NCBI GenBank assembly: GCA_965228855.1
Contig: CBDDIJ010000002.1
Coordinates: forward strand, 1,216,001-1,280,000
Reading direction: 5' to 3'
DNA from: Candidatus Obscuribacterales bacterium
Lineage (GTDB): Bacteria > Cyanobacteriota > Vampirovibrionia > Obscuribacterales > Obscuribacteraceae
DNA length: 64,000 bases
The notes under the pieces were generated by a model. That model had not been told where the DNA came from. It was given only the letters and a program-made list of their open reading frames with translations, and made no database searches. The translations under genes and the position numbers were made by a program. Positions 1 through 64,000 of this stretch are shown here, piece by piece (the first letter of the stretch is position 1; each line of letters opens with the position of its first letter).

Positions 1-1087
1 GTTTGTAGCCGCTGCTGGGGTGTCTGAGCGTGACCTGGCAGATGCGGCGCAGTTGTCCTCGTTGGCGGATGAGACGCCGGAAGGACGGAGCATCGTCGTT
101 CTGGCGAAGGAGAAATTTCAAATGCGGGAGCGCAATATGCTTCCGCTGCACGCCACCTTCGTGCCGTTTAGCGCTCAAACGCGCATGAGTGGGGTGGACT
201 TCGACGGCAAAGAAATTCGCAAAGGTTCGCTGGACGCGATCAACAAGTACATCGAAGGACTGGGCGCAAAGCTTCCGCAATCTGTACGAGACCAGGCGGA
301 TGAGATTGCCAGGCATGGTGCAACACCGCTGGTGGTGGCGCAAAATGATCGCGTTCTGGGTGTCGTTAAATTGAAGGATATTGTAAAAGGCGGTATCAAG
401 GAGCGATTTGCCGAACTGCGCTCTATGGGAATCAAGACCGTGATGATAACCGGTGATAATCCTCTGACTGCGGCGGCCATCGCCGCGGAGGCGGGAGTTG
501 ATGATTTCCTGGCTCAGGCGACGCCGGAGGACAAGCTGCAGTTGATTCGAGAAACGCAGGCGAATGGCAGATTGGTCGCCATGACCGGAGACGGAACCAA
601 CGATGCCCCGGCTCTTGCTCAGGCAGATGTCGCGGTGGCGATGAATACCGGCACGCAGGCGGCGAAAGAAGCTGGAAATATGGTCGATCTTGATTCCAAC
701 CCTACCAAGCTAATCGAAATTGTTGAGATTGGAAAACAGCTGCTGATGACGCGAGGAGCGCTAACGACTTTCAGTATCGCCAATGATGTAGCCAAATATT
801 TTGCAATTATTCCGGCGGCCTTCGCGAGTACCTTTCCTGTTCTAAACAGCCTCAATGTGATGCATTTAGCCAGCCCTCGCAGTGCAATTTTGTCGGCGGT
901 AATCTTCAACGCCATAATTATTTTGATGTTACTGCCACTTGCTTTGCGAGGCGTTCCCTACAAGCCCGTGGGTGCTGCGGTCTTGCTTCGCGATAACCTG
1001 GTTGTTTACGGAATTGGTGGCTTAGTGGTGCCATTTATCGGCATCAAGATAGTCGACTTGTGTCTTGAAGTTTTGCACCTGGTTTAG
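1..1087 (+). CDS. kdpB: K+-transporting P-type ATPase subunit B (5' end outside window)
   Basis: Motifs [36 protein letters not shown] and [18 protein letters not shown]; followed by kdpC/D/E. Confidence 0.97.
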
Positions 1088-1133
1088 TTTTGCCTTGAGT
1101 CGTGACGGTACAATGAGCTTGTGAGTCGAACAT

Positions 1134-1739
1134 ATGAGAGACCTAGTAATCCAATCCCTTCTTCTGTATTTTGTTCTGACAATACTCACCGGAGTAATTT
1201 ATCCCGGAGCTGTCACGATGGTAGCGCAACTCGCATGGCCGCAAGCGGCAAATGGCAGTTTAATCAAAGATGAAACGAGTGGCGGAACGATTGGTTCTTC
1301 CTTGCTCGGTCAGGAGTTTACCTCCGATCAGTACTTCTGGGGGCGTTTGTCTGCGACGACTCCGCCTTATAATGCCGCCGCCTCTTCTGGTTCTAACTTC
1401 GGGCCTTTGAACAATTCTCTTCTCAAGAACGCGCAGACGCGCATTGACGCCTTGAAAGGCGGAGTCAACCAGGCTTCCCGTGTGCCGGTCGATCTGGTAA
1501 CCTGCTCAGGAAGTGGTTTGGATCCGCACATCAGTCCGGCTTCAGCTTTCTTTCAGAGCGAGCGAGTTGCAGCAGCGCGTGGACTGACAAAGCATGAGGT
1601 GGATGAGCTGATTAAACAGAACACGGAGGGCAAGCAATTTGCTATTTTCGGTGAATCCAGGGTCAATGTGCTGCAGCTCAATCTCGCACTGGACCGTCTC
1701 AACCATCCGCCTGATTCGACCCTGATGCCAAACCGATGA
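1134..1739 (+). CDS. kdpC: K+-transporting ATPase subunit C
   Basis: N-terminal TM, QAANGSLI, GQEF..YFWGR.SA, SGSGLDPHIS, VNVLQLNLALD. Confidence 0.96.
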   Translation: MRDLVIQSLLLYFVLTILTGVIYPGAVTMVAQLAWPQAANGSLIKDETSGGTIGSSLLGQEFTSDQYFWGRLSATTPPYNAAASSGSNFGPLNNSLLKNAQTRIDALKGGVNQASRVPVDLVTCSGSGLDPHISPASAFFQSERVAAARGLTKHEVDELIKQNTEGKQFAIFGESRVNVLQLNLALDRLNHPPDSTLMPNR

Positions 1740-4444
1740 TGTCAGACAGTCGACGAGATCCGGACGCTTTTCTCGCTCTTTACAGGGAGGAGCAGGCTCG
1801 TCAGACGCAAGGAAGGCTGAAGATTTTTTTTGGCTATGCTCCGGGTGTCGGCAAGACATATGGGATGCTTGAGGACGCGCGCAAGCTGTTGAATGAAAAC
1901 GTCGATGTTGTTGTCGGCATAGTGGAAACTCATGGCCGAGAGGCAACCAGAGCGCTTCTAGACGATCTTGAGATTATTCCTCCGCGTCTGGTTGAATACA
2001 AAGGCGCGGTCCTTGCAGAGCTAGATATCGATGCTATTTTGACGCGAAAACCGCAAGTCGTTCTAGTAGACGAGGCTGCGCACACGAATGCGCCCGGTTG
2101 CCGACACGAGAAGCGCTGGCAAGATATACAGGAGTTGCTCGCCAACGGAATTGATGTATTCACGACCTTAAACACCCAGCATGTCGAGACTCTCAACGAC
2201 CGTGTCGCTCAAATTACCAATATCGAAGTCAGAGAACGTGTGCCGGATTCTTTCATCGAGGAAGCGTTCGAAATCGAACTCGTTGATCTGCCGGTGGATG
2301 AACTTGTACAGCGGCTGCGCGAAGGCAAAGTTTACATTCACGAGCAAGCGTCCACTGCCCTTGAGCATTTTTTCCGCAAAGGCAATCTGATTGCCCTGCG
2401 CGAGATTGCGCTTCTGTTCGTTGCTCAGCGAGTGGATGCTCAAATGGAGCGTTATCGAGAGGCGCATAGAATCGGCTCTGTCTGGCCGGCAGCCGAGCGC
2501 ATACTCGTATGTGTGAGTCCAAGTCCGCTTTCCGTCAAGCTGGTTCGGGGCGCGAAGCGCATGGCGACGGCGTTGCGCGCGGAGTGGTTGGTTGCATATG
2601 TTCAGACTCCAAGGCAAGCTCACCAGTCTGATGCCGATAAGTCTAGAGTCATTCAAACGCTGAGACTGGCAGAACAACTGGGTGCGGAGATAATCGAGCT
2701 GACCGGCGACAACATCGCTGATGAGTTGATTGGCTGCGCGCGTAAGAATAATGTTTCCAAAATCATTATTGGCAAACCGGCTCTGCCCCGCTGGAAGGAG
2801 CTTCTTTTCGGCTCCGTTGTAGACGACACAATTCGAAAGAGTGGCGCCATTGATGTTTATGTAATCACAGGCGAAGAAGGCATGCCATCGCAGGCAGTGG
2901 CGTTTGCCTGGAAGCGCACCACAAAAAGTTCTCACTACTGGACGGCGACTTTTATCGTAGCTATTTGTAGCGGGTTGGCATACCTGCTGTCGCACTATCT
3001 CGAGCCCACCAATTTGGTCATGATCTACCTGTTGGGAGTATTTTTCGTTGCACTGAGATTAGGGCGTGGTCCGAGTATTCTCGCATCGATTTTAAGTGTT
3101 GCAGTTTTCGACTATTGTTTCGTTCCACCCTTTCTCACATTTGCTGTCAGTGACAGTCAATATGTACTTACCTTTTTCGTCATGTTGATGGTTGCGCTCT
3201 CAATAAGCACTCTGGCTACGCGAGTCAAGCAGCAGGCAGAGTTTTCTTCCTTGAAGGAGCGTCGAACAGCTGCGCTTTACTCTTTGAGCAAGGAACTCGC
3301 ATCTACGGATGATCCAGCCAAACTTCTGCAAATCGGTGCTGACCACCTGGCAGACGTTTTCAGCGCAAAGGTTTCGATTCTGACGCCCGATGAGCAAGGA
3401 CAGCTAGCGATTCCTGATTCTAAGGCAGACGATCGTGCTCTGGAGATTTCCGACCTGGCTTTTGCGCAATGGGTTTTTCATAACAGGCAAATGGCGGGCG
3501 TGGGCACGAATACTTTGCCGGGCGCCGACGCGCTCTATTTGCCCCTTGCCGCAACAGAAAGGACCATTGGAGTAGTAGGTATCAAGCCTGATGCGCTTGA
3601 TAGCTTTTCTAGACCGGAACAGATTCAGCTTTTGCAGACATTCGTCAATCAGCTTGCGCAGGCTTGCGAGAGAGCTTATCTATCGGAAGAGAACAAGCGC
3701 GCCCAGGTTCAAATGAAAACAGAGCAGTTGAGAAGTTCTCTTCTAAGCTCGGTTTCGCATGATCTTCGCACTCCGCTTGCCACCATAACCGGTGCGGCAA
3801 GCAGTATAATGGAAGCGCCTGAAACTCTCAGCATGGAAGCTTGCAAGGAGCGCGCTGCCGAGATTTTTCATGAATCCGTCCGACTCAACAGATTGGTAAT
3901 CAATCTGCTGGAAATGACAAAATTGCAGGCTGGAACGCTCACCGTCAAGCGCGAATGGTGTCCGGTCGATGAGATAGTCGGCGCAGCCGTAAGTTGTATG
4001 GACGACAAGTTGGAGTCTCGCAAACTTGCAATTGAGATTGCCGACCCGGCAATGGTCGTCCCTGTCGACGCGACGCTCGTACAGCAGATGCTCGTCAACT
4101 TGCTCGATAACGCTATAAAATACTCACCGGTCGATTCACCACTAGCAATCAGCGCAAAACGGGTCGGCGAGAATTTGCTAGTATCTGTTTCCGACCGTGG
4201 TCCGGGTATTCCGATTGAGCGCAGAAAGTTGATATTCGAGAAATTCTATAGAGATAATCCCGGAGAGTCTTTCGGCGCCGGCCTCGGTCTGGCGATATGC
4301 AATGGCATAGTGCAAGCCCATGGTGGCGAAATATGGGTTGAAGACAACCCAGGCGGCGGCTCGATTTTTCGCGTCAGTTTGCCGGTTGAATCGGTCGATT
4401 TACCGATGCTGGATCCTCTCAAGTTTACGGAAACATCGCTATGA
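1736..4444 (+). CDS. kdpD: Osmosensitive K+ sensor histidine kinase
   Basis: GRLKIFFGYAPGVGKT Walker A, Usp-like domain, 4 TMs, GAF, H-box SHDLRTPL, intact N/G1/G2 boxes; overlaps the kdpC stop. Confidence 0.96.
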   Translation: MMSDSRRDPDAFLALYREEQARQTQGRLKIFFGYAPGVGKTYGMLEDARKLLNENVDVVVGIVETHGREATRALLDDLEIIPPRLVEYKGAVLAELDIDAILTRKPQVVLVDEAAHTNAPGCRHEKRWQDIQELLANGIDVFTTLNTQHVETLNDRVAQITNIEVRERVPDSFIEEAFEIELVDLPVDELVQRLREGKVYIHEQASTALEHFFRKGNLIALREIALLFVAQRVDAQMERYREAHRIGSVWPAAERILVCVSPSPLSVKLVRGAKRMATALRAEWLVAYVQTPRQAHQSDADKSRVIQTLRLAEQLGAEIIELTGDNIADELIGCARKNNVSKIIIGKPALPRWKELLFGSVVDDTIRKSGAIDVYVITGEEGMPSQAVAFAWKRTTKSSHYWTATFIVAICSGLAYLLSHYLEPTNLVMIYLLGVFFVALRLGRGPSILASILSVAVFDYCFVPPFLTFAVSDSQYVLTFFVMLMVALSISTLATRVKQQAEFSSLKERRTAALYSLSKELASTDDPAKLLQIGADHLADVFSAKVSILTPDEQGQLAIPDSKADDRALEISDLAFAQWVFHNRQMAGVGTNTLPGADALYLPLAATERTIGVVGIKPDALDSFSRPEQIQLLQTFVNQLAQACERAYLSEENKRAQVQMKTEQLRSSLLSSVSHDLRTPLATITGAASSIMEAPETLSMEACKERAAEIFHESVRLNRLVINLLEMTKLQAGTLTVKREWCPVDEIVGAAVSCMDDKLESRKLAIEIADPAMVVPVDATLVQQMLVNLLDNAIKYSPVDSPLAISAKRVGENLLVSVSDRGPGIPIERRKLIFEKFYRDNPGESFGAGLGLAICNGIVQAHGGEIWVEDNPGGGSIFRVSLPVESVDLPMLDPLKFTETSL

Positions 4445-5148
4445 CTCAGCCCGCCAGTAATGCCGCAGTCGTACTCGTAATAGAAGATGAGGCGCCTATT
4501 AGGCGCTTTTTGAAGGTGTCTTTGACAGAGCACGGTTTCGTTTTCAAAGAATCTCTGACGGGTAACGATGGGATTAACAAGGCGGCATTGGAGAGTCCCG
4601 ACTTGATTATTCTCGACCTCGGATTGCCGGACATGGATGGGCTTGAAGTGACCAGGCGCATACGGGAATGGTCGACGGTGCCGATTATAGTGCTGTCGGC
4701 GCGTGGCAGCGACAAGGACAAAGTCAACGTTCTGGACGCCGGTGCGGATGACTATTTGACCAAACCATTTAGCGTTCCTGAACTTCTAGCGCGTGTTCGT
4801 GTCGCCTTGCGCCATGCCGCCATGATCGCTCCGGAGCCGGATGGCGCCATATTCTCAGTCGGAAACATTCGAGTCGATCTGGTCAAGCGGCAGGTTTTCG
4901 TAGGCGATGTCGAGGTTCACCTTACTCCTATCGAGTACCGATTGCTTGTTGCCATGATTCAACATGCAGGAAAAGTGGTTACACACAATCAGCTTCTCCG
5001 CCAGATCTGGGGCGAAGGATATGGCGAAGAAAGCCATTACGTGCGAGTCTTTATGGCGCAGTTGCGGCGAAAAGTTGAAGAAGATCCGGCTAGACCAAAG
5101 TATTTAATTACCGAACCTGGAGTCGGATACAGGCTGAAGGTAGAATGA
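4441..5148 (+). CDS. kdpE: OmpR-family response regulator
   Basis: IEDE, LDLGLPD, GADDYLTKPF receiver motifs; winged-helix end TEPGVGYRL; 4-bp overlap with kdpD. Confidence 0.95.
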   Translation: MTQPASNAAVVLVIEDEAPIRRFLKVSLTEHGFVFKESLTGNDGINKAALESPDLIILDLGLPDMDGLEVTRRIREWSTVPIIVLSARGSDKDKVNVLDAGADDYLTKPFSVPELLARVRVALRHAAMIAPEPDGAIFSVGNIRVDLVKRQVFVGDVEVHLTPIEYRLLVAMIQHAGKVVTHNQLLRQIWGEGYGEESHYVRVFMAQLRRKVEEDPARPKYLITEPGVGYRLKVE

Positions 5149-5178
5149 GTTCGATTATCTGGTTTCGCTTTGCGGACT

Positions 5179-6333
5179 CTATAACTGTTTGGGAATCGCC
5201 GAGTTTGCGATGAAACGTTTATCGCCGTTCGTCACCATCTCAAGTTCCAAAAGCATGCGCTTCATTTTGACGACTTCGGCTAGAAGCTGATCGAGCATAA
5301 CCGTTCTCACGGTTAAGGATGAGATGGTAAGTCCCTTGCGTTGAGATACGCTGGCGGTTATCACGTCGAGTTGTTTCTTTGAGTTTCTATCTGTGAATCC
5401 TGGAATATTTGAATCGGCAATCCATCGATCGATTAGCTGGTCGAGCCGCTTCTTCGAGTTTGGAATGTCGGCCGGGACGCTGTTAAGATAGTCCCAAACC
5501 GACTTTGGATATTCGATCTCGCTGTTAGTCTGGTATTTGAAAATTTTTGCAAGCATGTTTGGTTCGACTTCAGAATCTTTTTTCTTGCCGTTGATGAGTT
5601 TGAAAGTGTACATCGAAGCGGCTGAGGGAACCATTCCGGCTGGAATTCCTACAATGCCCGCAGGGACGTTGTAAATTGCATGTTTATACGTCGGAATCAC
5701 GAATGCTTCTGTCACCGCCCATAGTGCACCGTTGCTGATGAACGCGAATGCGTTGGTTTTAGCAATCGCTTTGTCTCGATCCTCTTTGAACTTTGTGAGA
5801 ATCTCATTGTAGAGTTCTCTTTCGGCGCTAATTTCAGCTATAGTCGCATCAATTTCGAGACCGGTCTTTTGAATAAGCATTCGAGCTCTCTGTCTTGTTT
5901 CGAGCAAATCTTGTTTGTTGGTGAGCGATTCGATTGAAACAATACCGGAGTTTGACGCTGCCTTATCGCTAATCAACTGAATTTGCTCCATCAACGGAGT
6001 CAACCCTATATTGTCGGCGAGCTGCATCGTGTTGGCCGATAGACCGGTGGAGGTGATGACAACGCCGGTTCGTAAGATTTGACTCGGCAACAGTTTGGTA
6101 TTAGCGGTCGACTCTTTGGTACTGCCGGTGGTGCTAGTCGGTGCCGACTGGGCGATTGCTTTCTTCTGATTAAAATTCTGCTTTTGCGGATCAAGCCACG
6201 TATGTGTCATCAGATAATTCGCGCCGACAGTGCTTGAATCTGCCGCCCGTGCCGGCGAACCGAAACACACGAGCGCAGCGGCGAGCAGTCCGGTAAAAAT
6301 AAACTTTGTTTCCATCTCGATTTTGCCTTCCAT
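5179..6333 (-). CDS. Secreted hypothetical protein, paralog 1 of 3 (helical, hydrophobic hairpin)
   Basis: Signal peptide (LLAAALVCFGSPARA); shares SNGALWAV.E...IP.YKH, EPNMLAK.F.Y, I.YP..VW, MKR.LLEL with 6347-7396 and 12068-13165. Confidence 0.85.
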   Translation of the reverse strand: MEGKIEMETKFIFTGLLAAALVCFGSPARAADSSTVGANYLMTHTWLDPQKQNFNQKKAIAQSAPTSTTGSTKESTANTKLLPSQILRTGVVITSTGLSANTMQLADNIGLTPLMEQIQLISDKAASNSGIVSIESLTNKQDLLETRQRARMLIQKTGLEIDATIAEISAERELYNEILTKFKEDRDKAIAKTNAFAFISNGALWAVTEAFVIPTYKHAIYNVPAGIVGIPAGMVPSAASMYTFKLINGKKKDSEVEPNMLAKIFKYQTNSEIEYPKSVWDYLNSVPADIPNSKKRLDQLIDRWIADSNIPGFTDRNSKKQLDVITASVSQRKGLTISSLTVRTVMLDQLLAEVVKMKRMLLELEMVTNGDKRFIANSAIPKQL

Positions 6334-6346
6334 GTCTAACGACTTA

Positions 6347-7396
6347 TCACCGCAACTTCGGCTGCTCGCTGGAGTTTTCCCCGCTGGAGATTAGTTGCTT
6401 CTCGCTTTGCGCGGCCATTGCCAGTTCCAGTAAGAGTCGCTTCATTTTGCCGATCTCGGCTTCGAGCTGTTGAAGCATGACGGTGCGTGCTGTGAGCGTG
6501 CCGATCGACAGTCCTTTGCGTTGGGCGAAACTGGCCGTCAGTACATCAAGTTGCTTCTTCGACTGTCGGTCGGTAAACGCGGGCATATTTGCGTCTGTGA
6601 TCCAGCGGTCGACTATCTGGTCGATTCGCTTTTTGCCATTTGTCTCAGTTGCCGGCACCTGATGGAGGAATTCCCAAACTGTCCGGGGATATTCGATTTC
6701 CGGATTTGTTGGATAGTCGAAGAGTTTAGCCAGCATATTGGGCTCTACTTCCGAGGTCATCTTTTTTCCGTTCATCTGCTTGAACGTGTACATCGAGGCA
6801 ATGGAGGGTACTACACCTGCCGGAATTCCTATGATGCCGGAAGGGATGGCAAACCTAGCGTGCTTGTAGGCGGGAATTGCCAGCGCCTCGCATACCGCCC
6901 AGAGTGCACCATTGGCTATAAATCCGGCCGCATTCGTTCTTGCCACGGCTTTGTCTCTGTCACTCGTAAACGTGTTGAGAATTTCTTGATAAACTTCCTG
7001 CTCCGCGTTTATCTCAGCAATCGTGAAGTCGATTTCCAGGTTGGTGCGCTGGATTATCATTGCGATCTTTTCGTTTAATTCATATAGTTCTTGCCTTGCA
7101 GATAGTAGCTCCAGGCTGTTTTGTTCTCCCATCGTCGAAATTCGCGACCGCAAGTTTTGACTTTGTTCAAGAAGCGGAGTCAACAGGATTGTGTCAGCGA
7201 GCTGCATACTGTTGGGACTGATCCCGGGCGCCGTCAAATTTATACCAGTCTTCAAAATCTGGGTGGGGAATTGCGATGTGTTGGCTCCAGCCTCTCCTTT
7301 GGGCACCTGAGCGATTGCAGGCTGGTTGGTTTCGGCGTGAGCCGCGTGCAAGGACAGGCTCAATAGGATGGAAAAAAGGGCGACTTGACTTTTCAT
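6347..7396 (-). CDS. Secreted hypothetical protein, paralog 2 of 3
   Basis: Signal peptide ending AAHA; same conserved blocks as its neighbour; 13-bp gap to paralog 1. Confidence 0.87.
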   Translation of the reverse strand: MKSQVALFSILLSLSLHAAHAETNQPAIAQVPKGEAGANTSQFPTQILKTGINLTAPGISPNSMQLADTILLTPLLEQSQNLRSRISTMGEQNSLELLSARQELYELNEKIAMIIQRTNLEIDFTIAEINAEQEVYQEILNTFTSDRDKAVARTNAAGFIANGALWAVCEALAIPAYKHARFAIPSGIIGIPAGVVPSIASMYTFKQMNGKKMTSEVEPNMLAKLFDYPTNPEIEYPRTVWEFLHQVPATETNGKKRIDQIVDRWITDANMPAFTDRQSKKQLDVLTASFAQRKGLSIGTLTARTVMLQQLEAEIGKMKRLLLELAMAAQSEKQLISSGENSSEQPKLR

Positions 7397-7717
7397 TGGA
7401 ATCTCTCTTTGACCAGAGACGCAAATGCTATCAGTCGAGAGGTTGTAAAAGGGTCAAGAAACTGGGCTGACCGTATAAAGAAGTCATCAAGAATTTGTTT
7501 TAGCGAGCACCTGTACCGGTTTTTCTCGTGGAGGCTCGGTTGGTATCGTATATGGTGCCGGTTGTGGACGTTGATCTTGAACAGCGACGGTTTGCCGTTC
7601 ACAGTGAGCATTTGCGAGGGTATTGTCCCGTCCCATGAGTCTTATCAGTCGCCCGCCTGAAAAAATGGTACCGACGAAATTCTGGGCATAATGCGCGTGT
7701 CACTAATATTATTAGTT

Positions 7718-9637
7718 ATGTCGGAAACAGAAAAAGCGTTCGGATTCAAAGAGTGGTTTCTTGCTGGTGCCAAGCCAGGAAGCGCCCAGGTGCAGCACCA
7801 GGACGAGTGGTGGCGGGTCATGTGTTTGACCGGGGTCGACTATTTCTCGACTCTGGGATACCAGCCTGGTATCGCCTTTCTTGCTGCCGGTGTTTTGTCG
7901 CCCTTTGCCACGATTATCCTCGTTCTCGTCACACTCTTCGGCGCTTTGCCTACGTATTGCATCGTCGCGCGGGAGAGTCCGCACGGACAGGGAAGCGTGG
8001 CGATGCTCGAGAAGATGCTGCCTGGCTGGATCGGTAAGACGATGGTGCTTGCGCTTCTAGGATTCGCGGCGACGGCGTTCATCATCACTATCACGCTTTC
8101 TGCGGCGGATGCGACCGCTCATATCGTCGAAAACCCGATCATTCCCGAGACCTGGCGGCATCATCGCGTCGAGGTCACGATTGTTTTAATCGCCGCGCTT
8201 GGCGCCCTGTTCTTGAAAGGCTTTCACGAAGCGATTGGCGTCTCTCTCATAATAGTGGTCGCCTATCTCGGTTTAAACGCAATCGTTTTAGGACGATCGG
8301 CGTATGAACTCGCTTTCGTGCAGAGTCATCTGATGGGCGAGTGGTACGCATCGATGTTTAAACAGTACAGTTCGCCGGCGGTTATTTTTGGAATTTCACT
8401 ATTGATGTTTCCCAAACTCGCTTTAGGATTATCCGGGTTTGAAACTGGTGTAGCAGTTTTGCCTCTCGTCAAGGGCGATTCCACAGATACCGAGGAAGAG
8501 CCCACAGGTCGTATTCGCAATGGAAAAAAACTGCTCGTAGCTGCCGGTGCGATTATGAGTTTCTTCCTGATTCCGAGCAGTATCGTGACGACGATGCTGA
8601 TACCGGCCAATGAGTTTCAAGAGGGCGGCGAAGCTAACGGTCGTGCTTTAGCTTATCTTGCCCATGAATATCTCGGTCCGCAATTTGGCACCGTATATGA
8701 TGTCAGTACGATCAGTATTCTATGGTTTGCTGGCGCATCCGCTATCGCCGGTCTATTGAGTTTAGTTCCGAAATACTTGCCGCGATACGGCATGGCGCCG
8801 AGCTGGGCTGCTGCGATTAGACCGCTGGTGGTGTTCTTCGTATCGGTCGCGTTCGGTGTCACCTGCATGTTTAAAGCAGGAGTTGATGAGCAAGCCGGAG
8901 CTTACGCGACAGGCGTTTTAGTACTGATCACATCGGCAGCAATTGCGGCGACTATTTCGATCTGGCCCACAGCGCGCCGCTCTGTCCGGATTTACTTTTC
9001 AGTAATTTGCTTTATATTCGTCTACACCTGCTTCGCAAATATGTCCGAGCGACCGGAAGGAGTTCAGATAGCTTTGTTTTTCATTGCCAGCGTTCTCGTG
9101 GCGAGTGTCTTGTCGAGAGCGATGCGGGCGACCGAGTTGCGCGTGGAGCGTGTGACTTTTGATGACACTGCTCAAGCTTTCTTCCACGAAGCGCTCACTA
9201 CATACATGGGCGAGATTCGAATTCTGGCTCACAAAGCCGGAATGAAAGATTTCCGTGAGGATGAAGCACGTTCGAGATTCGTCCACAGCATTCAGCCTAA
9301 CGAAGGCAATTTTATTTTGCTGGAAGTAAAACTTTCCGATGCGTCCGAGTTTTCCGAGGACTTGCTGGAGGTGACCGGGCACGTCGAGAACGGTTATCGT
9401 ATCCTTAGATGCTCGAATCCGGCTGTTCCTAACGCAATTGCGGCAATTCTACTCGAGATCAGGGATTTAACTCAGAAAATTCCGAACGCCTATTTTACCT
9501 GGACGGAGGGTCACCCTGTGGCTTACGCCATCAAATACATTTTTCTCGGTGAGGGGGAAACAGCTACGCTGACTCGCGAAATCTTGCGAGTGGCAGAGCC
9601 GTATGAAGAACGACGACCGATTATCCACGTCGGTTAG
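7718..9637 (+). CDS. APC-superfamily transporter with soluble C-terminal domain (alternative start 7691)
   Basis: About 12 hydrophobic segments; [21 protein letters not shown] and LSGFETG motifs typical of APC-fold permeases. Confidence 0.8.
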
Positions 9638-9649
9638 CGAGGTTGAACA

Positions 9650-10423
9650 GTGGCCGAAATTGAGAAAGAAAACCAGGATCCAGACGGAAAACAAAAGCCG
9701 CCGTCCAGTAACGCGAAAAAGAAGAAGGCCAAAACCAAGAGCGATGTTGTCGAAAAGACTTCATCGTCGAAACCAATAGAAGCTGTAATTGTGGAACCCG
9801 ACTCTGCCGAACCTCAAGCAATGGCTCAGGAAGAGACGGCGGCTGACCGTCTGGAGAAACCCAAAATCGAATTGCCTCCACATCCGCCACCGGCGCCGGA
9901 AGTTACAGTGGCGGTCGAAGAAGGGACAATCGTGGAAGTGGTTCAGCGTGAGCATAACCTTTCGCAGACAGCGCCACCATATACGATGCCGAGACCGCAT
10001 CGAGACTGTCCTGACGCCTCACCATGTGAAGATGACCAGCCTGCACCGGAGCCGGCCTATGAGGACGAAGCGCGAAAGGACGTGATCACTTCTGTTCAAA
10101 ACATGTTGAGGCCCCATGAAGGGTTTCTCACGCGCGCACAGTTGGTGCAGGCGTCGCGAGAGTTGCGGCGTGTTACCCCTTATAACTTCGAAGCCTGGCG
10201 CTTGCACGCGGATGTACTTTTGAATGCGCTCAAGCAGCTTGAAACGCGGCAAATACAGCCAGATGAGAATTTCAGAATTTTGACTATTCCATTGCGCGAG
10301 GCCGAAGTTCGAGATGCAGCCGAGGCTGCTTTGAGGCAATGTGCCCATTACGCGGAGAGTGAAGAAAAGCGCATCGCCTTGATTGACGAAGCAAACAGCG
10401 TGCGCCGGAAAACTTGGTTTTAA
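9650..10423 (+). CDS. Protein with disordered Pro/Glu-rich N-terminus and PknG-like C-terminal helical tail; no kinase domain
   Basis: C-terminus ILTIPLREAEVRDAAEAALRQCAHYA...RIALIDEANSVRRKTWF resembles the actinobacterial PknG C-terminus (recalled pattern); GAGG RBS before GTG. Confidence 0.7.
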   Translation: MAEIEKENQDPDGKQKPPSSNAKKKKAKTKSDVVEKTSSSKPIEAVIVEPDSAEPQAMAQEETAADRLEKPKIELPPHPPPAPEVTVAVEEGTIVEVVQREHNLSQTAPPYTMPRPHRDCPDASPCEDDQPAPEPAYEDEARKDVITSVQNMLRPHEGFLTRAQLVQASRELRRVTPYNFEAWRLHADVLLNALKQLETRQIQPDENFRILTIPLREAEVRDAAEAALRQCAHYAESEEKRIALIDEANSVRRKTWF

Positions 10424-10438
10424 CAGGGGTGAAGAACC

Positions 10439-11851
10439 GTGGTCAGCGACACTAAGCGAGAACCAGTTACATCAATGGTGCTTTCAGTCTTCAGGGACGT
10501 CACACCAGCGCGCCTCCGTCTGTTTCTAATCGGGAATTGCGGTCTGGCGATTCTTTTTGCTGTGCTCGCTAACAATACGGTTGCGGATCACAGACATGCG
10601 CTGGATACGGTTGGTCGCTTTGCGGCGCCATCGGTAGTGGCGGCTCACCAGATTCAGTCCGGCATTATGCTTATGGATCGCGGCTTGACGGATGAATTGA
10701 TGTCGGACGATGATGAGATTGAGGGATTGATGGCCGCAGATTTCGATCGCGGCAGAATAATCGCCAGTCGAAATCTAATTCTAGCAGCGAAAAATATCAC
10801 TTACGGTGATTCTGAGCAGAAGCCGATCGAGGCTATGCAGCTCGGATTGGGCCGGTTTTTGATGCACGCCCAGAAGGCGAGAGACCTGGACTCCTCCGGA
10901 TCGAGCGAAGATGCTCGCGAGGTCTATAGAACCGCATACGATACCGTGAGCAAAGACCTTGTGCCCAATGCCAGAGCACTGTTGCAAGCGAACGTCGATG
11001 CTTTAGAAGAAACATACGCCAATGAGAAAGCTCGATCGGCGTTGATCTGTGGGCTCGTTTTGTTGCTCGGAATATTTTTGATATGTGGTCTTACGACTGC
11101 GCACATTTACATGAGCGGTAAATTTCGCCGGCGCGTAAATCTGCCTCTACTCATCGCCATTTTCTTGACGGTGGCATTTGTTCAGCACTTGTACTCAGAG
11201 GTCAGGCAGAGCGCAGAGAGCCTCAAAAATGCCAAGGAAGATTCGTACGATTCGATTCTGGCAATTATGACCGCGCGAAGCGGAATTTATTCAGCGAATG
11301 CTGCACAAAGCAGATTTATGTACGATCGCGAAAACGCCGCTGATTACGAGAAAGAATTTCAAAGTGAAGTCGATACAATTGCTAAATTTACTCCCGGACA
11401 CAACTTTGCGTCAGCCATCGCTGTTGCCCAGAAAGAGCTCTCAGATGACACTCAGAGGATTAATATCCCCGGGCTCAGCGGGGCATTGGCTGTGGAATTC
11501 GCCAATCTTGAATACGATGGCGAGGCGAAGTCTGCGCTGGAAAGTCTTCTTGCGATGAATGATTTTTTGCTAACCGACCAGCGCATGCGCAAACTTGCTA
11601 TGGAAGGCAAAGAAGACGATGCAAGGCAGGTCTGTTTAGGTTATGAGCCCACGCGTTTGAAATTTGCTTTCACCAGGCTGGATGACAGCCTCAACCGCGG
11701 ATTGAAAATCAATCAGGAGCATTTCGAGCAGTTGATTGTCGATGCCAATAGCGACCTCGTCGGTTTGGCGGCTTTGTCGCAGCTGTTCGCGCTGGTGATA
11801 GTAGTTTTGGTTTATACAGGTGTCACACCGAGGCTCCGGGAGTATCTCTAA
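10439..11851 (+). CDS. GlnX-like 4-TM membrane protein with two extracytoplasmic helical domains
   Basis: TPARLRL before TM1, RRRVN between TM2 and TM3, C-terminal PRLREY; topology TM-helical-TM-TM-helical-TM. Confidence 0.65.
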   Translation: MVSDTKREPVTSMVLSVFRDVTPARLRLFLIGNCGLAILFAVLANNTVADHRHALDTVGRFAAPSVVAAHQIQSGIMLMDRGLTDELMSDDDEIEGLMAADFDRGRIIASRNLILAAKNITYGDSEQKPIEAMQLGLGRFLMHAQKARDLDSSGSSEDAREVYRTAYDTVSKDLVPNARALLQANVDALEETYANEKARSALICGLVLLLGIFLICGLTTAHIYMSGKFRRRVNLPLLIAIFLTVAFVQHLYSEVRQSAESLKNAKEDSYDSILAIMTARSGIYSANAAQSRFMYDRENAADYEKEFQSEVDTIAKFTPGHNFASAIAVAQKELSDDTQRINIPGLSGALAVEFANLEYDGEAKSALESLLAMNDFLLTDQRMRKLAMEGKEDDARQVCLGYEPTRLKFAFTRLDDSLNRGLKINQEHFEQLIVDANSDLVGLAALSQLFALVIVVLVYTGVTPRLREYL

Positions 11852-11929
11852 ATCACGGACGTTCGCTGATGGTTGGACGGGATGGGCTGGATAAGCAGAT
11901 TCTCAGTTTGCGCCAGTGTTTAGCAATCA

Positions 11930-11968
11930 ACTCTCGCTTCGCGGTGTTTCGAGGCGAGGTGCGAGAGT
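11930..11968. other. GC-rich inverted repeat (possible terminator or RNA hairpin)
   Basis: ACTCTCGC...GCGAGAGT arms with inner TTCGC/GCGAG pairing, downstream of the 7718-11851 gene run. Confidence 0.4.
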
Positions 11969-12067
11969 GCTGTCTTTCAACAAATGTTATCGTCGTGCGA
12001 TAGGTGTTAAGATCCAGGCGCTCAGGTGTTTTCTTTTGAATTTTAGATAAAGTCGCTCTTCGGATTG

Positions 12068-13165
12068 ATGAAAACGGAATCTTTAAATACCGCCAGAAAG
12101 GCGCTCATTGCTGTGGGTACCGCACTGATTTGTCTGACTGCGTGCGGCGGGTCCGAAGCAGTTGCCCAGAATATAGTTCAAAAGCTTGTGCAGCGTGAGA
12201 GCAGCTCCAACACCGTTTCCGAACCTAAGCAGATGTTGCGAACTGGTGTCGATTTGAGCGAATCAGGGCTATCGGTCAATTCGATTCAGCTGGCGGCTTC
12301 ACTGGGACTATTGCCAATACTCAAGGATATCGAGGTTCTCCGGCAGCGAGTTGCAGGCATGCCGAATGATGGAAGTCTGGACCGTCTAAATGTCCGGCAA
12401 GATCTGACCGAGGCGACTCAAAAGGCGATGTTAATAGTACAAAAAACCAATCTTGATGCCGATTTCACGATTGCGGAAATTCAAGCAGAGCAGATGGTTT
12501 ATACCGAAATTTTAGATTCGTACTATGATGATCGAGACCGCGCGCTTGCGAGAACAAACGCCTTGAGCTTTATGAGCAATGGTGCGCTATGGGCGGTTTG
12601 CGAGGGCCTGGCGATTCCTACTTACAAGCACTCACAGTACGCAATTTCATCGGGCATCACCGGTATTCTGGCAGGAATTGTGCCTTCCATCGCCTCGATG
12701 TACACTCTCAAACAGGTTAACGGGAAGAAGAAAATGTCCGAGGCCGAGCCTAATATGCTCGCCAAGCTCTTCGACTATCCGACTAACATCGATATCGACT
12801 ATCCAAAATCAATTTGGGAATTTCTCAACGAGGTGCCGGCGAACGAACCAGGCAAGAAGACGCGCCGAGAACAATTGATCGACGGCTGGGTGGCGGACGC
12901 TAACATTCACACATTTAACGACAGAAATTCAAAACGCCAGCTCGATATTATTACGGCGAGCGCTCCTCACAAAAAGGGCCTCACGATTGAAACTTTAGAA
13001 GTGCGCACTGTAATGCTTCAGAAGCTGACCGGCGAAATCATGAAAATGAAACGTATGTTGCTCGAACTCGACATGGCTATCATCGGGGAGAAGCAATGCG
13101 TGGCATACGACGAAGGAAAGCGCAAGCACGTCAGCAGCACTGCCCCTGGTGGCAAGTTGCAATAG
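12068..13165 (+). CDS. Secreted or lipoprotein hypothetical, paralog 3 of 3
   Basis: Same conserved blocks as 5179-7396; lipobox-like LTAC in the signal region. Confidence 0.85.
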   Translation: MKTESLNTARKALIAVGTALICLTACGGSEAVAQNIVQKLVQRESSSNTVSEPKQMLRTGVDLSESGLSVNSIQLAASLGLLPILKDIEVLRQRVAGMPNDGSLDRLNVRQDLTEATQKAMLIVQKTNLDADFTIAEIQAEQMVYTEILDSYYDDRDRALARTNALSFMSNGALWAVCEGLAIPTYKHSQYAISSGITGILAGIVPSIASMYTLKQVNGKKKMSEAEPNMLAKLFDYPTNIDIDYPKSIWEFLNEVPANEPGKKTRREQLIDGWVADANIHTFNDRNSKRQLDIITASAPHKKGLTIETLEVRTVMLQKLTGEIMKMKRMLLELDMAIIGEKQCVAYDEGKRKHVSSTAPGGKLQ

Positions 13166-13173
13166 CGCGGTGT

Positions 13174-13329
13174 CTAGCGAATCTTCGCTCTCTCGTGTCT
13201 ACTTGGGTGGTTCTTAATCGTGGACGGATGCAAATCATGTTCCATCCAGTGTTCTATCAGTCCATCTATGAGCCTGCCCATCAGGTACGCGAAGGGAAGG
13301 TACAGTAACAGAATCAAGTAAACATCCAT
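13174..13329 (-). CDS. Small (51 aa) single-TM protein
   Basis: GGAGG RBS upstream of the ATG at 13329; hydrophobic N-terminus MDVYLILLLYLPFAYLMG, His-rich tail. Confidence 0.5.
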   Translation of the reverse strand: MDVYLILLLYLPFAYLMGRLIDGLIEHWMEHDLHPSTIKNHPSRHERAKIR

Positions 13330-13454
13330 GGCACACCTCCCTCTACGCCTTGTCCTCTCATTAGACGACAATCCGTGTACGGGTGGTGTCAAAACGAAAC
13401 GGCTGTGCATCAAGATAAGATTAAGATCTGACACAGCCCTTCCGGTCGGTCCAG

Positions 13455-14357
13455 CTAATTCTGTCCGACCCAATTCTCTTTAGCTGTTTTGTCCCAGCGA
13501 TCGCGAATCTTCGCGAATTTGCTCTTACTGATTTCGCCGGACGCGAGCAGATTTGCGTTGGTTTTCCATCTGCCGGGCTTGGCTGTACCTACGATTGCCG
13601 TATGGACACCAGGAGCGGCGAGTGTGAATTTCAGCGCAACCTCGACTGCATGCTCGGTGTCTCCGTTTACAAAATCGTATTTCAGCTCCTGAAGCCGCTC
13701 CCAGTATTCCTGGTGATAGCTGTTGTCAGGTTTGGCTTTGTAGCGCCAGGCGACATTGGCAATCGGTCGTTTAGCGATCACGCCCATACCGCGCGCCATT
13801 GCTTTGGGCAGTGTCAGCTCGAGCGCCTCCTGGTCTGCGATATTCACTGATGTTTGTAAGGTGTCGAATTCGCCGCTCTCTATGGCATAAACAGCAGCAG
13901 TCGAATCGCCGCTGTAGCCGACGAAGCGTGTTTTGCCTTTTGCCTTTGCATCTTGCAATGCGCGAATCACATCGCCTTTTCTCAGAATGTCTTCCCCGCA
14001 GCTATGCAGCTGAACGAGATCAAGGCATTCGACTTTCAAGCGCTTCAAGCTTTGTTCGATGGACGCGGTAACTTCCTCGTAAGTCCAGGCCGGTATCGAA
14101 GGGTCTTTCCCGTGTCCCGCCTTGGTAAACAGATAAAAGTCATCCCGGCGGTGCGAAACGGTTTTTCCTATCAGTTCTTCGCTCCCCAGGTAACATTCGG
14201 CGGTGTCGATAATGTTTAACCCCTGGTCGAGTGCTGCCATGAGCAGGCGCTCGACCTTGTCCGCCGATGCATCTTCAAAACCGATTTCAGCGCCGCCGAA
14301 GCCCAGCACGCTGACTTCCATGCCGGTATTTCCGAGCATACGTTTTTCCATGGACAT
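13455..14357 (-). CDS. Aldo/keto reductase
   Basis: R.LG.TGM.VS.LGFG, IDTAECY..SE..IG, SLKRL...LDLVQLH; GAGG RBS favours a start at 14357. Confidence 0.93.
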   Translation of the reverse strand: MSMEKRMLGNTGMEVSVLGFGGAEIGFEDASADKVERLLMAALDQGLNIIDTAECYLGSEELIGKTVSHRRDDFYLFTKAGHGKDPSIPAWTYEEVTASIEQSLKRLKVECLDLVQLHSCGEDILRKGDVIRALQDAKAKGKTRFVGYSGDSTAAVYAIESGEFDTLQTSVNIADQEALELTLPKAMARGMGVIAKRPIANVAWRYKAKPDNSYHQEYWERLQELKYDFVNGDTEHAVEVALKFTLAAPGVHTAIVGTAKPGRWKTNANLLASGEISKSKFAKIRDRWDKTAKENWVGQN

Positions 14358-14505
14358 TAAAAACAACCTCGCGGCTTGAAGGGGATCCAGCAATTCACGA
14401 ACGATATACTCTTGGAAAACGCCTGACAATAGTTCTCTAACTTCGGAGGCGAGTGTTCATGAGTGCTAAAATCTACTATTCTTCGACCTCAATAAAGGCA
14501 GTACT

Positions 14506-15078
14506 GTGAATTCCAGGCTTTTCGCGGCGTTGCTTCTATTGGTTTTAACCGGGACAAATGATTGTTTCGCGAAAGAAACCGATAGCAGCTCCGGAGCAAT
14601 TTCGAGCGATGCTTCCTCCACAGGCACTGTCAGCAATGCTGTCGGCAAGAAATTGCGGAAAGTGTCCTTCCCAAAGGATAACTTCTCTGTTCTGATGCCG
14701 GGCGACTTTACCACTGTGGAGAAAGCCGGTGTTCGGACCTACACGTGTGCGGACTATCCCCATGGGCTGATCACTGCGATTTGCGCGACCTCCTCTGAGA
14801 ATTCGCCTTTTACTCCTGCAGTTTTAAAAGAGCTTGTAGAGAAGCTTACTCCTAATAAGAAACAGGTCGACAGAGAATCTACCGTCAAAGTGAAAGGTAT
14901 CGAGGGCACGCAATGGGACATAACCAATAACGGTGATGCCCCGCAGGACGGCTGTCAGGTGCGGGGCTTTATCGTGGGGCGCCGGTTGTACATTTTGATG
15001 GTTTACGGGACAAAACCATGGATCGAATCTGATGCTATTAAGCAGTTCATGGATTCCCTGGAAGTCGCGAGCGAATAG
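14506..15078 (+). CDS. Secreted protein with one PsbP/DcrB-like alpha/beta domain
   Basis: Signal peptide; FSVLMPG...G..G...R.FIVGRRLYIL...F.DSL pattern also found at the C-termini of the next two genes. Confidence 0.7.
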   Translation: MNSRLFAALLLLVLTGTNDCFAKETDSSSGAISSDASSTGTVSNAVGKKLRKVSFPKDNFSVLMPGDFTTVEKAGVRTYTCADYPHGLITAICATSSENSPFTPAVLKELVEKLTPNKKQVDRESTVKVKGIEGTQWDITNNGDAPQDGCQVRGFIVGRRLYILMVYGTKPWIESDAIKQFMDSLEVASE

Positions 15079-15090
15079 GAAAAGTCTGAG

Positions 15091-16719
15091 TTGGCTGCAA
15101 TAAGTTTTAGCAAGTTTGGTCTGATACTGTCCGCGGTGCTATTGTCGCTGCAGCTGAATGTGCTGCCTGCGCTTGCCGCCGACGACCCGATTGGAACTGG
15201 AGATGAACCTGCGGCTTCCGCAGGCGAGACTGATGTTAAGGGCTCCTCCACGAATGACACGACATCATCCGAAGCCGGCGATCAAACTGCACCTGCTGCG
15301 AAACCAACATTCCTCTGGAAAGCAACCAAGGGTGGTGACACTATTTATCTTCTTGGTACCATTCACGGTGCCATGTCTCAGTTTTATCCCTTGCCGAGCG
15401 CAATCGATCAGGCTCTCGACGAGTCAAAGCATCTGATGGTGGAGATAGCGATCGATAAGGTCGATCCGTCCAGAGTCGCGAAAACGATTCACGAGCTTGG
15501 TCAATACACGCCGCCGGATCATCTGTCGAAGCATCTAACACCGGAAACCAAGAAAGTTTTCGAGCAGTTTCTCAACTGGTCGGGCGGCACCTGGGAAATG
15601 TATGAAAAATACAAGCCCTTTTATGCGGCGAGCATGGCATCGCAGTCGAAAAGGTGGGTAACGGAGTCGACAAAGTTTCGTTCTTCCCTTGGTCTGGACC
15701 TTTACTTCCTCGCTCGTGCACGCGAAGCCGGTAAGGCGATTTCTGATCTGGAGACCGTCGAGCAGCAACTGCATATCGATGCAGATCTGTCGGAAGCCGC
15801 GCAGGATAGATTGCTTCGGACGTCGATATTGCACATGAGTGAAGTCGAATCACAACTCAAAGGCTATCTCGATGCCTGGAAAGCAGGTGACACCGAGAAG
15901 ATGGAGGCTCTCGCCAAGGCGCGGACAAAAGATTATCCAGAACTACGCGAATACGAAAAAGCGTTGCTGGACGATCGCAACATTGGAATGATGAACAAGA
16001 TAAAGCTACTGACGAAGACCAAGCCTGGTCCTCATTTTGTAGCTGTCGGAGCGGCGCATCTCGTGGGCCCGGCCGGATTGGTGTCGCTGTTTGAGAAAGA
16101 CGGATTCAAAGTTGAACGTGTCTCCTCTGACGCAATGAGTAGCACGAAGCCCGCGGTTACGAAGCTCGATAACAAGCTTTATCAGGAACGTTTCAAGATT
16201 TGGTTCCCGGTAGAGCCGCGTCGTTTGTCCGAGAAAGATACAGTTCGATACGAAGCTTACGAGCCGCCCAACGGTGCGTATCTGGTTTGCGTTTTTACTT
16301 CGCCGACCGAGCCCCGCGATTGGCCGGTGCCACCACCACTGATGCTGGATAAGCTGGTTACAATTTTTAAGCCAGATCCGGGTACGCGCAAGTCTTTCGC
16401 GCTCCAGGGCTATCCTGGACGGGAGATTGAGTGCTCTGGTCCCGCGTTGTCCCAGAAGCCTGGCGGGTCCGCGAAGACTAGCTCGGGGCACGGTTCTCCG
16501 GCGGGATCTGCCAGTGAGAAAAAGAGTGGCATGCCAGGCCAGGGATTTGGTTTAGGAGCTGCATTTTCAAAGGTCCAGGCGAAAGATGTAAAGGCAAAAA
16601 TTCGCGTTTATCTTGCCGGAAGAAGGTTCTTTTTGTTATGCGCTGTAGGCGGTAAGCCGTTCCTTGCCTCTGATAATGTCTCGAAGTTTTTCGATTCACT
16701 GGAGCTTCTCTCCAATTGA
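15091..16719 (+). CDS. TraB/GumN (TIKI-type metalloprotease family) protein with C-terminal PsbP-like domain
   Basis: FLWK..K...IYLLGTIH, LMVE, GLD, LET.EQQ, DDRN, FVAVGAAHL.G..G all present; signal peptide. Confidence 0.88.
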   Translation: MAAISFSKFGLILSAVLLSLQLNVLPALAADDPIGTGDEPAASAGETDVKGSSTNDTTSSEAGDQTAPAAKPTFLWKATKGGDTIYLLGTIHGAMSQFYPLPSAIDQALDESKHLMVEIAIDKVDPSRVAKTIHELGQYTPPDHLSKHLTPETKKVFEQFLNWSGGTWEMYEKYKPFYAASMASQSKRWVTESTKFRSSLGLDLYFLARAREAGKAISDLETVEQQLHIDADLSEAAQDRLLRTSILHMSEVESQLKGYLDAWKAGDTEKMEALAKARTKDYPELREYEKALLDDRNIGMMNKIKLLTKTKPGPHFVAVGAAHLVGPAGLVSLFEKDGFKVERVSSDAMSSTKPAVTKLDNKLYQERFKIWFPVEPRRLSEKDTVRYEAYEPPNGAYLVCVFTSPTEPRDWPVPPPLMLDKLVTIFKPDPGTRKSFALQGYPGREIECSGPALSQKPGGSAKTSSGHGSPAGSASEKKSGMPGQGFGLGAAFSKVQAKDVKAKIRVYLAGRRFFLLCAVGGKPFLASDNVSKFFDSLELLSN

Positions 16720-16750
16720 TAAAATACTTGAACACTACTGGAAGAGATTG

Positions 16751-18934
16751 ATGCTTTTGCGCAGGGCTGTATCGGTAATTTGTCTGTCGCTCATGATTGT
16801 GAGCGCATCCGGTTGCCCATGTCTGGATTCTCAGTCCGCCGTGCAAGCAGCGACCGAGTTCTCATCGGAAGCAGCGTTATTGGACGACGTTCATACCAGG
16901 CTTTCAGCTCTTATTCGTGAGTGCTATCCAAAAACCAAGGTAGTTAAAACAGGAAATAAACTTCGTATCGAGTACAAAGTTCGACCGTTCATTACGGTCG
17001 GCAATAAGACTGAGATGGCGCCGGACTTCGGAGGTCTGGCATGTGACATCGAGTTGCGACCTGGGAAATATTCCGGAAGGACTCGTCTGCCGCAACAGTA
17101 CAACGAATACAATTTCTATTCCGTCATTTTGATGGCTCCGTATTCAAAGACGCTCAATGCGCACCTTTACACCAAGCTGCTCTATCCATCGGATACGCCG
17201 CAGGAGTTTCAAGATCGATTCAAGGACTTGATGAATGAGTACGATGATGTCGCGATGGAAGTTTCCAAACCGCCTCCGACCTCTCCCGTGAGCGCGAGTG
17301 TAGCCCCTCCTGCGGCGGATCAACCAGCACCGGCTGTCGAGGAGCCTGCGTCGAACCAAGTCCCCAAATCTAGACAGATCTTCTGGAAGGCGCAACGCGG
17401 TGATGATGTTGCATACATTGTCGGCACGATACCGTTCCGCCAGACAAGCGGCAAAGCGCTTACGATGGCGCCCGAAATCAAGGATGCGTATAAGAACGCG
17501 AAGTCGGTAATCGTAGATTCGATAAACTTGACGACAAGCTTGCCTTATTCCGATAAGAGAATTCGATATGAAAACGGAGACAAGCTGTCCAAGCACCTCT
17601 CGCCTGAATCGACCAGGGCTATGAAACAGTATCTGGAATGGTCCGGTGAAACCATGGAGATGTATGAGTTTTGGAAGCCATGGCTAGCAACAGTAGCATT
17701 CGAGAATTCGGCGTTTCGACTCAACGGCTTCGAGCGTGTAGATTGGCAGCGGTTTATAGCTGAGAGAGCAAAAAAGGATTCGAAGCTCGTTCATGAAATG
17801 GAGTCGGCGGACGAGAAAGTAAAACTGTTCGAAAGTTTACCTGCTGAGACGCAAGATAAGCTACTCACCCTATCCATCAAGGAATTGATGAAATTTGATA
17901 CGGCACAGCAGGAGATTGAGTCCGCCTGGCGTTCAGGTGATGTTGAGAAATTAGAGCAAGCGGAAAATCGAGAGCTCGTTGGAGATGCGCCACTAAAGGC
18001 AGTATTCGATGAATTGAAATCTGCTCGTGTCAGTCGGCTCACTGAAGAAATTCAAACGTCACTGAAAAATGGGTCTCCGATTTTCGTCGCCGCGGACGCG
18101 CGAAATCTGCTTGGTGACGGCGGTTTGATAAGTCGGCTGACTGAGAAGGGTTTTTCTGTAACCCAGGGAAGTAGTGACACCGTCAGGTCACCTTCCGGAA
18201 CATCGCCTTCAGTGTCATCGCAGAAAGAACTGCCGATGCCGTCTTTCGGTGGTGCGCGCTTATCGCGTTATACGTATCCGGAAGGCAAGTTCAGCGTGTT
18301 GCTCCCGGGAAAACCCGACACCCGCTACACGACGAAAACCGGAATGCGGCAAGTGGAGTACATCTATCAGGATAATCAAGGCGCATACTGTGTCGGTTAC
18401 ATCATATTGCCTGGCGTTCCTCAAGCGGCTGCTATTCCATCGGCGCTCGATGCAACTGCAAACGGTTTAAAAGCGTCGTATAGAACGGTAGAGTCAAAAG
18501 AGGGTCCGGTAAGCCTTCAGGGTTATCCGGGTCGATTCATAAACATCACCAAGATTAAAGATAAGAGCGACTGGGGCGTCAACATTCGCATGTACGTTGT
18601 GGGAAAAATGTTGTACATTCTCGCCGCAGAAGGCACTCCGGCCTGGTTGCGTTCGCCGGCTGTTCAACAAGTGAGCAGCTCATTGACAGTTGTAACTCCC
18701 GAGGAAGAAGCGCGGGCGAAGCTGAGAAGCAGTCCGACACCCTCGTGGCCGGCGACCGCGAAGCCACCTGTTGCGAATTCCTCCACTCCGACAGTGATTC
18801 CTCCAGTATTTGATCCGAATGCTAAAAACCGAGGCGAGGTGGTTTCCCCTCGCAAGAAGAACTGGGGATCAGATCCTTACGGACCTGTGTCTCCGTATCA
18901 ACGAAGTCGCCATACATGGGGAGGTAATAATTGA
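16751..18934 (+). CDS. Multidomain secreted or lipoprotein with degenerate TraB/GumN domain and PsbP-like domain
   Basis: Paralogous to the upstream gene (LSKHL.PE...L.WSG.T.EMYE..KP) but GTIH>GTIP, RN>RV, GAAH>DARN; lipobox-like ASGC. Confidence 0.8.
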   Translation: MLLRRAVSVICLSLMIVSASGCPCLDSQSAVQAATEFSSEAALLDDVHTRLSALIRECYPKTKVVKTGNKLRIEYKVRPFITVGNKTEMAPDFGGLACDIELRPGKYSGRTRLPQQYNEYNFYSVILMAPYSKTLNAHLYTKLLYPSDTPQEFQDRFKDLMNEYDDVAMEVSKPPPTSPVSASVAPPAADQPAPAVEEPASNQVPKSRQIFWKAQRGDDVAYIVGTIPFRQTSGKALTMAPEIKDAYKNAKSVIVDSINLTTSLPYSDKRIRYENGDKLSKHLSPESTRAMKQYLEWSGETMEMYEFWKPWLATVAFENSAFRLNGFERVDWQRFIAERAKKDSKLVHEMESADEKVKLFESLPAETQDKLLTLSIKELMKFDTAQQEIESAWRSGDVEKLEQAENRELVGDAPLKAVFDELKSARVSRLTEEIQTSLKNGSPIFVAADARNLLGDGGLISRLTEKGFSVTQGSSDTVRSPSGTSPSVSSQKELPMPSFGGARLSRYTYPEGKFSVLLPGKPDTRYTTKTGMRQVEYIYQDNQGAYCVGYIILPGVPQAAAIPSALDATANGLKASYRTVESKEGPVSLQGYPGRFINITKIKDKSDWGVNIRMYVVGKMLYILAAEGTPAWLRSPAVQQVSSSLTVVTPEEEARAKLRSSPTPSWPATAKPPVANSSTPTVIPPVFDPNAKNRGEVVSPRKKNWGSDPYGPVSPYQRSRHTWGGNN

Positions 18935-20514
18935 GTTCTATGCGTAACCCTCGTTTTACTCGCTTCGGATTGAAGAACCGACTTCTGATCGCGTCACTGT
19001 TTTTCTTTACACAAGGCGGATTCTCTGCGGCTCTTGCCGATGAACTGGCCTGGCAAACTTATAACGACGCCGGAGAATCTTTTGTAAAACAGCAAAAGTT
19101 CTCGGAAGCAGAGGAGATACTCGCATTGGCTGTCAGTGCGGCTCGCGATATGAATTCGAACGAGAGATTGCGCACCAGTTTAACTCTCCTTGTGCAGGTT
19201 TTTGAAAAACTAAATCAGGCTGAGAAGGCTGAAGCTGTGCGCAAGGAATTGCAAGCTCTCGGTGGTCCTGTGCCGGTTGCAGTTGCCCCATCTTCGTCCG
19301 AGAGCACCGGCTCACCTGTTGCAGTTTACCCCCCATCTTCAGAAATTTCTACCGAACCCGTTTCGGAAACTCCCGAGTCTGTGTCTGATGCCTCGTTGCC
19401 TGCGTCCGCGACTGAAACGTCTACAAAGTCGAAATCACCTGACAGCAGCATGCAGGAGGTAAAAACTGAAGACGGGGATGTCGATAAGTTGATTCAACAA
19501 CTGTCGAGTGAACGTGAGGGCTTGCGACAGTCAGATGGTGCTGGCGCCTCGAATTCAACGTCAGGCTCACGATCTGACCGGATAGCTTCGACACTACCGC
19601 CGGTGGCAGCATCGGGAACTACAATTTCTGCAACAGAAGTGAAACAGTTGACGGGACCTTTTGATTTTTCAATTTCAATCTGTTTTGCTCCGAATTCCAA
19701 TTATGCAGCGTCGAGTGGCGGCGACCAGATCGCGCGGTACTGGGACATTTCTTCCGGTAAGGAAATTTCGCAGTGCGCCGGTCACAAGGGAAACGTAAAT
19801 TCGGTTTCGTTTTCCAGGGATGGTCTGAGAATAGTTACCGGAGGCGATGACCAGACTGTTCGCATATTCGCTGCCGGTAGCGGTCAGCAAGAGAAGCTAA
19901 TGGAGGGGCACAAGAATACTGTTCTATGCGCTGCCTTCTCGCAGGACATGAGGCGCGTTGCCTCCGGTTCCTTTGATGGCGCGATTATTATTTGGGATGC
20001 GGAAACCGGCTCCAGGGTAGGAACTCTGGAAGGGCACACCCGACCGGTGAGAAGCGTTATGTTCTCACCATCCGGTGATAAGCTGGTCTCCGCGAGCGAC
20101 GACCATACATTAATCATTTGGGATGCGAACTCGTTGAAGCCTTTGAATACGCTGAAGGGGCACACTGACTATGTCCTCAGTCTAGATATCTCGCCGGATG
20201 GTAATCGAATAATCAGCGGTGGCCGCGATCTCAAGGTTCGCTTGTGGGATATGAACAACGGCAGCGAACTGCAGGTCATGGAAGGTCATAAAAATTGGGT
20301 TCAGCGAGTGCGTTTTATGAATAGTGGTAACCAGGCCATGACCGGAAGTCTGGACAAAACTGTGCGAATCTGGGATGTTTCATCCGGTGCATTGCAAACC
20401 ACCGTTGAAGGTTTTGAGTGGGGACTGTGGGCCGAGGACTTTGCTCCTGATTCCAGGCAAGTCTTGACGGGAAGCAATGATAAAACCATCCGAGTTTGGT
20501 CGCTGCCAAACTAG
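18931..20514 (+). CDS. Secreted TPR plus WD40 beta-propeller protein
   Basis: Signal peptide, short TPR-like helix pair, Ser/Pro linker, about 7 GH...WD repeats. Confidence 0.9.
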   Translation: MSSMRNPRFTRFGLKNRLLIASLFFFTQGGFSAALADELAWQTYNDAGESFVKQQKFSEAEEILALAVSAARDMNSNERLRTSLTLLVQVFEKLNQAEKAEAVRKELQALGGPVPVAVAPSSSESTGSPVAVYPPSSEISTEPVSETPESVSDASLPASATETSTKSKSPDSSMQEVKTEDGDVDKLIQQLSSEREGLRQSDGAGASNSTSGSRSDRIASTLPPVAASGTTISATEVKQLTGPFDFSISICFAPNSNYAASSGGDQIARYWDISSGKEISQCAGHKGNVNSVSFSRDGLRIVTGGDDQTVRIFAAGSGQQEKLMEGHKNTVLCAAFSQDMRRVASGSFDGAIIIWDAETGSRVGTLEGHTRPVRSVMFSPSGDKLVSASDDHTLIIWDANSLKPLNTLKGHTDYVLSLDISPDGNRIISGGRDLKVRLWDMNNGSELQVMEGHKNWVQRVRFMNSGNQAMTGSLDKTVRIWDVSSGALQTTVEGFEWGLWAEDFAPDSRQVLTGSNDKTIRVWSLPN

Positions 20515-20527
20515 CAAGCAGGGCATC

Positions 20528-20959
20528 ATGTTTCCAACAAATTTAGAGGCGATCAATATTCTTGTAGCAGGTAAAAGTCAGGCAAACGTTGACCTGGCGA
20601 AGGCTGCTTACCAGGGAATGGACTATCAAGTAATTCCTGCGCCGGGAACGTCACTTGCTTTGTTTCTCGCGCAGAAGAATTACCCCGATTTGATCATTTG
20701 CGATGGCACACTCACTGACGGAGATGGAATCACGTTTCTAAGTGAGCTCAAGGCTGATCCGGAGTTGGCGGAGATTCCGTTTGTATTTTTAGTGGATAAA
20801 CTGCATGGCGGTTTAGATGAAAACCTTGCCATCACATCCGGTGCCGTCAATGTTTTCTATCATCCTATAGAAGCTGCCTGGCTGAAGGAATGCACGGTGC
20901 CGATCATTACCCACCGTTCTCAAACCAAAGAAAAGCGAGCTGAACAAACGCCTGAGTAG
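20528..20959 (+). CDS. Atypical stand-alone receiver (CheY-like) domain
   Basis: YPDLIICD...DG..FL..LK.DP....IPFVFL; the acidic pair after beta1 and the conserved Lys (KP>HP) are missing. Confidence 0.8.
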   Translation: MFPTNLEAINILVAGKSQANVDLAKAAYQGMDYQVIPAPGTSLALFLAQKNYPDLIICDGTLTDGDGITFLSELKADPELAEIPFVFLVDKLHGGLDENLAITSGAVNVFYHPIEAAWLKECTVPIITHRSQTKEKRAEQTPE

Positions 20960-20992
20960 CAGGCCCGAAGAAAGTCCTTCTCATTGCAAACG

Positions 20993-21022
20993 AAAAGCGC
21001 CCGGCTTCCGCAAACCGAGCGC
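20993..21022 (-). terminator. Rho-independent terminator
   Basis: Minus strand GCGCTCGGTTT-GCGG-AAGCCGGGCGC followed by TTTTCGTTT. Confidence 0.75.
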
Positions 21023-21045
21023 CCATCGTTGTTTTGCCCAATCCT

Positions 21046-21071
21046 GCATTCGGCTTCCGCAAACCGAATGC
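21046..21071 (-). repeat. Second hairpin sharing a 16-nt core with the terminator
   Basis: Minus strand GCATTCGGTTT-GCGG-AAGCCGAATGC; core CGGTTTGCGGAAGCCG is identical to that of the first hairpin. Confidence 0.75.
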
Positions 21072-21095
21072 TCTTCCTTGTGGCCCACTAAAACC

Positions 21096-22721
21096 CTATT
21101 TTTGTTGTTCCGGTTTCACGTACATCGTATACAGCTCATTGGCTTTAGCTGCTTGGCGCAAGCTTTCCATTGATATGGTGCTGTTTGCTACTTCTCGTGT
21201 GTTGCGAATTGTGCCGCGAGGACCGTAGTTGTCTTGTACGGTGTAGGTTCCTCTCAGGCGTCTGACATCCTGGCTGTCCCAGTTGTTGATCAGGTCTTGA
21301 ATATAAGCTCTGTTTTGCGGTGTGAATTGACCGCTGCCGACGTCTCCGTTGCGCGAACGCCAGTCGTATTCTTCAACGTAGCGTTTCAGATCCTTCTTGC
21401 TGACTTCACCGTCGATATCACCCTTGATACCATCGAGTACATTGAAAAGTGAGTCGTTGGGATGGCCGCTTCCGGTTTCGAACATCGGCGCCATGATGTC
21501 TCTCGAGTGAGCGGTGGCGAGGTCCTGGGTGTAGCGAGCCTGCCGTCCGGCTTCGTTGGTCTCGAATGTCGATTGCGCGTTGCGAACATTTCTGTCCAGA
21601 TCTTTTTGATTTACGACTTTTCCGTTTCCTGACAGAGTATCGAATTCATCTTGAATCTGGTGCAGTTTATGGAAACTGTCTTTGTTTCTGGTTGTGCGGA
21701 TACCGAGGTCGGTTTCACCGCGATTGACCGCATCATCGCCGGTGATGTCATAGCGTTTGAGGTTGTTGCGCCCCCAACCGCTCAAGTCGGCTGCCGATGC
21801 GATTCTTTCAGCTTCAGCGTCGCGAGCCATTTTGTCTTCGAGGCGAGGATCGGATACCGCTTTACTGAAGTGTTTCGGAGGTGTAACTTCGAGAACCATC
21901 TCGGAACGTACTGTCGGAGCTTCTTTGCGTGGTGCCAGTTTTGCGTCTACAAAGCGACCGAACAGTTGTTCTTGTCCGACACCGCCGGCTTGAGCGAGAC
22001 TCTCCATGCTCAGTGTGCTGTTGGTGACTTCACGATCGTCGGACGTAGTCCAGTGTCCACGGAGGTTCTTAACTTCAGGACTGTTCCAGTTATCCAGTAA
22101 GTTCTGAACGACTTGACGCGATTTTTCGTTGAACTGTCCCGAATTGACATCGCCGTAGCGTGCGCGGCGGTCGTATTCATCCATATACTTTTCGAGGTCA
22201 CGCTTGCTGATTTCTCCATCCGGCTTGCGGTCTCTCATCGTATCCAGTACGCGGAATAGCGAACCGTTGGGGTTGCCGTCCGGGGTGGCAAACAGTGGTT
22301 TCATCATGCCACGAGCGTGGGCTTGTTGTTGTTCGAGCATCTCTTGCTGCCGGCGCGCCATCTCGTTTTCCTGAGCTTGCTTTACTTCGCTCTCGAAGTT
22401 TCTTTGCAGGTCTTTGACAGAGATCGCGTCCTTTCTTCCCTTGAGGTGAGGGAACTGTTCTTCCATGAGCGTGAGCATCTCACGGTCCTGTTTTGATCCG
22501 CTTGTGCGCAGTCCGAGGTCGATCTCTCCGAGATTGACGCGGTCGTCTCCTGAAACATCGAAGCGGTTGAGATTGTTTGTGCCCCAGTTAAGCAACTTGC
22601 CTGCCTGGTCAACTCTGGCGTCGTCTTGAAGTCTAGCTAGTGTGCGCGGATCGGAATTTTGGGCATCAGGTTTGCCGGCGTCGGGTTTAACCCGGACGTC
22701 AAAGTCTTCATATCCAGACAT
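21096..22721 (-). CDS. Internally duplicated protein with EF-hand-like loops
   Basis: Two ~230-aa repeats (WG.NNL.R.D..GDD.VN.GE.DLG.RT; SLF.VLD....DGE.SK.DL..Y..EYD.R); AGGAG RBS; no signal peptide. Confidence 0.85.
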   Translation of the reverse strand: MSGYEDFDVRVKPDAGKPDAQNSDPRTLARLQDDARVDQAGKLLNWGTNNLNRFDVSGDDRVNLGEIDLGLRTSGSKQDREMLTLMEEQFPHLKGRKDAISVKDLQRNFESEVKQAQENEMARRQQEMLEQQQAHARGMMKPLFATPDGNPNGSLFRVLDTMRDRKPDGEISKRDLEKYMDEYDRRARYGDVNSGQFNEKSRQVVQNLLDNWNSPEVKNLRGHWTTSDDREVTNSTLSMESLAQAGGVGQEQLFGRFVDAKLAPRKEAPTVRSEMVLEVTPPKHFSKAVSDPRLEDKMARDAEAERIASAADLSGWGRNNLKRYDITGDDAVNRGETDLGIRTTRNKDSFHKLHQIQDEFDTLSGNGKVVNQKDLDRNVRNAQSTFETNEAGRQARYTQDLATAHSRDIMAPMFETGSGHPNDSLFNVLDGIKGDIDGEVSKKDLKRYVEEYDWRSRNGDVGSGQFTPQNRAYIQDLINNWDSQDVRRLRGTYTVQDNYGPRGTIRNTREVANSTISMESLRQAAKANELYTMYVKPEQQK

Positions 22722-22927
22722 GGTGTCTCTATCTCCTAAAATAGAATCAGCACGCCGAGAGCGGATCGGTCGCGTGATATTGAGTGGATGTGAGCAGCGA
22801 TAAATTGCTTAAGTGCAGAGCGTACTGAGTATTATGCAAACTGCCTGGCCGCTTGTCAGCAGGGAAAATACGTATTCACAAAAAAGATCCATTTGGTTTT
22901 TGTGAAAACTATGGATATTGTTGAGTT

Positions 22928-24886
22928 TTAGGGCTTTTCCCCCGGTTTTGAGACTTGATTTGAGGACGAAACCAACTGCGCTTCTGTTCGCCTTATGAGG
23001 TCACGCAGGTCAGACGGTTTGAGAGGCGGTTGGTGCGGGCGAGAGGCGTTCTCCGAGCGATACTTTGATATTTGAGCCAGGGCGGAACCTGTTGCTCCGC
23101 CATCGGGAGCAATCTGCTTGTAGCGCTCCAGGTCTTTAGCGGCGTCCTCGAATTTGCCTAAGCAGAAATAGGCGATTCCTCTTATAAAGTACGGTTTGGA
23201 TTTGTCCGGCTCCTTTTCGATTTGGCGTGTGGCAACCATGATGCAATCCAGGAGTTCCTGGGCGCTCAAGCGCTGATACTTTCCGTCTGGGGTTGCGACA
23301 GCTTTTGCAATGTTCGTTTTTCGCCGAGGCGACAAGGGCTTGGACGCGCGCGCCGCCGGTGAAGAGAGTTTTGTTACTCGCAGCGTTTTTCTGGAGTCTG
23401 CATCGTCGCGGGTCGATAGAGATCGTGTTGCGGAAACTATCGTCAATTTAGGTGACGGCGACCTTGTTCTCAGCTGTCTGGTCAACACCCGAACACCTCG
23501 ATCCGGAGCGGTTTTTCTTGCATCATAAGTGCCGTTCTTCAAAAAGATAAAAGCAAGTTCTGGAGCGAGTCTAATCGCTTCATCCAGATGGCTGTTCGCG
23601 GTCTGGTCGCCGAGTTCGTTAAGAGTGGCTCCCAGATTGAATTCGGCTATTGCGAGTGAATCCGGACTGGCTGAAGCTTTGTATCTGAAAGATTCCTCGA
23701 GCGCTTTTTTTGCCTCAGGAAACCGGCGCGCTCGACGAAGCGCCGCCCCCAGAGCTTGATAGCCATATGGACTGGATGGCGCAAGCGCGTATGCTTTTCG
23801 TGCGTCTTTGATTGAGTCGTCGAAGCGTCCAACGCGGGACAAGGCTGCCGAGCGATTTATATACGCGTCAACGTAGTCGGGATTGAGCTGTATCAGAAGA
23901 TCGAAGTCGCGTATTGCTTCAAAGGGGCGGTCTATGTCGAGGTTGGCTATGGCTCGCGCATTGAGTGCTTCTGCGGATCGCGGCTCCATGAGGAACGCTC
24001 GCGTAGCATCGGCGAGTTCTAAATCTGTTTTTTTCAACAATGCATAGATCTTTGACCTTACGCGATACCCACCGGCGAAAGTCGGGTCTAGCAAGACGGC
24101 CACGTTTGCGTAATTCAGCGCGTCCTGGTGTTTGCCAATGGCGCTGAGGTTTTCTGCGTAGCTTTTAAGTGCAAGAACATCGCGTGGAAATGCTGTAAGT
24201 AGTTCGACATCTGCGGCTAGAGCTTCGTCTGTCCGTTTGTTCTCCTGAAGTTTTTCGATCTTCTCGCTCAGCGAATCCAGTAATTTCTGACGGGCTGCTA
24301 GAAGCGTTTTCCCTTTGGTTAGAAACTGTTGCGATTCTATTCCTTTTCCGTGATCCTGGTAGTATGCCGCTTTGGCGAGGTAGGCGTCGGGGACGTTGGC
24401 GTTTAAACTCAAAGCGCGGTCAATTTCATCCAACCCTTCTTTGGGCCGTTTCATCAGCAAGTACAAACGGCCGAGCGTATTGTGCAGGTGCGCGTGCTCC
24501 GGGCACAGCGCCAGCGCGCGCTTCAGGTCGGCCAGGGCCGCTGTTTGCTGTTTTAAGTGAAAACGGCTGAGCGCTCTAATTTCCAGAGCCTCTGCATAGA
24601 GCCGTTTCTGCAAGTCACTACATTTAGTATCAGCGCGCAGCAAGGGTATAACTTTCGAACAGCTTTGAACCGGCTCTTTATCCAGTCTCTTTAAGAGCTC
24701 AGACATTCGCGCATCGGCTTGCTTGAAAAATCCGGTTTCTTGCAAATAAATACCGTAGCCGAAATCTGTTAGATCCTGAAACAACATATCGTCTGAAGTC
24801 GCCGCTGCTGCCGGCTTACACGCAGACGAAAAAACAACTAGCGTTGTAGCGATAGATTGAAAGACTCGTTTGGAAAACGAATTCAA
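22928..24886 (-). CDS. TPR-repeat protein, probably exported
   Basis: Many TPR motifs (A..NR......A..D...A..L.P); N-terminal signal; starts 1 nt after the TetR stop. Confidence 0.85.
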   Translation of the reverse strand: MNSFSKRVFQSIATTLVVFSSACKPAAAATSDDMLFQDLTDFGYGIYLQETGFFKQADARMSELLKRLDKEPVQSCSKVIPLLRADTKCSDLQKRLYAEALEIRALSRFHLKQQTAALADLKRALALCPEHAHLHNTLGRLYLLMKRPKEGLDEIDRALSLNANVPDAYLAKAAYYQDHGKGIESQQFLTKGKTLLAARQKLLDSLSEKIEKLQENKRTDEALAADVELLTAFPRDVLALKSYAENLSAIGKHQDALNYANVAVLLDPTFAGGYRVRSKIYALLKKTDLELADATRAFLMEPRSAEALNARAIANLDIDRPFEAIRDFDLLIQLNPDYVDAYINRSAALSRVGRFDDSIKDARKAYALAPSSPYGYQALGAALRRARRFPEAKKALEESFRYKASASPDSLAIAEFNLGATLNELGDQTANSHLDEAIRLAPELAFIFLKNGTYDARKTAPDRGVRVLTRQLRTRSPSPKLTIVSATRSLSTRDDADSRKTLRVTKLSSPAARASKPLSPRRKTNIAKAVATPDGKYQRLSAQELLDCIMVATRQIEKEPDKSKPYFIRGIAYFCLGKFEDAAKDLERYKQIAPDGGATGSALAQISKYRSENASRPHQPPLKPSDLRDLIRRTEAQLVSSSNQVSKPGEKP

Positions 24887-24887
24887 A

Positions 24888-25508
24888 TCAGGCTTTCAGA
24901 ACGTTGTTGAACATCACTTCAATAAACATATCGAGCGGTCCGCAGCACTTGGTAGTCTTAGCGCGCATCATCGCCCCTTCCCAGCCGGAAAGAAACAGTT
25001 CCGCCATCGAATGAGGCGAAAATGACTTGTTGATTTCTCCGCGGTTTTGACCCTCTTCAATACAGCTTGCGAACAGATCTCTCCACTTGGACATTACTTG
25101 ACCGAGTGCCTGGCGCAAAGATTCGCTCTGATCCGCCATCTCCTGAGAGAGGTTTCCAACCAGGCACCCGCGTCTACACTCATTGGAATAGAACTTCTCT
25201 TTCGATTGCTCGCAGTGTTGGCGCAGTCGCTCGAGCGGTGACACTTCGGGATTGCGCAGTGTACGAAGTAGATTAGCCGTGTTCGCCTGATCAAAATGAG
25301 CGATGATCTGCAAGGCAAAATCTTCTTTGCTATCGAAATAGTGATAGAACGAGCCTTTTGGCACGCCGATCCGGGAAAGAACTTCCTGAATTCCGGTGTT
25401 CGTGTAACCTTTCTCGATCATCACATCCATGCCGGTTTCGAGGAGGGCGGTTTTGGTGTCCTGTTTCGTAGATGCTCTTGGTGTCATTGGTTGCTGAACT
25501 TGGCTCAT
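24888..25508 (-). CDS. TetR-family regulator, NemR-like
   Basis: HTH GVPKGSFYHYFDSKE; C-terminal GCLVGNLSQE and WEGAMMRAK; several Cys. Confidence 0.9.
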   Translation of the reverse strand: MSQVQQPMTPRASTKQDTKTALLETGMDVMIEKGYTNTGIQEVLSRIGVPKGSFYHYFDSKEDFALQIIAHFDQANTANLLRTLRNPEVSPLERLRQHCEQSKEKFYSNECRRGCLVGNLSQEMADQSESLRQALGQVMSKWRDLFASCIEEGQNRGEINKSFSPHSMAELFLSGWEGAMMRAKTTKCCGPLDMFIEVMFNNVLKA

Positions 25509-25545
25509 AGTTAAGACTCACTTTCTATATTAACATATTCCCAAC

Positions 25546-25560
25546 TAGACCGGTCGTATA
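25546..25560. promoter_or_regulatory. Putative TetR operator 1 (TAGACCGGTCGTATA)
   Basis: TAGAC-N5-GTATA, about 40 nt upstream of the TetR start; near-identical to copies 2 and 3. Confidence 0.75.
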
Positions 25561-25724
25561 TCGTCGCTGACCATTTGTTTGACTGTGGCGTGTGCAGCAC
25601 GTCTTCGCATTGTTTTAGCGAGGAACTCATCTGCGAAAAGCCAGAGGACGATGCCGCTCAGTAGTATTTCCCAGAAATTTTCGAATAACATGGCAGTTTC
25701 TCCAGTAGTGGTGGTTTTGTTGAC

Positions 25725-25958
25725 TCAGGCGACTTGATCCTTGTAATTAGACCGGTCGACTAATTTAGAGACAAAAAATTTGGGACCAAATTTCATTTCC
25801 AGGCTGTGCTTCTTTGCGTAGGCGGTTTCGGACGCGATTTGCCTGCTGCGCAGCTGGCGCTTCCAGATTTGTCCAAGAATAGCAGGGCATTCAGTTTTGC
25901 CCGAATCGTCGCCGTCGCATTCGATGATCTGTAGAGGGAGTTGTTCGTCATTAAACAT
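25725..25958 (-). CDS. Small hypothetical protein (77 aa)
   Basis: GAGG RBS before the ATG at 25958; lies directly downstream of a TTGACA-N18-TATTCT promoter. Confidence 0.55.
   Translation of the reverse strand: MFNDEQLPLQIIECDGDDSGKTECPAILGQIWKRQLRSRQIASETAYAKKHSLEMKFGPKFFVSKLVDRSNYKDQVA
25748..25762. promoter_or_regulatory. Putative TetR operator 2 (TAGACCGGTCGACTA)
   Basis: Inside the 3' end of the small ORF; flanks extend the palindrome as AATTAG...CTAATT. Confidence 0.6.
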
Positions 25959-25994
25959 TGGAGTTACCTCTTGAGTGGTGGCGTTGACATCACT

Positions 25995-26024
25995 AGAATA
26001 GACCGGTCGTCTACTAATTGTCAA
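25995..26024 (-). promoter_or_regulatory. Sigma70-type promoter overlapped by TetR operator 3 (TAGACCGGTCGTCTA, 25999-26013)
   Basis: Minus strand TTGACA-N18-TATTCT with a TAGAC-N5-GTCTA palindrome in the spacer and -10. Confidence 0.75.
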
Positions 26025-26240
26025 CCCACCCCGTTAATGTTTTCGATGATCGCTGGAAACCGCTCTCAATAACCAACGGAAAGTAAGGCAGTCTTAGCGA
26101 AATCGGGTGATGGTTTAACTAGTCCTTTCAAATGCGGGAAACATATTTCGCGTAACTTTTGTCTTCTGGCTACGTATGTGGAGGCGGCAGGTGTGGTTGA
26201 ATTGTCTGCTGCTCAGCAGGAGCGTTTTAAGGAGGTCACG

Positions 26241-26915
26241 ATGTTAGGTTCAGTTCGTAACGCATTTATAGGTACGGTAGCTTTCGGCGTCATGGTCGGT
26301 TCGCCGACTGTAGTTCAAGCGGCTGATTACACGCTTGACCCTTATCATTCAAAAGCTGAATTCTCAGTTCGCCACATGATGATTTCCAACGTGAGCGGTG
26401 AATTCGCCAAAGTCACGGGAACCGCTCAGTACGACGGAAAGGATGTGAAGTCTATCAAAGTCGATGCGACTATCGACGCGAACTCGATAGACACCGGTAA
26501 TGAAGACCGCGATAAGCACTTGCGCAACAAGGATTTTTTCGATACCGAAAAGTATCCGACCATCAAGTTCGTTTCGAAGTCTGCTAAGCCAGCGGGCAAA
26601 GGTCAATTTAAACTGACAGGCGATCTCACCATGCATGGTGTCACGAAGCCGGTTACGCTTGATGTGGAAGGACCGACTCCTGAGATAAACGATAAGCATG
26701 GCAACATGAAGCTTGGCGCGGAAGCCAAGACTGTTATCAACCGCAAGGATTTTGGAATCAGCTATGGTGGCTTGATGGATAATGGCGGCGCTGCTGTTTC
26801 AGACGAAGTCAAGATCACGCTGAACATCGAACTCTCCCGTCCGGCGGAAAAGAAAGCAGAGGGCAGCGATAAGAAAACGGAAGGCGCAGATAAGAAAGCT
26901 CAAGCTACTAAGTAG
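26241..26915 (+). CDS. yceI: YceI-family (polyisoprenoid-binding) periplasmic protein
   Basis: AAGGAGG RBS, signal peptide, Y.LDP.HS...F.VRH, RDKHLR..DFFD..KYP.I.F, GDLTMHGVTK. Confidence 0.93.
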   Translation: MLGSVRNAFIGTVAFGVMVGSPTVVQAADYTLDPYHSKAEFSVRHMMISNVSGEFAKVTGTAQYDGKDVKSIKVDATIDANSIDTGNEDRDKHLRNKDFFDTEKYPTIKFVSKSAKPAGKGQFKLTGDLTMHGVTKPVTLDVEGPTPEINDKHGNMKLGAEAKTVINRKDFGISYGGLMDNGGAAVSDEVKITLNIELSRPAEKKAEGSDKKTEGADKKAQATK

Positions 26916-26941
26916 ATGATCGATCTAAACAGCGAAAGTTG

Positions 26942-26973
26942 AAGAAAGCGCGCTCGCATGGGCGCGCTTTCTT
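26942..26973. terminator. Bidirectional Rho-independent terminator
   Basis: AAGAAAGCGCGC...GCGCGCTTTCTT between convergent genes. Confidence 0.85.
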
Positions 26974-26990
26974 GTAGGAACGTTCTCGAC

Positions 26991-29195
26991 TTACGCGGGT
27001 AACGTGATTGCAAAACCGTCTCTGCCGTCTCTTGATTCAATCCGGAGAGTCCCACGATGACCTTCAACTGTTGCTCTTGCCAGTGCAAGACTCAACCCAC
27101 TGACCGTCCATGTGTCGTGCTGAGCAAGGTCGACGATTGCGTATCTCTTCAAGCATGTCTCTCTTGTCTGCTCGGGGATGATGCATCCGGGTGTGGTAAT
27201 GAAAAGGGAAACACGTCCGGGAGTGCGTTCCACATTGACCAAAACATCACTCGAATGATCGCTGAAGCGGAGTATTGCCAGCGCGAAGCTGACTATGGCA
27301 AGAACCAGTCTCTCGACATCGGCTCGAAATGGCATATGCGCACCCGGTGTATCGCAAGTGATGGTGCGGTTTTTATCGGGGCACATCTCGTTCAAACTAT
27401 CATTCGCTAGTGAGACCAGTTTCAACGCGGTCGTTTCTTGCGTTTCGAATGCGAATGCGCCCGACTCAATTTTTTCCAGGTCAAGGAAGTCGTTGATAAG
27501 GCAAACGAGCTTGCCTACTTTGTTTTCAGCTTGGACAAGCGTTTCGAATTCAACCTGCTCCTCGGCAGTTTTAGACTTTTCTTTCCGGTCCTCCATCTGC
27601 GCTGCCATCATGCCGAGAGTGCCATGAAGTGATGTTAGTGGAGAACGCAAATCGTGGCTGATCATGGAGATGAAGTCACGTTTTACGTTTTCAATCTCGC
27701 GCCTCGTCGTGATGTCTTGGAGAACGGCAAGAAAATATTCTTTGTCATGATTGGAGTATCGGTTTGCCATAAAAGACACCGCCAGCGGTGACTTGTCTTT
27801 TCGATATGACTGCAGCTCAAGTGGATGTGTTGCCGCCGCTTTGACGATGGCAGCGTCATCTGCGCCTCCTGTGGAGCTGCCGGTAAACAGGATGCTAAAC
27901 TCTCGACCGAGCAATTCATTGGCATGATACTGAAACATTTTTGTTGTAGTCGGATTTGCGGAGGTGATCTGAAATGCGTTGTTTAGCGATAGCACTGAAA
28001 GCGGCAAGCTATCAATTATTTTTCTGAATCTCTCTTCGCTTTCGCGCATCAACCGCCGAACCCGATTTCTTTCAGTAATGTCGTGCGCGATCAAGACTGC
28101 CGAGCTGTGATCTTCTCCCGGCTGGGCTGACCATAACAAGTCCAGATGCTCGCCATCTTTTTTGCGAATTGTGTTTTCAAAGGAAACCGATTGCCCCTGA
28201 TAGAAAAGCAGGTCGATTGCTTCCAGCGTTCGCTCAGTACTTTCCGTTTGAGTGAGTGAGCTAAGACGTCTTCCAATCAGGTCATCAGGACTGTATCCCC
28301 AGAGTCCACTGCTTGTCTGATTCACCTCTATAAAGACACCTTTGTCGTTCAAAGAACAGATGAACTCGGCTGCGTTTTCCAGAATCGTTCGTTCCTTACT
28401 TTTATAGTCGTCCAGAATGTGTCCGAGATCGCGAATGGCGTTGTCGAGCTGGGCAATTTCGTCATCGCCGGTGATTGGCGCAGCAAGCGGTTTTCCCATT
28501 GCAAGATTGACGGTATTGTCGGCGACGATTTTGAGACGCTTAGTCACTTGCACGAATACGTATCGGAAAAGCAAGAGTGCAATTCCTAGATTGATCGATA
28601 CGCCAATCGCCAGGGTGAACACAATCATTCCAACTGATTGGGTCTTGAGTTCATCACTGGCGGCCTGTTCAGTCCGTGAGAATTTGACTAGAAGTTTTTC
28701 AAGTCGTTCTGTAGTTGAATTCGACGCTTCTTGAAGTTTATACAGCAGGAAATAATGTTCACGAGACTCGGTGAGTTTGTTCCTCAGCTTTTGCATGAGG
28801 TCAACTCCCTCTTGATAGTTGTCGAGGAGATCTTCAAAGTCTTTTTTAACTTCGGGGTAGTCTCGAAAGTCACGTTTCAACTGCGTGAATTCCCTCGGAT
28901 AGCCGGCCGCGATATCCGTAAAACCCTGTGTGTATTTCTGCGGACTTCGTTGATGCGAGTGGGTCGTCACATTTTCCAGAACTTCAAGTGTCATGCTCTG
29001 GGTAAGATTCGACAATCGACTGAGTCTTCCGACGATGTTTTTAGCGCGCTTGACCTTTTCCATCTGCGAGAATGTGTCGTTGATCATCAAGCCGAGATAG
29101 CCTGCGAAAGCCGTTTGCAGCAGTGCGATTGTGCCGCAGAGAATCAGCATTCTTCTGCTGAGATTCGAAGTGGGTTTTCGCTCCGCGATGCTCAT
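26991..29195 (-). CDS. Sensor kinase-like protein (TM-sensor-TM-HAMP-2xPAS) with intact H-box and degenerate ATP-binding domain
   Basis: ISHDLRSPL present; N-box reads LAIVSFALAILRFS, G1 ITTPGCIIP, G2 VSGLSL. Confidence 0.88.
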   Translation of the reverse strand: MSIAERKPTSNLSRRMLILCGTIALLQTAFAGYLGLMINDTFSQMEKVKRAKNIVGRLSRLSNLTQSMTLEVLENVTTHSHQRSPQKYTQGFTDIAAGYPREFTQLKRDFRDYPEVKKDFEDLLDNYQEGVDLMQKLRNKLTESREHYFLLYKLQEASNSTTERLEKLLVKFSRTEQAASDELKTQSVGMIVFTLAIGVSINLGIALLLFRYVFVQVTKRLKIVADNTVNLAMGKPLAAPITGDDEIAQLDNAIRDLGHILDDYKSKERTILENAAEFICSLNDKGVFIEVNQTSSGLWGYSPDDLIGRRLSSLTQTESTERTLEAIDLLFYQGQSVSFENTIRKKDGEHLDLLWSAQPGEDHSSAVLIAHDITERNRVRRLMRESEERFRKIIDSLPLSVLSLNNAFQITSANPTTTKMFQYHANELLGREFSILFTGSSTGGADDAAIVKAAATHPLELQSYRKDKSPLAVSFMANRYSNHDKEYFLAVLQDITTRREIENVKRDFISMISHDLRSPLTSLHGTLGMMAAQMEDRKEKSKTAEEQVEFETLVQAENKVGKLVCLINDFLDLEKIESGAFAFETQETTALKLVSLANDSLNEMCPDKNRTITCDTPGAHMPFRADVERLVLAIVSFALAILRFSDHSSDVLVNVERTPGRVSLFITTPGCIIPEQTRETCLKRYAIVDLAQHDTWTVSGLSLALARATVEGHRGTLRIESRDGRDGFAITLPA

Positions 29196-31378
29196 TTGGG
29201 ATTCTCATTCGACGGTTTATGCAGGGGAACTGTAAACCAGAAGCGGCTGCCGGAGCCCTCTTCGCTCTCCACTCCGATTGAGCCTCCATGCGCTTCAACA
29301 ATCGATTTGCAAATTGATAAACCTAAGCCGGTGCCTTTGCCACGCCGCCCATCGGCGGCTGACGTCTGAATGTATTGTTCAAAGATCGAGGCGCGCATAC
29401 TCTCCGGAATGCCTCTTCCTTTATCAATGATGCTGAATTCGACATGCTCCGCATACTCTTTGACCTTGAGCGAAACAGTTGAGTATCGGGGAGAAAATTT
29501 GATTGCGTTGCCGGTCAAGTTTACAATCACCTGCACGAGCCGTTCCTGGTCACCAAATATGGTGCTTGTCGATTCTTCGTGCTCCAGGGAGATTCCCTGT
29601 TGTTCGGCGTGGTCACTGATAGCTTCGACGGCGCCTCTCATCACGTCGTGAACTAGCACCGGTTTTAACGAACCTACCAGTCGACCTGCACCCAGCTTCT
29701 GGATGCTTAGTAGTTCATCGATCAGTCTCAACAAGCGTTCGATATTAGTGCAAACCCGAGCGAGTCTATCCAGCTTTTTCGATTCGAGGTTGTTTCTCTG
29801 CAGGAGAGCAGAGACTCTCATCCGAGTGTCGTTGAGCGGTTCGCGCAAGTTGCGACCGAGGATGTTGACGAAATCCGCTTTCATCGTTTCCAGCTTCACT
29901 CGTTCGCTTACATCGTCCAGAACAAGTAGGCGATCGCTGCTCTCCTGTTCTTCCAGGTTCGCGGAGGTTATTTCAACAGGTAGATTGTGACCGTCAGGTA
30001 GTTTCAACGAGCAGCGAGTTGTCAGTTTGGTCGGCTTTGATTCAAGAGCTTGTAGAAGATCTTCGCCAACACCGTCTTCGGCTTCCAGCACCGATAGCAC
30101 CGGTCTGAGGGTCAAGTCCTGACGATTTCGCCCAGTCATCCTTTCAGCTGTGGCATTGACCGATTGAATGAAACCATCTCGATTTATCGCGATCAATCCA
30201 ACCGGAATGTTTTCGGTAGCGTTGCGAACCTGCTCTTCCTGTGCGGCTAGCAGAGCCTCCATATTTTTCAGCTCAGTCATGTTGTGAACGAAGCAGAACA
30301 GCGACTCGGCCGTTGTCGACCAATAGACGGACCAGGTTGTATCTATGTGTTCCTCAGTGCCGGTTAAAACGAACGCTTCGAAATTTGATCGCTTACCGGA
30401 AGACATCAGTTGTTTAACTTCTGCAGATACTCTTTCTGCGTCTTCAGAGCGCAAGATTGAGCTGAAGTGTTTTCCGATCAGATAATCAGGTTCGTAATGC
30501 CATTGCGATCTGACAGAGGGGCTCAGCGATGTGAACATTCCATCCGAGTCGAGTTGGCAGATCACTTCCGAAGCATTTTCAACCAAAGCTGCTTCGTTAC
30601 GCCGTGCTGATTGAATTGCAGTTGTCATTTCGTGGAAAAGAGAGTCGATCATACCGATTTCATCGGTGTATGGAATGCGCTCATTCAGAGGTTCTTCTCT
30701 GGAAAATCGGTCGACATTGTCTGAGAGCGTCGCTACTCTCCCGGTGATTCTTTTGACTAAAACCATCGCGACGAAAACAGCACCAAAGAGATTTACGAGG
30801 GCAGCTGTGATGAGAACTACCTGTGCGTCGCTGAGTGCTTTCACTGTATCGGAGGGTTTTGATTGTTCGGTATTGCGGTATCGCTTGATCAATTCTTGAG
30901 ATAGTCGCGTGACGTTTGACGACAAACGGAACATAGTTTTATTGAACGTCTCAAACCCTTCCGGCGATTGACGGAATGTGGACTGCTGAGAATCGTAGTA
31001 ATTACAAGTTGCCGAAGCCGCGCGTTCTAACTCGTCAAGTTTGCGCTGTGATTCGGGATCGTTTTGCACCAGATCTTTAAGGCGAGTGATTTCGCGGTTT
31101 AGCTGACCCAGAAATCCGTGATAATCGGTTGAACTTTCGACGAATTGAAGTAATTCCGGTGGCGACGCGGAGCGAATCATAGCGATGCCTATCTTCTGCG
31201 AGATGTTGGCGAGATTATTGAGACCGACGGCTACTTCGCGGTCGTGTTGCTCCTGATCGAGTAGGTCTTTGGTTTTAAAAAGCAATCCTGCAAGCGTTCC
31301 AATGAACAAAAACTCGACGGCGAGTAACAGGCAAATGCCTATTAAACCTTGCTTCGTAATCGTGATTCTTCTGAGCAT
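29192..31378 (-). CDS. Sensor kinase-like protein (TM-sensor-TM-HAMP-2xPAS) lacking the phospho-His, with intact ATP-binding domain
   Basis: H-box position reads LGRNLREPL; NLTGNAIKFS, DKGRGI and GTGLGL are intact. Confidence 0.88.
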   Translation of the reverse strand: MLRRITITKQGLIGICLLLAVEFLFIGTLAGLLFKTKDLLDQEQHDREVAVGLNNLANISQKIGIAMIRSASPPELLQFVESSTDYHGFLGQLNREITRLKDLVQNDPESQRKLDELERAASATCNYYDSQQSTFRQSPEGFETFNKTMFRLSSNVTRLSQELIKRYRNTEQSKPSDTVKALSDAQVVLITAALVNLFGAVFVAMVLVKRITGRVATLSDNVDRFSREEPLNERIPYTDEIGMIDSLFHEMTTAIQSARRNEAALVENASEVICQLDSDGMFTSLSPSVRSQWHYEPDYLIGKHFSSILRSEDAERVSAEVKQLMSSGKRSNFEAFVLTGTEEHIDTTWSVYWSTTAESLFCFVHNMTELKNMEALLAAQEEQVRNATENIPVGLIAINRDGFIQSVNATAERMTGRNRQDLTLRPVLSVLEAEDGVGEDLLQALESKPTKLTTRCSLKLPDGHNLPVEITSANLEEQESSDRLLVLDDVSERVKLETMKADFVNILGRNLREPLNDTRMRVSALLQRNNLESKKLDRLARVCTNIERLLRLIDELLSIQKLGAGRLVGSLKPVLVHDVMRGAVEAISDHAEQQGISLEHEESTSTIFGDQERLVQVIVNLTGNAIKFSPRYSTVSLKVKEYAEHVEFSIIDKGRGIPESMRASIFEQYIQTSAADGRRGKGTGLGLSICKSIVEAHGGSIGVESEEGSGSRFWFTVPLHKPSNENPK

Positions 31379-31467
31379 CTAATCCGTTATATCGGTCTTT
31401 CTGCACGATGCGAAACTGTGGGAAAGCACAGAGAATTTGCCTGAGTAAACAATATCACAAGTATCGT

Positions 31468-31485
31468 CCGGAAATGCCCATCGGA
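31468..31485 (+). repeat. 18-bp direct repeat copy 1 (CCGGAAATGCCCATCGGA) in a hairpin
   Basis: Identical to 39407-39424; both copies are followed shortly by TTCTGG. Confidence 0.8.
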
Positions 31486-31577
31486 TGGCGTTTTCTGGAA
31501 CACGAATATTGTCGAAAAATCGTCCAAGCTCGATAGATACCCTTGGGTTCGTTTGCGGGTGAAGTTTCGCAGTTACT

Positions 31578-34500
31578 ATGGTGAAGAGCATGGGCATGAC
31601 AACAGGTTTAGACGTTCCGACTCCGATGGGCGGAGAAGATGGAGATAAGCAAAATCCCTGGGTGAATGAGGTTTTCTCTGCGCCGAAACCGGAACCGAAG
31701 CAAGCTGAACAGGCATCTACCCAAGCTGCAGGGGAAACTGCTGACGGCAAGAAAAACTTGTCGGGTCAACCCGAGGCACAGGAGCCTGTAGACGTTTCGA
31801 GAGCCGGTGCCGACGCGCCTGTTTCAAAGAATGAGAACGCGACAGCCGTCGAGGAACGGGCGGATAAAAGTGCGCAGTATGTCTCGCCGGATATGGGTCC
31901 TAAAGTTGATGGTCTGATTTCCGTCGAGCAGAATACTGTCAGAAAAGATGTTCTCGAAAAACTAAAAGGAGAAAAATCGAACGCAGCGAGAATCGAGCTT
32001 ATTGAAAGTCTCTTGAACGGCAAGCTCGATAATCAAACACGTCAAGAAATTCTTGCTCCTGAAGCCAATTCTGAGAGACGCAAAATTCTGGAAGACTTGA
32101 TGTCCGGAGAAAAACAGATCGAATTACGCTATCGCAACATGCGTGAGACGGTGATGAAAACGTTGCCCGACTACAAAGAATTTTTCCTGAGTGGAGACCG
32201 CGATCAAGAGCGCCAGTCTGTTTATCTTGCTTTGATAAAAGAAGATGGTGCAAGCAGTTCCAGAAAGTTGAAAGAGACGCTTGGTCTTGAAACCGACCCG
32301 AAGAGACAAGAGAAACTCAATTCATTGATTAATGATAACGGTGAGCTGGATCGTGTCTCAATAATCAAAGAGTTGATGAATAGTGAAACGGATGCGCGTA
32401 AGAAGCAGCTTTTGAGCGAGATCTTGAAGCATGAAACTAACATCAGTGCTTTTGGCAAGATGATTGACGAGCAGCCTTCTGAATCGTCGATTAAAACGGT
32501 CGCCGATATTTTTAGCGATAAAGAGCAAGCGGCGCGTTTGACTGAAATTGTGAAGACCACGAATGAAAGCCGCTCTCGATTGCTCGATCAGCTTGGTAAT
32601 CAGGCGGAGAAACCTGAGTTCAAAGCTGAAGTAGAGAAGCTCAAAACGGAGGAGCGCCCTGAAGAGCGCGTTAAAGTTCTCAACCAGCTTCTTTCTGATT
32701 GCACCGATGGTGCCACCCAAGGTCGGCTTCGTCAGCTGCTTTCACTGGAGAGAAAACTTGGAGTGATGTCAGACCTTCCTGCGGAGGAAACGCGACGAAA
32801 GGAATTGTATGCTGCGCTCGATAAGGTAAGCACTGGTGATTACGACTCCGTAATGAAGGCATATCCGCTTTGTGCCGAATGGCTCAAGAGTGCGGTGCCC
32901 GATGCTTTTGTAGAGGCGGGCTATCAAATGGGGATGGCGATTAAGCCTGGATGTCCGCTCAAGCTGCCGATCGAGCATGGTAGACCGATTCCGCCTCGTC
33001 TCATGGAGATGTATGCAAAAGAAGGGCGCATAAAGCTTGATATGGAGATGAGCGCTGAGAAGTTGCTCAATCCGTCGGAGAAGTTGGAGAATGTCGCAAA
33101 ATTGAAAAATGCTGTTGACTGGCTCTATCCGACTAAAGCCGAGATTCGAGAAGAGCAGCTTAAGTACGAAGCAAAGACTCTTGTTGATACCTTGAAGTTG
33201 AGTTTCGGACCTGAAGGTGTCGCGAAGTATGGTCCGGACGGAATACCAAAAGGTTGGATGCCGCCTGAAAAGGTGGAGGATATTCCAGCCTGGCGCGACC
33301 GCGTACTCAATGTCGTCAATCTCGGAAATCGTCTGCGCAATTATGCGCAGGCAATGAAAACAATCAGCGGTATTCAGGACGCCGATCAAGGTCTCGAAGA
33401 ACTCAAGCAGCTAGGTGTACAGTTTGAGTTCGGAAAGAATAATCAGTTGATCAAATTTGTTGTACCGCAACTCGATGGATTAGATTTGCGTTTGGGCATG
33501 CCGGCGAACGGCGCTCAGGTGAAGGGACTAGAATCCTGGCTGTCCAAGCACACTAAGGAAGTAGACAAAGCGCTCGATCCCTACAGGGACGCCATGGAGC
33601 AGTTGCTCGCCGACAAAAATCCCGGAGCGTTCTTGCGTCATGGTGATTTCCCTTTCAATGAAGGATTGCATAAAGACATTGGTGTACCCTATGACCTGAT
33701 CAGTCAGCGTGTCACCAAAGTCGAGCAGAAAGGTGGAAACATCGTTATCGAGGGAACGATTTCGTATCAAACATCGAGCTGGTACAGTTACAACTACTGG
33801 CTGGGATGTGAGCCCGTTTCCCGCAATATGAGCGACGCCGATTTCAGACGATTAAATGGTATCGCTCCTGGTGTGGAGCCTAAAGAGGGCGAGAAGTACA
33901 AAATTACTGGTGCTGACGGCAAAGAGCACGCGGGTTGGACCTTCCGTGGTAAGAATCCGGATGGCACTCTGAAGTTCGATCACGAGGAAACATTCCGGAT
34001 CGAAAAGCCTGCGAGTGAGTATTTCCCGGCAATGTCGGCAATGGGCAACATTCAACTGATCAAAGGTGACGATGTAAATCGATGGCTGTACGGTGCGAAG
34101 ATAGACAGCGTAAATCCGGCTAACTGGGAGCTTCCTCAAGTGGGCTTCTGGCACCACGGTTTGAAATACGGCAAGCTGGTGATGGATGTGGGTCTCACCG
34201 TATATGGTGGCGCCGGTATCGCTGCCAGAGGCGCCAGCTGGGGAGCGCGGGCTATGTCGCTCGGGCGTGTAGCTGTTGGGACGGCCGGATTGACTCATCA
34301 CATTATCGACACGAAATTGCCTAAAGAATGGCGCGACGGAATTCACATGGCGAGCCATGCGTTCATTCTTGCAGATGTTGGTCTCGGGCTTGGTGTCGGA
34401 ACTTTTAAGAAGGCGTTTGGTATAGGTGCGGCGGCGAAAGAATCGGCCAATTTGTTGAACACGCTCGGACACGGGGCCCTGGCAGTAGATGGTATCGCTA

Positions 34501-37500
34501 TCTTCGGTCCTGTGGTTGCGGCTGATATCAAAAATGTGGTGGACAATCACATGGGGTGGACCACGCAGCAAGTTCTCGAGCGTGCCTTGAACGACAGAGG
34601 GACGCCGGATCGTTTAGTGGCAAAAGAGGCTGATGACAAACCAGCCGCGTTCGATTTAAAAGATAGAGCAATCCGCGATTCAATGGATGTGATGGTGGAC
34701 CGGCTCGGTAAGACCGTCTTGACTGAAACTACGGACGAAGCAACTAAAGCGCGCGTTGAAAAACTGATAACAGACGGCAAGGCTGTGATGGGATTGGATC
34801 GCAATGATCCGAAGCGTCAGAAGTTCGTCGCCGACCTATCCAAGCTGTTTACTCCATCGGATGCAGCTGTTCTGTGGAACCACATCTCTAGCCAACCCGG
34901 CAAGTTCGAAGCGCAATTCCGCAGAGATGCGCAGGCAAAAGTCGGAGTCGATCAATCCACACCCAGCTCGCAGGAGAAACTTATAGCATCGGCACTGGCT
35001 CTCGTTCTTCAGGCTAACGAGAAGGGCGAATTGCCGGAGGCGGTTTTGAAGCGCGAGGTCGTGATCCCTGCACACAAGGAATATCGCGACGGCAAGCTGG
35101 TTGATGTTGCGCAATCGACGAAGGAAGTTTCCGTTTCCCGCGATGAGATTTCCGGTCTGGCTCAGCGCCTGGCTGAGACTTCGGAGTTACCGTCGATCAA
35201 GATGGCGGCCTCCAAAATGTTGTGGCGCATGGGTAAACTGGACCACAACGGACTTGCCGGAGTGCTTCTGGAAGTCGCTCAAAAGTCGAACAATCGTGAA
35301 CTGGCTGGTATGGCGTTAATCGACAATCAGGACGTCTCGCTTGGTTTTCTCCTCAATGATATTACTCATAGAGAAGTGGTGGCGGCGAGTGGCGGTTATG
35401 TTTCGTTGCAAGAATACCGCGCTAGAAATTATGGTTTAACTTCGGACGATCTGAAGCGGGATCTCAAAGCTCTCATCAGTGATGGCGCCAGAAGTGCCGA
35501 TGTTCGTGCGATGGCGACGGAACTTTTGATGGCAAATGACCTCGATAAGGTTGAAGATCGAAAGCGTGCTTTAGCAGATTGCGACCAACGCTGGCAGCGT
35601 CAACATTCCAGGGACGGCGGATACGCAGCTGATTTCGTGAAGTCGTTGAAATACCAGGCGCAGCAAGAAGTGACCGACAAGCCGGTCGAGCGTAAAGTCA
35701 AAGTGATGGAAAAGGGCGTTGAGAAGGAAGTCACGCTCTCACTGTCTCCGGAAGAAATAAAGCTGGAGAAGTTCCGAGCTTTGTCCGCACTTAAGAACAT
35801 CGGAGTCATCAAAGTCGACGGCGAAGATTACAGAATGCCGGCTGAACAACTTAATGGACAGTTCTTGAAGTGTCTATCTGCAAATAACATTGACCTCACC
35901 CTTGGTGTCATCAAAAATATCGATTTAGCCAAACTCAGTCAAGCGGAGCGTAAGCAATTACTTGGAGTGCTTGGTTGGCCGACTACGGAGCAGAGTGTTC
36001 AGGCTAAAGTTGAAGTGCTGAAAGCTGTGCGTGATATCGTTGGTGGTGACGCTGAGGTTGCAAGAGAAACGAAGTCGCGCCTCCTCGATATGCTGAATCC
36101 GGCGAGCACGCGACGCGGTTCGGAAGACTATTCGTGGGTTGGAGCGTATCCGGATTTGCACGCAGGTGCATTGACAGCGCTGGCTTCTTTTGGCTGCCAG
36201 TACCATACGGAGGCCGTCAAAGCAACGAACTTGTCCAGAGCCGATTTCGAGGCGAAGCTGGCACCTGGCGAGTCGAAAGAATTGATTCGCGGAAAGTATT
36301 ACCAGCTCAAAGAAGGTGATAGCACCGTCTGGTATCGTTATTCCGGAACTGCCCAGGATGGTTCGGAGCGCTTCATCAAACAAGGCGATCCGACTGTAGC
36401 AGTTCTGGTTCAACACCTCAAAGGCGGTGATCGAATCGGTTCTGCGCAGGTGAGATTGGCTGCCATTCAAGCTGCCGGTGATTTGCAAATTCCCGGTTTG
36501 CGGGAGTTGATGGTTGATGCAATCAAGCAGGAAACCGATCCGCGTGTTGCAAAACGCCTGCGCGAAGTGCGATTTCCGGAGGAACCTCCGCTGGATCCGA
36601 AATCTGATGCAAGCATCGACAAGTTGAACGAGTATATGACGCAGGTTCTGCAAAATAAGCAGTTCAGCGACCTCGATCATTACGGAAAGTGGATGAAGGC
36701 CACTTATCCGCTGCTGTTCGACCATAAATTTAAAGACGAGTTGAGTTCTGCAATCAAAGGTGTATACGGTGAAGGCTTCTTCAGTGGTGTTCCATTTATG
36801 TGGGACAAGACGTTCGGTTCTAAGTCTCCTGATCAATACTGGGATGAGGCGGTAAAAGGCGTCGACGACCGATATGAGGCGGATCTGAAGAAGCTAATCG
36901 ACGGCGCTAAGAGTTCGCCTGATGCAGCGACGCGGGAAAACTCGATTATGTCGCTACTCTTCATCATCACCACCCGTGGTGCCGGTACCGCGGCTACCGA
37001 CAGTCAAGGGATGCCGTTCCGTTGGAAGGACGTCACCATTGCTAGATCTGTCGTCGCATTCAGCGAGATGGCTGACAAGGGTGCTAAGGAAAGAGGTGGT
37101 GCGGCTAAGTGGGCGGTCGAAAAGCTGCTTACGCAACAACCTGACCTTCATCCCGATTACAAGCAAGTTCTGCTTACCGCCGCGATCAAGATGGCGAAAG
37201 CGGACGAGGGGCAGACCGGCGACCAGGCGATGACCAAAGAGCATCTTTCCAAAGTTCTTTATCTCGCGCTCAAGGCGACCGCCGGCTTTCCCAAGCCTGC
37301 TGATAGCGAACGATACAACAAGGAAGTCGAGTACCACAAAGACCTGATCTATTACATGACAGCGATGTGTCGTGACGCCGGTGCCACCGAATTGCTCGAA
37401 GCTGTCGCCAAGGAGCATCCGGCAAAGGAAGTTCGTGAGCAAGCGGAGTGGGGCGTTCGATTCATGCGTGATGGAATCAGCCGAAATCTGAATGACGCGT

Positions 37501-39305
37501 TCAAGAATCCCGACACTCTCTCGACCGCCAGTCAGCGTCGCGATGCGATTCTGTCTAACCTGACGAATCCGGAAAAATCGACTGAGGAGGTTGTGCGCGC
37601 GATTGCCAAGGCGGTTGCGGGTTACGACTGGAGAAAGCCGGAGAATGCCGGAGCTAACAACGAGGCGATGAGATCTGCTCTGAGAAAGGCGATGAGCGAT
37701 CCGCGCGTTCGCGTCAAGATGGTGGCAAGCACGTTTTTATTAGAAACCGGAGATGGATTCGATATTGCGCTGGCTGCAGAAACTTTGCAAACCATCTCAA
37801 CGACGCCTTACAAATACGGAAGCAGTGATCGCGAATTGAAGTACTACAAGATCGAAGCCGACGAAGTGATGAACAGATTTTTGAAGGGCATCGAGAAGGC
37901 CCCGAAGGAGATTCGAGACAATCGTGTTGCGCTGGTTGAGCGTGGCAAGGAGCTCTCGCGCGACAAGCAAGATGGTGTGATGGCGTATTCGTTTATCCAT
38001 CCGGACAACAAATCGCTCGCGAGTGCGCAGCAAGAACTGGAAAGTGTGTTGGAGAGTCCCAACTCAAACGAAATCGATATAGTCAAAGCCCTCTTCTATG
38101 CAAATGGAAAACATCAGGATCGCGTACTTGCGCCAACCGAGCCTCTTCTGGGCTTATACAGAACGGCACTGGAACATCGCAGCGAAAAGGTGCGTGCAGC
38201 TGCTGCCGAATGCATTATCCGATCTGCAACGAGCGAAGCAGATTTGTTGAAGGCTACCGGAGTGCTGAAAGAGGTTGTCGAGAAAAGTGGCAATGTTCAG
38301 TTGAAAAAGGAAGCGAGCGCACGCTTAAGTAGAGTCGCAGACTTTAGTAATTTCGATGTGAGTGGTGTAACTGCCGCTGCTGATGCGACTCTTCCGTCGG
38401 CAGATCAGGCGAAAACCCTTGCTTCTGTTTCCACTTTGCTCAAAGATGGAAAAGAGGACCAGGTGCTGCAGGCCGCGAAAGAGGTACTTTCCATCCGCTC
38501 CAACGGAATGCTGAAGTCCGATGATCCGGCTCTAAATGTTTTGCGCGACGCGCTAAACAGCAAGTATGCAATTCTGCAACTTGCAGCTGCAGTGCGTCTT
38601 GTAGAACAAAGTCCGAACGCAGCAGATTTGAAACGAGTCGCAGATAGGCTTGTTGATCTACAGAAATCCAATCTTCCTCAGGTTTTTCGCAAGGACGCGG
38701 CGAATATATTGAAGAAACTGTCCGACTCAAATTTGGAAAACGCAAAGATGGTCAGTGAAGTTCAAGCCGCAGCCGATAAGAGTCTTGGAATGATAATCGA
38801 CGTGGTCAGGGACTTACCGGCGCAAACAAACGGCGACCTGAAAGTCAACGCGGAAAAACTTGCAACGCTTCTCGCCGCTGCTAAAGATGCTCCGAGTAAG
38901 CGCAGTTCAGACGATGCAATTAAATCGATATACAGTAATGCTCTGAACGCTGCTACATGGGGCGCAAATAGTGAAGTTACTGCTCAAATTCGTGATGCTG
39001 CTTTGTCCCATCCGGACGAGCGTGTGCGTCTGACGGCGGCATGGATGCTCGCTCAAGTCGCTCCTGGACAGGATGATGCATCGACCGGTTATATGGTGCT
39101 TGCAAAGCTGGCTGAGCAGTCCAAAGATAATGCGGTGAAAATTGAGTCGATGGACATTCTGAATGCTGTGATCGGCGGACAACAGCAAATTATCGACAGC
39201 ACTGACGCGGCGGTGACAATTCAGCAAAAGACGCGTGCGCGCTGGGCTCTTGGTGAGATTGCGCGTCATCGTGATGCCATAATCAAAGCAGCGTCGATGA
39301 AGTGA
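31578..39305 (+). CDS. Giant (2575 aa) helical protein with a central Gly-rich hydrophobic region and C-terminal HEAT-like repeats
   Basis: Uninterrupted 7.7-kb ORF; LR.AL.....RV...AA..L repeats in the C-terminal part; no signal peptide. Confidence 0.85.
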   Translation: MVKSMGMTTGLDVPTPMGGEDGDKQNPWVNEVFSAPKPEPKQAEQASTQAAGETADGKKNLSGQPEAQEPVDVSRAGADAPVSKNENATAVEERADKSAQYVSPDMGPKVDGLISVEQNTVRKDVLEKLKGEKSNAARIELIESLLNGKLDNQTRQEILAPEANSERRKILEDLMSGEKQIELRYRNMRETVMKTLPDYKEFFLSGDRDQERQSVYLALIKEDGASSSRKLKETLGLETDPKRQEKLNSLINDNGELDRVSIIKELMNSETDARKKQLLSEILKHETNISAFGKMIDEQPSESSIKTVADIFSDKEQAARLTEIVKTTNESRSRLLDQLGNQAEKPEFKAEVEKLKTEERPEERVKVLNQLLSDCTDGATQGRLRQLLSLERKLGVMSDLPAEETRRKELYAALDKVSTGDYDSVMKAYPLCAEWLKSAVPDAFVEAGYQMGMAIKPGCPLKLPIEHGRPIPPRLMEMYAKEGRIKLDMEMSAEKLLNPSEKLENVAKLKNAVDWLYPTKAEIREEQLKYEAKTLVDTLKLSFGPEGVAKYGPDGIPKGWMPPEKVEDIPAWRDRVLNVVNLGNRLRNYAQAMKTISGIQDADQGLEELKQLGVQFEFGKNNQLIKFVVPQLDGLDLRLGMPANGAQVKGLESWLSKHTKEVDKALDPYRDAMEQLLADKNPGAFLRHGDFPFNEGLHKDIGVPYDLISQRVTKVEQKGGNIVIEGTISYQTSSWYSYNYWLGCEPVSRNMSDADFRRLNGIAPGVEPKEGEKYKITGADGKEHAGWTFRGKNPDGTLKFDHEETFRIEKPASEYFPAMSAMGNIQLIKGDDVNRWLYGAKIDSVNPANWELPQVGFWHHGLKYGKLVMDVGLTVYGGAGIAARGASWGARAMSLGRVAVGTAGLTHHIIDTKLPKEWRDGIHMASHAFILADVGLGLGVGTFKKAFGIGAAAKESANLLNTLGHGALAVDGIAIFGPVVAADIKNVVDNHMGWTTQQVLERALNDRGTPDRLVAKEADDKPAAFDLKDRAIRDSMDVMVDRLGKTVLTETTDEATKARVEKLITDGKAVMGLDRNDPKRQKFVADLSKLFTPSDAAVLWNHISSQPGKFEAQFRRDAQAKVGVDQSTPSSQEKLIASALALVLQANEKGELPEAVLKREVVIPAHKEYRDGKLVDVAQSTKEVSVSRDEISGLAQRLAETSELPSIKMAASKMLWRMGKLDHNGLAGVLLEVAQKSNNRELAGMALIDNQDVSLGFLLNDITHREVVAASGGYVSLQEYRARNYGLTSDDLKRDLKALISDGARSADVRAMATELLMANDLDKVEDRKRALADCDQRWQRQHSRDGGYAADFVKSLKYQAQQEVTDKPVERKVKVMEKGVEKEVTLSLSPEEIKLEKFRALSALKNIGVIKVDGEDYRMPAEQLNGQFLKCLSANNIDLTLGVIKNIDLAKLSQAERKQLLGVLGWPTTEQSVQAKVEVLKAVRDIVGGDAEVARETKSRLLDMLNPASTRRGSEDYSWVGAYPDLHAGALTALASFGCQYHTEAVKATNLSRADFEAKLAPGESKELIRGKYYQLKEGDSTVWYRYSGTAQDGSERFIKQGDPTVAVLVQHLKGGDRIGSAQVRLAAIQAAGDLQIPGLRELMVDAIKQETDPRVAKRLREVRFPEEPPLDPKSDASIDKLNEYMTQVLQNKQFSDLDHYGKWMKATYPLLFDHKFKDELSSAIKGVYGEGFFSGVPFMWDKTFGSKSPDQYWDEAVKGVDDRYEADLKKLIDGAKSSPDAATRENSIMSLLFIITTRGAGTAATDSQGMPFRWKDVTIARSVVAFSEMADKGAKERGGAAKWAVEKLLTQQPDLHPDYKQVLLTAAIKMAKADEGQTGDQAMTKEHLSKVLYLALKATAGFPKPADSERYNKEVEYHKDLIYYMTAMCRDAGATELLEAVAKEHPAKEVREQAEWGVRFMRDGISRNLNDAFKNPDTLSTASQRRDAILSNLTNPEKSTEEVVRAIAKAVAGYDWRKPENAGANNEAMRSALRKAMSDPRVRVKMVASTFLLETGDGFDIALAAETLQTISTTPYKYGSSDRELKYYKIEADEVMNRFLKGIEKAPKEIRDNRVALVERGKELSRDKQDGVMAYSFIHPDNKSLASAQQELESVLESPNSNEIDIVKALFYANGKHQDRVLAPTEPLLGLYRTALEHRSEKVRAAAAECIIRSATSEADLLKATGVLKEVVEKSGNVQLKKEASARLSRVADFSNFDVSGVTAAADATLPSADQAKTLASVSTLLKDGKEDQVLQAAKEVLSIRSNGMLKSDDPALNVLRDALNSKYAILQLAAAVRLVEQSPNAADLKRVADRLVDLQKSNLPQVFRKDAANILKKLSDSNLENAKMVSEVQAAADKSLGMIIDVVRDLPAQTNGDLKVNAEKLATLLAAAKDAPSKRSSDDAIKSIYSNALNAATWGANSEVTAQIRDAALSHPDERVRLTAAWMLAQVAPGQDDASTGYMVLAKLAEQSKDNAVKIESMDILNAVIGGQQQIIDSTDAAVTIQQKTRARWALGEIARHRDAIIKAASMK

Positions 39306-39346
39306 ATACGCTCGGGTCATGAAGGTCTTTTTGCGATGTTAGGTTA

Positions 39347-39365
39347 GTTCCCCTAATAGGGGAAC
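39347..39365. other. Perfect inverted repeat GTTCCCCTA-A-TAGGGGAAC
   Basis: Seen directly, about 40 nt after the giant gene stop, between convergent genes. Confidence 0.6.
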
Positions 39366-39406
39366 AGAAATACTAGGTCTTCGGGATCGGAACAGCGGTC
39401 AAAATC

Positions 39407-39424
39407 CCGGAAATGCCCATCGGA
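39407..39424 (+). repeat. 18-bp direct repeat copy 2
   Basis: Identical to 31468-31485. Confidence 0.8.
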
Positions 39425-39495
39425 ACGTGATTCTGGCGAATTCCCCTATTGGCGGACATTCTTGAACGAGTTCGTTTGAGGTATAGATACGTCGG

Positions 39496-42400
39496 CTATT
39501 TGTCTTTTTTAAATTCGACTTGAATTCTGTCTTCGTATTTAGAGGTGTCACGTTGCATCATATGGCGGAGAACGGCGGAGGAGAGAATGCCTATGGCGAG
39601 GACGCCGCCACCGATTGCTAGAGTTCGTCCAACGCGGCTTGTTCGTCCACGTTCGGCTTCGGTGGTCTCTGTTTTTAAGCCAAGTTGTGTTCGCAGGTTT
39701 GCGAAGAATTCAGCTTTGCATTCTTCTTTTGCTTCCGGGGGGAGTTGTTCGTAGCGCGTCTTTAGTTCGCGGAGCTCCTTTTGCTCCTCATCAGAGCGAG
39801 TTTTATCGGAGAGCATTTCGTCAATTACTTTTCCGAAGTCGCTGGTCTTGAACTCTTTTTCGACCCTGTCGAGGAACCGTGGAGCGTCGGCTTTTGCCAT
39901 TCTCGCCTTGATGCCGCCCGGAAGAGCGATTTCGATCATCTTACCGGCTTCCATTGCGGTGGCTGGACGTTCGACTTTCGGCTGCGCCTGCGAGCCTTGC
40001 TCAAAGGGAGAAGTCTCGATTGGTATTTCATCTATGTTGCCACCAGTGGTAGTGCGAAGTAGCGGATCCGGTTTCGCGGGAGCCGGCCTCGGAGCATCTG
40101 GTTTCGCGGCATCAGGTTTCGACGCATCAGGTTTCGTCGCATCAGGTTTCGAGACATCAGGTTTCGCGGCATCCGATTTAGGTGGCTCCGCTATTTCGGA
40201 CGGCGCATTCTGCGAGCCAGGTCTGGACGTTTCTGTCGCAGTGCCGGCGCGGTTGGTTTCACTTCCAGAGGGTCGTGGCTTAGATAAGTCTAGCTTGTCT
40301 TGTTCGCTAAACTCATGTTCTCCGCCGATTTCAATTTCCAGTGCACCATAGTCAAAGGTGCGAACTTCGACGCGCCCGTCGGGTGTGACATAGTTACCGA
40401 CCTGGCGGGATGCGGAGTCCACTGCGCGACCGAAGTCGCCCGTGTTCCCTTGCGCGCGTTTGACTGCTTTGATGAAATCTTGAACTTTTGCAGGATCTGG
40501 TGTTTCGCCGAACGGTTGGCGATAAACTATCCACTGCTTTCCTTCCGGGCCGATGAGCATCGGGCGCGGCTCGCCGCTATCGATGGATAGGAGGGGCATG
40601 TCCAATTGTCGGTGTCCCCAACTCGCGTCCCATTCGGTATTCGGTCGGAATTTCAATATGGTGCCATCGTTGAGACGCACTGCCAGACCTTCTGAGCCTG
40701 CAAACACCTCTGTCGCTTCGACACCCGGGAAATACTTTTCCAGAATTTTGTTCGTGTATTCTTTCGCGTTTTTCGTCATTGCGCTTTGATCGTACTGGCG
40801 AATCGCTTCGTTAGCCTGGTTGAATGCAGAGTCGGTGGCAGTGGTTCGTTGCTCGGCCGAAATTGGTGGACGCTGCATAGCTTCCGTCGGTTGAGCCGTC
40901 TTGGGCTTCATGTTTTCGACGTGGTCCTGAAGAGCCTCGACGCCATCGCTGTCCAGGAATGAAACCATTTCCTTCTTCAGGTAGGCCTTCATTGTCGAGT
41001 CCAGTTTCCCTGTTTTGTCGAGCTCAATCAGATCGTTCACGAGACGGTCGTAGTGCTTGTTACGGTTTTCTGGAGATCGAGCCAGCTTATACAATTTCTT
41101 GAGACCGGGTTGAATCTCTTCCGATGCCGTTTTGATCCTCTCGGACATCGGCAGTTTGTCGGTTTCAGCGGATTTTGGTTTTGACACGGCGGGCATGAAG
41201 TCACCGGTTGAATCAGCCGGTTTCGTAGTGCCGGGCAGGGCGTCACTGGCAGGAGCAGCGGGTTTCGCAGTGCCGGGCAGGGCGTCACTGGTAGCCGTAT
41301 CTGGTTTTGCGGTACCAGTTTTATTTGCCTCTGAAAGCGGCTCTGTCTTGGATTCTCCGGGTTGCAGAGCCGGTTTGGCTACGGTATCGCTGGCAGTGCC
41401 TGCTTCAGTCCTGGTTTCCCCACTAGTGCCGGTTTCTACTTTACTTTCGGTGGTGGTGTTGGTTTCGCTTGCGCCGGCAGCTGCGGCTCTTCGTGCACGG
41501 ATGGCTTCCAGTCTGCCTTTTGCAACTTTGTAACCCAGATAGAGGCAAGCTGCTGTCAGCACTGGACCGGTCACCACGTCGGATGTGTACGAAACGACCT
41601 TTTTGTCCTTCTCGAGATCTGTGGCTGCTTTTCCTAAATCTCGGGTCTCGAACTTTTTGTAACCGACCTGGAATTTGTCCATCGGTTTATTTGGATTGTC
41701 GCTGGCCGGTTTCAAGTCTCCACCTGGACTGTCCGACGGTGCAGGTTGCGGTTTGTTCTGGTGGTGAGCTTCAAACGCTTTCTTTAGATGATTCGCATAA
41801 TCAACGCTGAATTCAAGCTCCGGGCGTTTGGTTATCGCTTCTGTGAGAATGGCTTTGCCGCGTTTGAGCATTTCGGCGTCGCCCGACGCGATCATTGCCA
41901 GACCGCAATTGACGCGAGTAGAGCCAGGCGCGAGATGCTCTCTGTATTTGTTCCATTCGCTTTCCTTCGCAGCTTTATGTTCTGCGAGCAGTTTATCAAC
42001 GTTCTCCTCGCGAAGTTCTTTCGCGATGATTGAACGCTCTATGACAATTCGCTTACGGAAGAGTTCGGTCAGTTCTTCTGTAATCTTGTCCTGTGGCAGC
42101 CGGTCTGCCTCTCGTATAGCTGTTTCGAAGTGGGGAATCGCAGCTTTAATGCCGGTATCGGCATACGCTTCATTGGCTTTGTCCATGGCGGCGTCGACAG
42201 TGGTGTTATCGGCGGTGCCACCTCCGGACGTGGTCAACTTTAACTCACCGTCCCAGGCTGGCAGTCCACTGGACTTTCTGGAAGTTTCCATCTTGTGGTA
42301 AGCGGAGAGAATCTTGCGATTGAATGCCGCGTCAACCTGGAGTTCGGGGCGGCGAGCAACCGCCGCGAGCAGGGTTTTTTCGCCTTCCGCGATTTGCTTG

Positions 42401-43059
42401 TCCTCGCCTGTGCTGATTTTGGCTAGAGCAAGTTCAGCTCGGGCTAACGCCGGATCGAGGTATTTTGCGTAGTCTTGAAATTTCTCTGCATGGACGCGTA
42501 GATTCATTTCTGCAAGAGCTTCTCTGCGACCTTCGCCGACAGTCGGATTGGTGAGAAGTTCGATCAGGTCCAGACTCGCGGCCTGTCCCTGGGCAAGATG
42601 AGTTGTGGCACTCCGCGTGTCCGTTCTATCCGAGAGTTCAACGGCTTTCTCCAGCCAGGTTAGCGACTTTGAAAGTTCGGAATTGTCTGTGCGTAGTTCC
42701 GCTGACGGTGCGGGCGATGCTGGTTTGTCCGACTTAGTCTGTGCGAGTAAGGGATTTTCGGAGCCCACCGTTTCTGGCGGCGCGGCGTCAAACGCTTCCT
42801 TGGATTTCGGCTTCTCGTTTCGTTTGGGCGGGCCCCAGGCTTCTTGCGCCGAGATTTCCCATGCCGTCGGAGTATCGGTCTGAGTTCCGTCGGCGCGGTC
42901 TTCTTCTGCAAGGGGCGTATCTGCATGAGATACACCGGCACGGTCTGCTGCCGCCGCAAGAGTGAGCGTACCGACACGGTCCACCGCCGGTGGCGAATAT
43001 TCTGTTTCAGCAGTGTCGTTAGTAAGTTTGTGCTGTGGTGCCAAGTCTGAAAGATCCAT
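39496..43059 (-). CDS. Large multidomain protein: duplicated helical module, TM-like segment, low-complexity repeats, divergent kinase-like domain, C-terminal hydrophobic segment
   Basis: AGGAG RBS before the ATG at 43059; two ..G...L..A...RPEL modules; AGSEGLAV/ILKF/DYG motifs. Confidence 0.82.
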   Translation of the reverse strand: MDLSDLAPQHKLTNDTAETEYSPPAVDRVGTLTLAAAADRAGVSHADTPLAEEDRADGTQTDTPTAWEISAQEAWGPPKRNEKPKSKEAFDAAPPETVGSENPLLAQTKSDKPASPAPSAELRTDNSELSKSLTWLEKAVELSDRTDTRSATTHLAQGQAASLDLIELLTNPTVGEGRREALAEMNLRVHAEKFQDYAKYLDPALARAELALAKISTGEDKQIAEGEKTLLAAVARRPELQVDAAFNRKILSAYHKMETSRKSSGLPAWDGELKLTTSGGGTADNTTVDAAMDKANEAYADTGIKAAIPHFETAIREADRLPQDKITEELTELFRKRIVIERSIIAKELREENVDKLLAEHKAAKESEWNKYREHLAPGSTRVNCGLAMIASGDAEMLKRGKAILTEAITKRPELEFSVDYANHLKKAFEAHHQNKPQPAPSDSPGGDLKPASDNPNKPMDKFQVGYKKFETRDLGKAATDLEKDKKVVSYTSDVVTGPVLTAACLYLGYKVAKGRLEAIRARRAAAAGASETNTTTESKVETGTSGETRTEAGTASDTVAKPALQPGESKTEPLSEANKTGTAKPDTATSDALPGTAKPAAPASDALPGTTKPADSTGDFMPAVSKPKSAETDKLPMSERIKTASEEIQPGLKKLYKLARSPENRNKHYDRLVNDLIELDKTGKLDSTMKAYLKKEMVSFLDSDGVEALQDHVENMKPKTAQPTEAMQRPPISAEQRTTATDSAFNQANEAIRQYDQSAMTKNAKEYTNKILEKYFPGVEATEVFAGSEGLAVRLNDGTILKFRPNTEWDASWGHRQLDMPLLSIDSGEPRPMLIGPEGKQWIVYRQPFGETPDPAKVQDFIKAVKRAQGNTGDFGRAVDSASRQVGNYVTPDGRVEVRTFDYGALEIEIGGEHEFSEQDKLDLSKPRPSGSETNRAGTATETSRPGSQNAPSEIAEPPKSDAAKPDVSKPDATKPDASKPDAAKPDAPRPAPAKPDPLLRTTTGGNIDEIPIETSPFEQGSQAQPKVERPATAMEAGKMIEIALPGGIKARMAKADAPRFLDRVEKEFKTSDFGKVIDEMLSDKTRSDEEQKELRELKTRYEQLPPEAKEECKAEFFANLRTQLGLKTETTEAERGRTSRVGRTLAIGGGVLAIGILSSAVLRHMMQRDTSKYEDRIQVEFKKDK
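40094..40173. repeat. 15-bp coding tandem repeat, about 5 copies (xKPDA pentapeptide)
   Basis: GCATCAGGTTTCGnn units, in frame within 39496-43059. Confidence 0.9.
41219..41291. repeat. 42-bp-period coding repeat (T.KP....SDALPG)
   Basis: GGTTTCGYAGTGCCGGGCAGGGCGTCACTGG at 41219 and 41261; more degenerate units on both sides. Confidence 0.85.
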
Positions 43060-43515
43060 TGGATATCTCCTGAAGTGTGCGCGCAAAGGCAAAGCCGTAT
43101 TGACCGGTTTTGGGTGGGTTGGTCGTCATCTTTGGACGTAATGGATCAGGACTGCAACAAATTCAGCTTGCGTTGCTCCAGGGTATATACAGCCAGCGTC
43201 ATAACTTGGACAATTTTTGCCGCTTATTTTGCTCGAAACTTTGGATATTGCACCGTCTTGCATGCTTGGTGGATATGCGGTTCTCGCCATAGTGGTGTTG
43301 TATCTGGTGACTGTTCGATATAAGCTGCAAGGTGCAAGATCCGCGAACCAGATGTGGTATCACTGTCGCTTGTCAAATTTCTAGTGTATGATGTTGGTCG
43401 AATTCGGCTCTAACTGTGACTTTTATTAGATCGCGTTCACTCGGAAACTTTACCGATATTGCGAACGACTAGAGCTTGGTGAAACTACCGGTGATATCAT
43501 CAGCGAGGTTGGATT

Positions 43516-44520
43516 TTGGACGACTATTATTACAGCGACCAGGACGAAAGCGTTTCCGAGATTCGTGAAACATTGCCTGCTCAAATGGAAGACGGTGTTT
43601 CATACAACCTCCAGGTCGAAACAAAAGTTGAGAACTTCGTTTCAAGAACTTTCCATCTGGATCCACTTGGTGATGCTGGTATTGCAAAAGGTTTCCGTTC
43701 GGATATCTTCGAGAAGCTAAAGAGTGTAAAATTCCCTTCGGAAGTCGCCCAAATGACAGACGCGGATTGTCCAGGTGAGGTCGACCTCGCCGAGGATGGC
43801 GATGATGAAGCCGATTCCGCTGCCGGAGAAGACAGAATCCGCCCCGGAATTAACTCCCCGCAAGTCAGATACGAAACCCTCTGTAACGTGACCACCCGTA
43901 ACAATCAGAAATCCTTTCTCGACCTCTTTCCAAACCGGTTTGCTTCGTGCATCAAACGAGGCAAGGACGGCGACTGGAGAGAAACCAGTCAGTTTCATCA
44001 CCTGTCCGATGAGGAGATGATCGAGTCGATTGAGGGAAGAGCGCCGTTTCTTCGCGCTTGCATGGCTGACAAGGAAACCAGGCTCATCGTCGTGATGATT
44101 GAGCGAGATAGCTACTACCGGACAGTCGAAGGGCTTGCCAAGATTCGCGATTGCTTGCAGTGTATCGGTGTCAATCAGCTTAAGCTGTTCGTCTCGGATG
44201 AATCAGAACAGTGGCAACTGTTCGGTTTCTTCTCCAAGCCGGTCAGCTCCACCAGAATTTCGTCTTTACTGTCATCGTGGCTGCGCCGTAACGGAATTGT
44301 CCCCGGCACCGCCGGCGTGAGCCTGTTTCCGGGACCGGACCCGTTCTGTTTCCCGCTGCAGAAGGGTTTTGCCTGGATTAACGACACCGGTCACACGATT
44401 GTCGCGCGCAACGAAGTTTCACCGGAAGCGGCGCTGGCGTTGTTTATCGCGGACATGGAAAGAACTGAGATTGACGGCGAAGAGCTGATCGAGAGGCTCG
44501 ATCAGGTTCTCAACCAATAG
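43516..44520 (+). CDS. Hypothetical protein resembling an AEP primase/plasmid Rep domain with substituted catalytic motifs
   Basis: LFPNRF...W.....HHLSD, VVMIERDS.Y, S.ESEQWQLF.FF, G...G..SLFP, FPLQ.GF follow the recalled family spacing. Confidence 0.6.
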   Translation: MDDYYYSDQDESVSEIRETLPAQMEDGVSYNLQVETKVENFVSRTFHLDPLGDAGIAKGFRSDIFEKLKSVKFPSEVAQMTDADCPGEVDLAEDGDDEADSAAGEDRIRPGINSPQVRYETLCNVTTRNNQKSFLDLFPNRFASCIKRGKDGDWRETSQFHHLSDEEMIESIEGRAPFLRACMADKETRLIVVMIERDSYYRTVEGLAKIRDCLQCIGVNQLKLFVSDESEQWQLFGFFSKPVSSTRISSLLSSWLRRNGIVPGTAGVSLFPGPDPFCFPLQKGFAWINDTGHTIVARNEVSPEAALALFIADMERTEIDGEELIERLDQVLNQ

Positions 44521-44730
44521 CATTCGAGGGGTCTGGTAAAAGGCTTCCGTCTGGTTCTCAAATCAATAAACGTTGGCAAGGATCGAACGCTCCCTGTTTT
44601 GACAAATGATTTCAAGTGTTGGGCATAAATGATCCAGCACTGATAAACTTGGTTTGTTGCAAACGCCTGGTGAAAGACTACTTTCCCTCCGTAAATCTGG
44701 AAACCGCCGCAAGCCTGCGTCGAGGAAACA

Positions 44731-45429
44731 ATGACCCAGCAAGACCTAACACCTCCCGCTGATTTCAGCATGTACGACAAAGTCCGCGAAGATCTGAAAA
44801 AGCGCCGGCCACTACTGGCTGCCACCTTCCAGGGAGATCCGGAAATACTTGCTCGAGTGCGCGAATACGAGCAGCGCTCGGCAGATGTGGCGCAACAAGT
44901 GGGTCTTGTCGCCGCCAAAGGTGAAGATATAGAACGATTGGCGCTGCTCGATCCGGTCACGGAGTTGTATAACCATAGAACTTTCGTTAAGGAACTGAAG
45001 GCTGAGATGGCACGTTCGCGGCGCTACAGTCAGCGCGTCTCGGTTTGCACGCTGATTGTCGATGAGTTTGAACAAATTGGCGCCGACTACGGACCGCTCA
45101 CTCAGGATGCGGTATTGAAGGTGGTGGCGCTTGTGATTCGCAATTCTACTCGCGAAGTCGATATTCCCGCTCGTTATGCGCCCTGGCAGTTCGCTATCGT
45201 GCTTCCCCAGACAAATGCTGCCGGCGCAGCACTTGTTGCTGAACGCATTCGTCAACGTGTGGCCAGTCAGGTCTTTTCACACAACTGGAAGAACTTCTCG
45301 ATCACAGCAAGCATAGGGGTAGCGACCTTTCCGGAGCATGCGCCCGAGTATGATGAACTGGTCGCTCGCTCGATTGAAGCAATGGAATGCGCTGTCGATC
45401 GAGGCGGCGATCGCGTGTTTTCGTTCTAA
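44731..45429 (+). CDS. Degenerate GGDEF-domain protein
   Basis: LDPVTELYNHR...F, RY-APWQF in place of RY-GGEEF; RxxD (REVD) retained; ITASIGVA; GAGG RBS. Confidence 0.9.
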   Translation: MTQQDLTPPADFSMYDKVREDLKKRRPLLAATFQGDPEILARVREYEQRSADVAQQVGLVAAKGEDIERLALLDPVTELYNHRTFVKELKAEMARSRRYSQRVSVCTLIVDEFEQIGADYGPLTQDAVLKVVALVIRNSTREVDIPARYAPWQFAIVLPQTNAAGAALVAERIRQRVASQVFSHNWKNFSITASIGVATFPEHAPEYDELVARSIEAMECAVDRGGDRVFSF

Positions 45430-45474
45430 TTCGGCTTACGCAATAGCGTTCTAAATCCTCTTGCCGTCAGGTGT

Positions 45475-47142
45475 TTATTCAACTGTCGAGGTGGGAGGCT
45501 TCAGCTCATCCTGGTCTTTCGGAGCGCCTGTCATGCGCTTCTTGAACAGATAAGAGCCCTCATCTTCTGCGACAACTTCCCAGAGTGGTTCTCGTTTTAA
45601 TGCCTCTGCAAACGCATAAGGGTCAAAACCGACACGTTTTGGAACAAGAATCCATTCCACTTTGATGTCGTCCAGACGCTTCTGCCATCCTGGTCTGAGC
45701 TGTACGATTGAACCGTAGCGATTGTAGAATTCTTCGCCAAAGAAATCGGCACGATCGTCTATGTAGACGCGCTGATCCAATTTGTATCTCAGTAAACCAC
45801 CCCAGTTATCGTAGTTGAAACCCTTATCGTATGGCAGTTGTGCAGTCTTTATGTATTCCAGAGTCGTTGTTGGCATATCGACCGGGCTGAATCCGGACTT
45901 CAGAAGTTTGGTATCGCCGAAGCCACCACCGATTATCGCTACCACAGAGAGGAAGCTGACGTAACAGATAGGTAGAATGCGCATCTTGCAGAACTGTTCT
46001 TGTGCAGCGAATTCGCGGAATGGTCTGGCGAATTGATCGATAGGTCTTTTCAGCAGTGGAAACACTTCCGAGAGCGGTCGGTTTGTATCATCCAATCGGG
46101 TTTTTGCAAACAGTAGACCAATTGCCGGAACCGAGACAATTGCGAATAGCGGAATGCTTCGCACCGCTGAAAGCGCCATGTGCATCACGAAAAGAGTTAC
46201 AGCAAAATATGGAAGACTTGGACGTTTCTTGCCCACTGCCAGACCTGCCAATAGAAAGGCAATTAAAATTTCGAAGCAGATCGAATGTATGTCATCTAAA
46301 TGGAAGACCGGCGACCGAAACTCATCTGTGTTCGCTAAAATCGTGCTGCCTTTGAGATATTCGAGTATGTAGCCGTGGAGCTTTACTCCGTAAGGGTTTA
46401 TAAGAGTAGTCAGTGAGGCGATTGCGCCACCGATGAAGAAGGTTTTTACCCGAACAAAATTGGCCGCCTTCTGAACGCTTTCAGAGCAAAACCAGTTCGC
46501 TAGAGCGCTCAAGAAATAAATGCCTATTAGAACTATTCCGAGCGGGAATGCCGGATGGCAGTTGACCCAGAGTAACATAAGCAGACCGAGATAGAGCCAG
46601 AGCCTGGTACCGCTGATGGTGCCGCGATAGTAATCTTCCAGTTTCTTCAGGTAGAAGAAAACGCAAACGAGCGTGACTATGTGCGGTCGCGCCAGCCAAT
46701 GTATGGCGGAGGCGAGGATGCCGAAAATAGATACGGTGGTCGTCAGTCCAAGGGGACCGCCATCGGCGCGGGCGCGATCATACATCTTGACCAGCACAAA
46801 TGCGATGGTAGTGGCAACGCCTATCGCCAGCAAGTTTAAACCGCCGGCCATGGTAAGCAGGTAGGCAATCAGGTCGAAAAGCCATTCATAAGCGACCCAG
46901 GCCTTCTCAGGAAATGTGTATGAGAACAAATCGGTAGTCGGAATCGCGCGGTTCTCGAAGATCCACTTGCCGGCCGTCAGGTGCCAGCCTACGGAGGCGT
47001 CTTGAAACATGAAGTCGGGACGTCCAAACAGGAGGACGTGCATGATGCCGATGAAAAGCAGGTCTCCGACGTCCGGCAGCGGAAGCAACTTTGGCTTCTG
47101 CGAGATTGTGTCAGTTTGGGATGTGGTCGTTTCTTCGGTCAC
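45475..47142 (-). CDS. Polytopic membrane protein, possibly a GT-C-type glycosyltransferase
   Basis: About 11-13 TMs; D..WHL..G.WI.....P..D.FSYT....W...EWL loop, ARPH, LWVNCH, C-terminal VYIDDRADFF domain. Confidence 0.6.
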   Translation of the reverse strand: MTEETTTSQTDTISQKPKLLPLPDVGDLLFIGIMHVLLFGRPDFMFQDASVGWHLTAGKWIFENRAIPTTDLFSYTFPEKAWVAYEWLFDLIAYLLTMAGGLNLLAIGVATTIAFVLVKMYDRARADGGPLGLTTTVSIFGILASAIHWLARPHIVTLVCVFFYLKKLEDYYRGTISGTRLWLYLGLLMLLWVNCHPAFPLGIVLIGIYFLSALANWFCSESVQKAANFVRVKTFFIGGAIASLTTLINPYGVKLHGYILEYLKGSTILANTDEFRSPVFHLDDIHSICFEILIAFLLAGLAVGKKRPSLPYFAVTLFVMHMALSAVRSIPLFAIVSVPAIGLLFAKTRLDDTNRPLSEVFPLLKRPIDQFARPFREFAAQEQFCKMRILPICYVSFLSVVAIIGGGFGDTKLLKSGFSPVDMPTTTLEYIKTAQLPYDKGFNYDNWGGLLRYKLDQRVYIDDRADFFGEEFYNRYGSIVQLRPGWQKRLDDIKVEWILVPKRVGFDPYAFAEALKREPLWEVVAEDEGSYLFKKRMTGAPKDQDELKPPTSTVE

Positions 47143-47209
47143 GCGAAAACTATGAGAAGTCGTCTCTCAAATCTTGTGCCCAGTATTATGTTTAAGCAAG
47201 CTGTGGGTG

Positions 47210-50200
47210 TCAGGTAATTAAGCCCAGTGCTTGAGAATGGTAGAGCACAGCATCGTTACCCTCGGTCTCAGCCCAGATGCGACCGATAGATTTTAACTCC
47301 TTCTGACCGCGGTAAAAACCAATTTGACGGAGCAGGATTCTGAACGCCTCGCTGTTCCGGTCATTGGTCATTTTAAGGAGTTCTAAGATGATATCTCGGT
47401 TTGCGCTATCTGAGGTGACTATCTCTAAAGCCACAGCTCCGAACGCATCTTGCAGATCTGTCTTTAACAGAGACTTGCACAGCGGTACGAGGTGTCTGGC
47501 GAAACCGCAAGCAGAAATGCTTTTCGCAACCGAAATTAACGGGCGAAGGTTGCGAGTCGCGGCAACATTCAAGAGAAAACTTTCGAGCAGTTCCATATTG
47601 TTTTCTTGAACCGCGTCACAGCAGATTTGTACGATTCTCTCCAGGTCATTTTTCTGAGCCAGTTCGAGAAGCCACGTTCTAGCAAATGAGACATATTCTT
47701 GCTTGTTTAGCGTCTCAATCGCTGAGCGAACGCCGCTGCCATTTTGGAATAATGCCAGTCGCTTCAGTGCGGCTATATTCAAGGTCGCAAGGGTGCTTAG
47801 ATTCGTTTCCAGACCAGGTTTGTTTTCGATGGTATCGCGATAGGTGCCCAGTGCGCGATCGCATAGAGCAACAGTTTCAGTCAGAAGTGCTGTCCGAGCG
47901 GAGGCGGTGGTTCCAGCTGCGGCAAACTCAGCCAGGACTTTGACGAGTTCTTTGTCGCTAGACATGGCCGCGATATGTATGAGTGCTGCTCCTGATCTGA
48001 TGTCCCCTGTTCTTACAATCGAAGTAATCGTTTCCTTTGAAGGAAACATCTGACTGGTGTTTAAGACCGACAGTCCGCAATTATCTATGAGACGATGGAT
48101 GACATTTGTTTTTGAGAATGCTTTCAAGCTCTGCAGAACAACTGCGGCTGAGTCTGGATTGTCCAGTTCCATTATGGGGCGTGCCAATGCGGTCAACTCG
48201 TCATCGGATAAAACTCTGACAAGTTGAATAGTGAGCAGTCTCAAGGTTTCGGATAGTTCCGGCTTGGTAGCCAGCTCCTGTACTAGTGGTATCACAATTG
48301 GTGACTTGCCGCTTGCCAGTAATTTTGTAAAGATTGGAATAATCAGCTCGGGCGGTAGGCATGCGGCCATTCTTCTGAGTACGAGCATGAGCGTGCCTGC
48401 ATCGAACTCCAGCATTGCCAGGGTGACTTCGGATAAAAGTCTCGAATCGTTTTTCAGCTCGGGTTCGAGCAACAGCAGGGCAAGTTTGGGAACGCGAGCC
48501 GGAGTATATGATGTGCGAAGCAGAATCTCAAATTGTTTGCCTATCTGGGTTTCGATAGCGATGGTCCTTATGCACAGCAACGCACGCAAGTGTTTTGCGG
48601 CCTCTTTCAAGTTGCCGGACAACCTTCCGTCGTTTTCCAAGATGCAGGTGTCCAGTATCGCGACGAGTTTTTCCGCGCTTTCTTCTGCGGCCGGCAGCAG
48701 CAAGGCAATTAGCGTTTCCGGCTCCATGCCCCAAGTCCGCAAACTGCGCACAACTGCTTCCAGGTCGCTAAAGTCGTCGCTGCTGGCGAGGTTTAGAATA
48801 AATGTTTTTAGATCGTCTATGCTACTGTATTCTACAAATGTTCTCACGAAGTTCGAGAGCTGATGCACGTCTTGTTTGCGCATCCATTCGAGCAAGTGAG
48901 GGGCGATCTCGTCGCGCATCATCATCATGGCTACAGGACCAGTGTCTTCCAGATACTCGCGGATACTGTTGATTGCGTCGAGGTTTCTTATAATGCCTTC
49001 GGTGGTAGCGCCCGATTTGTTCTTCTGAATTTCCTGCGTCAACTCTCTGTCCAGGCAATCTGCTGCGTGTAGCAGCGCTTGAACAGTTAATGGCGTCATT
49101 GTTTCATCTGCGGCGTTCTGTTCTGCTTCCAATTTTGCGAAGAGCGTCAAAAACTGATGCGGCGCCTGGATTGCAACCGTCGTGAACACTAAAGATAAAG
49201 GCAGGAGTTTTTCTTCGTCCCGGAGACAACCGGCTATCACTGTCAGAAGGCGAGCGTCTCTTTGAGCGATTAAAAATTCGAGCAAGATATGAGCGTTGAG
49301 TTTGTCCGGTGAGAAGAATGTTTCCGACAGAATATTCCAGATCTGTTCATCACTAAACGAACTGAGTGAGTCGAAAAGTTCTCGCTCCAGATCGATGCCA
49401 TAGTCCACGGATAATCGAAGCGCTACGGAGTAACAGTTCAAAGCCGCATCCAGGCGCTTGCGTTTTTTCAGCAAGTCAGCAAGTTCGATTACAACCTCGC
49501 GCACACATTCTTTGGGAACGACGCCACTGGTAGTCGAGACTATCGGCGAGGATAAAATGCTTGAGATGTCCACAGAAGACTCGATACAATCTGCCAGATA
49601 GTTCAAATTTTTTAGGTGGTTCTGTTGGAAGGATCCCCAATCGGCATGGTTATACACAAGTCGTTCACTTCTTTTTATGGATGAGCCCGTCATGCGGTTT
49701 GTTTGCAAGCAGCACGCGCTGAATACGGCTTGAGAGCCGACACCTTTGATACCGGAGGTGATGGCATTTCGTCCGACCTCCTGAAACAGCGCCAGCGCTT
49801 GCCCGAAATCGCTATTCTTTAGGTAAAGACCAGCCAGTCCCAGCATCGCTTCCGAATGTTGCGGTGTCATCTCAATCGTTGTTCGGTTGCTGGACTGGTC
49901 CAGCACAAGTTTGGCGCAGACCAGTACATCGCTCCAGCGAGATTCCTTCGCCTTTTGCATCTCGATTCCTAATGAAGCAAGCATTTCAAAAGTGCTGGTT
50001 CTTTGCAAAAAGAGGTTTCTAAGTTCGGCTTCGATAGCTTTGCCAAACTCAGCACCTGGTTTCCACAGATCCTTTATGAGCTTGTGGGCGCCAGTGACAT
50101 CGCCGGTTTCGTAGCGAATAGCCGCAAGGCAAAGCGCGGCTCTCAATGCTCTGGTTTGTGTATTGGCTGTTTTACTCGCAAGCAAGAAATAGTTGCCCGC

Positions 50201-51532
50201 CAGGGGAATTCGATCTGATAGCGCTGAACAATAACCCAGCCCCATCAGGCACGAGAAGAAGTTGTCATCCTTCTTCCAGTCATGTTTTTCAAGCACTTTA
50301 TAGACTCTCAAGTAAGTGTTGAGCGCTCCATCGTAGTTGCCTTTGTCGAATTGACTGAGCGCAACTTTGAGGTGCTGTCTTGTCCATGTATATGGAGAGA
50401 AGAACAAGTGGATGTCTTCAGCTACTTTTTGCCTGCGTTGGTTTAACTGTGCAAGTTGTTGCGTCGCTGTTTTCCTGTTCTTTTTTCGATTGCTTTTAGC
50501 AACGATGACCGCTTCGTCGTCAATGAAGTCGAAACGGTTCGGCGCTGATGGAGCGGATGTAAGCGTTAAGGAGGGTTGAACCGGCTCGACAGTCTCTAAG
50601 CGGTTCTCGTTTCTGATTGTCGGAAGTAACTGAAGCATTTCTTCAGGACAATCCAGGATTGGTATCGCCGTCGGTGCTGCCCAGAGCATCCTCATTATAA
50701 GCTGTGCGGAGTCACGGATCACTTCCGAGGAGTGTTCCATCAGGATTTTAAACAGTTGCGAATCTTCAGGTCTCGCCAGGTCTGTGCGTTTAAACAGCAA
50801 ACAATCATCGCCGCCCAGGTGTTTTTCGTAAAGCGTCGGATCGATCGCGATCATCAGCAGTGACTTGCTGATCAGCCAGCAGGAGAAATTGTCCACATCC
50901 GGATCGTAGAAGTATTCGTTGCGATCCGGGTGTTGATAGTTCGGATGTCCAAGCTCCAGGCTTGTGCGTCCAAGCAAAGCAGGAACGAACAACGCGTCGT
51001 AATCTACCAGTCGCAAACCTTCCGGCGTTACGATGATGTTGCCGTGCTGCAAATCGCCGTGTCCGATGCCGGCACACTCCATCTCATCCACCAGCTTGTG
51101 AAAGTCTTCGAGCAATCGTTTCATCGCTGCTGAATCGCTATAGTGAGCGTTGACATATTGGTCTAGTGTTTGACCTTCGACCCATGGCATTTTTAGGCAC
51201 GGATACCAGGCGCCCTTAACTTGTACGCCTTGCTCGACGTAGTGAAAATCGATGGTGCATTCGAGGGTGTCGAAAAGCACGAAGTCACTAATGTGTTTAT
51301 ATCTATCCTTTTGATCGAGCCGACTTGTTAGAAAGCATCTTACTGCCCAGCACTTGTCGTCGTTAACGATTTTGTAGACGCTTGCGAATGCCCCGGTCAT
51401 TGAGCGCGGCAAGCCTAACATGTTGGTTTCAATTCGTCCGTTCTTTAAATCCGGGTCGGCGAAGCAGGCATGTGGATTTTGAACGGCTTCATTGTAATCT
51501 TGAGGTGTTGGCCAGAAGTTAATCGTCGACAT
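47210..51532 (-). CDS. Ser/Thr kinase-like N-terminal domain plus TPR and a long helical region
   Basis: WPTPQDYNEAVQNP, GAFASVY, WAVRCF, HGDLQHGN, LVDYD, GHPNYQHP; a start at 51532 avoids overlap with the upstream gene. Confidence 0.85.
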   Translation of the reverse strand: MSTINFWPTPQDYNEAVQNPHACFADPDLKNGRIETNMLGLPRSMTGAFASVYKIVNDDKCWAVRCFLTSRLDQKDRYKHISDFVLFDTLECTIDFHYVEQGVQVKGAWYPCLKMPWVEGQTLDQYVNAHYSDSAAMKRLLEDFHKLVDEMECAGIGHGDLQHGNIIVTPEGLRLVDYDALFVPALLGRTSLELGHPNYQHPDRNEYFYDPDVDNFSCWLISKSLLMIAIDPTLYEKHLGGDDCLLFKRTDLARPEDSQLFKILMEHSSEVIRDSAQLIMRMLWAAPTAIPILDCPEEMLQLLPTIRNENRLETVEPVQPSLTLTSAPSAPNRFDFIDDEAVIVAKSNRKKNRKTATQQLAQLNQRRQKVAEDIHLFFSPYTWTRQHLKVALSQFDKGNYDGALNTYLRVYKVLEKHDWKKDDNFFSCLMGLGYCSALSDRIPLAGNYFLLASKTANTQTRALRAALCLAAIRYETGDVTGAHKLIKDLWKPGAEFGKAIEAELRNLFLQRTSTFEMLASLGIEMQKAKESRWSDVLVCAKLVLDQSSNRTTIEMTPQHSEAMLGLAGLYLKNSDFGQALALFQEVGRNAITSGIKGVGSQAVFSACCLQTNRMTGSSIKRSERLVYNHADWGSFQQNHLKNLNYLADCIESSVDISSILSSPIVSTTSGVVPKECVREVVIELADLLKKRKRLDAALNCYSVALRLSVDYGIDLERELFDSLSSFSDEQIWNILSETFFSPDKLNAHILLEFLIAQRDARLLTVIAGCLRDEEKLLPLSLVFTTVAIQAPHQFLTLFAKLEAEQNAADETMTPLTVQALLHAADCLDRELTQEIQKNKSGATTEGIIRNLDAINSIREYLEDTGPVAMMMMRDEIAPHLLEWMRKQDVHQLSNFVRTFVEYSSIDDLKTFILNLASSDDFSDLEAVVRSLRTWGMEPETLIALLLPAAEESAEKLVAILDTCILENDGRLSGNLKEAAKHLRALLCIRTIAIETQIGKQFEILLRTSYTPARVPKLALLLLEPELKNDSRLLSEVTLAMLEFDAGTLMLVLRRMAACLPPELIIPIFTKLLASGKSPIVIPLVQELATKPELSETLRLLTIQLVRVLSDDELTALARPIMELDNPDSAAVVLQSLKAFSKTNVIHRLIDNCGLSVLNTSQMFPSKETITSIVRTGDIRSGAALIHIAAMSSDKELVKVLAEFAAAGTTASARTALLTETVALCDRALGTYRDTIENKPGLETNLSTLATLNIAALKRLALFQNGSGVRSAIETLNKQEYVSFARTWLLELAQKNDLERIVQICCDAVQENNMELLESFLLNVAATRNLRPLISVAKSISACGFARHLVPLCKSLLKTDLQDAFGAVALEIVTSDSANRDIILELLKMTNDRNSEAFRILLRQIGFYRGQKELKSIGRIWAETEGNDAVLYHSQALGLIT

Positions 51533-51588
51533 GACCTTACATCCGTGAGAGGCGATTTCCTCGAATTCTTTGTAGCGAACCGATGTCC

Positions 51589-54500
51589 TTAGCTGCGTTG
51601 CTCTTCGTTCGTTCCCCAACCACCACCGCCCGGTGTTTCAATGACAAAGGTGTCACCGGCTTGCATTGCCATGGTCGCCGTGCCGGTCAGGTTCACTATC
51701 GAATTGTCGTGTCTGACAACGTAGTTTTTACCGGTGAGTCCATCGCTACCGCCATTCATTCCAAACGGTTTTACGTTGCGTCTTTCAGATAAGATGGAAG
51801 CTTGCATAGCTTCTACGAATTCAATTTTTCGAATTACTCCATCTCCTCCATTGTACTTGCCCGCGCCACCGCTTCCTTTTCTTATCGAGAATTCTTTTAG
51901 GATCACCGGAAAGCGCCACTCCAGCACCTCCGGGTCCGTCAAGCGTGAATTGGTCATGTGCGTTTGAACCGCCGCGCAACCGTCGTGGTTCGGACCAGCG
52001 CCACTGCCACCGGATATGGTTTCATAATATTGATACCGGGCGTTGCCGAAGGTGAAGTTGTTCATAGTGCCCTGGCTCGCCGCCATCATGTTGAGCGCTC
52101 CGTAAACCGCATCGACAATCGCTTGCGATGTCTCGACATTACCGGCAACGACGGCAGCCGGATATCGAGGGTTGAGCATCGAGCCTTCGGGTACTGAGAT
52201 GTTCAATGGAGCCAGACAACCATCGTTGAGAGGAATGTTTGAATCTACGAGGGTCCGGAAAACGTAGAGAACCGCTGCTATCGTAATTGCGCGGGGCGCA
52301 TTCATGTTGTTCTCGAGTTGCGGCGATGTGCCGTTGAAGTCGATGGACGCTGAGCGAGTAAGTTTGTCCACTTTTATGTTGACACAAATTTTGGCACCAC
52401 TATCCATCGTCACGCTGAAAGAGCCATCCGATAGTTTATCGATTGCTTCGCGCACGCAATCTTCGGCGTTCTTCCTGACAAAATTCATGTAAGCGTAAAC
52501 GGTTTCCAGTCCATAATGTTCGATCAAACTGTTCAAACTCAAAACGCCTCTGTTGTTCGCTGCGATTTGGGCTTTCAAGTCGGAAATATTTTGGTCGACA
52601 TTGCGTGTCGGAAAACGGCAATTCGTGAGAATTTCGCGAATGTTCGTTTCTTCAAAAATGCCGTCGCGGACGAGCAGCATCGGGTCGATTAGCGCGCCCT
52701 CTTCATCAATCGTTTTACTATTGGGTGGCATGGAACCAGCTGTGATACCACCAATATCCGCGTGGTGTCCTCGTGAAGCGGTGAAGAAGAGGGGCGACTT
52801 ACTAGAAGACGTGAAAACGGGCGTGACCACTGTTATGTCTGGCAGGTGCGTGCCCCCGTCGTAAGGATTGTTGAGAACATAAGCGTCTCCCCTTCTCATC
52901 GAGCCGGAAAACTTGTTGATGATTGCGCGCACGCTCTCGCCCATGGAGCCCAGGTGTACCGGCATGTGCGGCGCGTTTGCGATAAGCTTGCCTTCTTGAT
53001 CGAACAGCGCACATGAGAAATCGAGGCGCTCCTTGATGTTGACGGACTGACTGGTGTGGCAGAGTGTGGCGCCCATCTCTTCGGCGATTGCCATGAATTT
53101 GTTATTGAACAATTCGAGCAGGATCGGGTCCGCCGTTTGGGCTGTGCCGTGGTGACGCTCCTCCTTGCCGTTTTTAGCAAAGCTAGATGTCTGTTGTGTC
53201 ATTATCAGGCTGCCATCGGAAGCCATGACCGCGGTCCAGCCAGGCTCGACGATGTTCGTGCTGGTTTCATCGAGAATCAGAGCCGGGCCATCCACAATTT
53301 GATCTTTTTTCAAATCGTCTCTGTAAATAATTGGCGTATCAGCCCACCATTGACCTTTGCTGTAGAGCTTGATTAGACCGTTGTCGAACAAATCCTTTTC
53401 TTTGGGTTGATGCTTGGCTGAAACGTCCTTGAATTTTGTTTGATCGATTGAGTGCCGTGAGGCTGCGGTCGCTTCAAGTGCAATAGATTCCAAAATTAGT
53501 TTTCGGTCCGGGGAATGAAAGCCGAAGCGCTGCAGATGCAGGTCGTGAAACGCACTCGCCATCAGATGTTTTTCATCCAGAGCAACTGCCAGACTCGTAT
53601 CGGAACCGTCGTAGCGAATTAGAACATCGCGTTTGAATTCATGTGTATTACCCCTGGAGCCCTGTGCCTCGAGTTTTGAACTTGCAGAGCTGATGAGCTT
53701 CTCGAATTCGTCTTTTAAGTCTTCCGATGGCAACTCGTCGAGCAATTTCTGAATTGCCTGGTGCTCCACAACTTTTATGCTGGACAGCCCGATGCCCATA
53801 GCTGAGAGTACACCGGCGAGTTTGTGTATCATGACCGTCTCAATACCGAGATTTTCGGCAAGCAAGCATGCGTGTTGTCCGCCCGCTCCCCCAAACGAGT
53901 TTAAAACAGCGTTCTTAACTTCGTATCCGCGTTCGATCGTGATCTGTTTAATCGCTCTCGCCATTTTTTCGACTGCAATCTCAATGAACCCCCAGGCAAT
54001 ATCCTCGGTTCGATTGAAGTCGGAAACCTTGTTCAGTTGCAGTTTCAAGTCAAGAAATTTTTCTGCGACAGCATCGAGGTCGAGCGGTTGGTCGGCATTT
54101 TCTCCGAATACGCTTGGGAAATAGTCGGATTGAATGCGTCCTAGCAGTAAATTTGCATCAGTGATTGTTAGCGGACCACCATTGCGGTAACAGGCTGGAC
54201 CCGGGTCACTTCCGGCTGATTCCGGTCCGACGAGAAAGCGATGACCATCGAAGTTGAGAATGGAGCCTCCGCCTGCTGCAATTGTATGGATAGGCAGCAT
54301 GGGAGCTCGAATCCTGATACCGCCGATGGTGGTAAGGTCTTGTCGATCAAATCGTCCATCGAAATACGAAACGTCGGTGGACGTGCCGCCCATGTCGAAA
54401 CTTACGACTTTTTCAAAACCCAGGTGCCGACTGGTTTCTACCGCGCCAACCAGTCCACCGGCCGGACCCGACAACAAGCTGTCCTTCCCGCGAAAATGGG

Positions 54501-55278
54501 ATTTGTCGGTTAGACCTCCGTTTGACTGCATGAAGTAGATGCTTGTTGATTTCAGCGGTTTGGCAAAACGATCAACGTAGCGGTGAAGAGGGGGTGACAA
54601 GTACGCGTCGGCGACGGTTGTGTCGCCACGCATGATCAGTTTTATCAGCGGGCTGGTTTGATAAGATACTGTCACGTGATCGAAACCAGCGCGCCTGGCT
54701 ATTTCTGCGCAGGCATCCTCGTGTTGGTTGTAGAGATAGCTGTGCATAAACACAATTGCACACGACGTGATACCACTTGCACGAGCGCTCCTTAATTCCT
54801 TTTCGGCGATTGCAGTTTCAAACGCTTCCAACTCCACCCCTGAAGCTGAGAATCGGCCGGGTAACTCAATCACCGACTGATACAGAGGCGACGGAAGTTT
54901 GATGGCTCGTGCAAAAATGTCGGGGCGATTCTGATATGCGATTCGCAGTGCATCCTTGAAACCTTTATTGATGACCAGAACGGTTGGTTCGCCTTTCCGC
55001 TCCAGCAGCGCGTTTGTCGCGACCGTGGTGCCCAGCCGAACTTCTTGAATGAGTTCGATCGGCAAGTCCTGAGTCTGGAAAACTGCTCCATCTTGTCTAA
55101 GCAGGTCACAGATACCTTGAACCGCAGCGTCTTCATAGTGACGCGGGTTAACGGAAAGCAGTTTATGAACTTGGCGAACCCCGTCACTTCTGATGCCGAC
55201 GACATCGGTGAATGTGCCGCCGCGGTCGATGAAAAATTGCCAGGTGTTTTGACTTGGTTGAGCTTGATTTATGGGCAC
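51589..55278 (-). CDS. oplA: ATP-dependent 5-oxoprolinase (fused hydantoinase A/B type)
   Basis: IDRGGTFTD, GTTVATNALLERKG, SGPAGG, DMGGTSTD, NIKERLDFSCA, HMPVHLGSM, GGTHLPD, TPGGGGWG. Confidence 0.93.
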   Translation of the reverse strand: MPINQAQPSQNTWQFFIDRGGTFTDVVGIRSDGVRQVHKLLSVNPRHYEDAAVQGICDLLRQDGAVFQTQDLPIELIQEVRLGTTVATNALLERKGEPTVLVINKGFKDALRIAYQNRPDIFARAIKLPSPLYQSVIELPGRFSASGVELEAFETAIAEKELRSARASGITSCAIVFMHSYLYNQHEDACAEIARRAGFDHVTVSYQTSPLIKLIMRGDTTVADAYLSPPLHRYVDRFAKPLKSTSIYFMQSNGGLTDKSHFRGKDSLLSGPAGGLVGAVETSRHLGFEKVVSFDMGGTSTDVSYFDGRFDRQDLTTIGGIRIRAPMLPIHTIAAGGGSILNFDGHRFLVGPESAGSDPGPACYRNGGPLTITDANLLLGRIQSDYFPSVFGENADQPLDLDAVAEKFLDLKLQLNKVSDFNRTEDIAWGFIEIAVEKMARAIKQITIERGYEVKNAVLNSFGGAGGQHACLLAENLGIETVMIHKLAGVLSAMGIGLSSIKVVEHQAIQKLLDELPSEDLKDEFEKLISSASSKLEAQGSRGNTHEFKRDVLIRYDGSDTSLAVALDEKHLMASAFHDLHLQRFGFHSPDRKLILESIALEATAASRHSIDQTKFKDVSAKHQPKEKDLFDNGLIKLYSKGQWWADTPIIYRDDLKKDQIVDGPALILDETSTNIVEPGWTAVMASDGSLIMTQQTSSFAKNGKEERHHGTAQTADPILLELFNNKFMAIAEEMGATLCHTSQSVNIKERLDFSCALFDQEGKLIANAPHMPVHLGSMGESVRAIINKFSGSMRRGDAYVLNNPYDGGTHLPDITVVTPVFTSSSKSPLFFTASRGHHADIGGITAGSMPPNSKTIDEEGALIDPMLLVRDGIFEETNIREILTNCRFPTRNVDQNISDLKAQIAANNRGVLSLNSLIEHYGLETVYAYMNFVRKNAEDCVREAIDKLSDGSFSVTMDSGAKICVNIKVDKLTRSASIDFNGTSPQLENNMNAPRAITIAAVLYVFRTLVDSNIPLNDGCLAPLNISVPEGSMLNPRYPAAVVAGNVETSQAIVDAVYGALNMMAASQGTMNNFTFGNARYQYYETISGGSGAGPNHDGCAAVQTHMTNSRLTDPEVLEWRFPVILKEFSIRKGSGGAGKYNGGDGVIRKIEFVEAMQASILSERRNVKPFGMNGGSDGLTGKNYVVRHDNSIVNLTGTATMAMQAGDTFVIETPGGGGWGTNEEQRS

Positions 55279-55293
55279 GTGGTTGGCGAATAA

Positions 55294-55521
55294 CTAGCTG
55301 GAGGCTGCAGCCTGTTGGCACATATCGTTGAGCTGGTTGACCACAGTCGAAAACGTGGACGAGACAGCGCCAGCAAACCCACTCGTAGTGGAGGCAAAAG
55401 CCAGAGCTACCAGGCAAGCGACGAAAGCAAGTATAGCGCCATATTCGGTGATTGCTTGCCCATCATCTCCACGACGTCTGCGTTTCCATCTTAAGTTGTT
55501 CTTCAAAAGCCGTCTGAGCAT
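55294..55521 (-). CDS. flp: Flp-family type IVb pilin
   Basis: Basic leader, G|QAITEY prepilin motif, hydrophobic helix; 75 aa. Confidence 0.85.
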   Translation of the reverse strand: MLRRLLKNNLRWKRRRRGDDGQAITEYGAILAFVACLVALAFASTTSGFAGAVSSTFSTVVNQLNDMCQQAAASS

Positions 55522-55742
55522 ACGCGTTTCTCAATGCACATCGCTGTGCGCGGGATAAAAATGGTAATTGAACAGGGATTCCGTCAACAAACAAATTGTC
55601 GACACCTCTCGGCGTCAGGACAAAATTTCAAATTGGAGCGATTCGGCATTGAACGTGGTTATTCTATCGTATCAAAACATGGCGATTTGCGTGAGGGATC
55701 AAAGCTGGAAAGCGTGGCGGAATTAGTTTTCCGGTTATTTAA

Positions 55743-55781
55743 AACAACAAGCGCTCTGAGTAAACAGAGCGCTTTGTTGTT
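55743..55781. terminator. Rho-independent terminator-like hairpin
   Basis: AACAACAA-GCGCTCTG-loop-CAGAGCGC-TTTGTTGTT downstream of the radical SAM gene. Confidence 0.7.
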
Positions 55782-55859
55782 GCAGCAGCACCGGCCGGGA
55801 ACCGGTTTCTCGTAATGCTTTAACGATCCATGCATGGCGAACACTGGATTCTTGAGAAC

Positions 55860-56750
55860 CTAAACATTGGTTAACAGAAGCCGCAGTTGCTGGTTTTCAT
55901 CCGCGCTATTCCCTCCTTGTCCTGATGTGGTTTGCGTCTGGTGTAGTCGAGCGGCAACATCGTAATTCGATTTTTTTGCAGCCGATTTGTGTGTGTGTGG
56001 TCGGTTGGTAATTTCGTTAAAAAGCCATTCTTGAACGCGTGCGTAAGATGAGGGATCGAAAAATTGTGCGTGCTTGTCCAGCAAGTCTTTGCGGTTATTG
56101 ATTTCCAGGTTGCGCATCGAATCGATCCAGATCGTGTTCACAACCGGTTTTAACAGCGCGACGAGCCGCTCTGGATTGCACGGAAGGAGTGGTGAAAGCG
56201 ATGCATGAGTCCTGACGCCAGCGTCCTTCAGGCTTCTAAGAACCTGCAATCGACGAGCTATGCTCGGTGCTCCCGGCTCGAAATCTCTTCGAATCTGTTC
56301 GTCGTCGGTCGTAAAGCTGACGCCAACGCTCAACGTATCGCCGAACTGTTTCAAGAGTTCCATGTCTTGAAGGATAAGGTGACTGCGAGTGTGCATCGTC
56401 AATTTCGCAGGTCGGTACTTCAACAACTCCTTCAAGCATTGCCGAGTAAGACGATACTTCAATTCCAGATACTGATAAGGGTCAGTTGCCGAGCTGAAGA
56501 ATATCGAGCTTCCAAAAACTTGAGCACGCTGTTTCCGAATCAAGTCAGGAGCATTGACCTTAACCTCGACCCATTTTCCCCACTGTTTGAAATCATCGTG
56601 CCGCTTGCTCGGGAACTTGGGAACGTAACAATAGCTACAGCGAAAAGCGCAGCCGGCGTAGGGATTTAGTGAATAATCATAGTGGCCTGCTAGCGAGCCG
56701 ACCTTCTGAGGCGTTAGTATTGAGGTTGCTTGGATCTCGGTCACTTCCAT
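55860..56750 (-). CDS. SPL (spore photoproduct lyase)-like radical SAM protein
   Basis: LNPYAGCAFRCSYCY (CxxxCxxC), V.VK.NAP, SSATDPYQ, FEPGAPS..RR; start chosen from promoter geometry. Confidence 0.9.
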   Translation of the reverse strand: MEVTEIQATSILTPQKVGSLAGHYDYSLNPYAGCAFRCSYCYVPKFPSKRHDDFKQWGKWVEVKVNAPDLIRKQRAQVFGSSIFFSSATDPYQYLELKYRLTRQCLKELLKYRPAKLTMHTRSHLILQDMELLKQFGDTLSVGVSFTTDDEQIRRDFEPGAPSIARRLQVLRSLKDAGVRTHASLSPLLPCNPERLVALLKPVVNTIWIDSMRNLEINNRKDLLDKHAQFFDPSSYARVQEWLFNEITNRPHTHKSAAKKSNYDVAARLHQTQTTSGQGGNSADENQQLRLLLTNV

Positions 56751-56757
56751 GAGATTC

Positions 56758-56786
56758 ATTATACATACGTACGTATGTGTGCGCAA
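56758..56786 (-). promoter_or_regulatory. Sigma70 promoter TTGCGC-N17-TATAAT (extended -10) with a 16-bp palindrome in the spacer
   Basis: Perfect palindrome ACATACGTACGTATGT at 56763-56778; ATG 7 nt after the -10. Confidence 0.8.
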
Positions 56787-56814
56787 GTAGTCACAAATTT
56801 CTTTTGGAGCAAGG

Positions 56815-57456
56815 ATGGCAATGGTCACTTCCACCACATCGGACAACACCGAAGCTCGTTCGGATAAAGACGATTCAGTTTCCGCGCGCGAAGCGGAATG
56901 GAAGGAGCTTGTCGAGAGCGGCATGAACGCCTTTGAAAAGGAGCGTTTTACGGTCGCGGAAATCAGTTTTAAATCAGCATTAGAGCTGGCTGAGAAGGTC
57001 GTGGAAGAGTTTCAGGGGGACGGTGCGGACGAACCCAATGTGTCGCCGCAAGCGGCTTCAAAACAGGGATTAGACGAGGCACGCGTGCGACTCAGTAAGA
57101 GTCTGAATAATCTCGCCGCTCTTTATCACGTCCAGGGCAAGTATGGACTGGCCGAAGAGCTCTACGAAAAATGTCTGGACCTGAAGCTCGATATGTACGG
57201 CGAAGAGCACATTGAAGTCGCAATCAACTTGCATAATCTGGGAGTTCTTCACAGCGCCAAGCGCAAGTTTCCAAAAGCAGAACTGCTCTACAAGCGAGCA
57301 ATCGAGATAAGAGAAAAGCTTCTTGGTGAAGACCACAAGGAGCTCATACCCGTTCTCAAAAATTACGCATTGCTGTTGAAGAAAACCAATCGCGCCGAGG
57401 AAAGTGCGGCGGTCGAAGCTCGCGTAGCGGATATGGAAGGAAAACAGTCCGAGTAA
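56815..57456 (+). CDS. TPR protein (kinesin-light-chain-like repeats)
   Basis: SLNNLAALYHVQGKY..AE.LY...L......G.EH..VA..L.NL. Confidence 0.88.
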   Translation: MAMVTSTTSDNTEARSDKDDSVSAREAEWKELVESGMNAFEKERFTVAEISFKSALELAEKVVEEFQGDGADEPNVSPQAASKQGLDEARVRLSKSLNNLAALYHVQGKYGLAEELYEKCLDLKLDMYGEEHIEVAINLHNLGVLHSAKRKFPKAELLYKRAIEIREKLLGEDHKELIPVLKNYALLLKKTNRAEESAAVEARVADMEGKQSE

Positions 57457-57484
57457 CTAATTGATTTAGCGCGCTCTGTTGTGT

Positions 57485-59920
57485 CTATCTTGTGGTGGTC
57501 TCGATGTGTGCTGGTAGCGTGAAGTAGATGCTCGTGCCGCGTCCTGCTTCGGACTCCGCCCAGATTTTTCCGCCCAGCCTCTCGACGTTGTTGCGCGCCA
57601 GGTACATCGATAGTCTTAAACTGTAGGTGTCTTCCGAATGTTTGCCCGCAATGAAACCGGCAAACATATCTTCGATTTCCACAGGTGGAAGAGCTGGTCC
57701 TGAGCTGGATACGGTGATTCTCATCTCGTCTCCGCGAATCGCGCTTTCCACTCTGACTCTGCCACCGGCGGCGGTGATGACGATGAGATGATGGAGAACC
57801 TGTACCAGGATTCCACGAACGGCATCCTTGTTGCCGGTAATTGAGGGCAGACCGGTAACTGTTTTGTAATCTAGCAAAAGTTGCCGCTCTCTTGCGAGCG
57901 GCGTCACCTCTTCCAGGCAGTCCGCAACCAGGCGGGTAATTATGATTTGTTCGCGCGGCACTACCGGCGGTGGTATGAACCCGCCGTACATCATCAGGTA
58001 ACTGTCGACGACGTGCAGAAGCTGTTCGTATTGTCCGTGAAGTTCAGTCAGCGACTGCGCTACTTGAGGGTGCATCGATGTGCCGGCGCTCGATAAAATC
58101 GAGTGCCAGCGAGATTCTCCCTGCGCCAGATTGGCGCGGATCGCGTCCTGGAGCATCGCAACTATTTCCTGCCGCAACTGCGCGTTTTCGGTTCTCAGCG
58201 ACTTGTCGCGCAAAACCATTACGTATCCCTGGATGTTGTTGTCCTCACCGCAAATTGGCTGCAGGTGCGCCAGGACTTCAACAAATTTCGATTCTTCGCG
58301 AGTGTTGTAGACGACAGCTTCCGGATAGAACCTGTTCAACACTGCGTTTGGATCACCACCGTGCCTTGCGAATGCTTGACCAAAGATTGTTCTTGTTCGA
58401 GCCTCTCCCGGTTTCTTGACCAGATCGAAACAGAGTCGTCCTGCGATCTCACCCTCGGAGCAACCGGCCCAATTCAAGAAAACCGGATTGGCCGACAAAA
58501 TATTTCCGTAACCATCGAGAATCAAAAATCCCTCTGTTGACGACTGCATAACAGCGTCGAGCTTGTGCTGAACTACGATCGCCTGTTTGTTCGCCTGATT
58601 TATCTGTTTCGAGACTTCGCTTAGTTGTCTCGATTGCGTTGATATCTGGCGGTTCAAACTCTCAATCTTGGTCGTCGAGCTTTCCACCAGCTTGGTCTTC
58701 TCTTCGATTTCTTCGTTTTGACGGCTGACCTTTTGTTTCAAATTCACCATGCTCGAACGCATGGTGCTGACGGCCGTATCGATTAACTCTCCCAGTTCAA
58801 GCCATTCTCCGGAGAGTCCCTCCAGTGGCGGAATTCTCTTTTTCTGCTCCGCGATATCTTCGGTTCTCAAAATCAAGAACTCCAGTGGCTCATCGACGCT
58901 GGCTTTAATCCGCTGAGTCAAGACGAAACCGATGAGCAGAGCAATACCACCAAAGATACCGGAGACGAGGAAGACCGTAAAAATTTTGCCGGTCAAATCC
59001 GGTACCGGAGTGGATACCAGCATTACGGCTAGTTCCTGGTGCGGGCGATTCGGAAATTTGATGCCGGTAAAGACTTGTTTGTACCAGAAGCGTCCGTTCT
59101 TCTCGAAGCTGCCATCGGCGATTTCGGGGTCTAGCGGCACCAGCGGTTTGGTTAGTGCATTGGGAAAAGGAGGGAACATATCCTTCGGAATCACGGAAGT
59201 GCCCTTGCGTCCCAGTTCTTGAACAAAAGGACCGCCGTCTCCACCGGTTAAACCCGGCGTTGCTGCGACTACTTTCTTCGCGGTGTTTGAAAATACAAGA
59301 AGGTCGATGCCCTGAACCGGCTGCGGCTCTTCGAGTCCAAACTTGGTCACCTCTCCAATCAAGTATTCGTTTGAAAACGGCTGACTGACGGCTACAAGAC
59401 CCTTCAGGCCACCGGACGATTCCATAATCGGCAAAATCGCCGACATCGTAAATGTTTGAGAGTTGGCTGCGTTGGCGGCTCCATAGTAAATGTTGTGATG
59501 CTGCGGATACTGCATCATGAACTGGACGGCTTCATTGTTAGCCGCCGCGGAAGAGCCGAACTTTGCCGGCGTCTCCGAGCTGTAAAATACGTTGCCTTTT
59601 TCGTCAATGATTACAACGAAGCCCGGAAAGTGACCTTCCTTGATTGCGCTGTTCAATGCGTCAGCAAGCGCGCGCCGGTCCTTCCGTCCGTACGCTTGCA
59701 TGATCGATTGGTTTCCGATAATTACTTTGGCAAATGCTTCGGAAGAGGCTTTCAGTGCGTCGTTGTCACGACCGAGCTTTTTGTAAGCCATCGCCACTTT
59801 GGCTCCGGCTGCCTGTCTGGTCGTGCGGAACTCGGTGTACAACGAAAAAACGGAAAGACTAGCCACCATGATTGCGATCACGACGACAAAAGCAAAAATC
59901 AGTTTTGAACCTAGACCCAA
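57485..59920 (-). CDS. Pseudo-histidine kinase (TM, Cache-like sensor, TM, coiled coil, PAS, degenerate DHp/CA)
   Basis: H-box reads MLQDAIRANL, N-box VQVLHHLIVIT, G1 VSSSGPAL, G2 SLRLSM; only the GGKIWAESE.GRGT...FTLP end is canonical. Confidence 0.82.
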   Translation of the reverse strand: MGLGSKLIFAFVVVIAIMVASLSVFSLYTEFRTTRQAAGAKVAMAYKKLGRDNDALKASSEAFAKVIIGNQSIMQAYGRKDRRALADALNSAIKEGHFPGFVVIIDEKGNVFYSSETPAKFGSSAAANNEAVQFMMQYPQHHNIYYGAANAANSQTFTMSAILPIMESSGGLKGLVAVSQPFSNEYLIGEVTKFGLEEPQPVQGIDLLVFSNTAKKVVAATPGLTGGDGGPFVQELGRKGTSVIPKDMFPPFPNALTKPLVPLDPEIADGSFEKNGRFWYKQVFTGIKFPNRPHQELAVMLVSTPVPDLTGKIFTVFLVSGIFGGIALLIGFVLTQRIKASVDEPLEFLILRTEDIAEQKKRIPPLEGLSGEWLELGELIDTAVSTMRSSMVNLKQKVSRQNEEIEEKTKLVESSTTKIESLNRQISTQSRQLSEVSKQINQANKQAIVVQHKLDAVMQSSTEGFLILDGYGNILSANPVFLNWAGCSEGEIAGRLCFDLVKKPGEARTRTIFGQAFARHGGDPNAVLNRFYPEAVVYNTREESKFVEVLAHLQPICGEDNNIQGYVMVLRDKSLRTENAQLRQEIVAMLQDAIRANLAQGESRWHSILSSAGTSMHPQVAQSLTELHGQYEQLLHVVDSYLMMYGGFIPPPVVPREQIIITRLVADCLEEVTPLARERQLLLDYKTVTGLPSITGNKDAVRGILVQVLHHLIVITAAGGRVRVESAIRGDEMRITVSSSGPALPPVEIEDMFAGFIAGKHSEDTYSLRLSMYLARNNVERLGGKIWAESEAGRGTSIYFTLPAHIETTTR

Positions 59921-60105
59921 CGGCTCTCCACTAGTTTTGAGGCTTCAAAGAGATCTCTACCTGAAGTTCATTACTACTTCTATGTATGTGAACTCTAGGT
60001 TGATATTCCACAAAAGTAAAATAGGTTTAACCCTGGGTTTCACCGTCGGATAAACGTTCTCTTCGCTTTTGCGCTGGATTAATTGTCGAAATGCTGTTTC
60101 GGAGC

Positions 60106-60384
60106 CTATTCAGACTCTTTCTCTTTGAGCTTGCGCAATTCCGCCTGGACCTGAATAGCGCGGATAAGTTGGTTTGGTCCGCAGAAGCCCAATTCCAGGA
60201 GAATCTGCCCCAGTGGCTTACGCTCCTTGCCTGCTTCTTCGTCCGACCGCTGGATGTGAAGCGCCTCATCCAACTGATAAATAGTGATATAGCCCAGATC
60301 TACGAGAATCTGACCCAACAGGTACTTGTTCTCTTCGGAAGTTTGCGCGTCTTGCGACTTTGTCGTCGTATCTTCTTTTGTCAT
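60106..60384 (-). CDS. Stand-alone MshEN-like domain protein
   Basis: Two LGQIL..LG......L..A...Q motifs in 92 aa. Confidence 0.75.
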   Translation of the reverse strand: MTKEDTTTKSQDAQTSEENKYLLGQILVDLGYITIYQLDEALHIQRSDEEAGKERKPLGQILLELGFCGPNQLIRAIQVQAELRKLKEKESE

Positions 60385-60418
60385 GTGCCTGTCGTGTAGT
60401 TATCTGAGTTGAAAAAAT

Positions 60419-60507
60419 GACCGCTGGACGCACCCGTAGGTTACAACTTATGGCTGCTGGGTTTCCCCCCTGACCAGGTTCGTCGGCCTCCGCCGCGCCC
60501 AACGATC
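60419..60507 (-). ncRNA. ffs: Small bacterial SRP RNA (4.5S)
   Basis: Minus strand GAACCTGGTCAGG-GGG-GAAA-CCC-AGCAGCCATAAG domain IV; terminal stem GATCGTTGGGCGC/GCGTCCAGCGGTC; TATAAT at 60514-60519 upstream; T-run downstream. Confidence 0.88.
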
Positions 60508-60699
60508 ACTCAAATTATAGACGATTAGTGCTTGGAACCGTAAAGACCCTCGGTTGTCATTCCGTAACTTCTTAAGTTTTGCGGTTTTAAGGAGATCAGT
60601 GGTTTTATTCTTTGGTTTAATTTAGGCCTTGAGGCATCTGGTCATTAAACCGATGTCCGCTTTTGCAAAAGTCACCGAATATGGTGGCTGAATATTTCG

Positions 60700-61743
60700 A
60701 TGGATTCAACAGGTGTTCTTATGCATGGACTCTCAACTAAGTCGTTAAATCCTCCGGGCGTAATCCATAATCTTATGCGGGCGCAATGGGCGGGGGCGAT
60801 TATCGCGAACTCCACCCAGTTGAAAATATTCGATGCCGTTGATCTCGGGTTTCGCTCGGCCGATGAGGTGGCTCGTGAAACCGGCATTCAGCCTCGTGCG
60901 GCGGAAATACTTTTGAACGCTCTTGTCTCGCTGGAGCTTCTGACAAAAGACGAGAAGGGCTACAGTACCACGGAAGAGTCGCACTACTACATGGTTAGTA
61001 CCAGCCCACTCTTTGTAGGAGGATACTTTCAAGCACGACCAGCTTTCGCCAAGGCGTGGCAAAACATGGCAGAGATCGTCACCACCGGTAAACCTGGAGC
61101 CGAGATTAATAAAGACGAGACGGCGCAAGAGTTTTTCCCGGACCTTGCAGCTGCGCTGTTTCCCATGAACTTTGCCTATGGTCAGCGACTTGCCGAGTAT
61201 CTAAAAATTGCTGAGCGAACAGAAAAAGTTCGTGTTCTCGATTTAGCCTGCGGTAGCGCCGTCTGGAGTATTCCGCTTGCCAGGGCAAATAAGAATGTTC
61301 ACGTCGATGCATTGGACTTCGCGCCGGTTTTAGATGTCGCCAGAAAATTCACAGAAAAAGCAGGGGTTAAAGAGCAGTACGCCTATCTCTCTGGAAACTG
61401 GCAAGACATCGCTTTATCCGAGAATACTTACGATGTCGTGATCCTGGGTCACATTCTCCACTCAGAGGGAAAGGTGCGCAGCGTCGAGCTCCTGTCGCAT
61501 GTTTACGGAGCGCTGAAGAAGGGTGGAACTGTAGCGATTGCCGAGTTTCTCGTCGACTCATCGAGGACGAGCCCGGCTTTTGCTGCGATGTTTGCTTTGA
61601 ATATGTACCTGGTCACGACTGACGGTTGCGTTTTTTCTCACGACGAACTTGGGGACATGCTCAACGATAGTGGTTTTGTGCATGTTCGAGAAATGCCTAA
61701 AAACAAGCATGACTCAGACGTGATGCTCGCCGATAAGGTTTAA
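60700..61743 (+). CDS. SAM-dependent O-methyltransferase with N-terminal dimerisation domain
   Basis: L.IFD.......ADEVA..TG......LL.AL..L.LL, VLDLACGSAVWS, YDVVILGHILH, LKKGG. Confidence 0.9.
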   Translation: MDSTGVLMHGLSTKSLNPPGVIHNLMRAQWAGAIIANSTQLKIFDAVDLGFRSADEVARETGIQPRAAEILLNALVSLELLTKDEKGYSTTEESHYYMVSTSPLFVGGYFQARPAFAKAWQNMAEIVTTGKPGAEINKDETAQEFFPDLAAALFPMNFAYGQRLAEYLKIAERTEKVRVLDLACGSAVWSIPLARANKNVHVDALDFAPVLDVARKFTEKAGVKEQYAYLSGNWQDIALSENTYDVVILGHILHSEGKVRSVELLSHVYGALKKGGTVAIAEFLVDSSRTSPAFAAMFALNMYLVTTDGCVFSHDELGDMLNDSGFVHVREMPKNKHDSDVMLADKV

Positions 61744-61767
61744 ATCCTGCACCGTATGTGGTGGCGC

Positions 61768-62235
61768 CTAGTCCTGACTTCCAGTGGCGAAGTCGTTGCC
61801 GTTGTCGGCCATGTTCCACTTAAGCAACTCGCGCCGCCACTCGAGGTCGGCTTGAGCTTCTTTGATCAGACCCGCCAGACCCTGGTAGTCGGCGAAGGAC
61901 AAGTCGATTGCCACTCCAAGATCGAATGTCAGTTTGACTCGCTCGCAGTTTGGTACGCATGACATGCATACGATATGGTCGGGACCACAGACTTCGAACA
62001 TTTGAGTGTCTTCGCACTGCAGTGGGTCGCGCTCCCAGCTCAAATACTCCATGAACTGTTCGTCTTCCACACTTTGTTGGACGAGCAGTACCAGCGCCTG
62101 ATACTGGGTGTGATTCAAATAAATCGTGACTTCCTGACGACGGTAGTCGAGGGCGAACTCGCCGGTTTCCTTGTCTAGATACAGGTCCGCAAAGGCGTTG
62201 GCGAAACTGATCTGATTGCCGGTGCTTGTCTTCAT
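61768..62235 (-). CDS. Acidic hypothetical protein with internal duplication and a Cys/His cluster
   Basis: GAGG RBS; V.I.L....YQ.L..L occurs twice; C-x6-C-x3-H-x2-C-x2-C-x3-C. Confidence 0.75.
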   Translation of the reverse strand: MKTSTGNQISFANAFADLYLDKETGEFALDYRRQEVTIYLNHTQYQALVLLVQQSVEDEQFMEYLSWERDPLQCEDTQMFEVCGPDHIVCMSCVPNCERVKLTFDLGVAIDLSFADYQGLAGLIKEAQADLEWRRELLKWNMADNGNDFATGSQD

Positions 62236-62288
62236 GAACTCAGGTTCCTCTTACCAATTCATTTATGCCACTGAAGCGACTGTTGTTG

Positions 62289-63329
62289 TCACTGATCCAA
62301 CCAAGCTGCCATATCTTTAGCATGGTAGGTGATGATCAAGTCCGCTCCGGCTCTGGTGATTGATGTGAGCACTTCGGTCACAACTCGGCGTTCGTCAAGC
62401 CAGCCCTTTTCGGCTGCTGCTTTCACCATCGCGTACTCTCCGGACACATTATAGGCTGCAATCGGAAGTTTATACAGCTGTCTGGCTTCTTTGATCAGGT
62501 CAAGATATGGAAGCGCCGGCTTCACCATAATCATATCCGCGCCTTCCTGGATGTCGAGAGCAATCTCACGCATTGCTTCTCGGGCATTGGCGGGATCCAT
62601 CTGATACCCGTTGCGGTCGCCGAATTGCGGCGCCGATTCGGCAGCCTCGCGGAAGGGACCGTACATGCCTGAGGCGAACTTGGCGCTGTAAGCCATAATC
62701 GGCGTGTTCGCATAGCCGGCCTGGTCCAGACCGTTCCGAATAGCTTGAATTCTGCCGTCCATCATGTCCGACGGTGCGATGATATCGGCGCCGGCTTGCG
62801 CTTGTGCGATTGCCGATTTTGCCAGAACAGTCAAACTCGGGTCGTTCAAAATCTTTCCGTCGGCGACTAATCCGCAGTGACCATGGTCCATGTACTCACA
62901 CAGGCAGGTGTCGGCCACCACGACAATGTGTGGAAACCGTTTTTTTATCTCGCGGATTGCTTTCTGGATGATTCCGTCTTCAGACCAGGCTGCCGTCGCT
63001 TGCGAGTCCTTAGTCTCGGGAATCCCGAACAAAATTATCGAGCTCAAACCCAGTTTGGCGACTTCTTCAATTTCCTTGAGCGCCTCATCGATACTTTGCT
63101 GATGAATGCCGGGCATCGAGCTGATCGGAATTTTGCGTCCCTTGCCTTCGACGATGAAGAGGGGGTAAATCATCTGCTCTTTGCGAACATGCGTCTCGCG
63201 AACCATCGAGCGTAATTGCGGAGTCGCTCTCAGTCTGCGCATTCTGACGTGCGGATAGTTCGGCGACGTCGCTTCCAAAAGGTTGTTTTCGGCTGCTGAA
63301 TTGGGATGCGTGAGCACTGGCTTCTCCAT
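62289..63329 (-). CDS. hemB: Porphobilinogen synthase (ALA dehydratase), Zn-binding type
   Basis: [45 protein letters not shown]. Confidence 0.97.
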
Positions 63330-63679
63330 CGGTGGCGGACTCCTCTTGGGCGATGCGCGTTTTATGTGATTTGAAAACTATATCGCTTGTATACGCCTAT
63401 TAATTGAATAGCTCCATTTGTTTTATAGAATTAATGATGCCAAGCGGGCTGCGTGTCCAGGGGGTGGCTCGTTAGGGGGGCATGACAATCTGGTTTCATA
63501 AGTTCACACACCTGACCTTTCACCCACACTCGTCAGGTGGAGATCAGGATGGTTTTCAGTAAAAACGAGGCGCTGACCGATGACGCTGTTTGGTTGCCAC
63601 CGGAGGTGGTGCCGCATCCATCGAGACGAAAACCTGGATAATGTCATCTAGACCGGTATCTTCGTGCAACGTCGAACGA

Positions 63680-64000
63680 TTACATGAGTACAACCTGGTT
63701 TTGACCGAGAGCTTTGGCTCGCGCCAGTGCTCCGCTCGAACGCTCCAATAGCATCTGAAGACTACCGTCAGAAGTAACTTGTGAGACGCCGGCGCTGGCA
63801 GTTACTTTGAATATTTGTCCTGCGGCTTTGTGTGGAACAGCAGCAAATTGTTCGAGTAAACCGTTCACAATCTCGACGGTTTCCTGGGCGGACAGGCTAT
63901 CGTCGAGGATTGCAATTTCGTCTCCGCCGATTCGCCCGATAATTTCGGTGTGGCGAAAAGTCCATTTTATGATTTGCACGAGTGCGAGAATGGTGCGGTC
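63680..64000 (-). CDS. C-terminal GGDEF domain of a gene starting beyond the window
   Basis: GRIGGDEIAIL, VTASAGV, AL..AK..G.NQV. Confidence 0.85.
   Translation of the reverse strand, partial: DRTILALVQIIKWTFRHTEIIGRIGGDEIAILDDSLSAQETVEIVNGLLEQFAAVPHKAAGQIFKVTASAGVSQVTSDGSLQMLLERSSGALARAKALGQNQVVLM

Follow-up and report, generated by a model that had tools for sequence, protein, structure and literature searches.

Kinase function is split between two paralogues in CheA3/CheA4 of Rhodobacter sphaeroides, as in the gene pair analysed here (A and B); unlike A and B, CheA3/CheA4 belongs to the class II chemotaxis kinases, uses an Hpt domain as acceptor and has no shared DHp bundle. In Rv0600c/Rv0601c, the ATP-binding half and the His half lie as short fragments on separate adjacent genes. 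The system Rv0600c/Rv0601c/TcrA of Mycobacterium tuberculosis comprises two sensor kinases and one regulator (PMC3544749, available text). The closest precedent for A and B is FasB/FasC of group A Streptococcus, which likewise couples two full-length kinases, with the His coming from one and the CA domain from the other (PMC12675982, available text). RetS-GacS of Pseudomonas aeruginosa has a DHp-DHp interface between two different kinases (PMC8498467, in the part available), such as is proposed for A and B. Half-dead kinase-like proteins have also been described: RedE of Myxococcus xanthus resembles B and DivL of Caulobacter resembles A, but in the accessible parts of the sources each works alone with receivers and has no reciprocal sister (PMC2755868, PMC4211667). 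Heterodimeric histidine kinases are called rare in the accessible text of PMC12675982 and PMC9491836. A literature search with most subscription journals outside its coverage returned no paper using the phrase heterodimeric histidine kinase and none on Obscuribacterales histidine kinases, and kinase heterodimers are not mentioned in the available parts of PMC12471899 and PMC9208753.

Results

A and B lie in the window, the whole 64-kb stretch of Obscuribacterales DNA that was analysed (genome G000), and their features are collected in Table 1. In both proteins a TM scan places two TM helices around a periplasmic domain of about 155 aa; the sensor of A has a weak CHASE3 match (Pfam, E 0.004), and the sensor of B has Atlas leads of 0.92-0.95. 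Pfam makes no HAMP call in either protein, while position and Atlas neighbours suggest a HAMP domain in both. The two proteins are 23% identical over 736 columns. The ATGA overlap points to translational coupling, and the same 4-base overlap is found at 19 of 28 A/B operon junctions in the fetched loci. No response regulator adjoins the pair, which is flanked by a YceI gene and a gene for a 2575-aa protein. The hairpin beside gene B may be a two-way terminator; it was missed by a promoter/terminator scan whose output was at chance level. Contigs of two public runs, which may be the DNA's own source, cover the stretch with 0 differences, and the same A/B motifs are present in genomes G007, G005 and G006, so the motif losses are not an assembly error. 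No RNA data set was listed as containing this DNA, and the one public run flagged as RNA is probably DNA. A double-dead kinase elsewhere in the window is unrelated to the pairs.

Table 1. Features of the A/B locus, in window coordinates
Feature	Coordinates	Strand	Remarks
Gene A (P0001)	29192..31378	-	728 aa; TM-periplasmic sensor-TM-(HAMP)-PAS-PAS-DHp-CA; His-less, CA intact
A periplasmic sensor, ~residues 31-186	30821..31288	-	helical, CHASE3/4HB-like; TM scan, Atlas leads
A two PAS domains	29903..30580	-	Pfam
A Arg509 codon CGC, phospho-His position	29852..29854	-	
A intact CA domain, residues 609-720	29219..29554	-	N620, N624, K627, D652, F666, G682-G686; HATPase_c E 1.6e-29
ATGA, A stop over B start	29192..29195	-	4-base overlap
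Gene B (P0002)	26991..29195	-	734 aa; layout as gene A; His514 kept, CA catalytic motifs lost
B periplasmic sensor, ~residues 35-190	28626..29093	-	4HB_MCP/CHASE3/TarH-like; TM scan
B two PAS domains	27708..28391	-	Pfam
B His514 codon, then Asp515, Arg517, Ser518, Pro519	27654..27656	-	
B degenerate but conserved CA, residues 626-733	26997..27320	-	HATPase_c E 7.2e-6
GC-rich hairpin, A/T flanks, between convergent yceI gene and gene B	26942..26973	.	by eye

The active-site residues are divided reciprocally. Gene A carries the motif DFVNILGRNLREPL, with Arg509 at the phospho-His position, and has the CA boxes N620, N624, D652-K-G-R-G and G682-T-G-L-G. Gene B carries the motif DFISMISHDLRSPL with His514 present, while in its CA domain S636 and A640 replace both N-box Asn, T668 the G1 Asp, I672 the second G1 Gly, and V698 and S702 two of the three Gly of the G2 box, of which G700 is kept. 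Pfam scores follow the same division, with HATPase_c at 103 bits in A vs 26.9 in B and HisKA at 22.7 bits in A (under the cut-off) vs 44.3 in B. Both proteins have the class I (HisKA) domain set of HisKA, HATPase_c and an N-terminal sensor, but neither chain combines the phospho-His with intact N, G1, F and G2 boxes. An earlier note on this DNA had described two overlapping genes of shared layout, a His>Arg change upstream with canonical N, G1 and G2 boxes, a canonical H-box downstream with the CA boxes lost, and no adjacent cognate response regulator; the open reading frames, residues and neighbours given here bear out all of this. The family resembles WalK/PhoR/PnpS most, below the cut-offs. 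Assignment to a named NCBIfam equivalog (PnpS, WalK, PhoR, AtoS) was rejected, the best scores being 206 bits for A against a PnpS cut-off of 400 and 134 bits for B against a PhoR cut-off of 334.

The pair is one of eight reciprocal A/B-type pairs in this genome, which has 112 kinase-like ORFs, 80 of them intact kinases. All eight His+/CA-dead genes adjoin a His-less/CA-intact gene and 8/9 His-less/CA-intact genes adjoin a CA-dead gene, and 8/80 intact kinases adjoin another kinase (Fisher p 1e-11 for the pairing of half-dead kinases, the genes not being independent). The ninth His-less gene (C5:110976) is soluble with a GAF-like N-terminus by eye, and is unrelated to the pairs. In the fetched loci, 28 of 33 A genes adjoin a B gene and 29 of 34 B genes adjoin an A gene, and 28 operon pairs are present; at L248 a single gene separates an A from a B encoded on the other strand, and at L249 a B gene stands without an adjacent A. 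Pairs or fusions occur under nine genus codes. OmpR-type regulators are adjacent to related pairs at L034, L037 and L048, divergent at L179 and one gene away at L033, and no other kinase is adjacent in the regulator-A-B operons L034 and L048. Outside the family, in the best 30 loci (ahead of another 135 matches) from five genomes that represent the sister family and further families within the class, 31/31 kinase units are intact.

Relatives also carry both modules in one chain. Of 118 proteins with two modules, 72 show clean complementarity, in the order A-B in 60 and B-A in 12; 25 are intact-intact and none combines an intact with a double-dead module. Since a cis mechanism would favour the last combination, its absence from the 118 counts for trans action. 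There are exceptions: in P0201 the module with the intact CA still has its His, in P0158 and P0179 both modules carry a His while the better of the two CA domains has a damaged G1, and P0177 is dead throughout. The fusions, a natural A-B example of which is L070:3628-6696, are of about 1000 aa (HAMP only) and about 1250 aa (one PAS); a fused form of the 730-residue clade was absent among 7982 candidates of 1275-3640 aa, which is weak evidence. In a tree built from 150 CA-intact modules without the H-box columns, starred branches force at least seven changes of state and parsimony gives 16. A separate AU test on 37 of 111 rows rejects a single origin (p 0.013). A first tree, made in quick mode and having long branches, was used only for two starred four-member clades. 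Complementary fusions nest among intact-intact fusions. The split arose several times in non-photosynthetic relatives of cyanobacteria, often in one fused protein, and for this reason A and B very probably function only jointly as one kinase.

A and B are both under purifying selection. Compared with G007, dN/dS is 0.08 for A and 0.09 for B, and 0.03 and 0.07 for their respective sensors; the dead CA domain of B gives 0.06 and the DHp that lacks the His 0.00, and every domain of both proteins stays below 0.3; between G005 and G002 the whole-gene value is 0.05. Distances of A and B partners co-vary (Mantel rho 0.86, 0/2000 shuffles). The His is back at the site in one of four A orthologues (G002, CAC for CGC, then Asn), and the B orthologue of G006 has an internal TAA.

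The residue split is regular across the family. B modules of the 72 fused pairs keep the His (100%), D/E at +1 (100%), R/K at +3 (97%) and T/S at +4 (94%), and the A modules keep both N-box Asn, the Lys, G1, F-box and G2 at 100% and have lost the helix-1 face; the same split recurs in 38 A and 40 B units. In DivL, the His is replaced and the regulator-docking face of helix 1 is conserved. The A units are variable at +1, +3, +4, +7, +8 and +11 and lack such a docking face; their hydrophobic DHp core and Pro+5 are kept, only the exposed face being lost, and conservation of the Mg/ATP residues and the lid is no less strict in A than in intact kinases. In the CpxA Michaelis complex, the acceptor side consists of H248, E249 and R251 and the CA side of N356, N360, R363, F403 and G420, with L292 and R296 contacting the active CA from the opposite monomer (PMC3904827, available text). 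Alignment shows that these Michaelis-complex residues are divided between the partners, the acceptor side in B and the CA side in A. At the L292/R296 positions B has L in 99% and K/R in 96%, whereas A is relaxed (L 54%, K 14%); this helix-2 signal is weak in the studied pair, in which A keeps L557 and K561 and B has K562 vs R548 in A.

Many kinases act in cis, a point that the earlier note left out of account, and if the family were cis-acting, the A/B heterodimer would be dead. For an intact member, the closest relatives with a solved structure are WalK, GacS, VicK and HK853. WalK is cis-acting (PMC11371814), whereas GacS acts in trans, and engineered His-minus and G2-minus GacS complement each other in trans (PMC8498467, available text). 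The His-to-helix-2 spacing is 49 in 182/193 intact units, near WalK (48) and above GacS (46) and CpxA (43); as a predictor of cis or trans action, loop length is ambiguous. Loop length and nearest relatives lean towards cis types, while the natural losses, 72 vs 0, point to trans; the pattern of losses suggests that A acts on B in trans.

Discussion

Judged from the sequences, A and B most probably form an obligate heterodimer with one trans-acting site, which would phosphorylate an OmpR-type regulator encoded elsewhere. Two DHp hairpins, one from each protein, would make a single four-helix bundle, and the CA domain of A would bind ATP and phosphorylate B His514 in trans with B Asp515 as the general base; the regulator would then dock on helix 1 of B and take the phosphate, while the dead CA of B would remain as a docked, structural CA. 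The pair probably goes back to the tandem duplication of an intact kinase, with heterodimers already forming at that stage, and loss of one of two equivalent trans sites would leave both homodimers mute as kinases and fix an asymmetry that kinase dimers otherwise adopt transiently. The earlier note had proposed such a heterodimer with one working trans site, to be refuted if orthologs occurred independently with uncorrelated motif loss, and had called for a check that orthologous pairs keep the reciprocal losses under purifying selection. Its proposal gains support from losses that are tied in 8/8 genome pairs, 28 operon pairs and 72 fusions, from their repeated origin, and from purifying selection on both genes.

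Four other readings bear on the same evidence. The heterodimer could be a signal-controlled phosphatase or phosphate sink, in which the nucleotide-bound CA of A only positions a regulator on helix 1 of B. The frequent T/S at H+4 of B, a position tied to phosphatase activity, would suit this, as would a pair without its own regulator in a genome with 43 OmpR-like regulators and 80 intact kinases, and P0158 and P0179, which may have no working CA. We consider it unlikely, since A keeps its ATP-site residues and lid so strictly, the regulators of L034 and L048 would have no other adjacent kinase to feed them, and B keeps the acidic H+1 and R+3, autophosphorylation residues in CpxA (PMC3904827, available text). 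Improbable to a similar or slightly greater degree is that A and B form homodimers (or a tetramer), with the A dimer serving as an external kinase for the B dimer, in the manner of CheA3/CheA4 or Rv0600c/Rv0601c. The reciprocal losses and gene coupling fit this arrangement too, and because it does not need a right-handed DHp loop it survives the likeness to WalK; but the 72 fusions, with two full membrane modules and intact-intact ancestors, are most simply taken as built-in dimers, and A keeps its DHp core while relaxing the residues of the opposite-monomer contact, on which an A homodimer might depend.

A relay with separate jobs, in which A is a DivL-like pseudokinase and B, in the manner of RedE or ChpT, accepts phosphate from a receiver domain, is very unlikely. 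It would leave unexplained why none of the 118 two-module proteins has both defects in the same module and why both orders occur across at least seven changes; A has lost the face for regulator docking on which a DivL-like sensor would depend, and no hybrid kinase or extra receiver is found at the A/B locus. The best matches of A among solved structures include DivL, the solo B at L249 would fit, and B has the sequence features of a RedE/ChpT-like role, but its constant pairing with A argues otherwise. The precedent for such a B is RedE, a kinase-like protein that takes phosphate from a receiver and does not autophosphorylate (PMC2755868, available text). Finally, the internal stop in the G006 B orthologue and the regained His in the G002 A orthologue could be read as decay of two duplicates without joint function, which is scarcely credible given the low dN/dS in all domains and whole genes and the co-varying partner distances.

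In the preferred heterodimeric kinase, two different helical domains in the periplasm would together form the dimer that senses the signal, and the kept sensor domains would fit the AND gate of the earlier note, a shared ligand site or a neutral ratchet equally well. More tentatively, Obscuribacterales might have turned a homodimeric kinase into a heterodimeric receptor platform, in which kinases in tandem or fused to each other pair up and each brings its own kind of periplasmic sensor, through at least seven losses of one trans site in either direction. Output would then need both subunits and might need both inputs, as in a two-input gate or a composite ligand site, and partners could be exchangeable among the four paralogous A/B operons of the clade in one cell; in G000 the other three pairs lie at C2:1694448-1698793, C3:2329369-2333750 and C5:940969-945416.

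The usual way to tell cis from trans action is to mix two engineered mutants, one His-minus and the other ATP-minus. In this family the test has been run many times by evolution, with intact, fused and split stages all preserved. Such natural single-site kinases offer a way to ask whether the asymmetric dimer state is active and which subunit's sensor drives it, and they would illustrate how duplicates give rise to obligate heteromers and could supply parts for two-input sensors. Because 16 kinase genes of G000 are half-enzymes, automatic annotation miscounts these genomes.

Compared with known systems, A and B have two TMs each and OmpR-type regulators at related pairs, whereas FasBC combines six TM helices with an adjacent ComE-like regulator (PMC12675982, available text), and these differences rule out membership in the FasBC family. 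In the same source, as far as available, FasB can do without its TM part, and action in cis on its H284 was not excluded; in our pair the His of A is plainly replaced, the CA motifs of B are plainly lost, and both sensors are under selection. A and B also differ from FasBC as HisKA-type kinases with PAS and putative HAMP domains, and in their many origins with fused and intact intermediates. The natural RetS-GacS heterodimer, unlike that proposed here, inhibits, and both of its partners also homodimerise (PMC8498467, available text). As in Rv0600c/Rv0601c, ATP binding and phospho-His lie on two adjacent genes, but A and B are full-length paralogues, each with its own membrane sensor.

The half-dead kinase pair and its kin in the source genome

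ORF, domain and alignment checks bore out what the earlier note claimed on the two open reading frames, on their overlap of 4 bases and on the lost motifs, and the reciprocally half-dead pair is real. A, the upstream His-less kinase, has a complete ATP-binding (CA) domain; its His position is taken by Arg509, with Asn following at +1 and Glu at +4. B, the downstream kinase, retains His514-Asp-Leu-Arg-Ser-Pro; its N box is without either Asn, its G1 box without the Asp and one Gly, and its G2 box without two of the three Gly residues. The two proteins are 23% identical, and their periplasmic domains resemble four-helix CHASE3/4HB/Tar-type sensors, which are to be taken as leads only. The pair has no response regulator of its own at the locus; an OmpR-type regulator lies near five related pairs, and the source genome (G000), in which the window spans C2:1216001-1280000, has 43 such regulators.

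A search of this genome with a profile made from its own kinases returned 112 ORFs, of which 80 are intact by motif, nine are A type (His-less/CA-intact), eight are B type (His-bearing/CA-dead), two are dead on both counts, six are borderline, and seven lack an aligned DHp (His-bearing dimerisation) domain. All eight B genes adjoin a same-strand A gene and eight of the nine A genes adjoin a B gene, while an intact kinase has another kinase next to it in only 8 of the 80 cases, which include two tandem pairs from the same membrane family whose genes share the 4-base overlap. The order is A-B in six pairs and B-A in two, in size classes of about 480, 600-670, and 730 aa; the window pair belongs to a set of four paralogous operons, with their A genes in one clade (support 99) and their B genes in another (95) in a quick tree.

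Features of the window and of the fetched loci
Sequence	Coordinates (strand)	Feature	Remarks
Window	20-5148	Kdp potassium-transport genes	With KdpD/KdpE-like two-component pair (by eye)
Window	20477-20959 (+)	Single-domain receiver-like protein	Weak Response_reg match (27 bits, below cut-off); distance to the pair 6 kb
Window	24888-26915	TetR-family gene and divergent yceI	Downstream of B; kept beside the pair in four relatives
Window	26991-29195 (-)	B, 734 aa	
Window	29192-31378 (-)	A, 728 aa	
Window	31578-43092	2575-aa HEAT-like gene and 1198-aa gene without Pfam match	Between A and genes at 43516-47142
Window	57485-59920 (-)	Kinase-like membrane protein of 811 aa; PAS, coiled coil and a long periplasmic domain	Neither His (MLQDAIRA) nor N/G1/G2 motifs (dead on both counts); no adjoining kinase
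L075	514-4445	Fusion (A-B or intact-intact)	Beside further intact kinases of the same family
L120	5221-10425	Fusion (A-B or intact-intact)	Beside further intact kinases of the same family
L180	481-2118 (-)	545-aa protein, receiver domain first, Ser/Thr-kinase-like end (by eye)	Divergent from an A-B pair
L233		Fusion next to intact family kinases	Same arrangement; three in a row
L239	5582-7897	Second kinase copy, drifting motifs (VRHDISTPL, NAIKV, VGVGL)	Near intact paralogue; perhaps an early decay stage

Conservation of the pair

Orthologous A/B pairs are present in four relative genomes (G007, G005, G002, and G006); the A orthologue of G002 has His at the site (CAC vs CGC), followed by Asn rather than Asp/Glu, and the B orthologue of G006 has an internal TAA. 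The two large genes upstream of A look inserted in G000, because G002, G005, and G006 have the counterparts of the 43516-47142 genes, including a 230-aa GGDEF-like gene, directly upstream of A; G007 likewise has the large gene beside A.

Across 250 loci with 267 distinct kinase genes, chosen by likeness to the queries and not as a random sample, a B lies beside 28 of 33 A genes and an A beside 29 of 34 B genes. Among the other five A genes, the first has a neighbouring B truncated at the edge of the locus (complete in locus L177), the second is part of a fusion truncated by a contig end, the third faces the split G006 gene, the fourth stands at the end of its contig, and the fifth, in L248, has its B one gene away on the opposite strand. 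Of the five remaining B genes, three come from the G002, G006, and L248 cases, the fourth stands at a contig end, and the fifth, in L249, has no neighbouring A. The 4-base overlap is found at 19 of 28 A/B junctions, and A-partner and B-partner distances are correlated (rho 0.86, 34 pairs). Between G000 and G007, the one genome pair used with a counting method (dS is near or past saturation in other comparisons), A has a dN/dS of 0.08 and B one of 0.09; by domain, the values are 0.03 for the A sensor, 0.07 for the B sensor, 0.00 for the His-less DHp, and 0.06 for the dead CA.

Both partners in one chain

Both partners are joined in one chain at two loci, L120 (1230 aa) and L070 (1022 aa), while L173 and L184 encode two intact modules in one chain. 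The fused A-B gene of L120 is preceded by an intact kinase, and two genes ahead of that kinase there is a TetR gene whose N-terminus resembles that of the window's TetR-family gene. In each of the best 12 matches to the L120 protein, module 1 is His-less and module 2 is His-bearing with a degenerate CA. A search of the L070 protein against 1.84 billion representatives gave 150 proteins, 118 of them with two kinase modules. The A-B order accounts for 60 of these 118 and the B-A order for 12; intact-intact proteins number 25 with TMs between the modules and one without. Two more are complementary and four intact-intact save one imperfect motif, eight combine a His-less module 1 with a short His-bearing module 2, two have one DHp unaligned, and four are exceptions (P0201, P0158, P0179, and P0177). 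P0158 and P0179 have both His residues and damaged CA domains; P0177 has lost both CA domains and both His residues and seemingly has no kinase activity left. None of the 118 combines an intact and a double-dead module. Two TMs per module were found in 62 of the 72 clean complementary fusions (median 175 residues between TMs), and therefore both sensors are kept. Few of the fusions can be given a taxon: of 10 clusters looked up, one had three members with Melainabacteria/Obscuribacterales names.

Trans or cis phosphorylation

A kinase dimer has two sites, and each trans site combines one chain's His with the other chain's CA. Loss of one site would leave exactly A plus B under a trans mechanism, and an intact plus a double-dead chain under a cis mechanism; the fusions (72 vs 0) show the A-plus-B pattern only. 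Cis action is nevertheless suggested by analogy: the nearest named models of the family are PnpS, WalK, and PhoR, among its closest relatives of known structure are cis-acting WalK and VicK as well as trans-acting GacS, and the DHp loop has the length of cis types. In our view the loss pattern outweighs this analogy, and trans action is the probable reading.

The active-site residues are divided between the modules. The passages of PMC3904827 on the CpxA Michaelis complex place H248, E249, and R251 on the acceptor side, kept in 100, 100, and 97% of B modules (n=72), and N356, N360, R363, F403, and G420 on the CA side, all kept in 100% of A modules (n=72). They also describe L292 and R296 as meeting the active CA from the monomer opposite; within the fusion family these columns stand at 99% / 96% K/R in B and are relaxed in A (54%; K 14%), a trend from which the window pair departs, as its A still has L557 and K561. 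R296 shares its column with HK853 R314, which binds a sulfate on His260 in the relevant passage of PMC7005713. One helix-2 Arg shows the opposite trend in the fusion family (A 99%, B 18%). Regulators dock on the helix-1 face, whose positions (+3, +4, +7, +8, and +11) are kept in B units and lost in A units. Of the two CA domains of CpxA, the catalytic one is mobile and the other stays docked on the DHp, a docked role that would suit the dead but conserved CA of B.

Repeated origin and comparison with known systems

With the H-box columns dropped, a single group of His-less modules was rejected (AU p 0.013; 37 author-chosen rows of 111, LG+G4); on a FastTree of 150 CA-intact modules, 16 changes are required, of which branches of at least 95 force 7. 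Complementary fusions nest within intact-intact fusions of the same build. Both orders occur within one build: proteins of about 1250 aa are mostly A-B, with P0174 and P0236 B-A, and at about 1020 aa L070 and P0123 are A-B and P0129, P0134, P0162, and P0172 are B-A. By our arithmetic, the seven opposite-module cases have a chance under 1 in 100 if same and opposite fall at even odds. The trees are unrooted; we infer that the direction of change is loss, because rebuilding an active site would take many regains. Intact tandem and intact fused pairs show that predicted two-sensor dimers preceded the half-dead state, so that a neutral ratchet, and not an AND-logic adaptation, may account for it.

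Our literature search found no description of this kinase-pair family; the present analysis adds a tally of fused forms, a recurrent origin that ran in both directions, and a division of the active-site residues between the partners. By analogy, the A/B pair would work like FasB/FasC, although A and B fall outside the FasB/FasC family.
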